Made by a program: the position numbers and the translations under genes
Assembly: GCA_963820825.1 (NCBI GenBank)
Contig: CAWGBN010000006.1
Span: 288,001 to 352,000 of the forward strand
Length of the DNA stretch: 64,000 bases
From: Vulcanimicrobiota bacterium
Lineage (GTDB): Bacteria > Vulcanimicrobiota > Vulcanimicrobiia > Vulcanimicrobiales > Vulcanimicrobiaceae
Reading direction: 5' to 3'
Shown: in pieces, positions 1 through 64,000 of the stretch
How positions within the stretch are numbered: the stretch's first letter is position 1
Layout of the letters: each line of letters opens with the position of its first letter
The notes under the pieces: generated by a model
Database searches by the model: none
What the model was told of the DNA's origin: nothing
Seen by the model: only the letters and a program-made list of their open reading frames with translations

Positions 1-2
1 CC

Positions 3-402
3 AAAGAGTATATCGCCGCCGTCAAACCGATCGACGACGCGCTCGTGCTCGAGCTCATGCATTGGGCGAGCGAGATCGTCGCTCCCGACACGCTCGAGAT
101 TCCGGATCGCGAGAAGCTTGCCGGAAAAAGAGATGCAGATGGCGCGCATGCTCGTCGACACGATGAGCGTCGATGCGTTCGAGCCGGAGAAGTTCACCAA
201 CAAGTACTACGACGAGCTGATGACGATGATCGAGGCGCGCGCCGCCGGTAAGGAACTTCCCAAGCCGAAGAAGGCGCCGGCCCGCTCGAAGGTCGTCAAC
301 CTCATGGACGTGCTGGCGCAGAGTCTCGAAGCGAGCAAGAAGCGCCGCTCGGCCGCAAACGGCAAAGCGACGACGAAGCGCCGCAAGAGCACCGCCGCGT
401 AA
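3..402 (+). CDS. ku: Ku protein (NHEJ), 3' part, with apparent +1 frameshift near 117-120
   Basis: Frame 3 reads KEYIAAVKPIDDALVLELMHWASEI..EKL; frame 1 continues PEKEMQMARMLVDTM..FEPEKFTNKYYDEL..VVNLMDVLAQSL with a basic tail. Both parts match the Ku core and C-terminus. Truncated by window start. Confidence 0.85.
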   Translation, partial: KSISPPSNRSTTRSCSSSCIGRARSSLPTRSRFRIARSLPEKEMQMARMLVDTMSVDAFEPEKFTNKYYDELMTMIEARAAGKELPKPKKAPARSKVVNLMDVLAQSLEASKKRRSAANGKATTKRRKSTAA

Positions 403-411
403 CGCATCGCG

Positions 412-958
412 ATGGCCGAGGTGCCGACGCTGGAGACGCGCGCGCTTGATCCTACGCGACTGGCGCGACGACGACGTCGAGGCCTGGGTGCAGATGAACG
501 CCGATCCGCGCGTTGCCGAGTTTCTGCGCGGTCCGTATTCGCGCGAGCATTCCGAATCCGCGGCGGCGGGGATTCGCCGCGAGCTCCACAACAACGGCTA
601 CGGTTGGTGGGCGGTCGAGGTACGGGGCGGGCCGCCGTTCGCCGGCGCTATCGTTCTGCAAGCGGTCCCGTTTGCGGCGCCATTCGCTCCGGCGTACGAA
701 ATCGGCTGGCGGTTCGCGTTCGGGTCTTGGGGGCACGGCTACGCGACCGAAGGCGCGACCGCCGCGTTACGCCACGCGTTCGATAGGCTGCGCTGGCCTG
801 AAGTCGTCGCATTCACCGCGCAGACGAATCTGCGCTCGCGCCGCGTGATGGAACGGCTGCAGATGACCTACGATCCCGCCGATGATTTCGACCACCCTAA
901 GCTCGAGCCCGGCCACCCGCTGCGGCGCCAGGTTCTCTATCGAATCAAGAAACGCTAG
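412..958 (+). CDS. GNAT (RimJ/RimL-like) N-acetyltransferase, apparent +1 frameshift near 439-445
   Basis: MAEVPTLET (ATG 412) joins LILRDW..EIGWRF..WGHGYATEGA..NLRSRRVMERL in the 446 frame. Confidence 0.85.
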
Positions 959-968
959 CCGCGCGTAC

Positions 969-2213
969 TCATCCGTCGGCGACCTTCACCGCCTCGACTT
1001 CCAAGCCGAGCGTGCTCTCATGCTCGCGTATGCCGGCGCCCTCGCTTCGCGCGTTGCGCAGTCCCATGACGAATGCAACCGCGGCAAGGGTGATCGACTC
1101 GATGCCGGCAAAGCGCGGGCCGTAGGCCGCGAGCAGACCGGTCGAGATGGGAGGCGCGAGAATCCCCGAGAGCGAGTCGAGCGAGGAGCTCGTACCGAGT
1201 ACCGTTCCTTGTTCGCGATCCGAGGCGGCATTGCTGATCAGCGCGGTAATACCGGTGTTCGTGAGCGCCATTCCGAACGAGAAGAGAATCATCGGGGCCG
1301 CGAGCAGCGCGACCGTGTGCACGAACGGGATCAGCGCGAATCCGGCAATCAGGCAAACGAGTCCGACGTTGGACATCAATCGATCGCCCAATCGCGCCGA
1401 GACGCGCCCGACGACGGCAATATTGACGAAAACGTTGAAGACGGCGAAGATCGAGAAGAAATAGTCGGTCTGCGTCAGCGTAAACCGCAGCTGCTGTTGA
1501 AAATAGAGCGCGAAGACCGCAAACCAGCCGTATAATGCGAGCGAGATCGCCAACTTCTGCCAAAGGATGCGCGCGAGGCGCGGCTTACGGAAGCTCGCAA
1601 CCACCGAGCCGAGGGCGACGCGCTCTTCCTCTTTTCGCCGGGCCCGCGACTCCGGAAGCATAACGATCGTCAGCGCCAAGGTCACGAGCTGCAGGCCGGC
1701 GGCGACGAGAAACGGCGTCGCGAATCCGAAACGCGCGTAGAGAATACCGCCGCCGAACGGACCGAAGACCATGCCGGCGGCGAACATCGCGCCGATCAAA
1801 CCGAATGCGCGCGCGCGCTCGTTTGGCGCGACGAGGTCGGCGACGTAGGCCTGGGTGATGCTGATGTTTCCGCCCGAGACGCCTTCGACGACGCGTGCGG
1901 CGAAGACGACCCCGATCGGCGCGACGGCAAGCGCCGTTGCGATGTTGGGCGCCAAGCCGAGCATTACCCAGCCGATCGTAGCGCCGATCTGGCTAACGAT
2001 GAGCACCATCTTTCGGCCGATCCGATCGGAGATATTTCCCCAGAGCGGCGCCGAGACGAGCTGGCAGAACGAAAAGGTCGCGGCCAGGAATCCGACGACG
2101 GCTGCCGAGACGCCGAAGTGCGTAACGAAGTACGGCAGCATCGGAATCAGCATGCTGAAACCGACGATATCGATGAACGTGACGCCGAGAATCGGCAGAA
2201 GTTTACGGATCAT
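969..2213 (-). CDS. MFS transporter, TetA/DHA1-like
   Basis: About 12 hydrophobic segments; motif A GNISDRIGRK; AYVAD..ERARAFG..GP motif. Confidence 0.9.
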   Translation of the reverse strand: MIRKLLPILGVTFIDIVGFSMLIPMLPYFVTHFGVSAAVVGFLAATFSFCQLVSAPLWGNISDRIGRKMVLIVSQIGATIGWVMLGLAPNIATALAVAPIGVVFAARVVEGVSGGNISITQAYVADLVAPNERARAFGLIGAMFAAGMVFGPFGGGILYARFGFATPFLVAAGLQLVTLALTIVMLPESRARRKEEERVALGSVVASFRKPRLARILWQKLAISLALYGWFAVFALYFQQQLRFTLTQTDYFFSIFAVFNVFVNIAVVGRVSARLGDRLMSNVGLVCLIAGFALIPFVHTVALLAAPMILFSFGMALTNTGITALISNAASDREQGTVLGTSSSLDSLSGILAPPISTGLLAAYGPRFAGIESITLAAVAFVMGLRNARSEGAGIREHESTLGLEVEAVKVADG

Positions 2214-2237
2214 CCTCGAGCCCCCATTCGAGGCCCG

Positions 2238-3188
2238 CTACCGAGACGACTCTACCGGCAGAACGACTCGCGAGAACCGCTCGCTCTTGCGCACCACGTC
2301 GATCTTGTACGAACGGCTGAGGTCGATGCTCGTCATGATCTTGTGCAGCGCGTCGACGCTGCTCAATCGGCGTCCCTCGAACGCCAGCAGCACGTCGCCC
2401 GCTTGCAGGCGTGCCGTATCGGCGGGGCTGCCGGGCTCGATCGAATCGACGATGATCGCGCGGCGATCCTCGAGCCCGAGCCGGCGAGCGGCCGGCGGCG
2501 GGAGGACGATGTCTTGCGCGGCGATTCCGAGGTAGCCGCGGCGCACGCGTCCGTCGCGCATCAATAGACCGGCAATGTGCTTGGCCGTGTTGATCGCGAT
2601 CGCAAAGCAGAGGCCTTGACCGGGAAGCACCGCCGTGTTCACGCCGATGACTTCACCGTCGGCAGTGACCAGCGGGCCGCCGGAGTTTCCCGGATTGAGC
2701 GCCGCGTCGGTTTGAACGACGTTATCCATCAGCCGGCCCGATCGCGAGCGAAGCGAACGTCCGAGCGCGCTGACGACTCCCGCGGTTACGGTATACGCAA
2801 GCCCGAACGGATTGCCGACGGCCACGACGAGCTGGCCCGGAAGCAGGGTCGCCGAGTCGCCGAGAACGGCGTGCACGAGGTCGGGGGCATCTACCCGCAG
2901 GACGGCGACGTCGGAATCGGGATCGTCACCGACGAGCGTGGCCGGAAGTTCCCGGCCGTCGAGCAGCGCGACGGCGATGCGTTTCGCATCGTGCACGACG
3001 TGGCTATTCGTTACCACAAAGCCGTCGGGCGTGAAGACGAAGCCGCTGCCGTTTCCGCCGCGCCGCCCGTCGTGCACTTCGATGCAGACGACCGCCGGAC
3101 TAACCCGCTCGGCGGCCGCGGTGACGGCCTGCGAATAGGGGTCGAGTGCGGCCGCGCTTTCAATTGGTGAGACGAGAGGAAGAACCAT
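2238..3188 (-). CDS. Trypsin-like serine protease with PDZ domain (HtrA/DegP family)
   Basis: [31 protein letters not shown]-terminal PDZ ([14 protein letters not shown]). Start taken at ATG 3188. Confidence 0.92.
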
Positions 3189-3273
3189 AGAGGCTCCTCC
3201 CAACCGCGAGAGAGCTCGCCGGGTTTCGCCGAGAGGCGGCGAGTCGGCCGCCCCGAATCGTGGTCAGTTCCGC

Positions 3274-3357
3274 GCCCAGATGGCGGAATTGGTAGACGCG
3301 CTGGTTTCAGGTACCAGTGGTGGCAACACCGTGGGGGTTCGAGTCCCTTTCTGGGCA
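3274..3357 (+). tRNA. tRNA-Leu(CAG)
   Basis: Acceptor stem GCCCAGA/TCTGGGC, D arm TGGCGGAATTGGTAGACGC, anticodon arm CTGGT-TTCAGGT-ACCAG, long variable arm, T loop TTCGAGT. CCA not encoded. Confidence 0.97.
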
Positions 3358-3375
3358 GTTCAGCTGATCTCTGCG

Positions 3376-3756
3376 TTACCGGTCGGCGAGGTTGAGGTCG
3401 GCGACCAGCGCTTTCGCCGTGGATTCCGGAACGCCAAGCGCGACTAGAGTGGGATTCGAAAACTTTTCGCTCGAGATCTTGACGATCGCCCATCCGCTCT
3501 TCTCTTTTTTCGCGAGCGCTTCGCCGGCAGCGTAGTTCTTGCCGGCGCTCCAGAACGCGATTGCGTATGGCTTCTCTTCGACCATCTTTACGTTGATGTC
3601 GGTAGCGTTCAGGCGATCCTGAACGATACCGGAGACGGCGACGGCGTCGTCGGGACCAGGTATCGCCGCGGCAGCCGGCATGACGCAGGCCAGCACAAGA
3701 CTGATAACGGCAAATATTCGCATGAGCGTGCGCTTCAGCGCGCGCTCATGCATCAC
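3376..3756 (-). CDS. Hypothetical exported protein
   Basis: Signal-peptide-like MRIFAVISLVLACVMPAAAA; real start may be 3723 or 3750. Confidence 0.65.
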   Translation of the reverse strand: MMHERALKRTLMRIFAVISLVLACVMPAAAAIPGPDDAVAVSGIVQDRLNATDINVKMVEEKPYAIAFWSAGKNYAAGEALAKKEKSGWAIVKISSEKFSNPTLVALGVPESTAKALVADLNLADR

Positions 3757-3854
3757 CCTTCACGGTTAGCTGGTGTAAGCGCTCCAGCCCAGAGCGAAAC
3801 GTTGCTTGCAAGGCAGCCATGTTTCGATAACACCGCGGCCGGGGAAAAAGCACG

Positions 3855-4043
3855 ATGCCGTTAATTGAAATCGTCGTGGTTCTCATCGTGGTCGGCGTGC
3901 TGCTCTGGCTCGTCAACTCGTATATTCCCATGGCTGCCGCCGTGAAGTCTCTGCTCAATGCCGTCGTGATCATCGCACTGATCGTTTGGATTTTAAAAGT
4001 CGTCGGTCTCTGGCATTACGTCGCTAGCCTCCGCGCCGGCTGA
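3855..4043 (+). CDS. Small two-helix membrane protein (Thivi_2564-like)
   Basis: LIVVGVLLWLVNSYIPM..LNAVVIIALIVWIL pattern. Confidence 0.75.
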   Translation: MPLIEIVVVLIVVGVLLWLVNSYIPMAAAVKSLLNAVVIIALIVWILKVVGLWHYVASLRAG

Positions 4044-4115
4044 GGCGCGGGCCCGGGCCGAGACGATCGTTTAGCTCATCTGCTAATCGGATATAAATGC
4101 TCTACCGAAGCAAGA

Positions 4116-6929
4116 TTGGTTCCCGATTCGACAGAAGGGCGTCCTTTGGGAGAGGGACGCCCTTTGCGTATCAGACCAATAGGCGTGCCGCCGCGCGGCG
4201 CGTTTGTCGCTCGGGAAGGTGAGGCTGAAGAGCTCGCCGCGTATCGCCGTGCGGCGGCCCAGGGGCACGGGCATATCGTATTGGTCGGCGGAGAAGCCGG
4301 AATCGGCAAGTCGCGCCTGCTCGATCACTTCGAATCGGTCACGGCTAGCGCGCGGGTGATGCTGGCGACCGCGCGTTGCGCGGAGTTTGGACAGACTCCG
4401 CTCTCGCCGCTGCGAGAGCTCTTAGGGCAACTCGAGCGCCGCGGCAATGCGGCGAGCGATGCGGGTACGCGTGCGCTTCTGGAGCGGCTCGCATTCGAGC
4501 GCAACGCGGAGACGACGGTGGGGTGGCTGCCCGAGGCGTCGCTCTTCAGCTCCATCGATGGTGCGTTTGCTCGTTATGCGATGCGAGGTACGTTGATCCT
4601 CACCATCGAGGACGTTCACTGGGCCGATCGTTCGACGCTGGCCTTCTTAACGTACTTTGCCGATCGGATCGAACGGCGACGGACGCTGGTCGTCACCACG
4701 TACCGAGCCGATGAGGTCGGTTCGCAGCATCCCCACCTTTCGGAATTCTCCGCGCTGCTTTCGAAGCGAGCCGTCGCGACGCTCTCTCTGGCACCGCTGA
4801 GCGAATCCGCGATTCGGGCTCTCGTCGAACAAGCGGCCCCGCATCCGCACGCCGTGTCGCGCATGACGATCGCGGAGATCGTGCGGCGCAGCGAGGGCAA
4901 CCCGTTCTTTGCCGAGGAGTTAATCAAGAGCGTACTCGATGCGGGGCGCGGAGCTCCGATCGCAGAGCTGCCGCTCTCCATTCGCGCTGCCGTCCTGGCA
5001 CGCGCCGCGCGATTAACTCAAGCCGAACGTGACGTCATCTCCCTTGCCGCCGTGCTCGGCGAACGATTCTCGGTCGAGCAGCTGAGCGCGCTCGTTGGAG
5101 GCGATCGAGAGGCCGTTTTGCGTGCGCTCGAGCGGGGTCGTTCGCTGCGTTTGCTTTACGACGAGCCGGCGACGCCCGGCGAAGTCGCGTTCCGCCATGC
5201 GCTAACCCAAGAGGTGCTCTACGGCGAGCTGCTGGCCGAGCGCGTTCGTCCGCTGCACGAAGCGATTGCGATCGAGCTGGAAAAAGCACCCAAGCGCAAC
5301 GTTACGCAACTGGCGCATCACTGGCGGCGAGCCGGGGATCTCCAAAAAGCGTCGGCGTACGACGAAATGGCCGGCGACGGCGCGTTCGTCATCGGCGCAT
5401 TCGCCGATGCGATTCTTTATTACGAGCGCGCCCTTGGCGCGCGAGAGGCCGATGCGCGGCTGGAGCACAAGCTCGGCGTTGCGCTGGGGTCGATCAACGA
5501 GCTGCACGCGGGAATCGAGCGGCTGCGGCGCGCCGGCGAACTCTACTGGCAGAGCGGCGATTTTGACGGTTTTGCCGAGAACGCGTCGTCGCTCGTCGCC
5601 CAGCTGTACAACTCCGGCGACGTGGCTGCCGCCAGTGCGGTCTGCAAGAATGCGATCGAGACGCTGAGTCAAAAACTTCCTGCGGAGAAGCTCGATCTAT
5701 TTCGGACCAGGCTCGCGTTTCAATGCATCGCGGCGCTGGATTACAATGCAGCCTCCGCCTTCTTAAACGATATTCGAGAACCGATTGCCGATCCGAAGAT
5801 CGCGATGCATGCATCGTGGAATCGCTTCAGAGTGGCGGCCATGCGTGGAGAGATCGAGCAATGGCGCTCTCTAACGGCACGAGCGCTCGACGCCGCATGG
5901 CAGGTCGCCGACGGCGGCTCCTGGGCGCGTCACATGCATATCCAAATCGGCATCGATGCACTGGGGCTCGGCGACGTGAAAGCGGCGCGCGACCACTTCC
6001 GCTCTGCGATTCTACCGAAGCGAGAGCGTCAATCGCTCCAAGGGACGATGCTTTCGGCGGCATCGGCGTTCGAGCACACGCTTCGCGGCGACTTCGCCGC
6101 TGCGGCGGAGATCCTGCGGGATGGCGAGCGCCTCGCATTGCAGAGCTATCCGGTTCTCGTACACGTCAAGAGCGCAAACTTCGCCCTTGGAATCTGTTCG
6201 GGGGACGACGCGCGCCTGCGACACGACGATACGGAGTCGTTTCTCCGTTACGGGATCGAGCATGGCATGAACGTCGCGATCGGGATTCTCGGCGGGCCGT
6301 ACGCGTGGGCGTTAGGGATTCAAGGTGATCTCGAACCGGCCGCCGTTTGGATCGGGAGAATCGCCCGCGCTTTGCCCGGGCCGCATCGCTTTCTCTTTGC
6401 CTACCTGGCCGCCGCGCAGTTTGGAGAGCCCGAGGACGTCATCGCCATGCGCCGGCAACTCGGCGAGGCGGCCGAGCACCCTCAGGATCGCGTGAACAAA
6501 GCCGCGCTGGGACTCTTCGATGCGTTTGCCGCCGGGCGCGGCGTTATCGAGGCCGACGCGCGCGCCGCCGCACTCGATGCCGCGACGAGATTCGACGCTA
6601 TTGGTTGGCCGTGGCTCGCCGCGCGCGGCTATGAATTGGGTGGTGAATCCAAACGCTCGTCCGAAACGTATCGCTCGCTGGGGGCTTTGCGCGACCTACG
6701 CCGCGTTGAAACCGCTCGCTCATCGGGGAGCGTCTCTTTGCTCTCGTCGCGAGAGCTCGAAGTCGCCGAACTCGTTGCGGCCGGCCACTCGAACGATGAA
6801 ATCGCACAGTTGTTGCACATCAGTTCTCGTACGGCAGAAAAGCACGTCTCCTCGGCGCTGCGGAAGTTGAACGTGCGATCGCGCGTGCAGCTCGGGCGGC
6901 TGCTCGCGCGATCGCAGGGTGGCGAGTAG
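4116..6929 (+). CDS. Large ATP-binding LuxR-family (LAL/STAND) transcriptional regulator
   Basis: Walker A GEAGIGKS, Walker B IEDVHWAD, GNPFF, FRHAL, helical repeats, C-terminal LuxR HTH (LSSRELEVAELVAAGHSNDEIA..TAEKHVS). Start uncertain (4116-4185). Confidence 0.92.
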   Translation: MVPDSTEGRPLGEGRPLRIRPIGVPPRGAFVAREGEAEELAAYRRAAAQGHGHIVLVGGEAGIGKSRLLDHFESVTASARVMLATARCAEFGQTPLSPLRELLGQLERRGNAASDAGTRALLERLAFERNAETTVGWLPEASLFSSIDGAFARYAMRGTLILTIEDVHWADRSTLAFLTYFADRIERRRTLVVTTYRADEVGSQHPHLSEFSALLSKRAVATLSLAPLSESAIRALVEQAAPHPHAVSRMTIAEIVRRSEGNPFFAEELIKSVLDAGRGAPIAELPLSIRAAVLARAARLTQAERDVISLAAVLGERFSVEQLSALVGGDREAVLRALERGRSLRLLYDEPATPGEVAFRHALTQEVLYGELLAERVRPLHEAIAIELEKAPKRNVTQLAHHWRRAGDLQKASAYDEMAGDGAFVIGAFADAILYYERALGAREADARLEHKLGVALGSINELHAGIERLRRAGELYWQSGDFDGFAENASSLVAQLYNSGDVAAASAVCKNAIETLSQKLPAEKLDLFRTRLAFQCIAALDYNAASAFLNDIREPIADPKIAMHASWNRFRVAAMRGEIEQWRSLTARALDAAWQVADGGSWARHMHIQIGIDALGLGDVKAARDHFRSAILPKRERQSLQGTMLSAASAFEHTLRGDFAAAAEILRDGERLALQSYPVLVHVKSANFALGICSGDDARLRHDDTESFLRYGIEHGMNVAIGILGGPYAWALGIQGDLEPAAVWIGRIARALPGPHRFLFAYLAAAQFGEPEDVIAMRRQLGEAAEHPQDRVNKAALGLFDAFAAGRGVIEADARAAALDAATRFDAIGWPWLAARGYELGGESKRSSETYRSLGALRDLRRVETARSSGSVSLLSSRELEVAELVAAGHSNDEIAQLLHISSRTAEKHVSSALRKLNVRSRVQLGRLLARSQGGE

Positions 6930-6934
6930 TACTG

Positions 6935-8209
6935 CTATTGGGGTACCGCGAATACGGTTCCGTCACCGGTCTGCCCGCTATTGCTCGTGGTCGTTCCGTA
7001 TAACGTGCCGTTGAGGTCCACGAGGGGCGCGTAGGGCGTCTCCGGATAACCGGTCGGATTCGAAGGAGGATCTTGCAAGGTGAAGACCACCTTTTCGCGT
7101 CCCGCCGGCGAGACCGAGTAGACGACTCCCCATCCGAACGTGCTGAACGGCGTGGTGCCGTAGAGCGTCCCGCCGGCGGCGATCAGTGCCGAGATCGGAT
7201 GTTGTCCGTCTTGTTTCGACGCAACGTTGGTGAACCGGTAGAGCACCTTCTCCTTGCCGTCCGGCATCACTTTGAAGATGGTGCCGCAGCCGCAGTTTTG
7301 CAAGCCGCCGTACGAGGTGGTGCCGTACAGCGCGCTGCCCATGACGGCGAGCGAACCCTCCGGACCCGCACCGTCGGGCTGACCGCTGAACGAGTAAACG
7401 ATGCTCTCCGCGCCCGAAAGCGTCACTCTGTAGACCGCGCCGTCGCCGTTCGCACCGCCCTGGCGCGTCGTGCCGTAGAGCGCATTCTTGTACAAGACGA
7501 GTCCGGAGCTGTACGTCGGGCTGCTCGGAGAGCCGGTAAAACTGTAGAGAACGCTCTCCTTCGGTTTCTTGCCGGCAAGGCTGAACTTAAAGATGCAGCC
7601 TTCGCCATCGGCGCCGCCGGCGTAACCCGTACCGTACAGCGCGTTCTTGCTCGCAACGTAAATCATATCGGAATCCGGCTCGAAGCAGTCGTTCGGGTTG
7701 GTTCCGAACGAATACAGGACCTTGTACGAGCCCGACGGCGTAATCGAGAAGATCGTGCCGTGATCTCCGGCCTGGGCTCCCTCCTGATAGGTGGTGCCGT
7801 AGAGCGTTCCGTTGACGTTGGTCAGTGCAGCGTTGGGATAGACGCCGTCGGGCGTGCCGGTAAAGCTGTGCATGACGCTCTCCACGCCGGTGGTGGTTAC
7901 CGAGTAGATCGCGCCGAGGTTATCGCTGCCTCCGGTGTACGTGGTTCCATAGAGCGTGGTGCCGACGTTGACCAGGCCGACTTGCGGACCGCCGGCGTCG
8001 GGCTGACCCTGGAAAAGGTAGATGCCGGGCCCGCTCGGGCCGGACCGTTTATGGGATCGCCCTTGCGGCGAACCGGCACGCTCCGTAGTGGGCAGCATCG
8101 AAACGCCGCCCGGCCCGATCGCCCCGGGCGTGCCGCCGAGACCGCTCTGGGCGCAGCCGGCGATGCCGAGCGCGCAGCTGAGGGCCACTAACTTGAGAGT
8201 CGAAGTCAT
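6935..8209 (-). CDS. Lipoprotein with tandem GloVer-type (Gloeo_Verruco) repeats
   Basis: Lipobox IAGC; repeats of LYGTT.xGG..G.(I/V)(F/Y)..E.VLYSF..PDG..P. Confidence 0.85.
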   Translation of the reverse strand: MTSTLKLVALSCALGIAGCAQSGLGGTPGAIGPGGVSMLPTTERAGSPQGRSHKRSGPSGPGIYLFQGQPDAGGPQVGLVNVGTTLYGTTYTGGSDNLGAIYSVTTTGVESVMHSFTGTPDGVYPNAALTNVNGTLYGTTYQEGAQAGDHGTIFSITPSGSYKVLYSFGTNPNDCFEPDSDMIYVASKNALYGTGYAGGADGEGCIFKFSLAGKKPKESVLYSFTGSPSSPTYSSGLVLYKNALYGTTRQGGANGDGAVYRVTLSGAESIVYSFSGQPDGAGPEGSLAVMGSALYGTTSYGGLQNCGCGTIFKVMPDGKEKVLYRFTNVASKQDGQHPISALIAAGGTLYGTTPFSTFGWGVVYSVSPAGREKVVFTLQDPPSNPTGYPETPYAPLVDLNGTLYGTTTSNSGQTGDGTVFAVPQ

Positions 8210-8315
8210 GATGAAGGCTCCTTTGAGAGAGTGCGTCTCTACAAGGGTGCCTCCGTTTCACCTGAGGGTCGATGCGTAGAACTACTACTCTTTAGAGGTT
8301 CGCCGGGTCTGAGGT

Positions 8316-11066
8316 CTACAAGCGGTAACGCAGCCGAATCAGCGCCGTTTGAGCGAGCGGAAAGGCCTCGGGAACGTAACCGTTCGTTCCATAGTTCCAT
8401 GGAACCGCGGGCGTCCGGCCGTCGTTGGTCGGGATGCCGTTGCCCAGCGTGTAAAGACACTTCTTGCAATACTGCGACCCGTAGGCCCTTTGGTAGTAGG
8501 GATCGCCGCCGGTATATCCGGGAGGGCCGATGAGGTATGGGTTTCCCTGCAGTTGCGTCGGCGTAGCGACCGCGAGGAGATTCACGACGTCGAGCATCGC
8601 CGTCAAGTTCGGCGTAAGGTCGTACTCGACGTGGAGCGAGGTCATCCATTGCGGCGTCGTCCGCAGCGTGTTTGGATCGGCGCCCTCCGGCGTTCCCAGC
8701 GTTGCGACGTACGGGTTGGTCTGGGCGTTGAACGGCCGGTTGGGGTTCTTCAGAAAGTAATAGTTGTAACCCGGATCGACGTAGTTGTCGTTTGGAACTT
8801 GCGTCGGCACGCCCTTGATCGTCTGCCAAATCGTCGTGCCGTTTCCGTACGGGTAGCCGCTCTCGTAGGAGAGCGCCGGAGTAAGCCGCAGGCGACGGCG
8901 ATCGAACCCGATTTCGTACGACGCCGTGCTCGTAAGCGCCGGTATATAGTTTACCGGGAAGAGATGCCCGGCCAGAACCGCCGGCGCGTTCAAGTCGTTG
9001 AACGCGAACTGATAGATGCTCGACGAGAACGTCCGATTGTAGTTGGCGGCGAGCGTGAAGTGTCCCCTGCTTGCCCAGAGTTCGAGTCCGTGTGAACGCA
9101 GCTGGCCCGCGTTGGTCGGCACCCCGATGGCGTTGGGATTCTCGCCGGCGTTGGCCGCACTGCGAAAGTTCGTCGGCAGCACGTCGATGACGTTCTTTTC
9201 AAACTGCGCGAAGTACGAGAGCCGAATCTGCGTGGCGCCGCCGTGCTCGTAGGAGATCTCAAAAAGGTCGGCGGTTTCCGGGGCGAGCGAAAGGCTCGGC
9301 ACCGCACCGCCGGCGTTCGAACCCGAATCGTCGCTGCAATCCTGCGCGGGGGTACAGGTGCGCTGTACTTCCAGGGGCAGCGGCGGCGTTGAGGTGTGGT
9401 CGAAGTTGAAGCGGAATCCGTTGAGCCCGGCAAAGGTATAGGCCAGCGCGAGATGCGGGTCGACCGCGCCGTTGCCGTAGATCACGTTCGTGCTCGTGTG
9501 CGAGTGCTGACCGATGTAGCGCAGCGAGCCCATGATCGAGAAGTGCGGCGTTATGCTCCACGTATCGCTGACGTAAGCCAGGTATTGATTTAGGCGCGGC
9601 GCGGCGGTGATGATCTGCGGTACGGTCGGGACGATCTGATAGATGCTGCTCGTGTTCACGTCGTACTGCGCGCCTGCGCGAACGTCGTGCCTCTCTCCGG
9701 CCTGGTCTTCGAAATCGTAGCCGAAGCCGTCTTCGCGTTGGTATTGCGTCGAGTAGAGCGAGATGACGCCGTCCGGGAAGGAGAGATCGTCCCATTCGGG
9801 CCCGTTTGCGACGGCGCCGGTCTGTGATTGAAAGACTTGAAAGCGCCCCAGCGAGTGCCGCCAGTCGTGAACCCATTGCAGCTTCTCCACGCTGTACGTT
9901 CCGCGTGCGAGCGAGGGCGTATCCACCTGCTGATTCGGATTTGCCGGCTGGCCGGGGAATGCGACCCCCGGCGCACTGAACGTCGACCACTGCAACCCTT
10001 CGTAGGGAGAATCGTACTGCTGATAGGCTGCGGCGCCGGTGAGGAATGACGCCGAAAGATCGTCCCTCGCCGTAGCGGCAAAGTGCAGGTTCCCGGCGAT
10101 CGCGTACTGGGAGCGGGTCTGAAATCCCAAGCCGTACGTGCCCTGCTCGGCCGGGTAGAACGTATGCCCGTCGCCGTATGCAAAATACTCCTGGCCGACG
10201 GTCGACGACAGAGCGTAGCGCCACTTTAGGTCGGGCGTCGCAGCCTGTTCGCTGAACTTCATCTCACCGAGCTGCGCGCCGATTCCGTCTCCGATTTCGA
10301 AAGTGGTCTTCCCGGGATAGCTCCCAACGAGCGGGACCTCGTTGACGACACCGCCGAGCGCATTTTGACTCTCGTCGCTGTACCCGCCCAACGTCACGGT
10401 TGCGGCGCCGACGCCGGTGGTTCCGAGCTGCGCCCCGACGATGTTCCCGCCCGGCTCGGCGATCAATCCTTGTGGAATTGGAACGGAATCGTAGTCGTAC
10501 ACGGTATCCTGCACCTTGCCGCCGCGGACGATGACATTCGCAAACGTATCTTGCTGTATTCCGGGTACGTTCGATATCGCGCCTTGAACCGTGTCGCGCG
10601 AGTAATTGGCGAGTCCGGAGGACGAGGCTTGCGGAGTTCCCGCTTGCGCCTGTTCGCCTGCGACCGAGAAGACGTCGCTCGTGCTCCCGACCGCAAATGC
10701 GTGGCTCTGGGCTTGCACCTTAGCGATCTCTTTCATCGATGGACGCAGCACGAGCGCGACCTCTTCGTGTTCTCCGGGTATTACGACGATGGTAATGCTG
10801 GCCGGCTCGTAGCCCCCAAGCTCGGCTTTGATCGCGTACGTATCGGGCGTGACCCCAAGAACCGTGAACCGTCCTGCGGGGTCGGTCGTCGATCGATAGC
10901 GGCCCGACGGGGCCAGCAGCGTTACCGTGACGCCGGTCAAGGGCCTTCCGGACGTCGTCGTTACGGTGCCGAGGACCGTCCCCGACGATAACTCAGCCGC
11001 TTGCGTAAAAATCGGAACGAGTGCGATTGCGACAGACCCGCAAACCGCGCGCGCGAAAACTCGCAT
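8316..11066 (-). CDS. TonB-dependent receptor with N-terminal carboxypeptidase-regulatory-like domain
   Basis: Signal peptide from ATG 11066 with GGAG RBS; GTV..G..L.GVTV..TD..GRF..PDTY domain; plug-like VRGG and GGVVNEV; beta-strand barrel ending LRYRL. Confidence 0.85.
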   Translation of the reverse strand: MRVFARAVCGSVAIALVPIFTQAAELSSGTVLGTVTTTSGRPLTGVTVTLLAPSGRYRSTTDPAGRFTVLGVTPDTYAIKAELGGYEPASITIVVIPGEHEEVALVLRPSMKEIAKVQAQSHAFAVGSTSDVFSVAGEQAQAGTPQASSSGLANYSRDTVQGAISNVPGIQQDTFANVIVRGGKVQDTVYDYDSVPIPQGLIAEPGGNIVGAQLGTTGVGAATVTLGGYSDESQNALGGVVNEVPLVGSYPGKTTFEIGDGIGAQLGEMKFSEQAATPDLKWRYALSSTVGQEYFAYGDGHTFYPAEQGTYGLGFQTRSQYAIAGNLHFAATARDDLSASFLTGAAAYQQYDSPYEGLQWSTFSAPGVAFPGQPANPNQQVDTPSLARGTYSVEKLQWVHDWRHSLGRFQVFQSQTGAVANGPEWDDLSFPDGVISLYSTQYQREDGFGYDFEDQAGERHDVRAGAQYDVNTSSIYQIVPTVPQIITAAPRLNQYLAYVSDTWSITPHFSIMGSLRYIGQHSHTSTNVIYGNGAVDPHLALAYTFAGLNGFRFNFDHTSTPPLPLEVQRTCTPAQDCSDDSGSNAGGAVPSLSLAPETADLFEISYEHGGATQIRLSYFAQFEKNVIDVLPTNFRSAANAGENPNAIGVPTNAGQLRSHGLELWASRGHFTLAANYNRTFSSSIYQFAFNDLNAPAVLAGHLFPVNYIPALTSTASYEIGFDRRRLRLTPALSYESGYPYGNGTTIWQTIKGVPTQVPNDNYVDPGYNYYFLKNPNRPFNAQTNPYVATLGTPEGADPNTLRTTPQWMTSLHVEYDLTPNLTAMLDVVNLLAVATPTQLQGNPYLIGPPGYTGGDPYYQRAYGSQYCKKCLYTLGNGIPTNDGRTPAVPWNYGTNGYVPEAFPLAQTALIRLRYRL

Positions 11067-11118
11067 CGTGTCTGTGGTCTCCTCTCGCCGGGAGACCGCA
11101 CGCTGCGAGCTCCCGGAT
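11067..11118 (-). promoter_or_regulatory. Putative translational attenuator (two alternative hairpins) over the receptor RBS
   Basis: Minus strand: CCGGGAG (11116-11110) pairs with CTCCCGG (11094-11088); alternatively GGTCTCC (11097-11091) pairs with GGAGACC (11082-11076), which holds the RBS. Confidence 0.6.
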
Positions 11119-11775
11119 TTAGGTTGCGAAGTAGGTGAAGAGAACGAAAGGAGGCGGGGCGCGCAGGCCGGCACAACGGCCGGCGATTCCAAGTGAAACG
11201 CGAGTAACGCGTCGGTCGAGGGCATCGGACGCGGTGGCTCGAGATGCCGACGCGATTTGCAAGAGCCGCCGCAGAAACTCGACGATAAACGCAACGACGA
11301 CGGTGCTTGCGTTCCTGGCGACGCGAATAGCCGCGCGCAGCGCGCAGTACACGATCGTGCCGGTAAGAACGATTGCGACGAGCAAGACCAGCGTATGCGA
11401 GAGGACGACCGAGCGTGGATCGAACGGCGATATGCCGCCAAACCTGGTCTCGTAGCCTTCCATAACGACGATACAAGCCATACTTCCGCAGAACGCGCAA
11501 GCGAGATCGATCCCTCGCGAGAGAACGTTGCCCATCTCAAGCAGAAGCGGGTCGCGCGCAGCTACCCGCGCGGAGGCGAGGAATAGCGTCAACGCGAGGA
11601 TGATGATTGCGCCGAGAAAGAACGCGGGAAGGAGCGCTTCATGCTGGTTGTCGTGAAGGCACTTCCCGAGAAGGCCGGCGTTCTGCGCAGACTCCGTCGC
11701 CGCATCACCGAGTGCTGCGGCCAAAATGGCGACGGCCGCCACGGCGGTGCAGCGGACGATGGCTAAGCGCACCAT
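11119..11775 (-). CDS. Membrane protein with C-terminal RAPP motif; putative ribosome-arrest leader
   Basis: Several TM segments, CLHDNQH and CAFC motifs, GLRAPP ten codons before the stop, 52 nt upstream of the receptor. Confidence 0.65.
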   Translation of the reverse strand: MVRLAIVRCTAVAAVAILAAALGDAATESAQNAGLLGKCLHDNQHEALLPAFFLGAIIILALTLFLASARVAARDPLLLEMGNVLSRGIDLACAFCGSMACIVVMEGYETRFGGISPFDPRSVVLSHTLVLLVAIVLTGTIVYCALRAAIRVARNASTVVVAFIVEFLRRLLQIASASRATASDALDRRVTRVSLGIAGRCAGLRAPPPFVLFTYFAT

Positions 11776-11987
11776 CTGCTAAATGCTCGCAGAGGCATTA
11801 CCCGGCATAAAGGGGCGTTCGCTTCGCCAACGGGCCCTCCCCTCCGCATGGGCGAGATGGCGCATGCCGGCCCGGAAGGAGCCCCCAGCCCTCCAAAGAA
11901 CCCCCCGCTCCTCCCGCTCGTTTTTACGAGCGGACGCTCAGTTTTACCCAAAGCCTCTTAGCTGACAGAATCGGAGAAGCCAATCTG

Positions 11988-13052
11988 ATGCGAAAACAGT
12001 CAATTCTGACGAGCGCGGTGACGGCGGCCGTCGCGGTCGCGCTGCTATCCGCGTGCTCCAGCGGCGTCTCGCAGGGCACCAACGCCGGCCTCCCCTCAAG
12101 CGGCGCAAGCCAGAGCCGGGGAAACTTTGATCCCGCTCGCTCGGGCGTCGCACCGAAGTTCCTGGGAATGATCGGTCACGCGCACGCGGCCAAGCGTGGC
12201 GTCAGCCCGGCCTTTACCAACCACGTCGTCTACATCGACGACTTCGGGACGGGCAACGCCCAGGTGATCAAGTACAACCACTGGACGACCAACGAAGGAA
12301 CGATCAGTGCCGGCATGAACGGCCCCGACGGAAACTGGGTCGACAAGCCGGTCGCGGGCGTTCGTCACCTCTACGTTGCCAACTACGCCAATCCGAACAT
12401 CACCGAGTACGATACGGCCGGGAATCTGGTCTTCACGTACACCGCCGGCATCACCGACTCGGTCGGCGTGACGACGGATAAAAACGGCAACGTCTACGAG
12501 GCCGACTACGCCCTCGGCGCGTCGGGCGTTGGGTTCGTCAACGAGTACGCGCAGCAAAGCAACACCGTCGTGGCGACCTGTTCGCCCGGCGGCAACGTCG
12601 AGGGCGTGGCGGTCGACAAGCACCTCAACGTCTTCGTCGCCTACAACGTCACGTTCGGCACTGCCAACATCGTCGAGTATCACCATCCGTTCTCGGGCTG
12701 CAACGGCACCGTGCTGCCGGTCACGCTGGGCTTCGCCGGCGGCATGGTTCTCGATAAGCGGGGCAATCTCGTCGTCTGCGACCAGATTGCACCGGCGGTC
12801 GACATCATCGCGGCGCCGGCGTACAACGCCATCACCGGAACGCTTGGATCCGGCTGGCTCGATCCGTTCCACGTAACCATCGACATGGCGGGGACGCAGG
12901 CCTACGTGGCCGACGTCGGCGCGGGCACCGTTTCGGTTCTCACCTATCCGGGCGGCTCACCCGTGGCGACGATCAACTCGACGGGAGGTCTCATCCAGGC
13001 GGCGAGTGCGGTCGACGAGCACAATTTGGTTGTAGATAGCCAAGGCCCCTAA
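11988..13052 (+). CDS. Beta-propeller (NHL/SMP-30-like) lipoprotein
   Basis: Lipobox LSAC; repeats GVTTDKNGNVYEAD, GVAVDKHLNVFVA, GMVLDKRGNLVVCD. Confidence 0.8.
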   Translation: MRKQSILTSAVTAAVAVALLSACSSGVSQGTNAGLPSSGASQSRGNFDPARSGVAPKFLGMIGHAHAAKRGVSPAFTNHVVYIDDFGTGNAQVIKYNHWTTNEGTISAGMNGPDGNWVDKPVAGVRHLYVANYANPNITEYDTAGNLVFTYTAGITDSVGVTTDKNGNVYEADYALGASGVGFVNEYAQQSNTVVATCSPGGNVEGVAVDKHLNVFVAYNVTFGTANIVEYHHPFSGCNGTVLPVTLGFAGGMVLDKRGNLVVCDQIAPAVDIIAAPAYNAITGTLGSGWLDPFHVTIDMAGTQAYVADVGAGTVSVLTYPGGSPVATINSTGGLIQAASAVDEHNLVVDSQGP

Positions 13053-13070
13053 ACCGCGGATCGTACCTGC

Positions 13071-13110
13071 AAAAAACGAGAGGCGGCGCGCTAGCGCCGC
13101 CTCTCTTCAT
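13071..13110. terminator. Probably bidirectional rho-independent terminator
   Basis: GAGAGGCGGCGC-GCTA-GCGCCGCCTCTC 12-bp stem between convergent genes; A6 at 13071-13076 gives a U tract on the minus strand. Confidence 0.8.
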
Positions 13111-13127
13111 TGAGTACGCCGAGGCGT

Positions 13128-14181
13128 TTAGGGCAACGTCCGAAATCGCGCGGCCATGCCGAGCTGCAGGTGCACGTTGAGGTGGCAGTGGTAGAGCCAA
13201 ACACCGGGGTTATCGGGAATCATGTCGGCCACCACCATGCCCATTGGGCCGAGCTCGGCCGTATCGGTCCGCATGCCGTTGACGACGACGGTCTCACCGT
13301 GCCAGTGGGGGGCATGAAAGTCGAAGTCACTCATCGTCGTCATCAGGTACCATCGAGTTCGCTCGCCGCGACGAACGTCGATGAGCGGCATGTTCCCGAA
13401 TATATATCCGTTGATCGAATACATTTGGTTATCGTCCACGAAACCTTGACTGCCGGGCTTCACGCCGCTCGGGTTAATCGCGGCATCGGCGACGTTCTCG
13501 TCGAAGAGCCGGCTTTGGCTCTCGTCGATCTCCGCGAACATCGTAAAGATCTCTCGGTCGACGTCGTTTGGGGATCCGTCCGGCTTGGCCGCATCGCGCC
13601 GAGTGACGACGATCGGCCCCACGAGACCGGTGTTTACGTCGCGCAGCTCGTCGGTGTGCGAGTGATACATCCAGAGAATCGAGCTCGGATCCATCGGCCC
13701 GGGCCCGGACCGCTCCGGAACGTCGAAATGGTAGGTGTACGTCGCCCCGGGAGCGACGGTGTCGCCGGGCTTATCGCCGGAACCGCTTCCGTCGCGATAC
13801 GGCGCACCCTCGGAGGCCTTCAGGTAGCGAAGACCGTGCACGTGGAAGCTCAGCGGCAAGTGCGAATTACTTCTTAAACACCACGACCACCGAATCGCCG
13901 ACGACGGCGTGGATCGGCGGTCCCATCGTGCCCATGTAGCGCTGATCCGCGGGGCGCGGCTCGAGCGTTGCGAACGTCGAGTCGGTGTAGCCGTGGTAGA
14001 CCACCTTATGGTAGGCGAAGCCCAGTTGAAACTTGGCCGGTTTCAACGGTGCCCCGGTGAGAACGTTCGTGCCGCTCGGAGCATAGTTCCAGACGACCTC
14101 GTCGGCGGCAATATAATACGTGCGCTCCGCCGCCAGTGCCGGCGTCGTGCAGAGCAAGACGAGAGAGATTATTCGAAGCAT
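13128..14181 (-). CDS. Exported two-domain multicopper oxidase, apparent +1 frameshift near 13870
   Basis: Signal peptide, RTYYIAADEVVWNYAP, MGP.IHAVVGD; then HVHG, WMYHSH, HAPHWHG, YHCHLNVHLQLGM. Removing one base at TTT AAG AAG TAA TTC restores VFKNNSHLP. Confidence 0.85.
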
Positions 14182-14185
14182 GTCC

Positions 14186-14377
14186 TCACACTTTCGGAGC
14201 CTGTTCGTCGGCGAGCCGCGCGGCAATGAAATCGGCAACTTCGCGCGTCTCCGTCACGAAGAGACGCTTGCCTGACGTTACCTCGTGGACCGAGCCGCGC
14301 CAGTGCGCGTCGCCGCAGGATTCCTCGGTCAGCCACATGCGAACGAGGAAGGTGACGTCTCGCCGTTTGGGTTTCAC
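14186..14377 (-). CDS. Small hypothetical protein (63 aa), probably leaderless
   Basis: GTG 14377, TFLVRMW..WRGSVHEV..GKRLFV; ends 4 nt before the oxidase start; a -10 box (TATGCT) ends 7 nt upstream. Confidence 0.65.
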   Translation of the reverse strand: MKPKRRDVTFLVRMWLTEESCGDAHWRGSVHEVTSGKRLFVTETREVADFIAARLADEQAPKV

Positions 14378-14383
14378 GCGCCC

Positions 14384-14458
14384 AGCATAACCGGCCGGCG
14401 TGCCGCCGCCGTGCCGTAAAGCCGCCCGTACGCCAGGAGCACGGCAAGGCCGTACCAT
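14384..14458. promoter_or_regulatory. Divergent promoter pair with SARP-type repeats (site 1)
   Basis: GCGTGCCG 14398 and CCGTGCCG 14409; inverted CCGTACGC 14426 and GAGCACGG 14437; -10 boxes TATGCT (minus, 14389-14384) and TACCAT (plus, 14453-14458), each 8 nt from the outer repeat. Confidence 0.7.
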
Positions 14459-14550
14459 GCTCAAAACCGAACCCTTATGACTGCCGCTTTCGGACCTCGG
14501 ACCGTGTCGGAGCGCGAACCATCAGTTGCGATGACCGTGTAAGACTCGAC

Positions 14551-17500
14551 GTGCGGTTGTTCGGCCAGGCCGACATTCGCTGCGCCGGCGCGCCCGTCAA
14601 GTTCGCGAAACGCTCGACGACGCTCACGATGCTGGCGCTGCTGGTGCTCAAACGCGGCCAGGCCGTTGCTCGCGACTCGTTGGCATTCACGTTGTTCCCG
14701 GAGACCGATGAAGCCGGCGCGCTAGCGGAGTTGCGGCGCTATCTCTATTTGGCGAACAAGGCACTGCCGGCGAGCGATGGCGAGCCGTGGATCGTCAGCG
14801 ATGCGGAGACGGTGCGCTGGAACGATGCGGCCGGCGCGTTCGTCGACGTCTTCGAGTTCGAGCGGCTCGCGGCCGAACCGGAGAGTCAGCGGCAAGCCGT
14901 CGACCTCTACGCCGGGGACTTGCTTGAGAACGTCTACGAGGATTGGGTCGTCGCCGAACGCGAACGGCTGCGCTCGCTCTACCTCGGCGTGCTCGACGAG
15001 TTGATCGGCCGATATCGTGCGGAACGAAACTACGCCGAGGCCATTGCTTGCGCGAAGCGCGTGCTTGCCGACGACGCCTGGCGGGAAGATACCCTGCGCA
15101 TTCTGATGGCGCTGCGCTACGAAATGGGCGATACTGCCGGCGCCCTCGCCGAATACGAGCGATTTGCAAAGCGCCTGCGAGACGAGCTGGCCGTCACGCC
15201 GATGCCTGAAACGGTCGCCGTGCGCCAATCGATCCTCCGACAGGAAGCCGTACCCGGTGCCGTTCGCCCTTCACGCTTCGCGCCGATGACCGAACCCCGT
15301 CGTGGCGCCGGCGCGATTCTGCCGTTCGTGGGACGCAAGAAGGAGCTCGCGGTGCTCTACGGCGCTTGGAGTCGCGCGGCACGCGGCTCTGCCGGTTTTG
15401 TCGTCGTCGCGGGCGAAGCGGGCGTCGGCAAGACGCGCCTCGCCGCAGAGCTCGCGCGAGTCGCTCAATCCGAGGGTGGTAGAGTCTTCGTCGGTACGAC
15501 CGCCTCGCCGGAATCGATGCCATATCAACCGATCGTCGAAGCGCTGCGTTCGGGACTGCCGCTGCTGCTCGCGCGCAATATCTCGCCGGAGCGCCGCATC
15601 GTCTTAGCGCCGCTCCTCCCCGAACTTCGCGATCCCGACGTTCCCGAAGTGCTCTTTTCGGAGACGTCGCCGGAGCGCGCCACGGCACGCATCTACGAAG
15701 CGCTCTCGTTTGCCGTTCGAACGCTGGCATCGCCGCGCCCGCTGCTGCTGGTTCTTGAAGACCTGCATTGGGCCGGTCCGGCGACGATCGAAGCGCTCGG
15801 GAGCATTCTCCGCGATGCGACGCGCTCGCCGATGTTGATCCTTGCGACCTGCCGGCAAGAGGAGACGCCCCTCGCTCATCCGCTGCGAGCACTCGGGCGT
15901 TCCTTGCGCGTCCATTTTAGCGTGGAGGAGTTCGAGCTCGAGCGTCTCGACGAAACGGACGTCAGCGAGTTGGTCGATCGAGTAGAAGGCCTGAGCGGCG
16001 AGCGCGAGGGCCTCGTACGGGCGCTGTACGCGCAAAGCGAGGGCAACGCACTCTTTCTCGATGAGGCGATTAGCGCGATTCTCGAAGATCGCGAGCCGAT
16101 GCTTGGACCGGCAACGATAGCGAGCGTCATCGGTCGACGAATCGCGCGACTCGGTCGCGAGGGCCGCACCGTGGTGGAAATTGCGGCGGTCGCCGGCCCC
16201 GGTTGCAGCGTTCCCTTGATTCGCGACGTTTCCAACCTTTCGAGTACCGCCATCGCGCGCGGTCTCGACGAACTGCTCGATCACCGGATTCTTCGCGAAG
16301 CCGGGGCGCGGGCCGGCTACGACTACGTCTTCAGCCATCATCTGATCGCCGACGCGGTCTACGCGGAGATCGAACCGGCCTTTCGGCAGCAGCGCCATCA
16401 TCGCGTGGCCGAGTGTTTGCAGGCCATATTCGAATCGAGCGGCGCCGGTTCGGCTCGCGAGATCGCGCGCCACTACGAATCGGCCGGGGCCCAAGCGAGT
16501 GCCGCGCACTGGTATCTGCACGCGGCACAAGACGCCGCCCTCGTTCACGCTCACGGTGACGCGATCGAGCTCGCGGGCCGGGCGCTGCAAAACGCTGCCG
16601 AGAGCGACCTTCGCCGAGCAGCGCTCGAAGTGCGCGAAGCGGCTCGAAGCCTTCGCGGCGATCGGCAAGGGCAACGCGATGACATCGACGCTCTCGAAGA
16701 ACTTGCAACGAACGATCCGGTACGCCGGTTCGACGTGTTGCTTCGGCGGGTCTTCCTCGCACGGGCGTTAGGCGATTCGGACGACGAGTATCGCTACATC
16801 GAGCGCCTCGAGCGGCTGGCCACGCAGCTCGGCGATGCCGAACGGGCGCAAGCGCTCACCCAGGCCGCGACGCATCTCAGCCTTTGTAGCCGCTCCGCAG
16901 AGGCGGTCGAGCCTGCGCGCCGGGCGCTCGCGATCTACGAGCGATGCGGGGATCTACGGGGACAGCTCGACTGTCTCTATCTGCTGGTGGAGGCAACGGC
17001 AAACACCGGCGAGTTGGAGGCTGAGAGCGGTTATCTGAGCGCCATTCGCGAGCGTGCGGGGAGCGTCAGCGATCGTGCGGTCGAGGCTCGAGCGCTCCGC
17101 ATCGCGGGCCTGGCCGCCCTTCACCGGCAGGAGTATAAAGATTGCTTCGCGCTCACGGAACGCTCGCTCGCACTCTATATCGAACTCAACGACCGTGAAG
17201 GCGAAGCCGCCGCTCGGGGGCGCTTGGCCGTAACGGCGGCATGGCTAGGGGAATACAGCTACGCTTTGCGCGAGTTCGAGTCGGCGATGCGAATCTACGA
17301 GTCGCTCGGGCATAAGCGCGGCCTCGCGGTCATCCACACCAATCGTACGCTGCTGCTGATGCGCGTCGGCCTGTTCACCGAGGCATTGCGCTCGATCGAA
17401 CGCTCGAACGAGCTCTTCGAGAGAGTTCAAGAGAAGCGCACGGTCGTAGCAAATCTCGTCAACGCGAGTTTCGTCAACGTGCAGTGCGGCGACGCCGCGC

Positions 17501-18024
17501 AAGCTAAGGCGCTGGCATCGTCGGCGCTGGAAATCGCGCGAGAGATGGCCTATCCGGTCTTTGAAGCCGCCGCGCTCGCGAATCTAGGAAACGCCGAGCG
17601 ATTAGCCGGCGAGCTCGGTGCCGCGATCGCGCACATGGAAGCGGGTCTGAGCATTCGCAGGTCGGTTCAGGAAGCACGCGACTTCGTCGACGATCTCGCC
17701 GACTTGACGCTGGCATACGTCGACGCGGGCCGAAACGATCGCGCGCTGGCGATCGCGCGAGAGCTGCTCGACGTAGGAATGAGTTCGTTCGAGGGCGCTT
17801 TCTGGCCCCAATACGCTTGGTGGGCGGCGGCGCACGGGCTCGCTGCGGGCGGTGCAGAGAGCGAAGCGCGCGACGCAATGGTGCACGCGCACCGCGAGCT
17901 CGACGCCTTTGCCGCACGAATCGCCGACGAAGCGACGCGCACGGCATTCCTGAGCGTGCCCATCAACCGTTCGATCGCCGAAGAGGCTCTACCGGCGGGC
18001 GGTCAACGTGCCGGCGAATGCTGA
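14551..18024 (+). CDS. SARP/BTAD-family regulator with AAA ATPase and TPR region
   Basis: N-terminal wHTH and BTAD (VDVFEFE..LY.GDLL..W..ERERL..RE..LM..G..AL..YE), Walker A GEAGVGKT, LEDLHWA, FSHHL, TPR-like C-terminus. True start may be further upstream (ATG 14477 lies in another frame). Confidence 0.92.
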   Translation: MRLFGQADIRCAGAPVKFAKRSTTLTMLALLVLKRGQAVARDSLAFTLFPETDEAGALAELRRYLYLANKALPASDGEPWIVSDAETVRWNDAAGAFVDVFEFERLAAEPESQRQAVDLYAGDLLENVYEDWVVAERERLRSLYLGVLDELIGRYRAERNYAEAIACAKRVLADDAWREDTLRILMALRYEMGDTAGALAEYERFAKRLRDELAVTPMPETVAVRQSILRQEAVPGAVRPSRFAPMTEPRRGAGAILPFVGRKKELAVLYGAWSRAARGSAGFVVVAGEAGVGKTRLAAELARVAQSEGGRVFVGTTASPESMPYQPIVEALRSGLPLLLARNISPERRIVLAPLLPELRDPDVPEVLFSETSPERATARIYEALSFAVRTLASPRPLLLVLEDLHWAGPATIEALGSILRDATRSPMLILATCRQEETPLAHPLRALGRSLRVHFSVEEFELERLDETDVSELVDRVEGLSGEREGLVRALYAQSEGNALFLDEAISAILEDREPMLGPATIASVIGRRIARLGREGRTVVEIAAVAGPGCSVPLIRDVSNLSSTAIARGLDELLDHRILREAGARAGYDYVFSHHLIADAVYAEIEPAFRQQRHHRVAECLQAIFESSGAGSAREIARHYESAGAQASAAHWYLHAAQDAALVHAHGDAIELAGRALQNAAESDLRRAALEVREAARSLRGDRQGQRDDIDALEELATNDPVRRFDVLLRRVFLARALGDSDDEYRYIERLERLATQLGDAERAQALTQAATHLSLCSRSAEAVEPARRALAIYERCGDLRGQLDCLYLLVEATANTGELEAESGYLSAIRERAGSVSDRAVEARALRIAGLAALHRQEYKDCFALTERSLALYIELNDREGEAAARGRLAVTAAWLGEYSYALREFESAMRIYESLGHKRGLAVIHTNRTLLLMRVGLFTEALRSIERSNELFERVQEKRTVVANLVNASFVNVQCGDAAQAKALASSALEIAREMAYPVFEAAALANLGNAERLAGELGAAIAHMEAGLSIRRSVQEARDFVDDLADLTLAYVDAGRNDRALAIARELLDVGMSSFEGAFWPQYAWWAAAHGLAAGGAESEARDAMVHAHRELDAFAARIADEATRTAFLSVPINRSIAEEALPAGGQRAGEC

Positions 18025-18980
18025 CTGATGACGGCACCGACCGGCTGCGAAATGCCGCCCGCGATCGATCCGAGAACCGTACCGCTGGGATAGGCGTAGA
18101 CCCAAACGTTGCTGTAATCGTAGTCGGGCGCGATGATCGCCATCGACGAGCCGGAGCCGAACAATCCGAACTGAGCGAGCGTCTGCGTCTTGCTCAGCGC
18201 GATGGTGTTTGCGACGGTCGCCGTCGAGCCGCTTACCGTAATTTCGTAAATCTTGGTTTTGGGATCGTATGAATCTCCGAGCAGAAGGCTCGACCCGTTG
18301 GCGAGCAGGCCGCTCGGCACGTTCATGGTGCCGCCGGTCAGGCTCAGGATCGTGAAGCCGGAGCCGCCGTTTGGAAGCTCGCCCAAGACCGCGCGAAACG
18401 AAGTGTCGTAGGCGTCCACGAAAACGTTTCCTTTGCGATCGAACGTGCAGAAGAGCGGCTCGTTCAGACGCGAATCCGAGTATTCCACCGGCGTCGAAGT
18501 CGGCGACGCAAAAACGAGTACGTTCCCCGGCTCGCCGCCGCTCGAATTGCTCAGGTTGGTAACGGCGAGCCGCCCGGTCTTCCGATCGATCGCGCAGCTG
18601 TAGGGCTCGCCGAGCGGGTCGGCGATCACGGCCTTCGGCGTTACGGCGCCATGGGCGTATTCGACGATGGTCCGCGCGTTCGAGTCGGCAATGAAGACGT
18701 CGCCGCGGGGGTCCGCGCAGAGACCGATGGGCGATTGGAAACCGAAGAGCTCGCCTGCGAGCGTAAACGTATCGCCGCCGGGATTGGCGTAGATCGTGAC
18801 GCCGCTGCTTCCGAATTCCGAAACGTAGAGGAGCGTTTCGCGCTGCGCCGCCACCCTCACCCACGATTTTTGGGCCTGAGCCGCAACCGGATCGGTTGCG
18901 GTCGTGGCGGGCATCGACGAGCCACATGCGCATAACGATGCAATCGTTACGGGAACGGCAAAGAAGCGGAACGCAAACAT
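18003..18980 (-). CDS. Beta-propeller (NHL-like) lipoprotein
   Basis: Lipobox-like LCACG; LLYVS, P.GLCADPRGDVFIAD, IVEYAHG, CAID..TG.LAVTN, FCTFD..GNVFVD; GGAG RBS before ATG 18980. Confidence 0.8.
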   Translation of the reverse strand: MFAFRFFAVPVTIASLCACGSSMPATTATDPVAAQAQKSWVRVAAQRETLLYVSEFGSSGVTIYANPGGDTFTLAGELFGFQSPIGLCADPRGDVFIADSNARTIVEYAHGAVTPKAVIADPLGEPYSCAIDRKTGRLAVTNLSNSSGGEPGNVLVFASPTSTPVEYSDSRLNEPLFCTFDRKGNVFVDAYDTSFRAVLGELPNGGSGFTILSLTGGTMNVPSGLLANGSSLLLGDSYDPKTKIYEITVSGSTATVANTIALSKTQTLAQFGLFGSGSSMAIIAPDYDYSNVWVYAYPSGTVLGSIAGGISQPVGAVISQHSPAR

Positions 18981-19017
18981 TTTAAAGACTCCTCCGTCGG
19001 GCGGTGCTGACGTCCGA

Positions 19018-19092
19018 ACCATAGCCGATGGGCGTGCCGCTTGCGTGCCGATCGCGCATTCGCACGCTGACGGCACGCACCGGCCCTACGAT
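19018..19092. promoter_or_regulatory. Divergent promoter pair with SARP-type repeats (site 2)
   Basis: GCGTGCCG at 19032 and 19043; inverted TCGCACGC 19060 and CGGCACGC 19071; -10 boxes TATGGT (minus, 19023-19018) and TACGAT (plus, 19087-19092), each 8 nt from the outer repeat. Confidence 0.72.
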
Positions 19093-19124
19093 TCGGCTAG
19101 ATCACTCTTACGGAGGACCCTTAC

Positions 19125-19568
19125 ATGAACCGCAATAAATGGCTGCCCGTCGCTATTGGTCTGGCAGCGCTCGCCTTTCAGCCTGTCGCCGCTGCTCAGC
19201 CGAAGACCACGGGTCAGGCACTCTCGAGCCTCGCCGGCGTACTCGGGACGTGGCATTGCGTCGACGGTAAAATCACCGAGACCGACACCTACACCCCCCG
19301 GAGCAACGCAATTCTCGATACCGATAGCCGCGGGGGAACGACGGTCATCACGTTCGATGCGAAGCGCCAAAAATGGGTCGTTTTTGCCGTCGGCTCGGAT
19401 GGCTACAGCACCTCGGAGGCTACCGTAAACCCTGCGAACTCGGATCGAGCGACGTTTTTCGTCGTCTACCCGCGCGCCTCCAGCAAACCGTTTATCGTCA
19501 GCGGTCCGTTCGGCCACGAGGCCAATGCCAAGATGACCGTCGGAACGATGAGCTGTACGAAGATATGA
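19125..19568 (+). CDS. Hypothetical exported protein
   Basis: GGAGG RBS, signal peptide, GTWHC start of a beta-rich domain with a second Cys near the C-terminus. Confidence 0.7.
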   Translation: MNRNKWLPVAIGLAALAFQPVAAAQPKTTGQALSSLAGVLGTWHCVDGKITETDTYTPRSNAILDTDSRGGTTVITFDAKRQKWVVFAVGSDGYSTSEATVNPANSDRATFFVVYPRASSKPFIVSGPFGHEANAKMTVGTMSCTKI

Positions 19569-19571
19569 CGT

Positions 19572-20942
19572 CTAGGCCGACGGGTTCGCCCAGCCGCCCG
19601 GCGGTGTGACCTGCGCGACTTGCGCCGGGCCCCAGGTGCCGGGCTCGTAGGGATAGACGGGCGTCGAGGCTTTGAGCATGGGATCGACGATTCGCCAAGC
19701 CTCTTCGACGTAATCTTGGCGCGCGAAGAGCGTTGAGTCGCCTTGCATCGCGTCGTAGAGCAGCCGCTCGTATGCATTCTCCTCATCGAGCGCGCTGGGG
19801 TGGCGGCTCACGGTCAGCTCGGTCGGCATCGCCGCGGCGTCGCTCTTGGGCGACATAATGGTGAGCCCGATTGCCATTGCGACGTCGGGACTCAGTTCGA
19901 TGCGGACGTGGTTCTGCGTGACCGGGTCGATCTGATAGATTCGCGGCGGTTTGCGAAGGCGGACAACGAGTTCGAGCCCCGTAACCGGAAGATTCTTCCC
20001 GGCACGAATGTAAAACGGAACGCCCTTCCAGCGCCACGAGTTGACCCACAGCCGCAACGCTGCAAACGTCTCCGTTTTGGAATCCGCTGCGACGCCCTCT
20101 TCGCTCAGGTAGCCCGTGAACTGGCCGCGAACGACGTCGGAGACCTCGATCGCGGGAACGGCTTCGAGTACTTTGACCTTCTCGTTGCGGATCGGCTCGC
20201 TATCGGAACGCGCCGGCGGGTCCATCGCGAGGTTGGAGAGCACCTGAAACATGTGGTTTTCGATTACGTCGCGGATCGCTCCGGTCGCGTCGTAAAAACT
20301 GCCGCGCCCTTGTACGCCGAAGTTCTCCGCCATCGTGATTTGCACGCTCTCGACGAACTCGTGATTCCAAAACGATTCGAGCAGCGGATTCGAGAACCGG
20401 AAGAAGAGCAAGTTATGGATCGGGCGTTTCCCAAGGTAGTGATCGATGCGGAAGATCGCCGATTCGTCGAAGTTCGAGTGCAGGATGCGATTGAGCTCCT
20501 GCGCTGAGGCCAAATCGTGGCCGAACGGCTTTTCGACGATGACGCGCGCCCCGTTCGCACAATCGGATTTACCGAGTTGCTCGACGACCGTCTCGAAGAG
20601 CGATGGGGGTATTGCCAGATAGTGCGCCGGGCGCTTCGCATTGCCGAGCGTCTTGCGCAGGGTATCGAAGGTGGCGGGGTCGGCGTAATCGCCGTCGACG
20701 TATTGAAGCAGCGACATGAGCTTGTCGAAAGCCGCGGCGTCGAGTCCGCCGTGCTCGGTCACGCTGTCGCGTGCGCGCTTCTTGAGCTGGTCCAGGTTCC
20801 AGCCGGCCTTCGCGACGCCGATGACCGGGACGTCGAGCTTACCGTGCTCGATCATCGCTTGGAGCGCGGGGAAGATCATCTTATAAGCGAGGTCTCCGGT
20901 CGCTCCAAAGAAGACCAGTGCGTCGGAAGGTTGAGCGGGCAT
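19572..20942 (-). CDS. zwf: Glucose-6-phosphate 1-dehydrogenase
   Basis: [39 protein letters not shown]. Confidence 0.97.
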
Positions 20943-21950
20943 CTACTTCTGTTCCAAGTGGCCGCCGAACTCGTATCGCATCGCCGAGAGGATCTTGTCG
21001 GCAAACTCGGCATCGCCACGCGAGCTGAAGCGTTCGTACAATGCGGTCGTTAGGACCGGCGCGGGGATCGCTTCGTCGATCGCGGCCTTGATCGTCCAGC
21101 GCCCCTCGCCCGAATCCGAGACGCGCCCTTCGAACTTCGTGAGCTGCGGATCTTGGACGAAAGCGGCGGCGGTCAGGTCGAGCAGCCACGATGCGATAAC
21201 GCTTCCTCGCCGCCACACCTCGGTGATATCGGCAAGGTTGAGATCGTACTGATAGTTCTCCGGGTCGCGCAGCGGCGTCGATTCGGCGCTGGCAACCTGT
21301 TTCTGCTTGCCGACGTTTGCCGAGCGTAAGATGTTCAATCCCTCGGCGTACGACGCCATGATGCCGTACTCGATTCCGTTGTGGACCATCTTCACGAAGT
21401 GGCCCGCGCCGCTGGGACCGCAGTGCAGATATCCCAACTCCGAGGTGCCGCCGATCTTCTCGCGGCCGGGCGTTCGCGGAATCTCGCCGCGCCCCGGCGC
21501 CAGCGCCAAGAAGATGGGGTCGAGCCGCTTCACCGCCTCGTCCGGTCCTCCGATCATCATGCAGTAGCCACGCTCCAGCCCCCAGACGCCGCCGCTCGTG
21601 CCGACGTCGAGGAAGTCGATGCCGGCGGGCTTGAGCGCGGCTGCGTGGCGCAGGTCGTCGATGTAGTAAGAGTTTCCGCCGTCGACGATTGCGTCGCCGC
21701 GCTCCAGCAATGGTGCGAGCTCACCGATGCTCGCGTCGACCACGGCGGCCGGTACCATGAGCCAGACCGCGCGCGGCTTTTCGAGCTTCTGCACGAACTC
21801 CGCAAGCGAAGCGGCTCCGATCGCGCCGTCGGCGGCCAGTTCTTTCACCGCATCGGCGTTGCGATCGTAGACGACGCAGGTGTGTCCGGCACGCATCAGG
21901 CGGCGGACCATATTGGCTCCCATTCGGCCGAGGCCGATCATCCCGAGCAC
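20943..21950 (-). CDS. gnd: 6-phosphogluconate dehydrogenase, decarboxylating (short YqeC-like type)
   Basis: [49 protein letters not shown]. Confidence 0.95.
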
Positions 21951-22133
21951 TGCTTAAAGCCCTCCATCTCGACGATAACGCTGCCGCCTGTACCGCGGGC
22001 TGTTAGTATTATCATGATTCCGATGAAATCCTAGATACGAGACGGTGCACGATCCGATGATGTGAGAAGGCGATGGAATTCTTGGGAAAGAAGCCCAGAG
22101 CGAAACGTTATTACAGTCCAGCGGGAGAGAACA

Positions 22134-22742
22134 GTGTACAAGTTGCCCCTAATTGCCTTCGTTGCCCTCGCATTGGCAAGCTGCGCCGGAGGCGCAAAGC
22201 AGTCCGCGCAAAACGCAGTCCCCGGCACGTACCGAGTTCTGCTCGATACGACCGAAGGACCGGTCGTGATCGACGTCGATCGCAGCCTCGCGCCGAATGG
22301 GGCCCAGCGCTTCTACGAGTTGGTGAAGGCGAAATATTTTGACGGCTCACGCTTCTACCGCGTCGTTCCGGGTTTCGTCGTCCAATGGGGCGCAGCCGCG
22401 AATCCCGTCGTGACGAAGAAGTGGGACGTGACGATTCCCGACGATCCGGTAAAGGCGTCGAACACGCGGGGAACGGTAGCGTTTGCGGCAACCGGCCAGC
22501 CGAATAGCCGCACCACGCACCTCTTTATCAATCTCGGTGACAACGCAAAGCTCGACGCGATGGGCTTCGCACCGATCGGCCGGGTTACGAGCGGAATGGA
22601 TGCCGTCGATAAAATCTACCCGGGCTACGGCGAAGCTCCCGATCAAGGGATGATCGGCGATCAGGGCAATGCGTATCTATTGAAATCGTTTCCACGACTC
22701 GATTACATCAAGACCGCGCGAGTCGTTAACGGGTCGCATTAA
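22134..22742 (+). CDS. Cyclophilin-type peptidyl-prolyl isomerase lipoprotein
   Basis: Lipobox LASC; FYRVVPGFVVQWG, SNTRGTVAFA, RTTHLFINLGDN. Confidence 0.9.
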   Translation: MYKLPLIAFVALALASCAGGAKQSAQNAVPGTYRVLLDTTEGPVVIDVDRSLAPNGAQRFYELVKAKYFDGSRFYRVVPGFVVQWGAAANPVVTKKWDVTIPDDPVKASNTRGTVAFAATGQPNSRTTHLFINLGDNAKLDAMGFAPIGRVTSGMDAVDKIYPGYGEAPDQGMIGDQGNAYLLKSFPRLDYIKTARVVNGSH

Positions 22743-22751
22743 CCCCGGGGT

Positions 22752-23114
22752 TTACCCTTCGCCATTTCTCAGCGCCAAGCGGAAGCGCGCGATCGCCCTC
22801 GAGTCATCGAGCCGTGCCGCCAAGCCGTGGACGACGTTCTTCTCGAGCAAACCGATGAGCACGAGCCGAAGCTCCGCCGAGCCCGGCCTCGAGACCACGC
22901 AGTCGCCGGTGAAACGGGACGCGGGATCGATGCTGAACCTCCCCGCATAGTGCAGGCCGAAGTAGCCGCCTTCAAAGCGGCCGAGTTCCAGCACCACGAT
23001 GCCCGCGTACGCCAGTCTATCGTCGAGGTTTGCGAACTCGATCGTATACGCTCCATCGCGCACGGCATGTCTATACCCAAACGGACGCGCCGCTCGCGGC
23101 GACCTTGTTTTCAT
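22752..23114 (-). CDS. Hypothetical protein
   Basis: Fills the gap between convergent and divergent neighbours; beta-rich composition. Confidence 0.5.
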   Translation of the reverse strand: MKTRSPRAARPFGYRHAVRDGAYTIEFANLDDRLAYAGIVVLELGRFEGGYFGLHYAGRFSIDPASRFTGDCVVSRPGSAELRLVLIGLLEKNVVHGLAARLDDSRAIARFRLALRNGEG

Positions 23115-23158
23115 TCGGTGCAGGTTGGGTACGCTCTCGGCGACCAGGAGGTAAGATC

Positions 23159-23398
23159 GTGAGCAAAGATACGCTCGACAAAGCGGCCGACACCATCAAG
23201 CGAACCACCGACAACGTCAAGGATACGATTCACGAAGGGGAGCACCGTACTGCGGCCGAGGCCGAGCGCGCTCGAAGGGAGAGTTTGGGCGACGAGATGA
23301 CCGGTGGCGAAAAGGCGAAGTCGGTTTTGAACGAGGCAAAGCATCGCACGCAAGCCGAGATCGATGCGGCCAAGCGCGAAGTCAGAAATCGCACCTGA
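23159..23398 (+). CDS. Small hydrophilic (CsbD/LEA-like) protein
   Basis: AGGAGG RBS, GTG 23159, highly charged helical sequence. Confidence 0.7.
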   Translation: MSKDTLDKAADTIKRTTDNVKDTIHEGEHRTAAEAERARRESLGDEMTGGEKAKSVLNEAKHRTQAEIDAAKREVRNRT

Positions 23399-23416
23399 AG
23401 GCATCGTGATCGAAGC

Positions 23417-23449
23417 AAACGGCGCGCCGCATCAGCGACGCGCCGTTTT
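23417..23449. terminator. Probable bidirectional terminator
   Basis: AAACGGCGCG..CGCGCCGTTTT stem between convergent genes. Confidence 0.6.
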
Positions 23450-23464
23450 ACCATAGAGTCGGAT

Positions 23465-24754
23465 CTACGGACCGGGACCGAACTCCGCCGTGAACAAATA
23501 GACGCCATCTTCGGGAACGCAGTTCACGAGGCGGGGCGTATACGTCGATTCCTCGGCAGCCTTGAGCACGGCCCGATCCAGGTTGGCGTTGCCACTCGAG
23601 TGATAGACTCGAGCGCCTGCGGCCTTCCCGTTAGCGCCGACTTTGACGGCAACGATCGCCGAAACCTTATGCGTCGGCCACTCCGATTTCGGCAGGTGGG
23701 GCTCCGCGGGGTTGAGTGCTTGCGGCTCGGCGTTTGGATCTTTGCATGATACTGCAACGGTAGCCGCACCGTTCGTAGTAAGGGCATTGGCTCGCACCGG
23801 CACGGGAGCAAGACTCTGCAAGGCGACGGTCATGGCGACAAAGAGCATCGTAATCCCTCCAACGGCAGCGTAGTTGAGCTTGGCATCGGTCGGCGAACGG
23901 TCGGCCATGAGGCGCTCGATCCGGGTGACCAGCGAATGCCGTGAACCGAGCGCGCTCGGCGTCAGAAGCGGCGTGGCCGGCTCGTGGATGCGACGACCGA
24001 GCTGGGCGAGGCAGTTCGCGTAAGCGTGCGGCTCGCCAAGGCGTCCAACGGCCCAATCGTCGCAGGCGGCTTCGCGTTCGGCGGCGAGCCGACGGCCTAC
24101 GAAGTAGATCCACGGATTCCAAAAGAACGCGGCTTCGAGAAGTCGTTCCAATGCATTGGTCGTAACGTCACCGCGGCGAACGTGCGCCAGCTCGTGTTCG
24201 ATCGTGCATTGGAGATCTGCGGGCGAGAGCGCCTCCAGCAACTCGACCGGAATTGAAATTGCCGGCGCGAGTATACCGGCTGCGATCGGCATCGATAGAT
24301 CGCTCGAGGCAAGAACCGGGACGCGGTCGACCTGGGAAACGAGCTGTGCGCCATGCCGGAGCCGCGCGATGCGCGAGTAGCTCACCGATAAGCGTGCAAG
24401 GGCGAGCGCCGTTCCGGCGATCCAGAACGCAGTAATCGACCAAACGATGCTCGGGGCGCCGAGTATCGACGGTAACGCAAGCCGGCTCGCGTTTTGCTCG
24501 AGGGGACCGAAGGGGAGCAGCGAGAATGCGGGGCGACCGAATGGCGCGCCGTGCTCGAGCGCTGCAAAAATCGGCAAATGCCAATGGACGGTCGTCGACA
24601 GCAGCGGTACGGCGGCGAGCGAGAGTGCCGTTACGAACCATGCGGCGTAACGGGTCGCGGCGTTTCGCACGGGGACGAAGTGCAGCGTTAGGACGGTCAC
24701 GCCGGCGATGAGGGCGCCCTGCCAGAGTGCGCTTATGATGAAGGAGAGGATCAT
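23465..24754 (-). CDS. BlaR1/M56 metallopeptidase with C-terminal TonB_C-like domain
   Basis: TM segments, HELAHVRRGD, FFWNP, EAACD; C-terminal V.V..NG..V..SSG..LD.A..AA..Y.P. Confidence 0.9.
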   Translation of the reverse strand: MILSFIISALWQGALIAGVTVLTLHFVPVRNAATRYAAWFVTALSLAAVPLLSTTVHWHLPIFAALEHGAPFGRPAFSLLPFGPLEQNASRLALPSILGAPSIVWSITAFWIAGTALALARLSVSYSRIARLRHGAQLVSQVDRVPVLASSDLSMPIAAGILAPAISIPVELLEALSPADLQCTIEHELAHVRRGDVTTNALERLLEAAFFWNPWIYFVGRRLAAEREAACDDWAVGRLGEPHAYANCLAQLGRRIHEPATPLLTPSALGSRHSLVTRIERLMADRSPTDAKLNYAAVGGITMLFVAMTVALQSLAPVPVRANALTTNGAATVAVSCKDPNAEPQALNPAEPHLPKSEWPTHKVSAIVAVKVGANGKAAGARVYHSSGNANLDRAVLKAAEESTYTPRLVNCVPEDGVYLFTAEFGPGP

Positions 24755-25137
24755 CGCGAGGCCTTTCGCTTACGGGAGAGCGCCTTTTGAATGCGCGCGA
24801 GATCGTCGTCGTCCAGCTTCTTGTCGTCGAGCAGCCGCAACGCGAGCTGGCCGGGCGAGTCTCCGAAGAATCGCCGCAGGAGGTGGCGCATTGCGGAATC
24901 CGCCGCTTGGCTCTGGGCAACGATCGGACGATAGATGAAGGCCCGGCCGTCCTCTTCGTGCGCGACGTAGCCTTTCTGCTCGAGGGTTCGCAGCGTCGTA
25001 AGAACGGTATTGTAGGCAAGCGGCGGTCTTCCGACTCGATCGGTCACTTCGGCGACGGTCGCGAGGCCGGCGCTCCAGAGCACGTCCATCAGCCGCAGTT
25101 CGTGATCGGTTAGTACCGGCGAGCGCTTACGCGACAT
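24751..25137 (-). CDS. BlaI/MecI/CopY-family repressor
   Basis: LTDHELRLMDVLW, LAYNTVLTTLRTLEQKGYV, GRAFIY; overlaps the M56 gene by 4 nt. Confidence 0.92.
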   Translation of the reverse strand: MSRKRSPVLTDHELRLMDVLWSAGLATVAEVTDRVGRPPLAYNTVLTTLRTLEQKGYVAHEEDGRAFIYRPIVAQSQAADSAMRHLLRRFFGDSPGQLALRLLDDKKLDDDDLARIQKALSRKRKASR

Positions 25138-25210
25138 CGAGCGACGGCACTTCAACTAGATTCATAGGTGTAAAGCCTACACCCACACCGCGCTCCTGTC
25201 AACTAGATTT

Positions 25211-26113
25211 CTAATAGTTTCGTTCCAGCGCGGCGCGGTCCCAGCCCGCGCGATCGGCAGCCGCCTCGTACGCGCTGGAAAAGAAATCGAGAATGCACTT
25301 GTCGGGATCTCCGGAGGTGCGCGCCGCTTCGTACGGCAGCAAGAACTCTCGAAGTTGATCGTTCCAAGCGGCCATCTCCGGTCGAATCGGCTCTTGTGCC
25401 AAACTCGGCGGAATGGGATAGATGTAGGCGTAGAGCATCGCGTCGAGGCCGAAACCGCCCGGCCAGAATCCGACGCTGAAGACTTCGCGCGAGTAGGCTT
25501 CGCGCGTTACCCAGTCGGGCAGGTTGGGGAAGCCGCCGGGATGCGGCGGTGCCGGCCTGCCCGAGAAGAGCGACGTGGCCAGATCGAAGCTGCCCCAAAA
25601 GAAGTGCGCCGGGCTCGCCTTGCCAAGAAATCCGGCACGAAAGATCTCGCTCGTGGCGGCGACTCGCAAGAGCACGCGCCAGAATCGCTGCGCGTACTCG
25701 GGGTCGTACGAGTGATGAACCGTGTCCTCGTCGAGCGGGATCGCCTCGGTAACTTCGTTCGGCTTGGTGTTGATCGCGATCGCGATGTCGAGTTCCGCGA
25801 GACTCTCCATCACGCCCGCATAGAACGCCGCGACGGTCATCGGCTCGAGCGCAAAAGCGGTACGCCCACCTTGCGAATCCTCGATGCGCAACTGTTGATC
25901 GATGAAGTCGAAGAGGATCTCGAAGGCGCGCGATTGGTAGGGCATCGCCGACGTGGTGAGGCCTCGTGCCGACGGATAGAGCGTGACGGCCCACCAGTGG
26001 TTCACCAGCGGTTCTCGTTTGAGCCGGATCTTGCCGACGATCTGCGTCCAGAGCTGGAGCGTCGTCAGCGTATCCTTCCAATCGTCGTAATGCAGCTCGG
26101 GCCAGGCTTCCAT
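25211..26113 (-). CDS. DUF5996-like conserved protein
   Basis: WP.L..W.DT..TL.LWTQIVGKIRL..NHWW, GK.SP.HFFWGSFDLA, EAYS.E..S.GFWPG. Confidence 0.8.
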   Translation of the reverse strand: MEAWPELHYDDWKDTLTTLQLWTQIVGKIRLKREPLVNHWWAVTLYPSARGLTTSAMPYQSRAFEILFDFIDQQLRIEDSQGGRTAFALEPMTVAAFYAGVMESLAELDIAIAINTKPNEVTEAIPLDEDTVHHSYDPEYAQRFWRVLLRVAATSEIFRAGFLGKASPAHFFWGSFDLATSLFSGRPAPPHPGGFPNLPDWVTREAYSREVFSVGFWPGGFGLDAMLYAYIYPIPPSLAQEPIRPEMAAWNDQLREFLLPYEAARTSGDPDKCILDFFSSAYEAAADRAGWDRAALERNY

Positions 26114-27370
26114 CTACAACCTCCGTTCGGCGCTTCGCACGTTCGTAATAACGGCCGCGCTTCCAAGCAACGCCGGGATGATTCCGAGCGCCGCGAGCGC
26201 CGCCAGCCCGCGCCACGCGGCGACGAAGCCGTGCGCCTCGGCGATCGCGCCGAAGATCGGCGGCGTCAATACCGCGGCGAGCAGCGTCCACGTGAGCCCG
26301 ACGCCGAGCGCGCTTCCCGAGTGCTCTTCGCCGCCGATCTCGGCAAAACCGATCACGCTCACTCCCAGCCATCCTTCAGCGGTGAAGCCGAGAACGATCG
26401 CGAGCGTTGCCGCCAGCCAGAGCGGCGTCGTGAGGCCGACGCCGGCGACGCCGAGCGCCACGAAGGCGACGAGCACGCAGACGACCGCGAGCGGCAAGGT
26501 TCGGCTTCCGCCAAAAATGTGATCGCTTATCCATCCCCAGGCAAGGCGTCCGGCGATCGCGGCGACTTGCGAGAGCGTAAAGAGCGCCACTGCCAAGGCG
26601 ACGCCGTAGCCACAGACGTGCACGAAGGTGAGCGTCAAGAAGCCCATCAGCGCGAACTGCGTGCAGATCAGGATCATCGAAGTAATCGTCAGCAAGATGA
26701 GGCGTCCCTCGCGTGCGATCGATACCATCTCGACGAGCATCGCACGAATCGAAATACGTTCGCCTTGCAGCTCGCGCGGCTCGCGATAGAGTGCCGACGC
26801 GATCCAGCACGCGCCGAGGGTGAGAATTCCCGCCGCGAGCAGCGCGCCGCGGTACTCAAAGCGCAGCGCTATCGCCGGCAGCAGCACCGAACCGATTGCG
26901 CCGGCGAGCGGAACTCCGCACTGGCGCACGCCCATCGCCAAACCGCGGTCGGCCTTCTTGAAGAAAAAGATGATCGCATGGCTCCCTGCCGGCGTCACCG
27001 CCGCGTAGCCGATCCCGTACATCAGCAGCCAAAAAAGGAGCCATGAATAGCTCTGCACCGTCGATGCGGCGATCAACGAAAGGCCCATGAAGACGCCGCT
27101 CCATAAGACGATCGCTTTATCGCCGAAACGATCGGTGAGCAGGCCCGCGACCGACGTCATCGCGACCGATCCAAGCATTTGAATCGAGAGTATGAGACCG
27201 AGCTGCGTCTGTCCGAGGTGGAGAGCCGAGGCGAAGAAGGTCATGAGCGAACCGGTGCCCACGATAAAGATCGACGCACCCACCATCGCGCCGGTGAAGA
27301 GCGCGAGCACTTCGTAGGGCGATTCGGGGATCGGATTATGGGGACGCGGGCGCCGCGTATGAGGGTGCAT
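26114..27370 (-). CDS. MFS transporter
   Basis: About 12 TM segments, GLLTDRFGDK, RGLAMGVRQ, GR..WG.ISD. Confidence 0.88.
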   Translation of the reverse strand: MHPHTRRPRPHNPIPESPYEVLALFTGAMVGASIFIVGTGSLMTFFASALHLGQTQLGLILSIQMLGSVAMTSVAGLLTDRFGDKAIVLWSGVFMGLSLIAASTVQSYSWLLFWLLMYGIGYAAVTPAGSHAIIFFFKKADRGLAMGVRQCGVPLAGAIGSVLLPAIALRFEYRGALLAAGILTLGACWIASALYREPRELQGERISIRAMLVEMVSIAREGRLILLTITSMILICTQFALMGFLTLTFVHVCGYGVALAVALFTLSQVAAIAGRLAWGWISDHIFGGSRTLPLAVVCVLVAFVALGVAGVGLTTPLWLAATLAIVLGFTAEGWLGVSVIGFAEIGGEEHSGSALGVGLTWTLLAAVLTPPIFGAIAEAHGFVAAWRGLAALAALGIIPALLGSAAVITNVRSAERRL

Positions 27371-27393
27371 CGTCCTGAGGGTTTCTTCGCCCG

Positions 27394-27675
27394 ATGGCGG
27401 CGAAGCTGCCGGATGTGAACCGTCGTGACGAGCGCGCTCGTTATCTGGCGCTCTTCCTGATCGCGGCGCCGAGCGCGGCCATCGTCTGGTACGTCTTCCA
27501 CCTGGTCTACCAGAATCTGACCGCCACGGTGAAGGCGATCGGATACGTCGACTCGACGACGCAGGTCGGGATCGGGTTGGGCTACGTCGCGATGGTCGGC
27601 GGGACGCTCGTTCTTGCGGGGCTCGCTGCCTGGTCGGGGATCACCTATTTGATTATGCTTCGCCGCGACCGGTAA
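27394..27675 (+). CDS. Small membrane protein
   Basis: Two hydrophobic segments; 3 nt before the next gene. Confidence 0.6.
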   Translation: MAAKLPDVNRRDERARYLALFLIAAPSAAIVWYVFHLVYQNLTATVKAIGYVDSTTQVGIGLGYVAMVGGTLVLAGLAAWSGITYLIMLRRDR

Positions 27676-27678
27676 TCG

Positions 27679-28512
27679 GTGCGCGTCCGTCTCGTCGTCA
27701 ACCCCGCCGCGCGCCGCGCAACGCGGCTCGGAGATGCGGTTGCCGCGGAGCTGCATCGTCTCGGAATCGAGGTGACCGAGGCGGAATCAACGTCGAGCGC
27801 CATCGATGCAATCGTGGTCGCGGGGGGCGACGGCACGCTCGCCGGGCAGATTCCCCGCGCGCTGGCCATCGGCGTGCCGATCGGCCTGGTTCCGCTGGGC
27901 ACGTTCAACGATCTCGCCCGGGCGCTCGAGATACCGTTCTCGGTCGAGGCTGCGTGCGCGATCGTCGCGCAGGGTCGTACGCGGCCAATCGACGTCGCGC
28001 GCGTCAACGAGGCGTACTACGCGACCGAAGCGAGCGTCGGTATCTCGAGCCGAATCGCTCGTCTCCAGCGATCCGAAGATAAGCAGCGCTTCGGCTTCTG
28101 GGCGATCTTCGCGAGCATCTTCGCGGTGGCGCGCTACGCTCGGCCGTTTCACGTCGAGATTGCGTTCGAGGGAAGGCGCGAGCGCTTGCGCGCCGTCCAG
28201 TTGACGGTCGCCAACAGCCAGCATTTCGGGGGAATCATCACCGTCGACGATGCCGCGATCGACGACGGCTGGCTCGACTGCTACTGCGTCGAAGTCGATT
28301 CCATCGCAGCGTTTCTCTCTGTCGCGCGAGCGATCGTGACCGGCCGGCGTCACTCCGCACCCGGCTTGCGGACTTTTCGCGCGCGAAGCTTCGACGTGCG
28401 AATGCGCCGTCCGCATCGCATTACCGCCGACGGCGAGCCGGCCGGCAAGACGCCGGCCCGCTTCGAAGTCCTGCCGCGCGCAGTGCGCATCTTCGTACCG
28501 GAGCGGCCGTAA
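27679..28512 (+). CDS. Diacylglycerol/lipid kinase family protein (YegS-like)
   Basis: VNP.A, AGGDGT, PLGTFNDLAR.L, DDGWLD, ADGE. Confidence 0.9.
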   Translation: MRVRLVVNPAARRATRLGDAVAAELHRLGIEVTEAESTSSAIDAIVVAGGDGTLAGQIPRALAIGVPIGLVPLGTFNDLARALEIPFSVEAACAIVAQGRTRPIDVARVNEAYYATEASVGISSRIARLQRSEDKQRFGFWAIFASIFAVARYARPFHVEIAFEGRRERLRAVQLTVANSQHFGGIITVDDAAIDDGWLDCYCVEVDSIAAFLSVARAIVTGRRHSAPGLRTFRARSFDVRMRRPHRITADGEPAGKTPARFEVLPRAVRIFVPERP

Positions 28513-28601
28513 GCAACCGAGCGAAACGAGAGTGAAAACTTTCCGCTCGTCTGCGCGTATAACGTTCAAACGGAGATCAAAGCCCACGACAGGAGTGCGG
28601 T

Positions 28602-30017
28602 ATGAGCCTTTACGAATTCGGCCCATTTCAACTCGATGAGGCGCGCTTGCTCTTGCTCGAGCACGGTACGGCGACGCCGATTGGTCCGAAGGTCGTCGAA
28701 ACGCTCTTAGCCCTGATCGAGCACCCGGGCGAGCTCTTTTCGAAGGCCGACCTGCTCGCCCGCATCTGGCCTGAGGGGTACGTCGACGAAGCGAATCTCG
28801 CGCAGAACGTCTACGTGCTGCGCAAGACCCTCCGCCGGAGTTGGAACCTCGAAGCGATCGAGACGATTCCCCGGCGCGGATACCGCTTTACCGCGCCCGT
28901 TCGGCGCCGTGAGGATCCGCCTCGCCGCGAGCCGGTTCCGGCGGTACCGGCGCCTCCGGTTGCTCCGTCGTTGCGCCGCGGTTCGGCCCTCGCCGCGGTC
29001 TTCGCTCTGGCGCTGCTCGGCGGATCGGCACCGAACCTCTACCGCAGCGCCGCTGCACGGCCTGCCGCCGGCGTCAGCGCCCAGGATACGCGGCTCTATG
29101 CGATGGGCCGATACTATTGGAACCTTCGCTCGCGTGAGGGCATCTCCAAGAGCTTTCAATACTTCTCGCGCGTCCTTTCCAACGATGCGCGCGACGCGCG
29201 CGGATATGCCGGGCTGGCCTCGGCGAATGCAATTACGGCCGATTACGGTTATGGAAGCGCGCCGGCGCAGGTCGAGATCGCGCGCGCTCGCTCGTACGCG
29301 CACAAAGCGCTTGCCATCGATCCCGAGAACGCAGAGGCCTACGCGGTGCTCGGCTTCATCTCGTCGGGGGCGATGAAGAGCGCCGGCGGCGAGCGTCCCG
29401 AAGCACTCGCCGACTTGCGGCGCGCGATTGCGCTCGATCCTTCGAGCGGGACCGCGCACGAATGGTACGGCACCGCGCTCCTACGCCACGGACGGGTCGC
29501 CGAAGCGTACGCGGAACTCACGAAGGCGGCGCAGCTCGACCCGCTCTCGGTCGCAACGGCGTCCTGGCTTGGAACGACGGCCTACTATGAAGGTCACTAT
29601 CGCGACGCAATCGCCTTCGCTCGCGAGACGCTCGACCTCTCGCCGCAGCGAGCCGACGCGTACGAAACGCTGGGCCTTGCCTACGAAGCGCTCGGCGATC
29701 GAACCGACGCGGCCGCGAACTTCCGCCGCCTCGCAACGATCTGTTCCGACTGCAAGGCCGAGTCGGCCGCCCTCCTGAGCGCGCTCTACGCCCGAAGCAA
29801 TCGCATGGCACTCGCCCGCGCCGAGCTGGCGATCGCCCGAGCGAACCTCAACGAGGTGGAGCCTCAGAATCTCGCCCTCGCCCTCGAGGCCGTCGGCGAG
29901 CGCGGCGCGGCCCTGAGCTGGCTGCGGCGCGCCAGGAACATGAGCGGCTACGCCGCCATCGAGATCGCTACCGACCCGCGATTTGCCACCCTACGGCGCG
30001 CCTCGATAAACGGCTGA
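28602..30017 (+). CDS. Transcriptional regulator: CadC/ToxR-type winged helix, TM segment and TPR domain
   Basis: YEFGPF.LD, L.RIWP..V.EANLAQNVYVLRK.L, IETIPRRGYRF, hydrophobic segment, TPR repeats. Confidence 0.88.
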   Translation: MSLYEFGPFQLDEARLLLLEHGTATPIGPKVVETLLALIEHPGELFSKADLLARIWPEGYVDEANLAQNVYVLRKTLRRSWNLEAIETIPRRGYRFTAPVRRREDPPRREPVPAVPAPPVAPSLRRGSALAAVFALALLGGSAPNLYRSAAARPAAGVSAQDTRLYAMGRYYWNLRSREGISKSFQYFSRVLSNDARDARGYAGLASANAITADYGYGSAPAQVEIARARSYAHKALAIDPENAEAYAVLGFISSGAMKSAGGERPEALADLRRAIALDPSSGTAHEWYGTALLRHGRVAEAYAELTKAAQLDPLSVATASWLGTTAYYEGHYRDAIAFARETLDLSPQRADAYETLGLAYEALGDRTDAAANFRRLATICSDCKAESAALLSALYARSNRMALARAELAIARANLNEVEPQNLALALEAVGERGAALSWLRRARNMSGYAAIEIATDPRFATLRRASING

Positions 30018-30028
30018 TCCCGAGGGGG

Positions 30029-30089
30029 TTGACAGGCCCGTACTAATAAGTTATCGTACTAGTGTACTAGTACGATAACTTAATGGTAC
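30029..30089 (+). promoter_or_regulatory. Sigma70 promoter overlapped by a large palindromic GntR/YtrA operator
   Basis: TTGACA (30029)-17 nt-TATCGT (30052); perfect 17-bp inverted repeat TAAGTTATCGTACTAGT-GT-ACTAGTACGATAACTTA (30047-30082). Confidence 0.85.
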
Positions 30090-30113
30090 TAGACGCCTGA
30101 AAGGACTTCCCAG

Positions 30114-30227
30114 ATGATTCAGTCGACCTACGCACCCCAAGATTCCGTCCGCGAGACGCGTACCCCGGTGCGGCTTCCCGATCGCCGCTCGACCGAGCTC
30201 TTCCCCGGCTGGGGCCCGAAGTTCTAG
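30114..30227 (+). CDS. Putative 37-aa leader peptide
   Basis: AAAGGA RBS, ATG 30114, MIQSTYAPQDSVRETRTPVRLPDRRSTELFPGWGPKF*; first ORF after the promoter. Confidence 0.5.
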   Translation: MIQSTYAPQDSVRETRTPVRLPDRRSTELFPGWGPKF

Positions 30228-30260
30228 AGCCGTCCGCGTAAGCGAGTAGGTTCTCGTACG

Positions 30261-30659
30261 ATGCCGGCCGTCCTAACGGTTGATCCACGCAGCGGCGTGC
30301 CGATCTACCTGCAGATCATCGAGCAGATCAAACGATCGATCGCGCTTGGGATCTTGCAGTCAGGGGAGCAGCTTCCAACCGTGAAACAGCTCGCCGTCGA
30401 CCTCACCGTCAATCCGAACACCGTCGCGCGTGCCTACCGCGATTTGGAGCGCGACCAAGTGATCGAGACCGCTCCCGGACGCGGATCCTTCGTTCGCGCC
30501 GACGGCATTACCGAATCGCCGAAGGTGGCCGCGGAGATCGGCGGTGACGCACTCGACGTAGCGCTGCGCGAAGCAAAATCGGTTGGACTCTCGCGCGCAG
30601 ACGTGCACGAGCTCTTCGAAACCGCGCTGCAACGCTGGTACGGCGACCTTGAGAAGTGA
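30261..30659 (+). CDS. GntR-family (YtrA subfamily) regulator
   Basis: PIYLQI..G.L..GEQLPTVKQLA.DL.VNPNTVARAY..LE..G.GSFV with short C-terminal helices; precedes an ABC ATPase. Confidence 0.93.
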   Translation: MPAVLTVDPRSGVPIYLQIIEQIKRSIALGILQSGEQLPTVKQLAVDLTVNPNTVARAYRDLERDQVIETAPGRGSFVRADGITESPKVAAEIGGDALDVALREAKSVGLSRADVHELFETALQRWYGDLEK

Positions 30660-31577
30660 GTGAGCATGAGTATCACGATTACAAATCTTCGTAAACTCTA
30701 CGGCAGAACCGCGGCCGTCGACGGCCTCACCCTGGAGATACCGGGCGGGAGCGTCTTCGGCTTGCTTGGGCCAAACGGCGCGGGTAAGACGACGACGTTC
30801 AAATGTATGCTCGACATGGCGCGTCAGACGAGCGGTGAGATTCTCTACGATGGAAAGCGGCTAGAACCCGCGACCTTCGAGCGGATCGCGTACGTTCCCG
30901 AGCGCAGCGTGCTCTACGACTGGCTGACCGTCGAGGAGCACGTCGAGATGAACCGCCGGGCGTTTACGAACTTCGAGCCGGCTCGCGCCTTCGAATTGCT
31001 CGCGACCTTCAACATCGACCGCCGAAAGCGCGCGCGAACGCTCTCGAAAGGGATGAGGACCGCCGTGATGGTGGCAACCGCCTTCGCGCGAAACGCCGAG
31101 ATTCTCGTGCTCGACGAGCCGACGGGCGGGCTCGACCCGGTCAACCAGCGTCACGTGCTGAGCCTGATGATCAACGAAGCGGCAAAGGGAAACTCGGTGA
31201 TCTTCTCATCGCACCAAATCGGCCAGGTCGAGCGCGCGGCCGAGCACATCGCGGTCATGGACCGCGGGCGGCTCGTTCTGCAAGGAACCGTCGACGATTT
31301 GAAGGCCGATCGCAAGATCGTCGAAGGCATCTTTCCCGACCTCAACTTTACGCTCGACGGAATCGCGAACGATCCGCACGTCGCGCGCGCCGACCGCACC
31401 GAACGCATCGTCCGGCTGCTGGTTACGAGCTGTGCCGACGAGCTGGCCTCGCGTCTCTCGGCCGCCGGCGCCGTGGGCGTGCGAGTGCTCGACCTCAATC
31501 TCGAAGATATCTTTCTATACGCGGTCTCGCCGGCGACGGCGACCGCGGACGTCGTCGCAAAAGAAAGCTCGTCATGA
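30660..31577 (+). CDS. ABC transporter ATP-binding protein (YtrB-like)
   Basis: GPNGAGKTT, LSKGM, LVLDEPT.GLDP, SSH. Confidence 0.93.
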   Translation: MSMSITITNLRKLYGRTAAVDGLTLEIPGGSVFGLLGPNGAGKTTTFKCMLDMARQTSGEILYDGKRLEPATFERIAYVPERSVLYDWLTVEEHVEMNRRAFTNFEPARAFELLATFNIDRRKRARTLSKGMRTAVMVATAFARNAEILVLDEPTGGLDPVNQRHVLSLMINEAAKGNSVIFSSHQIGQVERAAEHIAVMDRGRLVLQGTVDDLKADRKIVEGIFPDLNFTLDGIANDPHVARADRTERIVRLLVTSCADELASRLSAAGAVGVRVLDLNLEDIFLYAVSPATATADVVAKESSS

Positions 31578-32590
31578 ACTACGTTGAATGGCTGCGCGTT
31601 CGAAACTTGCTCAAGATCGTTGCGATCATTCTAGTCGTCTTGGTCGTCCTCGCCGTGATTCTTCGAATCTCCTTCGCGCGCTACATGTCGCCGGACGCGT
31701 GGGTCGCGCACGTGACGATGGATCCCGGAACGAAGGTCTCCCATACGGTTCTTCCCGACGGTACCAAGCGCACGATCATCGACGATCCCACCGAACAGAC
31801 GCACGTGATCATCGACGATCATGGGTATGCCGGCAAGCACATCGTCGTTACGGAGCCCTCGAGCCGCGCACACTCGGATCATTCGAAGATGAACGTCGGG
31901 AGCATCCACGTGATCGAGTCGAACCACGGCACGATGACCACCACCGTGATCGACACCAACGGCTCGGTTCCGATGATGTACTACATGGCGATCGCCGACG
32001 TGGTCGCGTTGATCGTCGCGACGATCTTGGCCGCGCCGCTGGCGCGCGAGATCGACGGCCACCTCGAAATCGCGCTCACGCGGCCGTGCTCGCGGGTGCG
32101 CTTCGCGCTCGGGGTTCTCGTCGCCGACGTCGCCGGCATCGTCGCGGCTTCCGTGCTGACGATCGTCGCGTTCTACGCCTGTCAACTGCTCTTCGAGTCG
32201 GCGCGGCTCGATTTTAGCGGAATCAACGCGCGGGCCATCGCTATGGGCGTCGCGATGCCGCTGGCGTGGTACGCCATGCTCTGCGCGGCCACGACCTGGC
32301 TCAACCGCTCCTACGGCGCGGTGCTCGGGTTCGCGTGGCCGGTGGCGATTCTCGTCGGCGTCCTCACGCTCGTTCACCCCAGCAACGTGGTGGCGCTCTT
32401 CGTGCACGATATTGCCTGGGTGCTCTCGCGGCTCGACCCGCTGTCGTACGTCTCGTTTGCATCGCCGAACGATAACGGCACCTTCGAGTACGCCAGCTCG
32501 GACTTCGGGCTGCGGTTCTTGGTAGAGATAATGTTCTTCGTCGTCTATGGTGCGCTCGCCATCATCAAGTGGCAGCGCGTGGAGGCCTGA
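31574..32590 (+). CDS. ABC-2-type permease-like membrane protein
   Basis: One N-terminal TM, a large loop, then about 5 TMs with ARE.DG.LE..LTRP.SR; overlaps the ATPase by 4 nt. Confidence 0.78.
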   Translation: MNYVEWLRVRNLLKIVAIILVVLVVLAVILRISFARYMSPDAWVAHVTMDPGTKVSHTVLPDGTKRTIIDDPTEQTHVIIDDHGYAGKHIVVTEPSSRAHSDHSKMNVGSIHVIESNHGTMTTTVIDTNGSVPMMYYMAIADVVALIVATILAAPLAREIDGHLEIALTRPCSRVRFALGVLVADVAGIVAASVLTIVAFYACQLLFESARLDFSGINARAIAMGVAMPLAWYAMLCAATTWLNRSYGAVLGFAWPVAILVGVLTLVHPSNVVALFVHDIAWVLSRLDPLSYVSFASPNDNGTFEYASSDFGLRFLVEIMFFVVYGALAIIKWQRVEA

Positions 32591-32592
32591 TC

Positions 32593-32745
32593 GTGGAAAT
32601 CATTGGAACGAATTTCTCCCTCACGCTCGGCGCGTGGCGCCTGCGCTTCATGCTGGCGATCGAAGACCAGGACGAACGCCCCAAAGAGAGAGTCCGTCCG
32701 CCGCACAAGCTGCGCGTCGTGCCTGAGGACGAGTACGTTCGGTAA
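32593..32745 (+). CDS. Small hypothetical protein (50 aa), not in the ORF track
   Basis: GGAGG at 32581, GTG 32593 two nt after the permease stop; MEIIGTNFSLTLGAWRLRFMLAIEDQDERPKERVRPPHKLRVVPEDEYVR*. Confidence 0.6.
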   Translation: MEIIGTNFSLTLGAWRLRFMLAIEDQDERPKERVRPPHKLRVVPEDEYVR

Positions 32746-32779
32746 AAGAGCGGCACGGCGCCCCGCACTTTAACGGGGG

Positions 32780-33961
32780 TTAGTAAACAAAGCCTGTGCG
32801 GACGGCTGGGCGAGCGAACTTGAAGCCGTCGGCGTCGACGGTGTAGAGGTAGATGTTCGGAATCAGCGGATCGCCGCTGATGTTGAAGGCGAACTGACCG
32901 ACGAGCGTCGTGAACGTGCCGCCCGTCTGCAGGGTGCGCAGCAGCGCCTGGCGGGAGGTCGCGTTCCCACGCTGCGACGCCGCGATGATTAGCTGCGCGG
33001 CGGCGTAACCGAAGGCGGATTGCGTCGTGATTTGGCTGACCTCGCGCTCGAAATCGGTGACGAGTTGGACGGCGGTCGGGACGCGATCGAGCGGCGGCAT
33101 CGGCGAGGCGACGTACCCCCCTTTGAGCGTCCTGGCGTAGGTCGAAATCGTCTCGGAATTATAGAATCCATCGGCGGCTCCGAACTCGCCGGTGTAGCCG
33201 AGTACGCGCATCGCGTCGGCAATCGGTCCAAGCTCGGCCGACTTTCCGGCAAGAAAAACGTACCCCGGCGAACGGTCGAGCACGGTCCGCGCGGCTTGCG
33301 CGGGATCGGTCTTTTCGAGCGGAAAGAGCAAGACTTGCGCCGGGTGGCGGTCGTTCTGCGCTTGCGTGACGAAGCCGCTCGCGACGTCGTAGCCGTAATC
33401 GCCGTCAAAGGCGACCGCGATCGCGCTCACCCCGCGTTTGCCCTCGAGTGCGACGGTAGCGAAGAGCCGTCCGGCCGCACTGTCGCGTGCGGGGAGGCGA
33501 TAGATATTGTGATAGCCGCGCTTCGTGACCGAGTCGGCGGTGACGGTCGGACAGATCACCGCAAAACCGACGTTCGCGTAGCGCGAAAGCGCGGCGAGCG
33601 TCATCGGCGCAGTGAGATTACCGACGACTCCGATGCAGTTGAAATCCGCGGCCGCGACGCTGGCGTTCGACGAGGCGACGCCGGGATCGTTGCGGTCGTC
33701 GTACGGGCGTATTCCCCAAGCGTTTGAGAGCAACGTGTTAAAGCGATTCTGCTCGTCGACGGCGGCCTGCACGCCTTTGACGACTTCCTGGCCGTACTTC
33801 TGCAGCGGGCCCGAGAGGGTGACGTTGACCGCGATGTTGATCTGCGGCAGATAGCGCTGTGTCTGGACGGGCGGACCCGGAGCGATCTGCGCGCGCGCCG
33901 GAAGCGCCACGCCGCCGGCGGCGGCCGCTGCGGCGGCCGTAATGAACCGGCGCCGTTTCAC
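32780..33961 (-). CDS. LivJ/LivK-like periplasmic binding protein with Tat signal
   Basis: KRRRFI Tat motif; LSGP..YG..G..AVDE.N, DD..DP, GVVG, DYGY. Confidence 0.82.
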   Translation of the reverse strand: MKRRRFITAAAAAAAGGVALPARAQIAPGPPVQTQRYLPQINIAVNVTLSGPLQKYGQEVVKGVQAAVDEQNRFNTLLSNAWGIRPYDDRNDPGVASSNASVAAADFNCIGVVGNLTAPMTLAALSRYANVGFAVICPTVTADSVTKRGYHNIYRLPARDSAAGRLFATVALEGKRGVSAIAVAFDGDYGYDVASGFVTQAQNDRHPAQVLLFPLEKTDPAQAARTVLDRSPGYVFLAGKSAELGPIADAMRVLGYTGEFGAADGFYNSETISTYARTLKGGYVASPMPPLDRVPTAVQLVTDFEREVSQITTQSAFGYAAAQLIIAASQRGNATSRQALLRTLQTGGTFTTLVGQFAFNISGDPLIPNIYLYTVDADGFKFARPAVRTGFVY

Positions 33962-34806
33962 ACGTATCCGCCGACGGTCGTGATCAGGAAGAAGACCGAA
34001 AACGTCATGTTGGAGATAAAAATGCGCTCGTTGATTACGAAAAGATTGGCCCCGCTTCGGAAGAGATACTCTTCATAGATAATGAGAACCGCGACTGAGA
34101 GCACGCCGAGAAAGTACGGCCGTCCGGCTCCGGCGAGTACCCCCGCGGCTCCCAGGAGCAGGAGCATCGCGCCGTGGAGCACGATCGGTAGAATGCGCCC
34201 GCTCGCTTCGCCGAATCGCACGGGCAAGGAATAGATGCCTTGCGCGCGGTCGACGCCGAGATCCATCAACGCATAGATGATGTCGAATCCCGCGACCCAG
34301 ATCGTTACCGCGGCGAAGAGTAAGATCGCGGGCAGCGTGATCTTGCCCGCAACGCCGATATACGCGCCCAACGGCGCGAGACCGTCGACCGCGCCGAGCA
34401 CGAAGTGGGTCGCCCAAGTGAAGCGCTTGCAGAGCGGATAGATCAACACGAGCAGCGCCGCAATCGGCATGAGCTTCACGCAGAGCGGATTGAGCATCCA
34501 GGCCGAAACGAGCAGCAGCGCGAGGCCCGCAGCGCTCGCCCACAGCATCGTTGCGGGCGAGAGCGCGCCGCTGGCCAAGGCACGGCGAGCGGTTCGCGGA
34601 TTGCGCGCGTCGATCTCGCGGTCGAGAAAACGATTCGCCGCCATTGCCGCGGTCCGCGCGCCGAGAACGGCGAGGGTAATCCAAATCAGCGCGGCGAGCG
34701 AAGGAATGCCGCGGGCCGCCAAGATCGCGCCGACGTAGGCAAAGGGCAATGCGAAGAGCGTGTGCTCGATGCGTATTTCGCGCAGAAAGAGCGCGACGGT
34801 TCTCAC
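33958..34806 (-). CDS. UbiA-family polyprenyltransferase (MqnP-like)
   Basis: IEHTLFALPFA, ARTAAMAANR..DREIDARNPRT..R, WVAGFDIIYA.MD; GTG 34806 overlaps the upstream stop. Confidence 0.9.
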   Translation of the reverse strand: MRTVALFLREIRIEHTLFALPFAYVGAILAARGIPSLAALIWITLAVLGARTAAMAANRFLDREIDARNPRTARRALASGALSPATMLWASAAGLALLLVSAWMLNPLCVKLMPIAALLVLIYPLCKRFTWATHFVLGAVDGLAPLGAYIGVAGKITLPAILLFAAVTIWVAGFDIIYALMDLGVDRAQGIYSLPVRFGEASGRILPIVLHGAMLLLLGAAGVLAGAGRPYFLGVLSVAVLIIYEEYLFRSGANLFVINERIFISNMTFSVFFLITTVGGYV

Positions 34807-36335
34807 CGGAGCGACTCGTCGCGGGTGCGCACGAGCCGCTCGTACGATTGCGCGCCCTGACCGGACCAATCGTCGGGCTGTAACGCCTTCGTTATTGCAT
34901 CGAGACCGTAGGCCGTCCAACGTTCGCTTACCAGGCGGCGCGTTGCGTCGTCGGCGACCATCTCCGGCGGCCACCGGCGGGTGTAGCCCTCGGATGCATC
35001 CTTACGGGTCGCGTCGATGCCGATCTTCGTTCCGTATGCGACGCTGTAGGAGCCGTGGTCGAGATCGTCGACCGGTCCCGGCATCGTCACGACGTCGCGC
35101 TCGGGCGCTAAGTTGTTGAGAACGAACCACGCGACCGCACGCGGATCTTGGACGTCCACATCGGCATCGACCACGACCAGGACGCGCGTGAGCATCATCA
35201 TATGGCCGAGCCCCCAGAGGGCGTTCATCACTTTCTTGGCTTGGCCCGGATAGGACTTTCGAATCGAGACGATCGCGAGGTTGTGGAAGCCGCCTTCGAC
35301 GGGAAGATTCATGTCGACGACCTCGGGAAGCATCGCCTGCAGAATCGGAAGAAAGATTCGTTCGGTGGCCTTGCCCAGCCACGCGTCCTCCATCGGCGGT
35401 TTGCCGACGACCGTCGCCGCATACACCGGATTGCGGCGGTGCGTGATGCACGTGACGTGAAAGGTCGGATAGCGATCGGCCGGACTGTAGACGCCGGTAT
35501 GGTCGCCGAACGGACCTTCGACCCGAAGATCTTCGTTGTCGACGTAGCCTTCCAACACGAACTCGGCTTCGGCAGGTACGAGCAGATCGACGCTTTTGGC
35601 GCGCACGAGTTCGACGGGTTTGCCGCGCAGGAGACCGGCGAAGGCAAACTCGTCGAGCATCGGCGGAAGCGGTGCCGTTGCAGCATAGGTGAGCGCGGGT
35701 TCGGTCCCGATCGCGACCGCGACGGGAATCCGTGCGCCCGCGGCCTCGGCGTGCGCCCTGCCCTGTTTGTGACGCTGCCAGTGCATGCCCGTCTCCTGTG
35801 CGTTGAAGACCTGCATCCGGTACATGCCGACGTTGAACCGTCGGCTCTTGGGATCTTTGGTGATGACGAGCGGAAGCGTGATGAATGGACCGGCGTCGAG
35901 CGGCCAGGTCGTCAAGACGGGAAGTTTCGTAAGGTCGGCCGGCGCCATCACGACCTCTTGAACGCTTCCCTCGCGCAGGATCTTCGGAATTGCGTTGGCG
36001 AGCGGCGCGAGCCGCAGCGCACCTCGCAGCTTTCCGACGAACGATCCGCCCGGCGGCGCGATATCGACGAGCTTGCGTACGCGTGCGCCGACTTCGTCGA
36101 GCGTCGTCGCATCGAGGGCCATCGCCATCCGCCGGTGCGTCCCGAACTGATTCGTCAGCACCGGAAAGCTCGAGCCTTTCACGTTGGAGAAGAGCAGGGC
36201 CGGTCCCCCGGCTTTCACGACGCGGTCGGTGATCGCGCCGATCTCCAGCCGCGGATCGACGCTCGCGACGACGACGTGAAGCTCGCCGGCACGCCGCAAA
36301 GCGGCGACGAACTCACCCAAGGACGCAAAAGGCAT
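34803..36335 (-). CDS. UbiD-family decarboxylase (menaquinone biosynthesis, MqnL-like)
   Basis: GGPALLF, WPLDAGPFITLP, NVGMYRMQ, EGPFGDHTG, VGKPPMED, K.YPGQA.K. Confidence 0.92.
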   Translation of the reverse strand: MPFASLGEFVAALRRAGELHVVVASVDPRLEIGAITDRVVKAGGPALLFSNVKGSSFPVLTNQFGTHRRMAMALDATTLDEVGARVRKLVDIAPPGGSFVGKLRGALRLAPLANAIPKILREGSVQEVVMAPADLTKLPVLTTWPLDAGPFITLPLVITKDPKSRRFNVGMYRMQVFNAQETGMHWQRHKQGRAHAEAAGARIPVAVAIGTEPALTYAATAPLPPMLDEFAFAGLLRGKPVELVRAKSVDLLVPAEAEFVLEGYVDNEDLRVEGPFGDHTGVYSPADRYPTFHVTCITHRRNPVYAATVVGKPPMEDAWLGKATERIFLPILQAMLPEVVDMNLPVEGGFHNLAIVSIRKSYPGQAKKVMNALWGLGHMMMLTRVLVVVDADVDVQDPRAVAWFVLNNLAPERDVVTMPGPVDDLDHGSYSVAYGTKIGIDATRKDASEGYTRRWPPEMVADDATRRLVSERWTAYGLDAITKALQPDDWSGQGAQSYERLVRTRDESLR

Positions 36336-36364
36336 GGCGTCCTGACTTACGCCCCGGGGAGCGA

Positions 36365-37315
36365 TTACTCTTTGTGAGCGGGAATTGCCGCGACGAAGCG
36401 CGCGCCGCCCGACGGAGCCTCGGCGACCGAGACCGCGCCGTCGTGCGCGCGCGCGATCCAGCTCACGATTGCCAGCCCAAGACCCGTACCGTTGCCGTCG
36501 TCCGAGCGCCGGTAGAAGCGCTCGAAGATCCGCTGGCGCTCTTGCGTGGGAATGCCCTCGCCGTCGTCGTCGACGACGATCTCGCAGAGATCGCCGTTGC
36601 GGCGCGAGGCGATCGCGACGCTCCCGCGCGCGTGACGAATTGCGTTGTCGAGTAAATTCCGCGCGAGTTCGCGCAGGCGACGCTCGTCACCGTCGACGAT
36701 CGCGCTGGCCGGGGAGCTTTCGAGCCGTATGCCGCGCGCGGTCGCAATCGGCTGCGTCTCGCTCGACGAATCGGCGACGACGGCTCCAAGGTCCACCGGC
36801 TCGCACTGCAACGCGCGACGCGCGGGATCGCGCGCGAGCGTCAGCAAGTCGGTGACGACCGCCGATGCTTCGAACGCGCTGCGTGCGATCGCTTCGAAGG
36901 CGGCGCGCGTCTCCTCCGGCGGCCGCATGCGCGCGGCCTGCGCGAGCGCCGCAATCGCGGCCAGCGGGGAACGCAGCTCGTGGGCTGCATCCGCGGCGAA
37001 GATGCGTTCGCGCTCGCGGGCCGCTTCGATCGGTGCGATCGCCGTCCGGGCCAGTACGTACGAAGCGACGGCGACGATCGCGACGATCGGAAGATCGAGC
37101 GCAGCGAGCGTAAGGGCGACGCGTCGCATCGCCGCGCTCAGCGCCTGCGAGCCTTCGGGTGTGCCGAGAGCCGGACCGAGCAGCGAGGTATACTCGCGCG
37201 CCATGAACGCGTAGGCTCCGGCATTGAGCGCCAGGAGCACGCAGACGAAGACGGCGAGATAGAGTAACGCTACCCGAAGAATCAACCGGTCTTTAGGCGG
37301 TATCCGATACCCCAT
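36365..37315 (-). CDS. Sensor histidine kinase
   Basis: Two TM segments, H box FAADAAHELRSPL, N box NLLDNAIRH, DDGEGI, FERFYR, GTGLGLAI. Confidence 0.93.
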   Translation of the reverse strand: MGYRIPPKDRLILRVALLYLAVFVCVLLALNAGAYAFMAREYTSLLGPALGTPEGSQALSAAMRRVALTLAALDLPIVAIVAVASYVLARTAIAPIEAARERERIFAADAAHELRSPLAAIAALAQAARMRPPEETRAAFEAIARSAFEASAVVTDLLTLARDPARRALQCEPVDLGAVVADSSSETQPIATARGIRLESSPASAIVDGDERRLRELARNLLDNAIRHARGSVAIASRRNGDLCEIVVDDDGEGIPTQERQRIFERFYRRSDDGNGTGLGLAIVSWIARAHDGAVSVAEAPSGGARFVAAIPAHKE

Positions 37316-37953
37316 ACCGTTTCGATGACACCGCTCGCTCCCAGCGCCTTGAGCTTTCGTCGAAGCTGGCTGACGTAGACGTCGACGATATTGCTGGAGC
37401 CCTCGAAATCGTAATCCCAAATGCGCTCGACGATTTGCGTGCGCGAGAGCGCGATTCCGGCGTTACGCGCGAGAAACTCCAAGAGGCGAAACTCGGTCGC
37501 GCCGAGCACGACCGGCCGCCCTTCGTATGCGACGGTGCGCGCGCCGAGATCGACGCGAAGTCCTCCGGCCTCGACCACGCCGAGCATCGGCCGGTCCCCG
37601 CGGCGCAGAATCGCTCCGATACGCGCGACCAGCTCCTCTTCGACGAACGGCTTGACGAGATAATCGTCGGCGCCGCATTCGAGACCCGCGACCCGATCTT
37701 CGACGGCGTCCCGAGCGGTGAGCATAAGGATGGGCGTCTGAACGCCCTCGGCGCGGGCACTGCGCGCCAGCGAGAAGCCGTCCATGCCGGGCAGTCCGAC
37801 GTCGATCACGGCTGCGTCGTAACACCGGCGCAGGAGGTGGTCGAGTCCGGAGGCGCCGTCGGTCACGACGTTCGCCGCATATTTGCGGGCTTCGAGCATC
37901 GTCCGGATCGACTCGGCGACCGGAACGTTATCTTCGACGACCAGAACTCTCAT
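37282..37953 (-). CDS. OmpR-family response regulator
   Basis: VVEDN, IDVGLPGMDG, LTARD, GADDYLVKPF, wHTH SNIVDVYVSQLRRKL..IETVWGIGY. Confidence 0.95.
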   Translation of the reverse strand: MRVLVVEDNVPVAESIRTMLEARKYAANVVTDGASGLDHLLRRCYDAAVIDVGLPGMDGFSLARSARAEGVQTPILMLTARDAVEDRVAGLECGADDYLVKPFVEEELVARIGAILRRGDRPMLGVVEAGGLRVDLGARTVAYEGRPVVLGATEFRLLEFLARNAGIALSRTQIVERIWDYDFEGSSNIVDVYVSQLRRKLKALGASGVIETVWGIGYRLKTG

Positions 37954-37963
37954 ACGAATCGAC

Positions 37964-39094
37964 CTAGTTCTTCAACGGGCCCGGGAAAGCTACTGTCAGC
38001 GCGGCGCTAAAGTACGGGTGCTGGCCGGGCTGCTGCACCTCTTGGGCGAGCACCCGGAACGGCGCGATCTGCACCGCCGCGTAGTAGACGAAGTCGCGGT
38101 TGATGAACGGATTGGCGAAGGCGTCGTAGCGAAGGCCAAAGTATGCGTGCGGGATTGGATAGTACTTCAGCCGCACGTATCCGCCCGACGAGTGCTGATT
38201 GGTCAGGAAGCCGTCCGCGTCGTGATCGTCGCCGTACCATTGTTCGGCTTGGAGATCGAGGTTGCCGTAGCTGGCGTGCCCGAGCAGGCCGTACCGCTCG
38301 TAGAGGTCGGCGAACGGAAGGCGTCCGGTGGGAAGAACGCCGAGCGTTCCTCCGAGCGCGGTCGCGCCGAGATCGACTTCGGCGCTTCTTTTCTGGTAGA
38401 GCGTGTCGCGAAGCCAGATGCTCATCTCGGGACTCTTCATCCAGGTCGACTCACCGGTCGGCACCGGCTTGCCGCCGTAGGCGGAGCCGGCGTAGAAGCC
38501 CATGTCGACGACGCCGTCTACTCGGAAGTTTCCGAAAGTCCGTTCCGCCATCACGCCCCAGCGCGGCGACGAAAGCGGAAGGTTGTTTAGACCGACGTGC
38601 GCGCCGTAGTAGCCGTACTGCTCCAGATCGTCGAGTCGTTGTCCCGGCGACTGCGCGAGCGGAAGCTCGAAGAGCCCACCGCGGAAGAGCGTCTGCGTGT
38701 GCTCGTTGTATCCGGCAGCGAAGATCAGATAGGTCGCAGCCGGTCCTCCGCCCGATCCGAAATTATAGTGCAGGTAAGCGGTGATTGGGCCGATGTTGCC
38801 GCTGCCCAGCAGAATGCCTCCCTGAGAGTACCGCGGACTACCCGGCGCGGGCTGCTTATCGTATTCCAGTTGATACCGGATCGCAAAGATCGTCGTGCCG
38901 TGCTCGGGCAGCGGTAGACGATAACCGTGCGAACGGAAGTAGTTTCCAAACGCGTTGAGCTCCGGCAGCACGCTGTGGCACTGACCGCACTTAAAATGGT
39001 AGCGTTGGGCGAAAATCGGAATTGCCTGCGCCGGCGCGTTCGCCAGCGCGACGAAGAGCAGCGCAAAGCCTGCGGCAGCGAGCTTACTGCGCAA
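37964..39094 (-). CDS. Cyc2-like monoheme cytochrome c-porin fusion (putative outer membrane)
   Basis: Signal peptide, then AIPIFAQRYHFKCGQCHSVLPELNAFGNYFRSHGY (CxxCH in a P.FA..C..CH..P.L..FG..F..GY context), then about 310 aa of aromatic, amphipathic beta strands. TTG 39094. Confidence 0.72.
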   Translation of the reverse strand: MRSKLAAAGFALLFVALANAPAQAIPIFAQRYHFKCGQCHSVLPELNAFGNYFRSHGYRLPLPEHGTTIFAIRYQLEYDKQPAPGSPRYSQGGILLGSGNIGPITAYLHYNFGSGGGPAATYLIFAAGYNEHTQTLFRGGLFELPLAQSPGQRLDDLEQYGYYGAHVGLNNLPLSSPRWGVMAERTFGNFRVDGVVDMGFYAGSAYGGKPVPTGESTWMKSPEMSIWLRDTLYQKRSAEVDLGATALGGTLGVLPTGRLPFADLYERYGLLGHASYGNLDLQAEQWYGDDHDADGFLTNQHSSGGYVRLKYYPIPHAYFGLRYDAFANPFINRDFVYYAAVQIAPFRVLAQEVQQPGQHPYFSAALTVAFPGPLKN

Positions 39095-39536
39095 CGATCG
39101 CCGCTCGCATAGGCGCGCCGTAGTGGAAGAAGCAGCCGAAGAGATAGGTGCCCGGCCGATCGGCCGTGATCGTCTGTGAGGATGCGTTCGGCTGGAGCGC
39201 GCCGCTGCTGAACCCGCCGGAAAGGTTGCTGCCGTGCTGCTGCAACGCACCCGAATTAAACGGCGAGCCGCTCGGGAAGGTGCCGGCACCGGGAATCAGC
39301 GTCGCCGTGTGCGCGAACGTGTCGACGTTGACGAAATGAATTTGCGTACCTACCGAGACGGTGGTCACCGGCGGCGAGAAGCCTCCGCTCTGTCCGTACG
39401 GCGTCTGCGATGGCGCGAACTGGGTTAGGCTGACGTCGATGGTGACGCCGCCGCTTCCGCCGGACGACGACGGAATTCCGCCGGCCGTGCATGCCGCGAG
39501 CGCGAGTGCTGCGACCGCGGCAAAACGGCGTATCAT
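39084..39536 (-). CDS. Cupredoxin (plastocyanin/azurin-like) lipoprotein
   Basis: Lipobox LAAC; FSP..V.VG..I.F.N.D..HT and PGTYLFGCFFHYGAPM give type 1 Cu ligands H, C, H, M. Confidence 0.85.
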   Translation of the reverse strand: MIRRFAAVAALALAACTAGGIPSSSGGSGGVTIDVSLTQFAPSQTPYGQSGGFSPPVTTVSVGTQIHFVNVDTFAHTATLIPGAGTFPSGSPFNSGALQQHGSNLSGGFSSGALQPNASSQTITADRPGTYLFGCFFHYGAPMRAAIVAQ

Positions 39537-40627
39537 TGCGACGCTACCCGATGCTGCTGGCGCACCGCGTCGAGGATCGCGTCGCCGAGTGCGCTCGATG
39601 CCAGCATCGTCTGCGCCAACGTGCCGTCGCCATTCATGACGTAAACGAAGGTCGTGTGCTCGTCGCGGTACCCGCGCTTCCCCTCGATGGAGAGAACGCC
39701 GAACTCGTGCATGACGGCCTCGACGTTGCGAACCGATCCGCCGGCGAGCAGCCAATACCGAGGATTGGCGTCGAAACGCGTTGCGAGCTCGCGCATCGTG
39801 CGCGGCGAGTCGTGCTCGGGATCGAGGGTGATGGTGAGCAATCGTGCGTGGAGATGCGCGTGCGCAATCCTGCGAGCGGCGTCGGCGAACTGGCCGTTGA
39901 TGAGCGGGCAGGCGTCGGTGCAGTGGGCCGATACGAAGGTGATGACGAGCGGCTCGCCGCGTAGTGAGGCGAGCGTAAACTCGCGACCGCGCTGATCGAC
40001 CAGATGCGTCCGCTGCGCCGGCTCCGGTGCTTTCGCTGTGGAACGCCGTTTGGCGTATCCGCCCGGTCCCGGCGACGCCGTCGGTCCGGGTGAAGCGCTC
40101 GCCGAGACCTCGATGATATCGCGCATGGCGTTTGAGACGTAGTGGACCGCACAGCCGATCAAATAAATTCCCGGCTTTGAAAGCGTGACGGTTACCGATG
40201 CGCCGGGATTGAGAAGTCCGCTCGCGTAGCCGCTTCCGAGGATGCCGTTTCCGGTCGGAGAGAATCCGAGACTGGGACTAACCGGCCACTGCGGCGGGGG
40301 TCCGTTCGTCTTCGCAATTACGTTGAGCGTATGAGAGTCGGCTTTTGAAAGATTCACGATCGTGAGCTTAGCGCCGGGGGCGAAGGCGAGAACTTGCGAG
40401 GTCTTCTCTTGCGTGAAGCCGCTCACCGTTCCCCAAACTGGATCGTTCTCGACGCCGATCTTTCCAGTCGGTATCCCCAGACCGATCGCCGACGCCGAGG
40501 GCAGCGGCGAAGGCGAACCGCCGCCTCCGCCGCCACCAATACTGCCCAAACCGCCGCCGTTCGTGCATGCCGTAACGGCCGCGATTGCAAGCGCGCCGAG
40601 CCAAAATGCCGGGCTGCGAAGGTTCAT
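39533..40627 (-). CDS. Cupredoxin-SCO1/SenC fusion lipoprotein
   Basis: Lipobox VTAC; cupredoxin SHTLN..GIYLIGCAVHYVSNAM; then SCO domain LVDQRG, CTDACP, ITLDPEHD.P, DEHTT. Confidence 0.85.
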   Translation of the reverse strand: MNLRSPAFWLGALAIAAVTACTNGGGLGSIGGGGGGGSPSPLPSASAIGLGIPTGKIGVENDPVWGTVSGFTQEKTSQVLAFAPGAKLTIVNLSKADSHTLNVIAKTNGPPPQWPVSPSLGFSPTGNGILGSGYASGLLNPGASVTVTLSKPGIYLIGCAVHYVSNAMRDIIEVSASASPGPTASPGPGGYAKRRSTAKAPEPAQRTHLVDQRGREFTLASLRGEPLVITFVSAHCTDACPLINGQFADAARRIAHAHLHARLLTITLDPEHDSPRTMRELATRFDANPRYWLLAGGSVRNVEAVMHEFGVLSIEGKRGYRDEHTTFVYVMNGDGTLAQTMLASSALGDAILDAVRQQHRVASQ

Positions 40628-41214
40628 TGAGGCGGTTTGGTCGCCTGCGGTCCGGGTGTCGCACCCGGCTCGACAACAATGACGTCTTGCATACCTGAGT
40701 GGTAGTGGAAGGCGCAGCCGAAGAGATAGATGCCGGCCTTCTTGGCAACCACGGTGACCGACGATCCCGGATTGATCGAGCCGCTTCTATAGCCGTTCTT
40801 CAGCGGCCCTCCCGATGGTGTCGTCGGGAGCGACGGACTGCTCGGGAAGTTCGCGGGCGGTCCTTTGATCTTCGCGACGACGTTGAACGTGTGGTGAATG
40901 CTCTTCGAAATGTTCTTGATCGTGAGCTTGGTGTTGGGCGGAAAGCCCAGTGCCTGCGAGAATTGTCGTTGCGTGAAACCGCCCAGCGTCGCTTGCCAGG
41001 TCGGATCTTTAATCGTGCCGAGGCCTTCCGCGGGAAGCTCCTCCATTACCGTACCCTTTTTTCTGTCGGGAAGGACGTAGCTGAGTTGCAAGTCGGGCAT
41101 GTTCGGCAGCGCGTACGTGCCGCTATTCGCACCGGTGCTGCCGGAGTTGCCCGCGCATGCTGCAAGTGCCGCGGCCGCAAGCGTCACCGCCATTGCCGCG
41201 AGTTTTTTAGCCAT
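40624..41214 (-). CDS. Cupredoxin lipoprotein
   Basis: GGAGG RBS; lipobox LAAC; HHTFN..GIYLFGCAFHYHSGM; closely similar to the N-terminal domain of the next gene. Confidence 0.85.
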   Translation of the reverse strand: MAKKLAAMAVTLAAAALAACAGNSGSTGANSGTYALPNMPDLQLSYVLPDRKKGTVMEELPAEGLGTIKDPTWQATLGGFTQRQFSQALGFPPNTKLTIKNISKSIHHTFNVVAKIKGPPANFPSSPSLPTTPSGGPLKNGYRSGSINPGSSVTVVAKKAGIYLFGCAFHYHSGMQDVIVVEPGATPGPQATKPPQ

Positions 41215-41245
41215 ATAACCTCCAGAGAGTGTAGGAATGTGCCTT

Positions 41246-41278
41246 AGGCTAGCGGTCGAGGATGAAGAAAGTCTAAAG
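41246..41278 (-). promoter_or_regulatory. OmpR-type direct-repeat box and -10
   Basis: Minus strand CTTTAG-N5-CTTCAT (41278-41262), 10 nt, TAGCCT. Confidence 0.55.
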
Positions 41279-41280
41279 CA

Positions 41281-42117
41281 CTACGGGGGTTTGATCGAGT
41301 CGCGCATCGCTGCCGCGATATTCTGCAGCGCCGGATCGCCCGCCGCATCGATCGTCGCTCGAGCGAACTCATTGCGGGCGGACGCGTGGTCCCCCTCTCG
41401 CAAGAGGACGACGCCCAGGGCAAACCGAGCGCGCGCATACGCGGGCGCGAGCGAGAGCGCGATGCGCAGTTCGCGTTCGGCCGCTTGATAGCGATCCAAG
41501 CGTTCTTCGGCGAGCGCGAGATCGTAATGCGCGACCGCGTACGACGGATTCGCGTGCAGCAGCTTGCCGAAATCCTCACGAGCGGTCGCGGCGTCGCCGC
41601 CTTGGAGCGCGACGATTCCCCGCGAATAGAGCGCTCGTGCCGCGTCCGGTGCGAGCGTGACGTATCGATTGGCCATGCGGCGCGCCTCGGCGAGATCGCC
41701 GCGCGCGAGGTCGATGGAGACGAGATTGGCCATCGCGGCTAGGAAGCCCGGATCGAGCGCGAGCGCGCTGCGCAGCTCGCGCGCCGCATCGTCGTAACGC
41801 TTTAGGTTCGCATACGCGATTGCGAGGTCGTACTGCGCCGTCGAGCCTTGCGGCTCGGCCGGATGGAGCGCGAGGATTCGCTCGAACTCAAGAGCCGCGT
41901 TCGTCCAGTCGCCGCGCGTCTCCGCGTCGATACCGAGCGTGAAGCGCTCTTCGATTTCGCGCCGAATCGCGAGCGCCTGCAACTGCGGTAGCGAAGTCGT
42001 TCTCGGTGCGGGACTCTGCGTTGAGTAGCTCTGCCCTTGGAGCGCCCCCAAGGCGGGCGCCACTCCGAACGTCGCCTCGACTTGGATAAGAAGGGCGGCG
42101 AGCAGCAGAACCCGCAT
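41281..42117 (-). CDS. Exported TPR-repeat protein
   Basis: Signal-like N-terminus; repeats AQYDLAIAY, ALYSRG, AHYDLALA, ARFALG. Confidence 0.85.
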   Translation of the reverse strand: MRVLLLAALLIQVEATFGVAPALGALQGQSYSTQSPAPRTTSLPQLQALAIRREIEERFTLGIDAETRGDWTNAALEFERILALHPAEPQGSTAQYDLAIAYANLKRYDDAARELRSALALDPGFLAAMANLVSIDLARGDLAEARRMANRYVTLAPDAARALYSRGIVALQGGDAATAREDFGKLLHANPSYAVAHYDLALAEERLDRYQAAERELRIALSLAPAYARARFALGVVLLREGDHASARNEFARATIDAAGDPALQNIAAAMRDSIKPP

Positions 42118-42120
42118 CGT

Positions 42121-42375
42121 TCACTGCGTGCCGTCGGAAGGCAGTTCGGCGTCGTGCCAAGAGCCGGCCGCGGCTGCGCGCTCGGGTTTGCACTCCCAAC
42201 CGACCCGCCCCGCGGCGGTAATCGGTCCGAGGAGTCCCGGCGCGGCCGACGGACTGAGCGCCCCGGAGAGCAGGTCTTCCACAGAGGCGGCGCTTGCTAC
42301 GGCAAAATGGCCGCAGAGAAACGCGCCGGCGAGAAGACCGGCTGCAAGCAGGCGCTGGAGATAGGTTCTTGACAC
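42121..42375 (-). CDS. Small exported hypothetical protein
   Basis: Signal-peptide-like N-terminus; ends 3 nt before the TPR gene; promoter-like elements immediately upstream. Confidence 0.55.
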   Translation of the reverse strand: MSRTYLQRLLAAGLLAGAFLCGHFAVASAASVEDLLSGALSPSAAPGLLGPITAAGRVGWECKPERAAAAGSWHDAELPSDGTQ

Positions 42376-42383
42376 TTCCTTCC

Positions 42384-42415
42384 ATCATAGCCGAAAGTCT
42401 AAAGAATCCGTGAAG
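42384..42415 (-). promoter_or_regulatory. OmpR-type direct-repeat box and -10
   Basis: Minus strand CTTCAC-N5-CTTTAG (42415-42399), 9 nt, TATGAT; shares GAAAGTCTAAAG with 41267-41278. Confidence 0.55.
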
Positions 42416-44248
42416 CTCGGGCTCGGCGCCGGGATGCTGCTCTCGATTCTGCTCGCGGCAGCGCCGGCGCGCGCCCAAACCCCGCTCGTCGTCGGGTCGG
42501 TGCGGGACCAGCACGGGGCGGCGGTCGATGGGGCCACCGTCGTGGCCCAGACGGCGGCGGGTGTCGGCCCGGCCGCGACGACCGATGCCGCCGGTACCTT
42601 CGCGCTCCATGGCTCGGGGATCGTCTCGGTCCGGATCGGTTGCCGCTACTGCCTCGGATCGGAGGTGGCGGTCAAGCCGGGCGAGCCGGTCGTCGCGATC
42701 GTCCGCCGCTACGACGCGCTGCTGAGCGAAGCACCCTCGCCGGCCGACCTGGCGAGCCTCCCCTACGCCCACGTAGAGTCCTCGGTCGCCCTCCATCCCT
42801 TCACGCTCCTCTCTCAAACGAGCACGCCCTATCCCGGCTCGCTGTTGAGCGATCGCGGTCTCTCGTCGAGCGGCGCGCTGCTCATCGACAACGGCGCCCC
42901 GAACTACGACATCGTCGCCGGCGAATCGCCGTACGCGCTCATCCCCGCGTATTACGAACAGGGCGCGGCGCTGCACGACGCGACGCTCGCGTACGCATAC
43001 GGCGATCAAGCGGCCGGCGGCGTCGTGATGCTCGATCCGTTCGTCGCCGGGTCGAGCGCGGAGGTCGCGACGATCGGCAGCGAGGCGATCGCTCGCGCGC
43101 AAGTCGGATCGGACGCATCGTCGATATCGGTCGGTACGTTCAGCAACGACGAGGAGTCGCGTCAGCGAGGCGACCTTACCGCGAGCTGGCCGTTGGGAGC
43201 GGACCAGTCGTTCACCGTCTCCGGAGGCAGCGAGCAAGGCCGCAACTACGAATCGCCGGCGTCCTCGTTTGCCGGCAGCTTCTCATTTGCCGATGCCGGC
43301 TTCAGCGATCCGCGCGCGCTCAACCTCTCGCTCTCCGCCGTGATGGATCGTGGCAGTTACGTCGCGAGCAGCTACCAATGGCCGACATCGACCGGCTGGT
43401 CCGATTCCGGTTTCGATGCGAGCATCCATACCAACGGACCCGTCGTCGCATTTGCCGACGCCGCGACTCGTTCGTCGAGCGGTTTCTACGACGCGCAATC
43501 GTTTGGGCTCGAGCGAGTCGGCGCGACGCTCGATCAGACGCGCATCGATGCGGGCCTCGTCGCGAGCGGAAGTGCGTACGCGGTGACGGCGGGAGTCGGC
43601 GCCTTCTGGTTCGACTATGCGGGTGGTACCTACGGCATATCGCAGCCGGCACGTGCGGCGCTCGCGGTACCGTCGCTCGATGCGAAGCTCTTTCCAAACG
43701 GCAAGTGGAGCTTGGACCTTCAAGGCAGCGGGTCGTTCACGCTGCCGACCTTCATCGAGCAGTATCTCTATGCCGAGGCCCGGCCGACGCCGGTGCAGCT
43801 CTCGCGCAACGCACTCCAAGCGGCAATTCTCAGCTATACCGACGGCGCGCGCGTGCGTTTCGAATTCGAAGCGGCCACCGAAAACGTGAGCGGCAGCGCG
43901 AGCGGAAGAATTTCGTCGGCCGGTCTTTCGGCGATATGGCAGATCGCGCCGGCGATTTCGCTGCGGACGTGGACGATGCACGTCACCGACTCCGCGCCGC
44001 TCTACGGCGCGGTTCTTCCCTACGGACCCGCGCCGACGGTGAACGCGATTTGGTTGACCTACGACACGGGGAGCGCGATTCGCGCCGACGTGCTATACCG
44101 CCGCGATCTGCTCGATGCGCTTCCGTTCTATCACTTCGACGGTGCGATCTCCGGTCCGATCGGCGATCGCTTGCGATGGTACGCCGGCGCCGAGGACCGG
44201 ATGCGCCGCACGTTCCTCGACGCCGGCCTTCGTTTCTCCGCGCGCTAG
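42410..44248 (+). CDS. TonB-dependent-receptor-like outer membrane protein with carboxypeptidase-regulatory-like N-domain
   Basis: Signal peptide, VGSVRDQHG..V.GA.V..TDAAGTF, plug-like DRG..LLIDNG.P..YG..AAGGVV, beta-strand C-terminus DAGLRF. Confidence 0.7.
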   Translation: MKLGLGAGMLLSILLAAAPARAQTPLVVGSVRDQHGAAVDGATVVAQTAAGVGPAATTDAAGTFALHGSGIVSVRIGCRYCLGSEVAVKPGEPVVAIVRRYDALLSEAPSPADLASLPYAHVESSVALHPFTLLSQTSTPYPGSLLSDRGLSSSGALLIDNGAPNYDIVAGESPYALIPAYYEQGAALHDATLAYAYGDQAAGGVVMLDPFVAGSSAEVATIGSEAIARAQVGSDASSISVGTFSNDEESRQRGDLTASWPLGADQSFTVSGGSEQGRNYESPASSFAGSFSFADAGFSDPRALNLSLSAVMDRGSYVASSYQWPTSTGWSDSGFDASIHTNGPVVAFADAATRSSSGFYDAQSFGLERVGATLDQTRIDAGLVASGSAYAVTAGVGAFWFDYAGGTYGISQPARAALAVPSLDAKLFPNGKWSLDLQGSGSFTLPTFIEQYLYAEARPTPVQLSRNALQAAILSYTDGARVRFEFEAATENVSGSASGRISSAGLSAIWQIAPAISLRTWTMHVTDSAPLYGAVLPYGPAPTVNAIWLTYDTGSAIRADVLYRRDLLDALPFYHFDGAISGPIGDRLRWYAGAEDRMRRTFLDAGLRFSAR

Positions 44249-44258
44249 ACCGGCAAGG

Positions 44259-44675
44259 CTACGAAGCTTTCGGCTTCCAGGCTCCCAAGATTACACCCAT
44301 GACCGCCATCCCGACGACGACGTAACCTACGTTGATGATCGCGAGCGTCGAGCCGCGCATCTCGTAGGTGTAATCCATCGCGGTCATCGTGCCGAAGATC
44401 AGGAGCCCCATCGAGAGCCCGATCAACGCGCCTCGCCCGGGATTCAGATCGCCGCGCCAACTCAAGATGCGTGCGAGACCGTATGCGAGCAAGAACGCCA
44501 TGACGAACGTGAGCCCGTACTCATAGCCTGCGGCGCCCCCTTGCGTCATGTCTCCCGTCGCCTTGCCCATCGCCGTCATCCACGCCGATGTGAACAGCAT
44601 GCCATACCACAACCAGCCGATTAAAAAGAAGACGATCGCCGAAACGACGATCGCCCACCAGTTTACGCGATGCAT
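44259..44675 (-). CDS. DUF1761-like membrane protein
   Basis: NWWAIVV.AI.FF.IG.LWY..LF..W; four TM segments; IN.GY. Confidence 0.8.
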   Translation of the reverse strand: MHRVNWWAIVVSAIVFFLIGWLWYGMLFTSAWMTAMGKATGDMTQGGAAGYEYGLTFVMAFLLAYGLARILSWRGDLNPGRGALIGLSMGLLIFGTMTAMDYTYEMRGSTLAIINVGYVVVGMAVMGVILGAWKPKAS

Positions 44676-44702
44676 GCGGGCGCCTTACTGCCCGCGACCC
44701 GG

Positions 44703-46973
44703 CTACTCCTCGTCGCGACGAGCGTGCGGGCGTCGCCGCCGCCGCATCGGCGGCGCGCCGGGCGCTCCCGCCGGTGGAGCCGACGAAGCCGACGGAGCAG
44801 AGTCGCGCGTCTCGCGCGGAGCGCGCGGACCTCGGCTGTAATCGCCGTTGCCCGAAACGCCTCCCAAGAGCGCTTTGCGCGAGAGATTGATCCGGCCCTG
44901 GCCGTCGATCTCCATCACCTTGACCATGACCTCGTCGCCGAGTTGCACGACGTCTTCGACTCGTTCAACCCGCGTCGGTGCGAGCTGGCTGATGTGCACC
45001 AGCCCTTCCTTGCCGGGGAGAATCTGCACGAATGCGCCGATGGTAATGATGCGGGTGACTTTACCGCGATAGGTCTCGCCGACGAGAACCTCCTTGGTGA
45101 GGTTCTCGACAATCTCTTTGGCCTTGTCGCCGGAAGCGCCGTCGAGCGAGGTGATAAAGACGCTGCCGTCGTCCTCGATGTCGATCTTCTCGACGCCGGT
45201 GTCGGCGATGATCTTGTTGATGACCTTTCCGCCGGGTCCGATGACGTCTTTGATCTTCGCGGGGTCGATCTTGACGATGATCATCCGCGGCGCGAATTCG
45301 GAGAGCTGCTCGCGCGGTGCCGCGATCGTCTCGACCAGCTTGTCGATGATCGCGTGGCGCGACTTACGCGCTTGCTCCATCGCTTCGCGCATGATCGCGA
45401 TCGTGACGCCTTGCACCTTGATGTCCATTTGGATTGCGGTGATGCCTTTTTTTGTTCCCGCGACTTTAAAGTCCATCTCGCCCAACGCGTCTTCGAGTCC
45501 CTGGATGTCGGTGAGAATCGCGTACTTGCTGCCTTTGAGGATCAATCCCATCGCAACGCCGGCGACGTGTTCGCGAATCGGAACGCCGGCGTCCATCAGC
45601 GCGAGCGTCGAACCGCAGACGGAGGCCATCGAGGACGATCCGTTCGATTCGAGCACTTCGCTGATCAGCCGCAGCGTATATGGAAACTCGTCCTTGGGTG
45701 GAAGAACGGGCGTGAGCGCCCGCTCGGCGAGGTGGCCGTGGCCGATCTCGCGCCGTCCCGGACCGCGCATCGGGCGCGTCTCGCCGACCGAGTACGGCGG
45801 GAAGTTGTAGAAGTGCATGTAGCGCTTGTCTTCGAGCTCCATGATGCCGTCGAGCCGTTGCGCGTCGCTCGTCGAGCCGAGGGTGGCCGCGGTGAAGACC
45901 TGCGTCTGGCCGCGGGTAAAGACTCCCGAGCCGTGAACGCGCGGAACGTAATGCACTTTGCACCAGATCGGGCGGACTTCATCGGGCTTGCGGCCGTCGG
46001 GCCGAACTTTCTCATCGACGACCATGGTGCGCAGCTCGTCCTCTTCCATGGCCTTGACGATTTTGTTGAACGCTTTGGCGGAAGCCGGTTCCTCGAGCAG
46101 CGCCTTGACGTTCTCGTCCTTCTTGCCGCATCGCGCGAGCGCTTCGTCGACGTTGATTTCGCCGAATGCTAGTTCGCGCTTCTGCTTATCGACGGTTCGC
46201 ATCGCCTTTGCGACGTCTTTGGCGAACGACTTGCGCACCCAGCGCTCCAGGCTCTCGTCGACGTGCGAGACGGGATATTCGCGCTTTGCCTTTCCGGCTT
46301 TTTTCGCGAGCTGCTCGATCGCTTTGACGATCTTGCGAATCTCGGCGTGTGCGAACTCGACCGCGCCGAGGAATTCCTCCTCGGCAATCTCGTCGCCGCC
46401 GCCCTCGACCATCATGACCGCATCGGCCGTTCCGGCGATCACGATGTCCATACCGCCGGTTGCGTACTGCGGCAGCGTCGGGTTGCAGACGTACTTGCCG
46501 TTTTCGTCGCGACCGACGCGAACCGCGGCGACCGTCTTGTCGAACGGAATGTCGCTCAGTGCGAGCGCGGCGCCGGCGGCGCAGACGCCGAGGACGTCGG
46601 CATCGAGCTGCGGATCGATCGAGAGCACGGTGGCGACGATCTGAACGTCGTTGCGAAATCCATCGGGAAAGAGCGGGCGAATCGGACGATCGATTTGGCG
46701 CGAGCTGAGAATTCCGTGCTCGGGCGGACGTCCTTCGCGTTTGATGTAGCCTCCGGGAATTTTTCCGGCGGCGTACATCTTCTCTTCGAAGTCACAGGTG
46801 AGGGGAAAGAAGTCGATGCCTTCGCGAGGTTTCTCGGAGGCAGTGACGGCGCAGAGCACGACGTTTTGATCGCCATAACGAACCAACGCGGAGCCGTTTG
46901 CTTGCTTCGCCAGTTCGCCGGTTTCGATGGTCATCGTGCGCCCGCCGACCGTTAAGCTTACGGATTCGGGCAC
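44703..46973 (-). CDS. pnp: Polyribonucleotide nucleotidyltransferase
   Basis: ETGELAKQANG, DFFPLT, RREIGHG.LAERA, ESNGSSSMASVC, GEMDFKVAGT, KH and S1 domains. Confidence 0.98.
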   Translation of the reverse strand: MPESVSLTVGGRTMTIETGELAKQANGSALVRYGDQNVVLCAVTASEKPREGIDFFPLTCDFEEKMYAAGKIPGGYIKREGRPPEHGILSSRQIDRPIRPLFPDGFRNDVQIVATVLSIDPQLDADVLGVCAAGAALALSDIPFDKTVAAVRVGRDENGKYVCNPTLPQYATGGMDIVIAGTADAVMMVEGGGDEIAEEEFLGAVEFAHAEIRKIVKAIEQLAKKAGKAKREYPVSHVDESLERWVRKSFAKDVAKAMRTVDKQKRELAFGEINVDEALARCGKKDENVKALLEEPASAKAFNKIVKAMEEDELRTMVVDEKVRPDGRKPDEVRPIWCKVHYVPRVHGSGVFTRGQTQVFTAATLGSTSDAQRLDGIMELEDKRYMHFYNFPPYSVGETRPMRGPGRREIGHGHLAERALTPVLPPKDEFPYTLRLISEVLESNGSSSMASVCGSTLALMDAGVPIREHVAGVAMGLILKGSKYAILTDIQGLEDALGEMDFKVAGTKKGITAIQMDIKVQGVTIAIMREAMEQARKSRHAIIDKLVETIAAPREQLSEFAPRMIIVKIDPAKIKDVIGPGGKVINKIIADTGVEKIDIEDDGSVFITSLDGASGDKAKEIVENLTKEVLVGETYRGKVTRIITIGAFVQILPGKEGLVHISQLAPTRVERVEDVVQLGDEVMVKVMEIDGQGRINLSRKALLGGVSGNGDYSRGPRAPRETRDSAPSASSAPPAGAPGAPPMRRRRRPHARRDEE

Positions 46974-47064
46974 AATTTCTCCTAAATTCGAAATATTCTA
47001 TTCTTTTTTTGCCTCGTCAGCATTCGGCAGGGCCGAGCCGCGACCTGCCCTAAACGGCCCATCC

Positions 47065-47919
47065 ATGCCAGTTACCCCTGCAGGCTTGACCGAGCTCAAG
47101 CTCAAGGCCAATGACGTGCGTCAAGGCATTATTCGCTCGTTGCTCGCCGCCGGTTCCGGACACTCTGCCGGTCCGCTCGACATGTCCGACATCTTTGCGG
47201 CGCTCTACGGCCACTTGATGCGCCACGATCCCGGCAATCCCGAGTGGCCCGATCGCGACCGGCTGCTGCTCTCCTGCGGGCACATCGCGCCGGTTCGATA
47301 CTCGGCGATGGCGAACTTCGGATACTTTCCGCTCGAAGAGTTGCTGACGTTGCGCAAGTTCGGAACGCGGCTCCAAGGCCACCCCGAGCGCGTGCGTCTG
47401 CCGGGAACCGAGACGACGTCGGGTCCGCTCGGCGAGGGACTCGCGCAGGGCGTCGGCATGGCCTTCGGTGCGAAGATGGACGGCAAGGCGTTTCGCGTTT
47501 GGGTCGTCACCTCCGACGCCGAGCATCAGTGCGGGTTGCATTGGGAGGCGGTGCTGACCGGCGCGAAGTTCGCGCTCGACAATCTCACCGCGATCGTCGA
47601 TCGCAACTTCATTCAGATCGACGGCAGCACCGAAGACGTGATGCCGCTCGAGCCGCTCGCCGATAAGTACCGCGCCTTCAATTGGGAGGTGCTCGAGTGC
47701 GACGGTAACGATCTCGCGGCGTTCATCGAGACCGCAGAGCGCGCGGTGCACTGCACCGGCAAGCCGCAGGTAATCATCGCCAACACCGTGCCCGGCAAGG
47801 GCGTATCGTTCATGGAAGGCGATTATACGTGGCACGGCAAGCCGCCCAACGCGCAACAAGCGGAGCAGGCGTTGCGCGAGCTGGCGGCGCAGCGCGAAGG
47901 AATCGCTGCCGATGCATAG
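47065..47919 (+). CDS. Transketolase, N-terminal subunit
   Basis: SGH, DRDRLLLSCGH, RLQGHP, SGPLGEG, SDAE..N TPP motif, GKGVSFME..WHG. Confidence 0.93.
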   Translation: MPVTPAGLTELKLKANDVRQGIIRSLLAAGSGHSAGPLDMSDIFAALYGHLMRHDPGNPEWPDRDRLLLSCGHIAPVRYSAMANFGYFPLEELLTLRKFGTRLQGHPERVRLPGTETTSGPLGEGLAQGVGMAFGAKMDGKAFRVWVVTSDAEHQCGLHWEAVLTGAKFALDNLTAIVDRNFIQIDGSTEDVMPLEPLADKYRAFNWEVLECDGNDLAAFIETAERAVHCTGKPQVIIANTVPGKGVSFMEGDYTWHGKPPNAQQAEQALRELAAQREGIAADA

Positions 47920-48922
47920 CGGTACGAACGTTGCCGACGGCGCGGCCGGCGCGATGCATCTGGTCGATTATCGCAGCGGCGAGCTCAAACAGGTTCCGAC
48001 GCGCAACGGCTTCGGCGAAGGACTGATCGAGGCGGGCACGCGCGACCGCAACGTCTTGGGGATTTGTGCGGATCTATCGGAATCGACGCGCTTCGAGGGC
48101 TTCAAGAAGGCGCATCCCGAGCAGTACATCGAGATCGGCGTCTCCGAGCAGATGCTCGTCGCGATGGCCGGCGGCCTCGCCGCCGTCGGAAAGATTCCCT
48201 GGATCGCCAGCTACGCGATGTTCAATCCGGGACGTTCCTGGGAGCAAGTGCGCACGATCATGGCGCTCAACGAGACGAACGTGAAGATCGCGGGCGCGCA
48301 CGCCGGCGTCTCGGTCGGTCCCGACGGCGCGACGCACCAGGCAATCGAGGATATCGCGATCATGCGCGTCATTCCGCACATGATGGTCGTGGTACCGTGC
48401 GACTCGGTGCAGACGAAGAAGGCGACGCTTGCGCTTTCGGCGACTTGGGGCCCGGCCTACCTGCGCTTCGGACGGGAGAAGTCGGCGGTGATCACCACCG
48501 ACGAGACGCCCTTCGAGATCGGCAAGGCGCAGACGTTCCGCGAGGGCGGCGACGTTGCCATCATTGCCTGCGGCATCTTGGTCTATAATGCGCTGCTCGC
48601 GGCCGATCGTCTCGCCCGCGACGGCATCGAGTGCCGCGTCGTGAACAATCATACCGTCAAGCCGATGGACGAAGCGGCGATCGTCGACGCTGCGCGGAGC
48701 TGCGGCACGATCGTGACCGTCGAAGAACATCAAAAACATGCCGGCATGGGTTCGCGCGTTGCCGAGATCCTCGCGCAACGGCGACCGGTCCCGATCGAGT
48801 TCGTCGGCGTCGAGGATAGGTTTGGACAATCGGGCGACCCCGTCGAACTGATCGAGTACTACGGCATGGGCGTTGACGCGATCGTCGCCGCCGCCCGTCG
48901 CGCCTACGAACGCAAGGGTTAG
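47912..48922 (+). CDS. Transketolase, C-terminal subunit
   Basis: [41 protein letters not shown]. Confidence 0.93.
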
Positions 48923-49188
48923 CGGCGTAATCCGAGCGAGGAGATGAGCGAGCGGTAACGCTCGAGGTCGTTCGCGTGCAGATAGTTCAACAAACGGCGC
49001 CGTTGGCCGACCTGCAGTAGAAGTCCGCGGCGGCTGTGATGGTCCTTCTTGTGGGTCTTCAGGTGCTCGGTGAGCTGATTGATCGATGCGGTGAGCATCG
49101 CGATCTGCACTTCGGCCGATCCGGTATCGGTCGATCCACGGCCGTACTTGCCGGCGATCTCGGCCTTTTGGTCTTTGGTGAGCGGCAC
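48919..49188 (-). CDS. rpsO: 30S ribosomal protein S15
   Basis: [51 protein letters not shown] before GTG 49188. Confidence 0.98.
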
Positions 49189-49286
49189 GGTTGAAACTCC
49201 TTGGGCAGGATGGTCTCGCTCGGGTACAGAGTGCTCCACCGTCCCGGCGACCGGCATAGGATAGCAAAGGCGCCGCGCCCGCGCAA
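49189..49286 (-). promoter_or_regulatory. rpsO promoter and structured 5' leader
   Basis: TTGCGC (49286-49281)-17 nt-TATCCT with extended TG; irregular hairpin GGTCGCCGGG..CCCGAGCGAGACC (49252-49212). Confidence 0.55.
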
Positions 49287-49322
49287 GGGCTGCGCCTACA
49301 AGTGCAAAATCGGGCGTTTGCA

Positions 49323-50093
49323 ATGGATTTCGGAATACGCGGGCGGGTTGCGCTCATCACCGGAGGCAGCGCCGGTATCGGCGAGGCCGTTGCGCTGGCG
49401 CTGGCCGCCGAAGGCGTCAAGCTGGCGGTCGCCGCTCGTAATCTCGAGCGGTGCGAGGCGGTTGCCGATGAGGCGAAGCGCCGTTGCGCCGTCGAGGCCC
49501 GCGCCTTTGCCGTCGATTTGAGCGACCAGGAATCGATCGCCGCGATGCTCGAGCGGGTGCGCGAAGCCTTCGGCGAGGTCGAGATCGCGGTGCTCAACGG
49601 AGGCGGTCCCAAGGCCGGCCGGTTCACCGAAATGCCGGCCGCGGACTGGGACGCCGCCTATCGTCTCGTCTTGCGCAGCATGCTCGTCTTGACCGAAGCG
49701 CTCGTGCCCGCGATGCGCGCGCGGCGATGGGGGCGCATCGTCGCCTTGACCTCGACCTCGGTGAAACAGCCGATCGATAATCTCGTGCTCTCCAACGCAT
49801 TTCGAACGGGACTCGTCGCGGCGTTGCGCACGCTTTCGGTCGAAGTGGCCCGCGACGGCGTAACCGTCAACTCTATCGCAACCGGTCGCATCGAGACCGA
49901 TCGCTTGCGCAGCCTCTACGCCAACGATGAGAACCGGCTTCGCGATGCGGCGCGTGAAGTACCGATCGGGCGCATCGCGACGCCCGACGAATATGCGCCG
50001 ATGGTGGCGTTTCTTTGCAGCGAGCCGGCGCGTTACGTCACCGGGCAAACGATCTCCGTCGACGGCGGACTCGTTCGCGGTCTGTTCGGTTAA
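49323..50093 (+). CDS. SDR-family oxidoreductase
   Basis: [38 protein letters not shown]. Confidence 0.92.
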
Positions 50094-50099
50094 GCGCGG

Positions 50100-50753
50100 A
50101 TGGGTAGCGTTCGTGTTGCGAATTTCGGCGTCTCGATCGATGGATGTGGTGCGGGCTCGGGACAGGATCTCGAGCATCCGCTCGGCGCCGGCGGCGAAGC
50201 GCTCTTCGATTGGTTCTCTGCGACGCGCACGTGGTGCGCGATGCTCGGTCGCGACGGCGGCGAAATGGGGGTCGACGATACGTTCGCGCGACGTGGGTTC
50301 GAGAACGTCGGCGCGTGGATCCTCGGACGAAATATGTTTGGACCGGTGCGCGGGCCGTGGCTCGACGACGCGTGGCAGGGTTGGTGGGGTGACGAGCCGC
50401 CGTACCACACGCCCGTATTCGTGCTGACGCATCATCCGCGCGCGGAGATCGTCATGCGCGGCGGCACGACGTTTCACTTCGTCACGGAGGGCATCGAAGC
50501 GGCTCTTGCATTGGCAAGTAAAGCAGCAGGCCCGCAGGACGTGCGCGTCGGCGGCGGCGTCGCAACGATTCGTGCCTACTTGCAAGCCGGCTTGATCGAC
50601 GAGATGCACCTGGCACTCGCGCCGGCGCTCCTCGGGCGGGGCGAACGCCTCTTCGCCGATCTCGACCTGCCGGCGCTCGGCTACGCCGTCACGCAGACGG
50701 TGACCGGCGAGCGCGCGACGCACGTGATCGTCGCGCCGGGCAAGGTGCGCTAG
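50100..50753 (+). CDS. Dihydrofolate reductase/RibD C-terminal family protein
   Basis: SIDG, GAWILGRNMF, PVFVLTH, GGG, GLIDE, LLGRG.RLF. Confidence 0.88.
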   Translation: MGSVRVANFGVSIDGCGAGSGQDLEHPLGAGGEALFDWFSATRTWCAMLGRDGGEMGVDDTFARRGFENVGAWILGRNMFGPVRGPWLDDAWQGWWGDEPPYHTPVFVLTHHPRAEIVMRGGTTFHFVTEGIEAALALASKAAGPQDVRVGGGVATIRAYLQAGLIDEMHLALAPALLGRGERLFADLDLPALGYAVTQTVTGERATHVIVAPGKVR

Positions 50754-50779
50754 GGGACGGCGCGAATGACCGGGCCGAT

Positions 50780-51346
50780 ATGCAGGGAGTAGAAGGAAAG
50801 CGCGTCGCCGCTCTTATCGGCGACGGATTTGAGGAAATCGAGCTGGTGGAACCCCGGCGGGCCCTCGAAGAGGCCGGCGCGATCGTCACGATCGTCGGCA
50901 TCGACGAACGCTCGCGTCAGCGCATCCGCGGGAAGCGCGGCCTCGACGACGGTCAGAGCCTCCGAGCCGAAGAGCTCGTTGCAGATTGTACGGCCGAAGA
51001 TTTCGACGCGCTTCTGATTCCCGGCGGATCTTCCCCGGACCGGATTCGGACCGATCGGGAAGTGCATCGCTTCGTGCGCGAGTTCGATGCCGTCAAGAAG
51101 CCGATGTTCGCGATGGGACACGGCGCGCAAGTATTGATCTCCTCGCAGATCGTGCGCGGCCGTCAGGTGACCGGCGTACATTCGATTGCCGACGACATTC
51201 GAAATGCCGGCGGCCTCTATCGCGATCAGCCGACGGTAACCGACTCCAACTGGGTCTCTTCGCGCGGCAGCGACGATCTGCTCCAGTTCAACCGTGCGAT
51301 GCTCGAGAAGCTCGCGACGGCGACGCCCGCTCAAATCGGATCGTAG
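50780..51346 (+). CDS. PfpI/DJ-1 family protein, catalytic Cys absent
   Basis: GFEEIE..P..L.EAGA, FDALLIPGG..PDR.R, D.NWVSSR..DDL..F; AMGHG where the family has AICHG. Confidence 0.85.
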   Translation: MQGVEGKRVAALIGDGFEEIELVEPRRALEEAGAIVTIVGIDERSRQRIRGKRGLDDGQSLRAEELVADCTAEDFDALLIPGGSSPDRIRTDREVHRFVREFDAVKKPMFAMGHGAQVLISSQIVRGRQVTGVHSIADDIRNAGGLYRDQPTVTDSNWVSSRGSDDLLQFNRAMLEKLATATPAQIGS

Positions 51347-51906
51347 CGCGCCAGCGCCTCGCCGTATTGACGCAGGGCGAGAAACGCGATCACCGCGCAG
51401 AAGAGCAGCTCTCCCGGAACCGAGCGCGCCGCGGCGACGAGCGCGTAGGCGGCGCCGCTCGTTCCGGCTGCAAGCGCCACGTAGAGCGCGCGCGCGCCGC
51501 CGCGCCGAATCGTCGCCGAGAGTGCGGTCAACGTTACCGCGGCGACGGCCGCGATTGCAATCAATAGCGTGAGGGGAACCGCGGGTGCGTCGCGCAGCGC
51601 TTGCGCTGCGGCGTACGCAAGCGCCGCGAGCGCCGCAGCGGCGCACGGCACCAGCGCCTTCGCGCGCGCCAGCTCGCGTCCGAAGAGCGGCGCGCTCTGC
51701 TCGCAACGGTCGAGATGCGGATAGCGCCCCGGGCTCTGCGCGAGCGCCATTGCGATGCCGAGCAGCGAGAGCAGAAAGAGCGGAGCGGCGATTCCCGCCG
51801 GCTGAAAGAGTCCGGCGATAAAGGCCGCCGCGCACGAATAGAAGACGATGCGCCGCTGCGCGTAGAGGCGGGCGCGAAGAACGCCCAGCAGCGTGCGCAT
51901 CCTCAT
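51331..51906 (-). CDS. Hypothetical membrane protein (permease-like)
   Basis: Several TM segments, E.SAPLFGRELARAK loop; 4-nt overlap with the upstream gene. Confidence 0.65.
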   Translation of the reverse strand: MRMRTLLGVLRARLYAQRRIVFYSCAAAFIAGLFQPAGIAAPLFLLSLLGIAMALAQSPGRYPHLDRCEQSAPLFGRELARAKALVPCAAAALAALAYAAAQALRDAPAVPLTLLIAIAAVAAVTLTALSATIRRGGARALYVALAAGTSGAAYALVAAARSVPGELLFCAVIAFLALRQYGEALARYDPI

Positions 51907-52475
51907 GCTTGCTGGATTCCGAGCCCCAGCGTGGCCGGTGTAAAGACCCGGGCAGCGCTCGCGTCGGAATGAACGGTGAGCAACGCTCGGCGGCCGATCG
52001 CCGCGAAAATTTGCGGCGCGTAGGCTGGTTCGGGGCGATCGAGCACGACGAGCTGCGGCATGCCGACGAGCGCACCGATCAGCGGGTAGGCGAGGGCTTC
52101 GTGCATGCCCGCGAGCCGCTTGCGCAAGAGGGCGGCGTGTACGTGCGCCCGCTGCGTTTCCAGGTTCCAAAGGGCGGCGCGATAGGCGATATACCGGTCG
52201 AACTCATCTTCGTCGAGCGCGAACGGCTCGTGCGGAACGAGCGCGGCGATTCGCTTGCACGCGACCGATTGAACGTGCGGGTCGTAGTCGCCGATGAGGA
52301 CGCACCCGCTCGAAGCCTTGACGATGCCCGTTGCGAGCAGCGCGACGATGGCAGCCTCCTGCGGCGAGGCGACGTTGAGAGCGGCGCGCTCCCCCCGCGC
52401 GAGATCGAGCGTCACCGGTCCGGCGCAGAGGTCGCCGCGCGAAAACGTGGCGTCTCTCATGCGAAGCAAGGGCAT
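51903..52475 (-). CDS. Degenerate ABC-ATPase-like protein
   Basis: ABC scaffold (V.L.L..GE, G..ASSG.VLI, IA.LVP, P.LVVLD.P) without Walker A or LSGGQ. Confidence 0.6.
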   Translation of the reverse strand: MPLLRMRDATFSRGDLCAGPVTLDLARGERAALNVASPQEAAIVALLATGIVKASSGCVLIGDYDPHVQSVACKRIAALVPHEPFALDEDEFDRYIAYRAALWNLETQRAHVHAALLRKRLAGMHEALAYPLIGALVGMPQLVVLDRPEPAYAPQIFAAIGRRALLTVHSDASAARVFTPATLGLGIQQA

Positions 52476-52525
52476 TGCAGGAGGTACATTCGGCGGTCCA
52501 GAGCCAACTCCACCATTCGCGCCTC

Positions 52526-54247
52526 ATGTTGAGCAATAGCGAAGTCGCGCAGAAGCTGCTGGAAATCCGCACGCTCATGGAGATGGCGGGCGACTCCTTC
52601 TATAAATACATGGCCTTCGAAAAGGCCGCCGCCTCGGTCGAAAACGCACCGCCGCTCGGCGACTTGGTCGCGGCCGGCGAGCATCTCCAACTTCCGGGCA
52701 TCGGAAAGTCGATCGGCGCGGTCGTCGAGCAACTGGTGCGCACCGGTCGCGCCGACCAGCTCGATCAACTCCACGAACGCTTTCCGCCCTCGCTGCTCGA
52801 GGTATTGGGCGTCAGCGGCATCGGCACCAAGACCGCGGCGATGCTCTTCATCGATTACGGAATCGCGTCGCTGGCCGACCTCGAGGCTGCGATCGCGGCC
52901 GGCAGGCTCGCCGGCGTGCCTCGTCTCGGAAATAAGACGATCGAAAACTGGCGCCGCGGAATCCTCGCCTATCGCGGCCGACAGCGCCGCACGCCGCTCC
53001 CGCAGGCGCTCGTCATCGCCCGCGAGGCGATGGATTACGTGCGCGAAGGACCGCCGCTCGACCGCCTCTGCTACGCCGGAAGCTTGCGCCGGGCCGAAGT
53101 CACCGTCGGCGACATAGACCTAGTCTGTACCTCGCCCAACGCCGCCGGCGTCATCGCCCACTTCACCGCTTGGAAGCGTGCGCAGGCCGTGCTCGCGGAG
53201 GGTCCGACGAAGGCGAGCATCTGGCTTCCCGGCGGCCTGCAGATCGACTTGCGGGTGCTTCCCGATCATCTCTACGGAAATCTACTGCAGCACTTCACCG
53301 GATCGCGCGAGCACAACATCAAGCTCCGCGAGCAGGCCGTGCGCGCGAGCCTGCGCGTCAGCGAGAACGGAATCCTCAACCTCGAAAACGGCGAGGTCAT
53401 CACCTGCTCCGACGAAGCCGGCGTCTACGAAGCGCTCGGGATGCAGTACATTCCTCCCGAACTGCGCAGCGGACTCGACGAAATCGATCTCGCCCGCGCC
53501 CGCGCGATTCCGGATCTCGTGAAGTTGACCGACCTCTGCGGCGATTTCCACATGCACACGACCTGGAGCGACGGCGACGACTCGCTCGAGGAGATGATCG
53601 CGGCGGCGGCCGCGCGCGGCTATGCGTACCACGCGATCAGCGACCATTCGCAGGGACGCGGCTTCGGCCTCGCGCCGGAACGGCTGCTCGAACAGCGTGC
53701 GGCGATCGAGAAGCTGAGCGCACGCTACGGAATCGGCACCCTCTGTGCCAGCGAGGTCGACATTCTCCCCGACGGATCGATGGACTACGACGACGCAGTG
53801 CTCGCACGGCTCGACGTCGTGATCGGGTCGGTTCATTCGGCGGTGAGGCAATCGCGCGAGGAGATGACCGCGCGATTGATTCGCGCCTGCGAGAATCCCT
53901 ACGTCACGGTCATCGGCCATCCGACCGGACGCCGCTTCGATGGTTTTGCCGGCTACGAATTCGATTACGACGCAGTCTTCGCCGCCGCGGCGCGAACCGG
54001 TACGGCGCTCGAAATCGACGGACAAGCGGCGCGGCTCGATCTGCCCGCACCGCTCGCTCGCAAGGCCAAGAGCTTCGGGGTCACCTTTACGCTCGACAGC
54101 GATGCGCATCGAACGGGCGATTTGGCGGCGATCGAGTTTGCCGTCGGACAAGCGCGGCGCGCCGGGTTGACGAAGGCCGACGTGCTCAACGCGCAGCCGC
54201 TCGAGGCGGTGCGCGCTTTCGTCGCGCGCAAACGAGAAGCGGCGTGA
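52526..54247 (+). CDS. polX: DNA polymerase X / PHP 3'-5' exonuclease
   Basis: HhH motifs LPGIGK and V.GIG.K, AGSLRR..VGDID, QIDLR, FTGS..HN; PHP HMHT.WSDG, SDHS, HPTGR, DSDAH. Confidence 0.95.
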   Translation: MLSNSEVAQKLLEIRTLMEMAGDSFYKYMAFEKAAASVENAPPLGDLVAAGEHLQLPGIGKSIGAVVEQLVRTGRADQLDQLHERFPPSLLEVLGVSGIGTKTAAMLFIDYGIASLADLEAAIAAGRLAGVPRLGNKTIENWRRGILAYRGRQRRTPLPQALVIAREAMDYVREGPPLDRLCYAGSLRRAEVTVGDIDLVCTSPNAAGVIAHFTAWKRAQAVLAEGPTKASIWLPGGLQIDLRVLPDHLYGNLLQHFTGSREHNIKLREQAVRASLRVSENGILNLENGEVITCSDEAGVYEALGMQYIPPELRSGLDEIDLARARAIPDLVKLTDLCGDFHMHTTWSDGDDSLEEMIAAAAARGYAYHAISDHSQGRGFGLAPERLLEQRAAIEKLSARYGIGTLCASEVDILPDGSMDYDDAVLARLDVVIGSVHSAVRQSREEMTARLIRACENPYVTVIGHPTGRRFDGFAGYEFDYDAVFAAAARTGTALEIDGQAARLDLPAPLARKAKSFGVTFTLDSDAHRTGDLAAIEFAVGQARRAGLTKADVLNAQPLEAVRAFVARKREAA

Positions 54248-55014
54248 TTGCCGGAGGGAGGCTCGCCGGCCCGCAATCGTCGGCTTTGCGCAACGAGAAG
54301 CCGCCGTTGATCTTCGTGCACGGCGTCGGCTCGACGGCCGCGATTTGGGATTATCAGCTGCGCGAATTCGGCGGCGAGCGGATCTGCGCGGCGATCGAGT
54401 TGCGCGGCAACGGCGCGAGCAAACCCGATCCGGACCCGGCGACGATCACGCGCGCTGGTTTTGCAGAAGACGTGCTGGCGGTCGCCGATGCGCTCGGGGC
54501 CGAACGCTTTACGATCGTGGGCTGCAGTCTCGGAGGCGTGGTCGCGTTCGAGCTTTGGCAGCGAGCCTCGCACCGCATTGAAGCGATGGCGATCCTCGGA
54601 AGTTTTGTGCGCTACCCTGATGGCGCGCAGGTCGCGGAGCGCATCTCCGGTGAAGCGCGCGCCGCCGGATCGATGCGAACCTACGGCGAGCAGCGCGCGA
54701 CGAAGCTGGGTTTGCCGCCGGGCCGGTTCTCCGAAACGGTCGAGCAGTTCGCGTGTAAGTCGGTCGATTGTTTCGTGGCTTCGACGCAAGCGACGTGGAC
54801 CGGCGACTACCGCGACGTTCTGCCGAGCATAAACGTACCCACACTCGTCGCATACGGCGAGCACGACGTAGTTGCGCCACGTCCTCTGGCGGAGGAGATT
54901 GCAGCCGGAATCTCCAGCGCGGCGCTTGCGACGATTCCCGCCGCCGGCCACGTCGCAAATGCCGACAATCCGATGGCATTTAACGCGCTCTTGCGAACGT
55001 TTGTCGAAAGGTGA
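54244..55014 (+). CDS. Alpha/beta hydrolase
   Basis: FVHG, LRG.G.S, GCSLGG, VPTLV..GEHD, AGH; GTG overlaps the polX stop. Confidence 0.9.
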   Translation: MIAGGRLAGPQSSALRNEKPPLIFVHGVGSTAAIWDYQLREFGGERICAAIELRGNGASKPDPDPATITRAGFAEDVLAVADALGAERFTIVGCSLGGVVAFELWQRASHRIEAMAILGSFVRYPDGAQVAERISGEARAAGSMRTYGEQRATKLGLPPGRFSETVEQFACKSVDCFVASTQATWTGDYRDVLPSINVPTLVAYGEHDVVAPRPLAEEIAAGISSAALATIPAAGHVANADNPMAFNALLRTFVER

Positions 55015-55973
55015 GACGCGCCTCGTTTGTCGCAGCCGCCGCCGGCGCCGCTGCGGTCGCAGCGCTTCCGAAGATCGCAATCGGTATGGAATCCGAGTAT
55101 CGGCTTGAGACGACGACCGGAACGATCGATGGATCGCTGGAGAGCGTCGCCGCGTCGCCCGCACCCGTCGTCCTGATCGTTGCCGGTTCGGGCCCGACCG
55201 ATCGGAACGGTAACTCACCGCGTTACGGACTCATGACCGACGCATACAAACTACTCGCGGCGGACCTTGCACGCGAGAACGTCGCTTCGCTGCGATACGA
55301 TAAGCGCGGAATCGGTGCGAGTTCCGCCGCGATGGCGTCGGAGGAGAGCCTAACGTTCGATACGTACGTGAACGACGCGGCCGATTGGCTGCGCCGGCTT
55401 CGCGCCGACGGCCGATTCTCGAAGATCGTCATCGCGGGCCATAGCGAAGGCTCGCTCGTCGCGATGATTGCCGCGCAGCGGGCGCCGGCCGATGCCTTCG
55501 TGAGTCTGGAAGGCGCGGGACGTCCGATTCCGGTGGTGTTGCGCGAGCAGCTCAAGCCAAAGCTCTCCGCCGAACTCTACGCCCAGGCCGACGCCATCAT
55601 CTCATCGCTGCAGAAGGGAAAGCGCGTCGCCGACATTCCATCGGATCTCATGGTGCTCTTTCGTCCGTCCGTGCAGCCGTATCTCATATCGTGGTTCAAG
55701 TACGATCCGGCGGTGGAGATCGCGAAGCTTCGCATACCGCTCACGATCGTGCAAGGCACTGCCGACGTGCAGGTGACGATGAACGACGCGCAGGCATTGC
55801 ATGCGGCGGCCCCGTCGTCGCGGCTTCTCGTTGTGGAGGGGATGAACCACGTGCTCAAATACTCGCCCGACGTTTCGTCGCCGGCTGCGATTGCCAAAGC
55901 GTACGCAGACCCTTCGCTTCCGATCGATCCGCAAGTAACGGATACGATCGTAGCTGCGGCAGGACATGCGTAA
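55011..55973 (+). CDS. Exported alpha/beta hydrolase
   Basis: RR..F signal; AGSGPTDRNGN, RYDKRG.G.S, GHSEG, QG..D.QV, MNHVLK. Confidence 0.9.
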   Translation: MRRASFVAAAAGAAAVAALPKIAIGMESEYRLETTTGTIDGSLESVAASPAPVVLIVAGSGPTDRNGNSPRYGLMTDAYKLLAADLARENVASLRYDKRGIGASSAAMASEESLTFDTYVNDAADWLRRLRADGRFSKIVIAGHSEGSLVAMIAAQRAPADAFVSLEGAGRPIPVVLREQLKPKLSAELYAQADAIISSLQKGKRVADIPSDLMVLFRPSVQPYLISWFKYDPAVEIAKLRIPLTIVQGTADVQVTMNDAQALHAAAPSSRLLVVEGMNHVLKYSPDVSSPAAIAKAYADPSLPIDPQVTDTIVAAAGHA

Positions 55974-56008
55974 GCGAGTTGCATCCCTGTTGGAGATTTT
56001 ACTCTCGA

Positions 56009-56072
56009 GGTAATGCGTCATCCGCTTTTAAGCGGGGTAAAGGTCCGTTACCGCACCTACAGATGCATTACC
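56009..56072. other. Compact three-stem structured element of unknown class
   Basis: Outer stem GGTAATGCGTC/GATGCATTACC encloses CCGCT-TTTA-AGCGG and GGTAA-AGGTCCG-TTACC. Confidence 0.45.
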
Positions 56073-56171
56073 GCGCCCCGGTTCGCGTCGCTGGTCCGAG
56101 ATGGCGCTTTGCGGCCCCGGATCGCTTTGCACGAGGCGGCTTGAGCTCGCGCGTCGCGAGAATTCGGTGGT

Positions 56172-56693
56172 TCAAAGTTCTGCTGCCAGTAGGTTTCGCC
56201 ATGCAGCATATGCGTCGGCGTTTTGCGATGTGGCCTTGGTCTGAGCCAGCATCGCACTACCGAATGAGCGAAAGTCGCTGCCAAATTGACTCTCCAAAAG
56301 CTTCCATGCGGCGCGCATTCCGGGCGTCGAGAAATAGAATTTGACACCCGCAACATAGCTATCGAACGCCGCGTCCGAAAGCATCCCAGCCTCGTGCTGA
56401 AGAAATGAGTCCTCGCCACTGAGAAACAGCGCGCGACAGAGCCACATCCATTGAGTGAATTCCTCTCGCGTTAGCTCCGTGTCTCCCGCCATACCTTTTT
56501 GGAGAACGCGCACGAGCTCAGAGCTCGCAACTGCCAAAGCGGCTTGGGAGGTCCGATCTGCTCGTCCCTGCTGCATCGTCGCGCGCTGAACACGCTCGGC
56601 TTGACGCACCTGCTGCGCCAGATACAGGAGAGAAGCGATCACCGCCACCGCGGCGATCGACTGGCTGACATAAAAGATGTGCTCAAGGGACAT
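56172..56693 (-). CDS. Hypothetical protein with N-terminal membrane anchor
   Basis: I.AVAV.ASL.YLA.Q.RQ..E..F.Q..G.L..PG.R..W..F..FR.F; looks like a conserved hypothetical family. Confidence 0.7.
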   Translation of the reverse strand: MSLEHIFYVSQSIAAVAVIASLLYLAQQVRQAERVQRATMQQGRADRTSQAALAVASSELVRVLQKGMAGDTELTREEFTQWMWLCRALFLSGEDSFLQHEAGMLSDAAFDSYVAGVKFYFSTPGMRAAWKLLESQFGSDFRSFGSAMLAQTKATSQNADAYAAWRNLLAAEL

Positions 56694-56800
56694 GATTGCG
56701 CCCAGGCATGCTGTGGGCGATATCTCGCCTCCTCCCAAGCTTGAAGATGGCCGCCGCCGCTCCCGGGCGGCGAGGCCGCGAGGCGCAGGAACCCTTTAGG

Positions 56801-57100
56801 TCAGTCTTTCAGCTCAACGAAGACGACGTGTGTATCGGTGGTCCCTATGTTCTCGCCCGTATGGATTTCAGCAGGCCGCCAGAGTGCCCGTCCTGTTTCC
56901 AGAGCGACTTCCTTAACGTCATCGCCAACAGTCAGCCGGCGCCGGAAGTCAGACAGAGTTAACAGCACACTGTTAGGGTGCCGATGTGGTTTCGTCTTCG
57001 CTCCGGGGGTGTCTCGGTAGTCCAGAACTCGGACCCGGCCGTTCTCGAAAATCGTCTTGTACTTGTCCGGATCGGTGTACGTCGGATCTAGATCGTCCAT
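56801..57100 (-). CDS. Small cupin-fold protein
   Basis: DP..P..Y..FEN.RVRVL..PG..H.HP..H.GENIG.T..VELK. Confidence 0.82.
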   Translation of the reverse strand: MDDLDPTYTDPDKYKTIFENGRVRVLDYRDTPGAKTKPHRHPNSVLLTLSDFRRRLTVGDDVKEVALETGRALWRPAEIHTGENIGTTDTHVVFVELKD

Positions 57101-57294
57101 GTGGCAGCCCCCTTTCTCTCAACGGCGCTACGCTCGAAAGGGGACGTTCCTCTTCCCCGGCGAGTGACATTACCGAAGCCTCAGGCTGGGCTCTAGGGGT
57201 TCGCGCAGGCACTCCAAAACCACCCTATCTTGCCTCGAAAAGTGGCATAACTTTGGGATACCCGCCATCTCCCCACGCTGCGCTGACGCAGCGG

Positions 57295-58140
57295 TCATAC
57301 GATCCGGGCTGGTACGGTATAGACGTTCGCGCGGTCGCCGCGCACGAAACCCGCGAGCGTCACGTTAAACTCGCGGGCTACGTCGACGGCGAGACTGCTC
57401 GGCGCGGAAACCGATGCAACGATCGGAACGCCGGCCATGACGGCTTTCTGGAGTATCTCGTAGCTCGCTCGGCCGCTGACCATCAACACGCACCCGCGCA
57501 GCGGTAAGCGCGCATCGAGCAGCGCCCAGCCGACGAGTTTGTCGACCGCGTTATGGCGTCCGACGTCTTCGCGAACGATCACGGCCTCGCCATTCGCAGT
57601 GAAAAGCGCGGCCGCGTGTAGGCCGCCGGTCGTCGAAAAGACGCGCTGGGCCGCGCGCATGCGCTCGGGCAAAGAGTAGAGCACGCCATGCGCTAGTCGC
57701 AGGTCGTCGTCGATCGGCGCGGCACCGAGCTCGCGCAGCGATTCGAGCTGCGCGCGTCCGCAGACGCCGCACGCGCTGCTCATCGCGAAGTGTCGTTCGA
57801 AGCGCTGCAGGTCGCGCACTCGCACAGACGAGCGAAGTTCGATGCTGACGACGTTGTAGCGCTGATCGGGGTCGAGCGCGGGGTCGAGGCAATAGGTAAC
57901 TTCGGCGATCTCGTTGCGGTCGCGCACGATGCCTTCGTTGTGGACGAAGCCCGCGGCGAGCTCGAAATCGTTACCGGGGGTGCGCATCGTCACGGCGAGA
58001 GTTTGCGATCGGCCATTCGTCGAGAGGCGAAGCTCGAGCGGCTCTTCGCCGACGATTTGGTCGTAGCGGCGAGCGCGGTGCTCGCCGTCGAGTGCGACGA
58101 CCTCGGTTTCGACCGTGCGGCCGGCTCTAGTCGTTTCCAT
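57295..58140 (-). CDS. fdhD: Formate dehydrogenase accessory sulfurtransferase
   Basis: EEPL, TMRTPG.D.ELA.GF..EG, SACGVCG, F..TGGLHAA, EDVGRHNAVDK, SGRASYE, SAPSSLA. Confidence 0.96.
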   Translation of the reverse strand: METTRAGRTVETEVVALDGEHRARRYDQIVGEEPLELRLSTNGRSQTLAVTMRTPGNDFELAAGFVHNEGIVRDRNEIAEVTYCLDPALDPDQRYNVVSIELRSSVRVRDLQRFERHFAMSSACGVCGRAQLESLRELGAAPIDDDLRLAHGVLYSLPERMRAAQRVFSTTGGLHAAALFTANGEAVIVREDVGRHNAVDKLVGWALLDARLPLRGCVLMVSGRASYEILQKAVMAGVPIVASVSAPSSLAVDVAREFNVTLAGFVRGDRANVYTVPARIV

Positions 58141-58975
58141 CGTGCTCCAACGGGCGGTTCTGCACGTATTGATAGCCGAACCGGCCCTTGACGCATAAGT
58201 GCCCGCTCGTCGTGCCGTTCTCGATCGGCGAGCTGACCTTCACGATCTCGTTATCCTGCACGTGCAGCGTGAGCGTACAGCCGACGCCGCAGTACGAACA
58301 GATCGTATCGGTGACGGTCTGCTCCGCTTCCTTCCATTCTCCGCGCTCGCGCAGCTCGTATTCGGAGGAGAACATGAGCGCACCGGTCGGGCAGACCCCG
58401 ATGCAGTTTCCGCAATAGACGCAGGCCGAGTCGGGCAGCGGAACGTCGAATTCGGTCGAGATGTGCGCCTCGAAGCCGCGTCCTGCGGCGGCGATAGCAA
58501 AGGTATTCTGCGCGTCGGTTCCGCAGGCTTCGACACACTTATAACAGAGAATGCATTTTCCGTAATCGCGTACGTAGAGCGTGTTGTCAATCTTCACCGG
58601 CTGCGCGACGTGCTCCGCACTCGCGCCGTACCGAGCGGGATCGGCGCCGTATTGCTCGCAGAATCGCAGGGCATCCGGCGCGGTCGAGAGGTCGACCGAC
58701 GAGGCGAGAAACTCGAGGACCATCTTGCGGCTGTGGCGCACGCGTTCCGTATCGGTTCGCACGGCCATGCCGGACTCGGCGCGGCGGGCGCACGCGGGCA
58801 CCAGTACGCGTGCACCTTCGAGCTCGACGACGCAGACTCGACACGCATTGACCGGGGTTAGCGATTCGAGAAAACAGAGCGTCGGCGTCTCGACACCCGC
58901 GCTCGTGCAGGCATCGAGAATCGTTGAACCTTCCGCCACGCGCACGGCGATGCCGTCGATTGTCAGATCTACCAT
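58127..58975 (-). CDS. FDH iron-sulfur subunit (2Fe-2S, 2x4Fe-4S and C-terminal molybdopterin Fe4S4 domain)
   Basis: PTLC..CRVCVVE..AC, CILCYKCVEAC, CVYCGNCIGVCP, TICSYCGVGC..LCVKGRFG. Confidence 0.92.
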   Translation of the reverse strand: MVDLTIDGIAVRVAEGSTILDACTSAGVETPTLCFLESLTPVNACRVCVVELEGARVLVPACARRAESGMAVRTDTERVRHSRKMVLEFLASSVDLSTAPDALRFCEQYGADPARYGASAEHVAQPVKIDNTLYVRDYGKCILCYKCVEACGTDAQNTFAIAAAGRGFEAHISTEFDVPLPDSACVYCGNCIGVCPTGALMFSSEYELRERGEWKEAEQTVTDTICSYCGVGCTLTLHVQDNEIVKVSSPIENGTTSGHLCVKGRFGYQYVQNRPLEHDGND

Positions 58976-60726
58976 AGCTGCAGCTTTCGCGCCGATTCAA
59001 CCGCGTTCGCGGCGGTCTGGCCGAGGCCGCAGATCGACGCGTCGCGCATTACTTGGCCGATCTCGCCGAGCAACGCGAAGTCGCGACGTTCCAAGGCTTC
59101 GACTTGCCGCACCGTTCCGACGCGGCAGGGCACGCACTGCCCGCACGACTCGTCGCGGAAGAACTGCGCGATGCGGCGCACGATTTCGACCATATCGACG
59201 CCCTCGGCAAAGACCATCACGACGCCGGAGCCGAGCGTTGCATTGGCGGCGCGCGCATCCTCGAACGTTAACGGCATTGCGAGCGCCTCGGGTCCGACGA
59301 ACGTCCCCGCCGCGCCCCCGAGCAGAATCGCACGCAAGTGCCGCTCCTCGGCAACGCCGCCGGCTAACTCGATGAGCTCGCCGAGCGTCGTTCCGTGCGG
59401 CACTTCGTAGAGGCCCGGGTGCTCGATTGCACCCGAGAGGCAGAAAAGCCGCGTGCCGGTCGATTGCGGCGTTCCGATGCGCGCGTACGCGGCGCCCCCT
59501 TCGAGCACGATCCAGGGCAGATTCGCGAGCGTTTCGACGTTGTTGACGAGTGTCGGCTTGCCGAAAAGGCCCGCTTCGACCGGAAACGGCGGCTTGGCGC
59601 GGGGTTCACCGCGCTTTCCTTCGATCGAGTTGAAGAGCGCCGTCTCTTCACCGCAAATATACGCGCCGGCGCCACGTCGAATCTCGACGTCGAAGTGCAC
59701 GCCGCGCCCCATCACGTCGCCGCCGAGCAATCCATGCTTGCGTGCCTGCGCGATCGCGTTGGCGAAGCGTTGCGCGGCAAGTGGATACTCGCCGCGAATA
59801 TAAATGTGCCCGTACTCGCAGCCGGCGGCATACGCTGCGATCGTCATCCCCTCGAGGATCGCAAAGGGGTCGTGTTCCATCAAAATGCGATCTTTGAACG
59901 TGCCCGGTTCGGATTCGTCGGCGTTGCAAATGAGATAGTGCGGCCGCACCGGCGCCTGCGCGACGGCCTGCATTTTGCGGCCGGTCGGAAAGGCCGCGCC
60001 GCCACGCCCCAGCAGATTCGATGCCTGCACCTCGGCAATGACGCGTTCGGGTCCCAGCTCGAGTGCTTTGCGCAGTGCGTGGTAGCCATCGTGTGCGCGA
60101 TACTCGTCGAGGCTTTCGGGATCGATCTTGTCGATTCGGCGAAGGAGCCGAAGCTCGGTGCCGTCGATGTGCGGTGTGGGCGGATCGCCCGCGTGCGCCT
60201 CGCTCGTCATCAGATTCGTCAAGCGATGCGCGTTGACGGGTGCGAGCGCGCGGGCCGACGGAGCTTCACCGGCTTCAGTAATAAACGCAGCCGGTGCGCG
60301 ATCGCAGAGACCGAGGCACGGCGAACGCAGCCACGTCGTCTGCGTATCCGCGTTGCTCGTCCCCGCCGCACCGAACGCCGACTCCAGCGTCGCGCAGAGC
60401 GACTCGGCGCCGGCGCACCGGCACGCAATGTCGTCGCAGACGTGGACGACGCGCGGCGCTCTCGGAGTTGTCGACAAGAGCGCGTAGAACGACCCGACGC
60501 CGTATGCCTCCGCCGGCGCGACCTCGAGTCGCCGGCCGGCATAGTTGAGCGCTCCCGGACTGATCCAGCCGATGCGGTCTTGCAGCGCGTGCAATACCGG
60601 CAGTAAGAGATGACGGCGCGAGCGCGCCGCCGCACCCGTCTCGCCGCCGGCAGCGCCTCCGATGGCGGCGTCAACGGCCGCCCGCTCGGCGTCCGTCGGC
60701 GCATCGGTTGTAAAATGTAAGTCCAT
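58969..60726 (-). CDS. NuoE/NuoF-like fused diaphorase subunit
   Basis: CDDIAC..CLGLC; GRGGAAFPTG, NADESEPGTFKDR, GAGAYICGEETAL, ESCGQCVPCR..SICGLG; ATG 60726. Confidence 0.93.
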   Translation of the reverse strand: MDLHFTTDAPTDAERAAVDAAIGGAAGGETGAAARSRRHLLLPVLHALQDRIGWISPGALNYAGRRLEVAPAEAYGVGSFYALLSTTPRAPRVVHVCDDIACRCAGAESLCATLESAFGAAGTSNADTQTTWLRSPCLGLCDRAPAAFITEAGEAPSARALAPVNAHRLTNLMTSEAHAGDPPTPHIDGTELRLLRRIDKIDPESLDEYRAHDGYHALRKALELGPERVIAEVQASNLLGRGGAAFPTGRKMQAVAQAPVRPHYLICNADESEPGTFKDRILMEHDPFAILEGMTIAAYAAGCEYGHIYIRGEYPLAAQRFANAIAQARKHGLLGGDVMGRGVHFDVEIRRGAGAYICGEETALFNSIEGKRGEPRAKPPFPVEAGLFGKPTLVNNVETLANLPWIVLEGGAAYARIGTPQSTGTRLFCLSGAIEHPGLYEVPHGTTLGELIELAGGVAEERHLRAILLGGAAGTFVGPEALAMPLTFEDARAANATLGSGVVMVFAEGVDMVEIVRRIAQFFRDESCGQCVPCRVGTVRQVEALERRDFALLGEIGQVMRDASICGLGQTAANAVESARKLQLW

Positions 60727-60739
60727 CGTTACTACGGTG

Positions 60740-62665
60740 TCATCCTGAGCGCAGGCGCGCAGCGCCGGAGTCGAAGGGCAAGGGGTCGATGCGTACGGCG
60801 CAGGCCTTGAACTCCGCGGTACCGGACTTTGGATCGGTTGCATCGATCGTCAGCAGATTCGTCGCGACGATGTCGTTGAAGTGAAACGTAGTGAAGACCA
60901 AACCTTGACGCAATCCCGGGTCGATGCGGACGGGAACGACGATCGAGCCGCGACGTGAGGTGACGCGCACGCTATCGCCATCCGCAACGCCGTAACGACC
61001 GGCATCCTCAGGCGAGATGTCGAGCGTTTCGCCGCGTCGCATTGGCGACGTGTACCCGCCGCTTTGCACGCCGGTATTGAACGAGTCCAAACGGCGGCCC
61101 GTCGTCAAGCGAACCGGATACTCACTATCGAGCGCTTCCACCGGCGGGTCGTGTTCTACCGCCGCGAATGGTGCGCGGGGGCCTTCGACGGGATCCTGCC
61201 AGAGACGTGCGTGGAGGAAGGGCTCACCCGGATGATTCTCGTCGTAGCACGGCCACGGAATTCCGGCATTTTCCTCGAGCCGGCGATAGCTCATGCCGGC
61301 ATGCCACGGCGAGAGCACGCGGCACTCGTCCCAAGCTTGCTCGGGCGTATAGTCGGGCCAGTCGCGACCGAGGCGCCGCGCGAGCTCGCAAATGATCGCG
61401 ATGTCGTCGCGCGCCTCGCCCGGCGGATCGAGTGCCTTGCGGCAGCGCTGCACCCGGCGTTCGCTGCTCGTCACGGTCCCTTCCGATTCGCACCAGCTTG
61501 CGGTCGCGGGGAAAACGACCTCGGCGAGCTCGCCTGTTTTGGTGAGGAAAATATCTTGCACGATCAGGTGTTTGAGCGAACGAAGGAGCTCGATCGCGTG
61601 CTCCTGGTCGGCTTCGGATTGCGCCGGGTTCTCGCCGACGACGTAGAGCGTGTCGAGCTCCTTGCGTTCGATAGCGTGAAACATATCGGTGAGATTCCAG
61701 CCGCGCCCGCGCGGCAGCGTCGCATTCCAAGCCTGCTCGAACTTGGCGGCGCTCGCCGGATCTTCGACGTCTTGGCCGCCGGGAAACTTGTTGGGGATGG
61801 CGCCCATGTCGCCGCCGCCCTGCACGTTATTCTGCCCGCGCAACGGATTGAGGCCGGAACCGTACCGTCCCACGTGCCCGCAAAGCAGCGCGAGATTGAT
61901 GAGCGCGCGCACGTTGTCGACGGCGTTATGATGCTCGGTGATGCCCAGCGTCCAGCAGAGCTCGGCGCGCTCGGCGAGCGCGTAGCCATGCGCGAACTCG
62001 CGGATCAGTGCCGCCGGCACGCCGGTCGTTTTTTCCGCATACTCGAGCGTGTACTCTTCGACCGTCTCTTGGTACTCCTGGAAGCCGCTCGTCGCACGCG
62101 CGATGAACTCCCGATTCTCCAAACCCGACGCCAGGATTTCGCGCCCGACCGCGTTTGCCAGCGCGATATCCGATCCGACGTCGAGGCCAAGCCAACCGTC
62201 GGCCCACTGCGCGCTCGACGTGCGCCGCGGATCGACGACGTACAGCTTGGCACCGCGCCGAAGTCCGCGCAGCACATGGTGAAAGAAGATCGGATGCGTC
62301 TCGCGCGCATTCGACCCCCAGAGCACGATCAGGTCGGTATGCTCGATCTCCTCGTAAGAGCTCGTGCCGCCGCCTGCCCCGAAGACCGCCGTCAGACCGA
62401 CGACGCTCGGGGCGTGTCAAGTACGGTTGCAGCTATCGATGTTGTTGCTCTGCAGCACCGATCGAGCGAACTTTTGCGCGACGTAGTTCATCTCGTTGGT
62501 TGCCTTCGAGCAGCTGAACATCCCAAACGTCCGCGTGCCGTCGCGCTCGCGCGCGTCGCGCAAGCCCGAGGCGGCACGTTCGAGTGCTTCGTCCCAGGAT
62601 GCGCGTCGCAGGCCTTCGCCGTCGCGTACGAGTGGATGCGTCAACCGAAGATAGGGTTTGCTCAC
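60740..62665 (-). CDS. Formate dehydrogenase catalytic (Mo/W-bisPGD) subunit, selenocysteine-containing
   Basis: Reading through TGA 62419-62417 gives one 641-aa ORF: NNIDSCNRT-U-HAPSV..WGSNA.E.HP..LRGQNNVQG..ERRVQ..LTTGR..EFK.CAV. Confidence 0.93.
62377..62412 (-). promoter_or_regulatory. Putative bacterial SECIS hairpin
   Basis: Just 3' of the TGA: CCCCGAG-CGTCGTCG-GTC-TGACGGCG-GTC-TTCGGGG. Confidence 0.7.
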
Positions 62666-62824
62666 GGTTGGCTAATTCGAGCGCTTCCCGGAGCCTCCCC
62701 ACCCGTCCGGGGTAAATGGACGTATCGGATGGCCCGCGGGCGCTCGACGGGTGGCCAAAGGAGCTTTTCGGCGGTGAAGGCAAGACCCGGGGCCTAACGA
62801 TTCCGGCCCGATAAGGAGAGAAGC

Positions 62825-63770
62825 GTGGATCTTTCGTCGATCACGGTCTATACCGGGAATGGCTTCCAGCGCTACGACGATACCAAGGTGGGTCTCCTCA
62901 CGCACGGGCTTCAATACGGGACCGGCTGTTTTGAAGGAATTCGCGGTTACTGGGTGCCGGAAGAGCGCGAGCTCTTTCTAGTGCTGGTGCGCGACCATTA
63001 CGAACGGCTGACCACGTCGGCGAAGATCCTCACGATGAAGCTTCCCAAGACTCCCGACGAGCTGGTCGAGATCACGATCGAGCTTTGTTTGCGCAATCGG
63101 TTCGAGGGTGACGTCTATATCAGGCCTTTCGCATACAAGGCCGCCGAAGACGTCGGCGTGCGGCTGCATAACGTCCCCGATGCTTTCGCAATCGTTCCGA
63201 TCCCCTTCGTTTCGTATATCGATGGGGATCGTCCGCTCGATGTCTGCGTCAGCTCGTGGCGTCGCGCCGACGACACGATGGCGCCGCCGCGCGCAAAGAT
63301 CACCGGGCTCTACGTCAATTTCGGCGCTGGCCAAGAGCGAAGCGATTCAGAACGGTTACGACGAGGCGGTTTTGCTATCGCACGACGGACACGTCGCCGA
63401 AGGCTCGGCCGAAAACATCTTTCTGGTCCGCCGCGGCGTGCTCTACACGCCCGATCCGTCGCAGAACGTGCTCGAGGGCGTTACGCGCCGGGCGATCATG
63501 GAGATCGCTCGCGACGACCTCGGCTTAACGACGGTCGAACGCTCGATCGATCGCGGCGAGCTCTACTGCGCCGACGAAATCTTCTTTACGGGAACCGCCG
63601 TCGGCATCTGTCCGGTCGCGTCGGTCGATCGCCGGCAAGTCGGTGACGGCGGGATCGGGCCGATCACGCGTCGGCTTCGCGCGCTCTACGAACGGATCGT
63701 CACCGGGCGCGAGAGCCGTTACGAAAGCTGGCTGACGCGGGCCTACGCGTCGGCGAAGATCAACGCGTAG
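62825..63770 (+). CDS. ilvE: Branched-chain amino acid aminotransferase, apparent +1 frameshift at 63319-63321
   Basis: HGLQYGTGCFEGIR.Y, YIRP, AKITGLYVN, then in the next frame SALAK.EA..GYDEA..EGSAENIF, LEGVTR, ADEIF.TGTA. Confidence 0.92.
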
Positions 63771-63776
63771 GGGCTA

Positions 63777-63998
63777 TTAGGGCGGCGGCGCCGGGGCGGC
63801 GTCGGTAGCGCCGCTCTCCCAGTAACTGGCATCGGGCGAGAGACCGCTGCTCGGCGTTTCGCCGGAGGCTTGCCGCCAGCGGGCGAGGCGTAGCTCCTGC
63901 GCATAAGCAATGCGCGAAACGGAGTGAATGAAGGAGCGCCCGAGCTCCTTGGAATGCAGGCCGGTCGTCATGACGGCAATCGCATACGGCGCGTCGCT
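63777..63998 (-). CDS. C-terminal part of a probable serine hydrolase/class A beta-lactamase-like protein (truncated by window end)
   Basis: Open frame SDAPYAIAVMT..G..I..VSR..Y resembles the last strand and helix of that fold. Confidence 0.45.
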   Translation of the reverse strand, partial: SDAPYAIAVMTTGLHSKELGRSFIHSVSRIAYAQELRLARWRQASGETPSSGLSPDASYWESGATDAAPAPPP

Positions 63999-64000
63999 GG

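Follow-up and report, generated by a model that had tools for sequence, protein, structure and literature searches.

A RAPP-bearing four-helix membrane protein encoded upstream of a TonB-receptor-like gene is a candidate for control of receptor translation by ribosome position

A 64,000-nt stretch of DNA from a Vulcanimicrobiota bacterium (GCA_963820825.1, CAWGBN010000006.1:288001-352000; hereafter, the window) carries on its minus strand a gene for a membrane protein, whose stop codon (TAA, 11121-11119) is separated by a 52-nt spacer (11118-11067) from the start codon of a gene for a TonB-receptor-like protein. A GTG at 11772 is a possible alternative start of the upstream ORF, since members of its family mostly begin with MRxA. 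The features of the locus, numbered from the first nucleotide of the window, are:

11119..11775, minus strand: upstream gene, a 218-aa ORF including its stop codon, encoding a four-helix membrane protein
11163-11152, minus strand: RAPP codons CGC GCC CCG CCT (residues 205-208), the presumed arrest site
11145..11153, minus strand: segment 0, the first anti-Shine-Dalgarno (anti-SD) sequence, CTCCTTTCG, overlapping the A-site Pro codon and the two that follow it
11122..11151, minus strand: ten-codon, pyrimidine-rich tail after RAPP, encoding PFVLFTYFAT
11110..11116, minus strand: segment A, CCGGGAG, which resembles an SD, lies 2 nt past the stop codon, and forms the 5′ strand of the A:B hairpin
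11088..11100, minus strand: segment B, the second anti-SD, complementary to A through CTCCCGG (11094-11088) and to C through GGTCTCC (11097-11091)
11076..11087, minus strand: segment C, the SD region of the receptor gene (GGAGACC, 11082-11076, pairs with B)
8316..11066, minus strand: receptor gene (ATG at 11066), encoding an outer-membrane protein of 916 aa that carries a signal peptide

A sequence-only reading of the locus had described the 218-aa ORF, its RAPP, CLHDNQH (residues 39 to 45), and CAFC (residues 92 to 95) motifs, and the spacer, and all of these coordinates hold. The A:B and B:C complementarities are also as it described them, and B matches both A and the SD in 22 spacers.

The upstream protein has no match in Pfam (E ≤ 0.01) or in NCBIfam. 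Its AlphaFold2 model (pLDDT 85, pTM 0.72), described as four-helix, has helices at residues 2-32, 48-68, 76-81, 84-111, and 120-186. A Foldseek search with the model returned no structure at E < 1, and the top four rows of VIA-align, which would point to a four-helix permease fold of the MacB/FtsX type, were BceB, YbbP, FtsX, and LolE, with Z of 8.3 to 6.7, below the value of ~13 under which the tool rates helical-bundle matches as unreliable. The model suggests a well-folded protein that may have a job of its own. The sequence-only reading had likened the system to Bordetella CruR (DUF2946, CxxC plus RAPP), as a possibly metal-sensing variant. The protein, having no Pfam match whatever, has none to DUF2946. 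The Cys of CLHD, both Cys of CAFC, and His41 fall into variable columns across the family alignments, and therefore a CxxC-type metal site is not supported; within CLHDNQH, D42 is retained in the family and H45 mostly so. Acidic residues E28, D42, E106, and E109 are conserved, and we place them on the periplasmic face. The family also has a near-invariant loop, MEGYETRFGGxSPFDPRSVVLSH.

Relatives of the upstream protein were gathered as 70 near homologues and 48 cluster representatives, mostly 216 to 218 aa long; matches to the family occur in 145 of 301 genomes of the phylum (Eremiobacterota). The RAPP motif singled out by the sequence-only reading lies no more than 40 residues from the C terminus in 102 of 116 proteins of this family; of the 100 measuring 190 aa or more, 93 have it near the C terminus. 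Among 31 diverse relatives with 22 to 48% identity, R205, P207, and P208 are invariant, A206 is found in at least 90%, and E106 and E109 are the only further invariant residues. By these alignments, RAPP is the best-conserved feature of the unnamed family. The distance from the ME.YE motif to RAPP is 98 to 99 residues in 65 of 67 near relatives and 91 to 100 residues in 34 of 35 cluster representatives. The tail after RAPP is weakly conserved at the protein level; its length is 10 residues in 52 and 9 residues in 15 of the 102 RAPP-bearing proteins. In a second subfamily, to which two paralogues in the source genome belong, R(G/A)PP occupies the corresponding position at 20 of 21 loci (9 RGPP and 11 RAPP). 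RAPP and RGPP are the two cores described as robust arrest sequences in PMC12992588. The upstream protein fits this class (that of ApdA, ApdP, and CruR), being a membrane protein of less than 300 aa with a same-strand gene closely downstream, and we infer that it is a RAPP-type arrest peptide. By analogy with the CruR toeprint given in PMC12992588, arrest is presumed to occur while the P site holds the first Pro codon and the A site holds the second.

The 916-aa product of the downstream gene contains a CarboxypepD_reg domain at residues 30 to 107 (PF13620, E 3e-14) and appears to carry a TonB-dependent-receptor-like barrel. While PF00593 (TonB_dep_Rec beta-barrel) did not match the receptor of the window even at E ≤ 10, it was matched by 10 of 21 receptor homologues (59 to 81% identity; best E 8.8e-18), and close relatives bear the NCBI name TonB-dependent receptor. 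Comparison with solved structures, by sequence and by profile, gave no match, and the AlphaFold2 model of the receptor (pLDDT 44) is too poor to judge plug or TonB box. The Plug domain, which we take to be PF07715, is absent from the families matched by the 21 homologues. By eye only, a plug-like stretch and a TonB-box-like KEIAKVQA can be seen in the receptor. The source genome encodes Omp85, four TonB_C matches, and two ExbD, indicating a host that has an outer membrane and a Ton system. As the sequence-only reading proposed, the upstream gene heads a TonB-receptor-like gene: the latter is the next gene in 29 of 36 foreign loci as judged by script, plus 5 judged by eye, and starts 14 to 57 nt downstream on the same strand. 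The receptor gene is missing from two family loci; in two loci, the spacer is just 14 nt long, the hairpins are missing, and RAPP is kept.

The codons that follow RAPP can pair with the SD of the receptor gene. In the window, segment 0 pairs with CGAGAGGAG at 11087-11079 in the SD region, and this helix is both the MFE and the centroid structure of the window's 100-nt stretch. The RAPP-to-ATG RNA of the window folds no better than chance (z −1.74; 13 of 200 shuffles equal it). A second stretch of the tail, CTCTTC (11142-11137), is also able to pair with the SD. Across 22 loci, the homologous long helix comprises 14 pairs with 87.0% of cells paired, and 34 to 56% are paired in slid registers. 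The number of cells changed on both sides of the helix was 10, compared to 3.7 in shuffles, and the covariation score was 0.202, compared to 0.147; neither value was reached in any of 500 shuffles. Third positions of the codons involved are 76% identical, compared to 43% upstream of RAPP. A rank test of the post-RAPP stretch against other stretches of the same gene was mixed, with 0 to 212 of ~590 equalling it in the 29 loci scored. On these comparative grounds, the pairing of post-RAPP codons with the SD appears to be the best-supported of the helices considered here.

Two further clades place an anti-SD beside the arrest site in their own ways. In a clade with 7-residue tails, CGCTCC(C/T) lies within codons +2 to +4 past RAPP, and its pairing with GGGAGCG accounts for 56 of 56 cells and is found in 7 of 8 MFE folds. 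In the paralogues, the complement of the SD is provided by the Pro codons themselves (CCTCCT, CCTCCC). An anti-SD is thus within reach of the arrested ribosome in three architectures and therefore points to control of initiation. We regard the keeping of this arrangement in three clade-specific layouts as comparative evidence suggesting that stalling opens receptor translation.

Within the spacer, the A:B hairpin, with inner stem TCGCA/TGCGG (11108-11104 with 11100-11096) and loop GCG (11103-11101), is the MFE structure (−19.6 kcal/mol, RNAfold). By energy alone, the folding does not exceed chance: neither the spacer (z −1.58; 13 of 200 shuffles as good) nor the longer RAPP-to-ATG RNA leaves the shuffle range. 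A:B (12 aligned pairs) and B:C have 86.7% and 86.2% of cells paired in 22 distinct spacers; when the partner is shifted by 1 to 3 columns, 35 to 73% are paired. Covariation of A:B and B:C, suggested in the same reading as a check, is not above shuffles, 31 and 242 of 500 of which, respectively, reach the observed score in the 22 spacers; only the conservation of pairing is borne out. The RNAalifold consensus retains B:C alone, and neither the long helix nor A:B is recovered. Pairwise identity is 70% in the noncoding spacer, compared to 43% at the third codon positions immediately preceding RAPP. Within the spacer, segment B has the highest value (85%), and GATCGAACG, a part of segment C that lies between SD and ATG, is 79% identical. 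When the spacer is folded on its own, A:B is preferred by ~4.7 kcal/mol on average and the SD is unpaired at 0.59, which drops to 0.04 with the stop codon and 10 nt occluded. With A occluded, the SD enters B:C in 21 of 22 spacers, in agreement with the earlier proposal that B pairs with C once a ribosome at the stop codon has covered A. Given the long helix, the A:B/B:C pair would be an accessory device.

The cost of opening the RBS (−15 to +6) was calculated for different ribosome positions. The mean was 14.6 kcal/mol in free mRNA, 10.0 kcal/mol with a ribosome at RAPP, and 15.3 kcal/mol with a ribosome at the stop codon; the cost was lowest for the ribosome stalled at RAPP in 21 of 22 sequences, which agrees with the sign (stall = ON) assigned in the sequence-only reading. 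When the P site was moved along 19 sequences, the cost was ~15 to 16 kcal/mol upstream of the motif, 11 to 12 kcal/mol from codon −1 to +10, and 16 kcal/mol at the stop codon. In the stalled state, a cost of ~10 kcal/mol persists, and the SD is unpaired at only 0.22 when the rest of the tail is included. The effect in the window itself is small (12.3 kcal/mol stalled compared to 14 to 15.7 kcal/mol), and one way of modeling occlusion gives no effect or the opposite one (12.6 kcal/mol in free RNA, 12.3 in the stalled state, and 9.5 at the stop codon). The free mRNA, previously read as open through A:B, is predicted to be closed, the SD being unpaired at only 0.06 once the post-RAPP codons are included. 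The helix of these codons with the receptor SD had been missed in that reading.

We are slightly more inclined to accept than to doubt that the two genes form a cassette in which translation of the TonB-receptor-like protein is gated by where the ribosome stands on the upstream gene. Most likely, this is a stall-operated switch of a known kind made from a new protein family. What follows, including the arrest itself, the sign of regulation, the order of the three states, and the signal, is proposed on the strength of the observed motifs, synteny, and complementarities with their conservation. The upstream protein would insert into the inner membrane as a four-helix bundle with both termini inside, and the ribosome would arrest at R-A-P-P, ~57 residues past the last membrane helix. 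In free mRNA (OFF), the SD would be shut by the long post-RAPP helix or by the local B:C hairpin. During arrest at RAPP (ON), the first anti-SD would be covered by the ribosome, and A:B would form because the SD look-alike A is free; with B so held, the SD would be open and 30S subunits could initiate on the receptor gene. After release (OFF), a ribosome at the stop codon would cover A, and therefore B would pair with the SD and shut it, blocking termination-reinitiation; the long helix would re-form after the ribosome departs. Release would presumably be caused by force on the nascent chain, set by what the membrane or periplasmic part senses.

A fuller version of the proposal, which is tentative and on the doubtful side, sees in the locus a decoder of ribosome position that has three RNA states. 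Together, two anti-SDs and an SD decoy would let only a RAPP-arrested ribosome, and not an absent, elongating, or terminating one, open the start, and arrest would be released by a four-helix sensor reading a periplasmic signal via an all-carboxylate site (E28, D42, E106, and E109). The signal may be a hard cation or the receptor/Ton system itself, and each of several paralogous receptors per genome would have a private protein sensor, with no transcription factor involved.

Three other explanations were weighed. It is unlikely that no signal switch exists and that the upstream protein is an inner-membrane partner of the receptor, with a constitutive RAPP pause that serves insertion or sets the protein ratio and with hairpins that tune coupling or mRNA stability. 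The size and confident fold of the protein (pLDDT 85), a near-invariant loop typical of a working protein rather than of a disposable leader, and retention of RAPP in the two loci whose hairpins are lost speak for this explanation. However, the swap of RAPP and RGPP amid varying surroundings fits selection for arrest and not for a structural motif, the protein sequence of the tail shows little conservation, and masking of the SD by arrest-adjacent codons makes initiation depend on the dwell time of the ribosome. Somewhat less probable is attenuation of the CruR kind, in which the arrested ribosome mainly bars Rho and thereby lets RNA polymerase continue into the receptor gene, and the pairings are secondary. 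This is the mechanism described in PMC9426467 for the one TonB-dependent transporter whose RAPP leader has been studied; the source genome carries a Rho gene, and the receptor message, if untranslated, would be exposed to Rho anyway. Yet the spacers here are 43 to 52 nt long, compared to 162 nt in cruR-bfrG (PMC9426467), and are mostly filled by hairpins, and the three anti-SD architectures point to initiation control. The least probable explanation is a two-state switch exactly as first read, with A:B and B:C only, in which untranslated or stalled RNA is ON (A:B being more stable) and RNA with a ribosome at the stop codon is OFF: both pairings are conserved, the spacer alone behaves as expected from it, and RNAalifold keeps B:C, but neither pairing covaries beyond shuffles, the SD is mostly paired in free RNA, comparative support is better for the long helix, the conservation of RSI codon third positions (76%) and of GATCGAACG is left unexplained, and clades that lack A and B yet have an anti-SD beside RAPP are not covered.

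The cassette preferred here has its closest counterpart in CruR (Bp2923, DUF2946)-BfrG of Bordetella pertussis, described in PMC9426467 and PMC12992588 as a membrane-targeted leader with a C-proximal RAPP followed by a receptor of TonB-dependent type; the two also share conserved spacing from the sensing part to RAPP and a proposed sign of stalling = ON. CruR is ~145 aa long and poorly structured, has an invariant CxxC ~45 residues before RAPP and 3 residues after it, and acts through a 162-nt spacer and Rho-dependent termination (PMC9426467). In contrast, the family described here has ~217 aa, four helices with a confident fold, invariant acidic residues and no conserved CxxC, 10 residues after RAPP in the window, and spacers of 43 to 52 nt with SD-masking helices; the upstream protein, being without a Pfam match, has no sequence relation to CruR. 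CruR is the only RAPP case studied for a TonB-dependent receptor, and here an independent, unannotated family places that motif before a gene of that kind; the phylum is represented here by metagenome-assembled genomes only. The sensor differs, too, as a folded polytopic membrane protein in which invariant acidic residues replace the Cys motif, and the RNA is more elaborate. RAPP arrest peptides have recently been proposed to control many genes beyond protein export. If true, our reading would help to explain how a periplasmic or membrane signal is passed to the peptidyl-transferase center and would aid annotation of receptor regulation in soil Eremiobacterota.

The sequence-only reading had also presented the system as a larger, polytopic variant of CruR. 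The four-helix protein bears this out, but the novelty is smaller given a precedent in Streptomyces lividans, where SLIV_18480, SLIV_27375, and SLIV_33595 as well as SLIV_33605 arrest in vitro and in vivo (PMC12992588). These proteins, likened here by their published description, have four predicted membrane helices, a C-proximal R(A/G)PP, and a conserved stretch past the fourth helix, and their genes precede functionally varied genes on the same strand (PMC12992588). They belong to another phylum, their downstream genes are metal-related or encode thioredoxin or an ECF sigma factor, and the account of them in PMC12992588 does not describe an RNA switch.

In CutF-cutO (Rhodobacter capsulatus), SecM-secA, MifM-yidC2, and VemP-secDF, as presented in PMC9973294, an anti-SD stem-loop is opened by a ribosome near the end of the ORF; the CutF/SecM type has a secreted peptide as sensor and a Sec/YidC or oxidase gene as target, compared to a polytopic membrane protein and a receptor gene here. 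As in that type, the anti-SD at our locus is predicted to pair with the SD of the next gene and to lie where the arrested ribosome would cover it. Unlike these systems, the locus has two anti-SDs and an SD look-alike that would trap the second, and a ribosome that has reached the stop codon is predicted to leave the RBS closed again. In ermC-type attenuators, a paused leader ribosome covers one RNA segment, redirects later pairings, and frees the next SD. There, an antibiotic pauses the ribosome in a short leader, whereas here the presumed pause is RAPP arrest in a 217-aa membrane protein, and the order of segments and the role of the stop-codon position differ between the two.

The upstream gene of the pair encodes a four-helix membrane protein whose C-terminal residues are ...GLRAPPPFVLFTYFAT. 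The elements of the pair and of the 52-nt spacer between the upstream stop and the receptor ATG, in which SD denotes the receptor's Shine-Dalgarno sequence, are as follows.

Elements of the cassette in the window
11775 to 11119, minus strand: upstream ORF, 218 aa
11163 to 11152, minus strand: RAPP codons, followed by ten codons and the TAA stop (11121-11119)
11116 to 11110, minus strand: segment A, CCGGGAG, an SD look-alike
spacer, minus strand: inner stem TCGCA/TGCGG with loop GCG
11100 to 11088, minus strand: segment B, the second anti-SD
11082 to 11076, minus strand: segment C, GGAGACC, which includes the SD
11066 (ATG) to 8316, minus strand: receptor gene, 916 aa

Pfam and NCBIfam searches with the 218-aa protein gave no match. 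A word-indexed search returned 70 relatives, nearly all 216 to 217 aa long; none has a name, other than “hypothetical protein” in sources that give one. An exhaustive search of cluster representatives added 48 more distant relatives; a cluster look-up of 10 distant relatives returned no names or taxa. RAPP, a presumed ribosome-arrest motif, lies within 40 residues of the C terminus in 102 of 116 family proteins; the other 14 include three with RSPP, one with REPP, and 9 below 200 aa in length. Among the 102 proteins with the motif, the tail after RAPP measures 10 residues in 52 and 9 residues in 15. From ME.YE to RAPP, 65 of 67 near relatives have a distance of 98 to 99 residues and 34 of 35 representatives one of 91 to 100. 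The 32 near relatives keep the MEGYETRFGGxSPFDPRSVVLSH loop, D24, D42, P50, H127, and the G-x-R-A-P-P ending. Across 31 diverse relatives (22 to 48% identity), only E106, E109, R205, P207, and P208 are invariant, with E28, D42, P50, and A206 conserved in at least 90%. The motif on which the sequence-only reading was built is thus conserved in homologs. The CLHDNQH and CAFC motifs that it also pointed to are present in the window, but their cysteines and His41 fall in columns that vary among relatives, so the family does not share a CxxC-type metal site. Judged by these alignments, the upstream protein belongs to a real, unnamed family.

An AlphaFold2 model of the upstream protein, built on the diverse alignment, was confident (pLDDT 85, pTM 0.72), with helices at residues 2-32, 48-68, 76-81, and 84-111 and one long helix at 120-186; the last 30 residues, RAPP among them, had low confidence. 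The distribution of positive charges suggests an N-in, C-in topology with four spans, which would place E28, D42, E106, and E109 on the periplasmic side. A Foldseek search of the PDB with the model found nothing at E < 1 and hence no solved relative. The top four VIA-align matches were MacB/FtsX-type permeases at Z 8.3 to 6.7, which is within noise for helical bundles, and an ESM Atlas search returned unnamed clusters only.

Of 24 family loci from species-representative genomes, 22 are named as Vulcanimicrobiota, Eremiobacteraeota, or Candidatus Cybelea, and 2 carry other names. When 301 genomes of the phylum were searched with a profile of the upstream-protein family, 145 matched (both counts include one unpublished genome, G275). 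Matches were found in 128 of 206 genomes of family f1, 54 of 58 genomes of the window's genus, and 14 of 22 genomes of a second family, and there were none in the other families sampled in this search. Many genomes carry 2 to 5 copies. The window's own genome has two further members, both outside the window on contig C6.

Family members elsewhere in the genome
C6:524845-525516, plus strand: RGPP paralog (also L046/L076), 224 aa, ending ...AKRGPPQTRFA
C6:585149-585769, plus strand: third paralog, carrying KRAPP

A second CarboxypepD_reg receptor-like gene lies 42 nt downstream of the RGPP paralog. In a second subfamily, to which both of these paralogs belong, R(G/A)PP occupies the same position in 20 of 21 loci (9 RGPP and 11 RAPP). 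Among the six-frame ORFs of the window's genome, a C-terminal R[AG]PP near the stop combined with membrane helices occurs only in the window's gene and the RGPP paralog; a plain genome-wide count of RAPP carries no meaning, since these ORFs are dominated by spurious GC-rich frames.

The receptor has a signal peptide and a CarboxypepD_reg domain (residues 30-107). It matched no TonB receptor barrel or Plug domain, even at E 10, and sequence and profile searches against solved receptors found no match, only the CarboxypepD_reg part matching solved structures. Its relatives at 59 to 81% identity are named TonB-dependent receptor by NCBI; PF00593 was matched by 10 of 21 such homologs (best E 8.8e-18) and the Plug domain by none of them. 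The AlphaFold2 model of the receptor was poor (pLDDT 44) yet contained a long run of beta hairpins. Since homologs match PF00593 while the protein itself has no barrel or Plug match, we call the gene TonB-receptor-like, a putative member of the receptor family. The genome encodes Omp85, TonB_C proteins, ExbD, and Rho. One of its four TonB_C matches lies inside the window at 23480-23659 (minus strand) within an open frame of 434 aa, and contig C9 carries the remaining three at 78 to 84 kb, clustered with two ExbD genes and Rho.

By script, the RAPP gene was followed by the receptor in 29 of 36 foreign loci, and in five more the same spacer and an ATGCGA start are visible; L005 and L006 have other DNA and no receptor downstream of the RAPP gene. 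Genes beyond the pair vary from locus to locus and are often on the opposite strand, so the conserved unit is a two-gene cassette. By this synteny, the RAPP gene and the receptor form a genuine, conserved cassette. The receptor is conserved at 50 to 81% identity versus 32 to 57% for the upstream protein and, between species of the same clade, at 75 to 81% versus 45 to 57%. Nutrient receptors are not usually so well conserved, and this one may have a core function. Among 14 receptor-profile matches in the window's genome, only three have a family member upstream.

The spacer elements A, B, and C and the inner stem are exactly as the sequence-only reading described them, with B able to pair with either A or C. 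The RNAfold minimum free energy (MFE) structure of the window spacer is the A:B hairpin (-19.6 kcal/mol). This energy does not stand out from shuffles (z -1.58; 13 of 200 shuffles equally good); since shuffled spacers fold about as well, the case for function rests on relatives. Among 22 distinct spacers, 86.7% of cells are paired in A:B (12 pairs) and 86.2% in B:C (9 pairs), compared to 35 to 73% in control registers slid along the alignment. Pairing is therefore kept in homologs, but the covariation that had been suggested as a check does not exceed shuffles: The observed score was reached by 31 of 500 shuffles for A:B and by 242 of 500 for B:C, the spacer sequences being so conserved. In the spacer alone, A:B is favored by ~4.7 kcal/mol on average, and the unpaired probability of the SD is 0.59. 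When the stop codon plus 10 nt were occluded to mimic a terminating ribosome, this value fell to 0.04 and was near zero in 21 of 22 spacers, so the proposed two-state behavior is real in silico. An Rfam search of 10900-12100 gave no match. In two loci (L009:4587-4606 and L019:3444-3463), only 14 nt (CCAGGGAGTC..AC) separate the stop from the receptor ATG, and there are no hairpins; RAPP and a 9-residue tail are still kept. Their spacer looks as though a deletion had joined the direct repeats A and C.

Folding of the region from RAPP to the ATG revealed a long-range helix that was absent from the sequence-only reading. It encloses the A:B hairpin and pairs the codons right after RAPP, a first anti-SD, with the SD and the nucleotides leading to the start codon. 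At most loci, CGT TCG ATT .. TCCTC (encoding R-S-I...) pairs with GAGGAGATCGAACG; in the window, CTCCTTTCG (11153-11145) pairs with CGAGAGGAG (11087-11079). Over 22 loci, 87.0% of cells are paired across its 14 pairs, compared to 34 to 56% in slid registers. Changes on both sides were seen in 10 cells versus 3.7 in shuffles, and the covariation score was 0.202 versus 0.147; neither value was reached in 500 shuffles, a control that overstates the signal because the 22 sequences are related by descent. The consensus returned by RNAalifold itself contained only B:C and not the long helix, and a duplex rank test of the post-RAPP pairing gave mixed results (L009, L019, L046, and L066 not scored). 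Third positions of codons in the helix are 76% identical versus 43% before RAPP, and the stretch from SD to ATG is also conserved (79% in segment C); the long helix explains both.

Complementarity of this kind recurs in other layouts. The clade with seven-residue tails (RTLPGLA) has neither A nor B; its anti-SD, CGCTCC(C/T) in codons +2 to +4 after RAPP, faces the SD GGGAGCG, with 56 of 56 cells paired, changes only to wobble pairs, and the pairing present in 7 of 8 MFE folds. In the RGPP paralog, the proline codons CCTCCT pair with the SD AGGAG in the MFE fold, and in the third paralog CCTCCC is complementary to GAGGG. Counted from where the KRAPP codons begin, the frame of the third paralog stays open for 393 nt, passing over the SD and start of the receptor-like gene that follows in a different frame; a nonarrested ribosome would therefore cross that ribosome binding site (RBS). 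In other genomes, the four loci L077-L080 likewise have a run-on frame, there after RGPP.

We computed what it costs to open the RBS (-15 to +6) in three ribosome states.

RBS-opening cost in kcal/mol: mean over 22 sequences, and the window under the same occlusion
Free mRNA: mean 14.6, window 12.6
Ribosome at RAPP: mean 10.0, window 12.3
Ribosome at stop: mean 15.3, window 9.5

A ribosome stalled at RAPP lowered the computed cost relative to free mRNA in 21 of 22 sequences, and relative to a ribosome at the stop likewise in 21 of 22. In a P-site scan of 19 sequences, the cost was ~15 to 16 kcal/mol upstream, 11 to 12 between codons -1 and +10, and 16 once the stop occupied the A site. The effect is modest, with ~10 kcal/mol still left in the stalled state. 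In the P-site scan of the window, the cost was 12.3 at RAPP versus 14 to 15.7 elsewhere, and under the occlusion model the window draws no benefit from a ribosome at RAPP. The window itself is thus a weak case for a stall-opened RBS.

The observed motifs, synteny, and conserved complementarity suggest a three-state order in which the receptor SD would be opened only by a ribosome arrested at RAPP. In free mRNA, the long helix or B:C would close the SD. A ribosome arrested at RAPP would cover the first anti-SD while A captures B, and a terminating ribosome would cover A, leaving B to close the SD. The predicted sign is ON for stalling and OFF for release; if a sensed signal releases the arrest, the result would be negative feedback on an uptake receptor. 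The interest of the cassette lies in the pairing of a putative folded, acidic sensor with a layered RNA design, known here from sequence and models.

According to Fujiwara et al. (PMC12992588), RAPP and RGPP are the two cores giving robust, EF-P-resistant arrest; they are depleted from proteomes and enriched near the C termini of small secreted or membrane proteins, which lie upstream of, among others, TonB-dependent receptor genes. Streptomyces lividans four-helix RAPP/RGPP proteins, likened to ours by their description in the same source, arrest translation, so a polytopic RAPP carrier has precedent. The cassette resembles CruR (PMC9426467) in the RAPP motif, the kind of downstream gene, the conserved spacing, and the proposed sign. 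The sequences are unrelated, however, and CruR uses CxxC and acts via Rho across a 162-nt spacer, whereas the spacer here is 52 nt. Masking of an SD that is relieved by a stalled ribosome is shared with CutF and SecM-type systems (PMC9973294). A literature search for the upstream-protein family and for RAPP leaders of TonB-dependent receptors found no description of the family; neither Eremiobacter nor Vulcanimicrob occurs in the searched part of the PMC12992588 supplements, the rest of which may include the family.

A scan of 6800-12100 found no sigma-70-like promoter anywhere and terminator-like sites at no more than shuffle frequency, and is therefore uninformative on a promoter of the receptor's own. 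An extended -10 look-alike like TGCTAGAAT lies 12 to 18 nt upstream of the start codon of the upstream gene in L002, L008, L014, and L027, and a weaker version (TGCGAGCAT) is found in the window at 11776-11800. Only 6 to 7 nt lie between the end of the look-alike and the start codon, and the upstream gene lacks a preceding SD; it may be translated from a leaderless mRNA. Alignment of the upstream regions of 24 loci revealed no common operator.

Several flanking genes were also recorded. On the same strand as the receptor and 106 nt beyond it is a lipoprotein-like ORF of 424 aa (6935-8209, minus strand) that contains many repeats ending LYGTT; it is outside the conserved cassette since the gene after the receptor differs or is on the opposite strand in other loci. 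In L005 (5001-6072) and L006, the family member ends RAPPQVA or RAPPQAA, a 3-residue tail, and the receptor's place is taken by GC-rich hairpins and an ORF of 115 aa; a 625-aa multicopper-oxidase/membrane-domain fusion lies nearby on the opposite strand. In the window, adjacent same-strand ORFs at 13128-13859 and 13867-14238 (minus strand) together resemble one multicopper oxidase: The 243-aa ORF has Cu-oxidase_2 and Cu-oxidase_3 domains, and the 123-aa ORF has a signal-peptide-like N terminus and no Pfam match. Since they are only 7 nt apart, they may represent a split or frameshifted gene, or an assembly error.

What the first reader, a model, noticed from the sequence alone, without database searches (positions are those of the whole stretch)
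36365..42415. Candidate copper-protein extracellular electron-transfer system: Cyc2-like cytochrome-porin, three cupredoxin domains, SCO, TPR and its own two-component system
Seen: tightly packed or overlapping minus-strand genes encode a small exported protein, a TPR protein, a cupredoxin, a cupredoxin-SCO fusion, another cupredoxin, a CxxCH/beta-barrel fusion, a response regulator and a kinase. All three cupredoxin domains keep H-C-H-M ligands, and each cupredoxin protein has a lipobox. Established: Cyc2 is a monoheme cytochrome-porin fusion with an N-terminal P.FAR..CxxCH..P.L..G..F..GY pattern, and in Acidithiobacillus it works with the blue copper protein rusticyanin in Fe(II) oxidation; SCO proteins load copper. 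Inference: an outer-membrane conduit coupled to lipid-anchored blue copper proteins rather than periplasmic cytochromes. I do not recognise this architecture as described. A metal-stress or uptake role is the alternative.
Basis: partly seen in the sequence, partly recalled or inferred. Interest (0 to 1): 0.9.

Follow-up and report, generated by a model that had tools for sequence, protein, structure and literature searches.

The report
Copper-wired haem porin and its regulon
A widespread group of soil bacteria (Eremiobacterota) carries an outer-membrane haem pore resembling the iron-oxidising protein Cyc2, paired with a membrane-anchored blue copper protein and apparently switched on together with other electron carriers, which suggests an untested route for taking electrons from dissolved substances outside the cell.

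Summary
Observation confirmed. The genome's closest named relatives are Ca. Cybelea (Eremiobacterota). The 376-aa protein has one invariant CxxCH and models as a 16-strand porin. It fails the strict Cyc2 motif (0 of 76; FAQRY/FAERY instead), so I call it Cyc2-like, not Cyc2. Its clade follows host taxonomy and occurs in 138 of 193 class genomes. A lipobox cupredoxin sits directly upstream in 76 of 80 loci. The cupredoxin-SCO fusion is real but mainly genus-specific.

New here: an OmpR-type direct repeat precedes the operon twice. It also marks two unlinked cupredoxins and an Iro-like HiPIP; in two relatives that HiPIP sits in a box-HiPIP-cupredoxin-porin operon. A divergent TonB-dependent receptor starts inside the box. 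Ccs haem maturation and a caa3 oxidase are present but carry no box.

Best reading (0.5): a regulated haem-to-copper conduit for a small dissolved reductant. Fe(II) is only one candidate. Copper or redox homeostasis is the main rival (0.25).

Cyc2-like genes in this phylum are already published, and this scan has found Cyc2-plus-cupredoxin operons on other DNA. I found no paper on this operon or regulon.

The parts
37964..39094 (-). Cyc2-like monohaem cytochrome fused to a 16-strand porin (376 aa; AIPIFAQRY...C36-x-x-C39-H40...P44-E-L46)
   Evidence: 16 strands, mean pLDDT 62.6, haem region under 50; Z 20.7 OmpT, 19.9 OprP
39084..39536 (-). cupC: lipoprotein type-1 cupredoxin, the constant partner gene of the porin
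   Evidence: PF00127 24.2 bits, cut-off 21.2; plastocyanin and pseudoazurin nearest; weak complex support
39533..40627 (-). cupB-SCO: lipoprotein cupredoxin fused to a SCO1/SenC copper chaperone
   Evidence: one ORF in 20 of 80 loci: 19 same genus plus L080
40624..41214 (-). cupA: lipoprotein cupredoxin, paralogue of the cupB domain
41246..41279 (-). P2: direct-repeat box (TTTAG-N6-TTCAT) plus -10-like hexamer, upstream of cupA
   Evidence: (41 of 62 loci; control 21 of 2400 windows)
41281..42117 (-). exported TPR protein that travels with the two-component system
42121..42375 (-). small exported protein (84 aa) with invariant W-x-C-x-P; no family; candidate accessory of the kinase (inferred)
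   Evidence: (W60, C62, P64 in 63 of 63)
42384..42416 (-). P1: direct-repeat box (TTCAC-N6-TTTAG) plus TATGAT; overlaps the start codon of the divergent receptor
   Evidence: (57 of 62 loci)
37282..37953 (-). OmpR-family response regulator
   Evidence: best NCBIfam hits RppA and heavy-metal RR, all below cut-off
36365..37285 (-). histidine kinase with two predicted membrane helices, a loop of about 25 aa, and no conserved Cys or sensor-region His
42410..44248 (+). divergent TonB-dependent-receptor-like protein (N-terminal CarboxypepD_reg domain with CxxC, plug, 22-strand barrel); substrate unknown
   Evidence: 58 of 80 loci; pLDDT 90.7

Best explanation
A regulated one-electron conduit across the outer membrane. 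A small dissolved reductant enters the porin and reduces the haem on the periplasmic side; Fe(II) is the best-known candidate, and Cu(I), Mn(II) or organic quinols are not excluded. The haem reduces lipid-anchored cupC. Further carriers (cupA, cupB, the unlinked cupredoxins, an Iro-like HiPIP) pass electrons on, most likely to the caa3 oxidase. SCO loads copper. The response regulator activates the set through the direct-repeat box.
Shown: anatomy, conservation, synteny, the box and its distribution, presence of Ccs and the oxidases.
Inferred: haem and copper loading, haem-cupC contact, direction of flow, that this regulator binds the box, the acceptor, the substrate and the inducing signal.
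For: Barrel model and porin fold matches. CxxCH and PxL invariant. cupC directly upstream in 76 of 80 loci, and the pair stands alone in the most distant family. Complex prediction gave weak support: 0.40 against a best control of 0.10; the mark was reached by 116 of 157 solved and 2 of 215 mismatched pairs, but at 0.60 or under by only 18 solved and both mismatches; the runs agree in 0% of contacts; partner pLDDT at least 90. Box sites in own genome: 16 at score 19.5 or more, against 1 read backwards and 0-2 in 8 shuffled matrices. They include two extra cupredoxins and a Tat HiPIP (PF01355 over cut-off; NF041615 Iro 44.9 bits, below its cut-off of 100). Box-HiPIP-cupC-porin operons in L310 and L316. 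A paralogous clade also pairs with a cupredoxin, a tri-haem cytochrome c or a COX1 gene. ResB, CcsA and a caa3 oxidase are present.
Against: Strict Cyc2 motif met in 0 of 76 (81), and the clade is separate from the motif-bearing rows (96, quick tree). Keffer et al. call the function of divergent homologues uncertain. No oxidase, Rieske, resB or tested cytochrome c gene carries the box. No RuBisCO was found in the own genome (85% complete). The regulon also holds non-redox-looking exported proteins: three NHL-like lipoproteins, Lipoprotein_15, and two unknowns. The regulator module occurs without this porin in 5 of 19 ortholog-lacking genomes tested. Only 5 of 30 HiPIP loci carry the box, all among the six closest. 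The haem domain of the model is low-confidence.
Confidence: 0.5

Rival explanations
1. Periplasmic copper or redox homeostasis. The regulon is a metal-stress or envelope response: cupredoxins bind or oxidise Cu(I), SCO handles copper, and the haem porin acts as an electron sink or source for them. No energy is conserved.
For: The best NCBIfam hits of the regulator and kinase are RppA/RppB and heavy-metal pairs, below cut-off. Five cupredoxins plus SCO lie under one box. Oxidases are not boxed. No P1B heavy-metal ATPase scored over cut-off in the own genome (several partial, possibly frameshifted hits). CopI-type cupredoxins in copper tolerance are known (PMC13308877, search listing only). The likeness of the box to the cyanobacterial CopR repeat is recalled, not verified (139 not held).
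Against: The kinase has no conserved Cys and no His in its sensor region; one Met is in 46 of 61 rows. No efflux gene was recognised among the boxed genes. The cupredoxins lack His/Met-rich extensions. A HiPIP needs iron, not copper.
Confidence: 0.25
2. Redox-assisted uptake. The haem porin and cupredoxins change the oxidation state of a metal or ligand, which the divergent TonB-dependent receptor or another transporter then imports.
For: The receptor is adjacent in 58 of 80 loci and folds as a TonB-dependent receptor. TonB_C domains are present. Its start codon lies in box P1.
Against: The receptor is missing from all 18 f2 and f3 loci, which keep the core, and stays with the regulator in genomes that lack the porin. 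No FTR1 permease was found in the own genome. The fold search does not single out OprC. Overlap with the box fits repression as well as activation.
Confidence: 0.12
3. A sensing device. Haem porin and cupC report the outside redox or metal state to the kinase through the small Cys protein and the TPR protein.
For: The kinase has almost no periplasmic domain (118). Small protein, TPR, regulator and kinase co-occur through rearrangements (62-63 of 80 loci). The small protein has one invariant Cys (69).
Against: The regulator module is unlinked from the core in f3 (125) and can occur without the porin. Several high-copy carriers and a HiPIP look like outputs, not a sensor.
Confidence: 0.1

Closest known systems
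Cyc2 fused cytochrome-porins (A. ferrooxidans Cyc2, M. ferrooxydans Cyc2PV-1, G. bivora Cyc2TAG1_1, Leptospirillum Cyt572)
   Same: Signal peptide, one CxxCH, PxL four residues downstream, 16-strand OprP-like barrel, length over 365 aa (PMC8406198 passages).
   Different: FAQRY/FAERY in place of FAR[Q/K][T/Y]; own clade found only in one class among the genomes searched; cluster placement and activity untested.
Acidithiobacillus rus operon (cyc2-cyc1-cup-coxBACD-rus)
   Same: A haem porin encoded with more than one single-domain cupredoxin (PMC10654088 passages).
   Different: No Cyc1 or oxidase in the operon. The cupredoxins are lipoproteins nearest to plastocyanin and pseudoazurin; rusticyanin is not among the 60 of 71 PDB hits shown. 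SCO, TPR, a two-component system and a receptor are linked.
HiPIP-using Fe(II) oxidation chains (Ferrovum HiPIP-41, Rhodopseudomonas PioC, Acidithiobacillus Iro)
   Same: A HiPIP as carrier downstream of an outer-membrane cytochrome (PMC10879576 and PMC13741234 passages). Here an Iro-like HiPIP shares the box and is in the operon in 2 of 87 loci.
   Different: The HiPIP is below the Iro cut-off, usually unlinked, and boxed only in a subset of genera.
Cyc2-like genes reported in Eremiobacterota MAGs
   Same: Same phylum; Fe(II) oxidation proposed (PMC8357290, PMC13594681 passages).
   Different: The passages I saw give no gene context. I could not tell which of the three or more paralogous clades those papers counted.

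Membership tests
Cyc2 (Keffer et al. 2021) | Single CxxCH near the N-terminus | tested here: met
   C36, C39, H40 in 76 of 76 rows
Cyc2 (Keffer et al. 2021) | Signal peptide | tested here: met
   By inspection only: hydrophobic stretch ending A-Q-A24; A22 and A24 nearly invariant. No SignalP run.
Cyc2 (Keffer et al. 2021) | 16-strand OprO/OprP-like barrel | tested here: met
   16 strands after residue 66; Z 19.9, rmsd 3.4, 280 aligned to OprP 2o4v, tied with OmpT Z 20.7
Cyc2 (Keffer et al. 2021) | PxL four residues after CxxCH; length 365 aa or more | tested here: met
   P44 and L46 invariant; 376 aa
Cyc2 (Keffer et al. 2021) | AxPxFAR[Q/K][T/Y] motif | tested here: not met
   0 of 76 match PxFAR[QK][TY]; FAQRY 62, FAERY 13, other 1
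Cyc2 (Keffer et al. 2021) | FeGenie cluster 1-3 HMM score or placement among reference sequences | not testable with these tools
   No reference Cyc2 sequence or FeGenie HMM was available; Pfam, NCBIfam and PDB sequence searches gave no Cyc2 family
Cyc2 (Keffer et al. 2021) | Haem binding and Fe(II) oxidation | not testable with these tools
   Needs biochemistry
rus operon | Cyc1 and coxBACD co-encoded with cyc2 | tested here: not met
   Neither is in the window's cluster; the oxidases lie elsewhere and are unboxed
Mtr/Mto/Pio porin-multihaem conduits | Decahaem cytochrome in a 26-strand porin | tested here: not met
   One CxxCH and 16 strands; at most 2 CxxCH in any filtered ORF of the own genome
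Type-1 cupredoxins | His...Cys-His-Met ligand set and family match | tested here: met
   Ligands conserved in all three; cupC over the PF00127 cut-off, cupA and cupB below it; cupA and cupB were not folded
SCO1/SenC | CxxxC plus distal His; PF02630 | tested here: met
   71.3 bits; 56 of 57 rows
TonB-dependent receptors | Plug plus 22-strand barrel | tested here: met
   Model pLDDT 90.7; Foldseek PqqU, BtuB, FecA, OprC at E 1e-16 to 1e-14; Plug in 19 of 51 members
OprC copper receptor | Specific likeness to OprC over other receptors | tested here: inconclusive
   OprC ranks 12th, with TM-scores like the others
Heavy-metal two-component systems (CusRS/CopRS, RppAB) | NCBIfam cut-off for regulator or kinase | tested here: not met
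   RppA 193.7 of 250; TIGR01387 185.5 of 279.2; RppB 160.2 of 400

The most novel reading that the evidence does not exclude
Most Eremiobacterota of this class have carried, since their common ancestor, an inducible Fe(II)-oxidising chain (haem porin, lipid-anchored cupredoxins, HiPIP, caa3 oxidase) that supplements heterotrophy. This would make them overlooked soil iron oxidisers, using a porin clade that fails the published Cyc2 motif filter.
Probability: 0.25. Interest if true: 0.85.

Novelty: new variant of a known kind. Interest (0 to 1): 0.6.

Why it matters
Most divergent Cyc2-like proteins have no known partner, substrate or regulator, yet they are used as markers of iron oxidation. 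This system supplies all three leads in one lineage: a fixed partner (cupC), a regulator with a definable DNA box, and co-regulated carriers. The box gives a direct experiment: find the signal that induces it, and the function follows. It also warns against counting every Cyc2-like hit in this phylum as one thing, since at least three paralogous clades have different neighbours.

Tried and rejected
1. Fusion as a local frameshift artefact: rejected.
2. Placing the protein in Cyc2 clusters 1-3: not possible. No reference sequences were obtained; name look-up of 10 distant hits gave only 'hypothetical' or nothing; the tree in the PMC8357290 supplement was not readable for MAG 15 from the passages returned.
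3. Form I CO dehydrogenase as a regulon member: the box upstream of the coxM-like gene is in 1 of 13 loci, the own genome only (141-143); rejected.
4. Oxidases, Rieske, resB, Cyc2 paralogues and the second HiPIP as regulon members: best scores 8.1 or lower.
5. Co-occurrence with caa3 as a test: uninformative, CoxB matches in 79 of 81 genomes.
6. Expression: no RNA holder was listed; this is no evidence either way.
7. ARAGORN tRNA-Gln at 40607-40677 overlaps coding DNA and is not called in 10 of 10 orthologous loci; likely false.
8. LolA (PF03548) not found in 31 genomes searched. This leaves inner-membrane anchoring plausible but unproven.
9. Atlas search of the small protein gave only sub-threshold leads.
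10. The tree is the quick version; the careful search did not finish.
11. One script failed and one timed out; both were rerun.
12. Literature searches listed no paper on this operon or box. PMC8397712 and PMC3425214 were not held. Subscription papers and unseen supplements may describe it.
Full report
Identity. Named close homologues of the porin are Ca. Cybelea and Eremiobacterota proteins. The window is G000:C6:288001-352000, in a genome 85% complete.

Observation. Eight minus-strand genes run from 42375 to 36365 with gaps of -11 to +66 bases: small protein, TPR, cupA, cupB-SCO, cupC, cytochrome-porin, regulator, kinase. All three cupredoxin domains keep His-Cys-His-Met and a lipobox Cys, conserved across relatives. 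Only cupC passes Pfam's cut-off; its nearest solved relatives by sequence are plastocyanins and pseudoazurins. The SCO fusion is one ORF in 20 of 80 loci, 19 from the same genus plus L080. Elsewhere SCO is a separate gene. Fusion fits SCO loading these cupredoxins (inference).

The porin. AlphaFold2 gives 16 strands (mean pLDDT 62.6; haem region under 50). The fold matches classical porins: OmpT Z 20.7 and OprP Z 19.9. Keffer et al. (PMC8406198, passages) define Cyc2 by a signal peptide, one CxxCH, a 16-strand OprP-like barrel, PxL and AxPxFAR[Q/K][T/Y]. All hold except the last: 0 of 76 aligned orthologues match it (FAQRY 62, FAERY 13). I therefore do not file it as Cyc2, though it is built like one. 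In a quick tree of 72 selected rows, the 22 orthologues form one branch (SH-aLRT 100) that splits by host family, which fits vertical descent. No reference Cyc2 was in the tree. H65 (69 of 76) and H316 (74 of 76) are distal-ligand candidates (inference).

Distribution. Counting by hand the genomes with best E under 1e-30: 53 of 54 in the genus, 122 of 172 in the family, 2 of 3 and 14 of 18 in the two other families. That is 138 of 193 in the class. None of the 57 other phylum genomes reaches that level; 6 have weak hits. These tallies include genomes flagged unpublished (G048, G059, G245, G253, G255, G267); no other claim rests on them.

Synteny. I chose 80 loci from 79 genomes among the ortholog hits. 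cupC is directly upstream in 76 of 80 by script. Of the four misses, two are contig edges (L063, L067), one is a script artefact (L093) and one is real (L101). Regulator and kinase are in 63, small protein and TPR in 62, the divergent receptor in 58, SCO in 56, cupA/B in 40. In family f3 only cupC-porin remains, with a kinase-TPR pair elsewhere (9 of 9 loci fetched). A GTDB scan with the cupC pattern gave 198 relatives; the 80 kept are nearly all labelled as this phylum. Kin are not independent, so these counts show conservation, not function.

Complex. Porin plus haem plus cupC: weak support, 0.40 against a best control of 0.10, with runs of 0.40, 0.09 and 0.55, 0% contact agreement and partner pLDDT at least 90. 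At 0.60 or under only 18 of 157 solved complexes and both passing mismatches (2 of 215) scored, so this adds little.

A regulon. A direct repeat with an 11-base period, followed by a TAnnnT hexamer, precedes the small gene in 57 of 62 loci and follows the TPR gene in 41 of 62; random windows match in 21 of 2400. That layout is typical of OmpR-family activators (established knowledge); binding by this regulator is inferred. A matrix trained on relatives finds 16 sites at 19.5 or more in the own genome, against 1 when read backwards and 0-2 with 8 shuffled matrices. Ten precede identifiable exported proteins: P1, P2, a pair of cupA-type cupredoxins (C8:465691-466952), a Tat HiPIP (C8:2308-2589), three NHL-like lipoproteins, a Lipoprotein_15 protein and two unknowns. 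Six do not: three have no clear gene, two look like chance, and the site before the CO dehydrogenase genes is not conserved (1 of 13). Independent support: G022 has the box before its HiPIP and NHL-like genes, and G241 before an extra cupredoxin. Lipoprotein_15 carries the box in 16 of 26 loci, some of which are the operon's own P2, and lies in or near the cluster in 13 of 87 loci. In L310 and L316 the order is box, HiPIP, cupC, porin. Against: only 5 of 30 HiPIP loci are boxed. The f3 cupC upstream sites score -0.6 to 19.3, with 4 of 12 at 18 or more. The looser pattern was near control level in three of five distant genomes.

The divergent gene (42410-44248) folds as a TonB-dependent receptor and starts inside box P1. 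Its substrate is unknown. It stays with the regulator, not with the porin.

Host context. ResB and CcsA lie beside a Rieske/cytochrome b pair; CcmE was not found. There is a caa3 oxidase and a second, probably ba3-type oxidase (type assigned by inspection). None is boxed. RuBisCO, FTR1 and LolA were not found with these queries. Two further Cyc2-like paralogues exist in the genome. In relatives one clade pairs with YceI, another with a different cupredoxin, a tri-haem cytochrome c or a COX1 gene, and one locus with a multicopper oxidase (20 loci).

Mechanism. The best reading (0.5) is a regulated conduit from a dissolved reductant through haem to cupC and other high-potential carriers, ending at oxygen. 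Fe(II) specifically gets about 0.25. Rivals are copper or redox homeostasis (0.25), redox-assisted uptake (0.12) and sensing (0.1).

What is known. Cyc2-like genes in Eremiobacterota MAGs are reported (PMC8357290, passages and supplement search; PMC13594681, passages). The isolate paper has no occurrence of 'cyc2' (PMC9758169, term search). Cyc2 with cupredoxins is the rus operon (PMC10654088, passages), and HiPIP carriers are known (PMC10879576 and PMC13741234, passages). Cluster definitions: PMC7029218, passages. Measured Cyc2 potentials range from -130 to about 700 mV (PMC13692758, abstract and sections 13 and 18), so flow direction cannot be read from homology. PMC4890671 (passages) says only that the copM promoter has two direct repeats. 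Nine searches listed no description of this operon or box. Earlier notes of this scan report Cyc2-plus-cupredoxin operons in other genomes; none matched this sequence, region or genome.

Verdict. A real, conserved system and a new variant of the Cyc2-cupredoxin kind. Its added value is the definable regulon. Interest 0.6.

Noticed in passing
window 40607-40677 (+): ARAGORN calls a tRNA-Gln over the cupA/cupB junction; not called in 10 orthologous loci, so probably false.
   Followed up: yes
G000:C8:about 499000-502100 (L224, L329): Form I CO dehydrogenase genes (AYRCSFR motif; label recalled), frameshifted in this assembly; strong DNA matches in 12 of 40 genus genomes. Its upstream box is not conserved.
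   Followed up: partly
G000:C2:246703-248977 and L203, L208, L210, L213-L216: Second Cyc2-like clade (PNFAQAYG/PPFAQAYG) beside a Cupredoxin_1 protein, a tri-haem cytochrome c, or a COX1 gene and a two-component pair. It may be the better respiratory candidate; it is frameshifted in G000.
   Followed up: partly
G000:C2:283425-285085; L199-L201, L205, L206, L211: Third Cyc2-like clade (PLFAHQYG) repeatedly followed by a YceI gene.
   Followed up: partly
L197:1518-4151: Cyc2-like gene directly followed by a lipoprotein-like multicopper oxidase.
   Followed up: no
P0213 (581 aa): Cyc2-like porin with three CxxCH, apparently fused to extra cytochrome c domains.
   Followed up: no
G000:C7:113277-114398, C8:3974-5122, C2:390615-391751: Three paralogous NHL-like lipoproteins of about 375 aa with no family over cut-off, each preceded by the box; also boxed in G022.
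   Followed up: partly
G000:C6:366952-372450: Cytochrome b-cytochrome c fusion, Rieske, ccsA and resB in one run, with tatA/tatC-like reading frames overlapping its end (tat labels by inspection).
   Followed up: partly
L310, L316: The box-HiPIP-cupC-porin operon lies just downstream of a catalase-peroxidase-like gene (label recalled) in both genomes.
   Followed up: no
window 4116-6929, 14551-18024, 28602-30017: Three large signalling regulators: AAA_16-LuxR, BTAD-AAA_16 and Trans_reg_C-TPR.
   Followed up: no
window 8316-11540 (-): 1074-aa protein with a CarboxypepD_reg domain, probably another outer-membrane receptor.
   Followed up: no
window 23465-24754 (-): Peptidase M56 protein that also carries a TonB_C match.
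   Followed up: no
window 33958-36335 (-): UbiD- and UbiA-like genes (labels by inspection) follow the kinase by 29 bases in this genus but separate from the cluster in other genera.
   Followed up: partly
window 30261-32590 (+); L054, L056: A GntR-like regulator plus ABC transporter set lies near the cluster here and directly after the porin in some f3 genomes.
   Followed up: no
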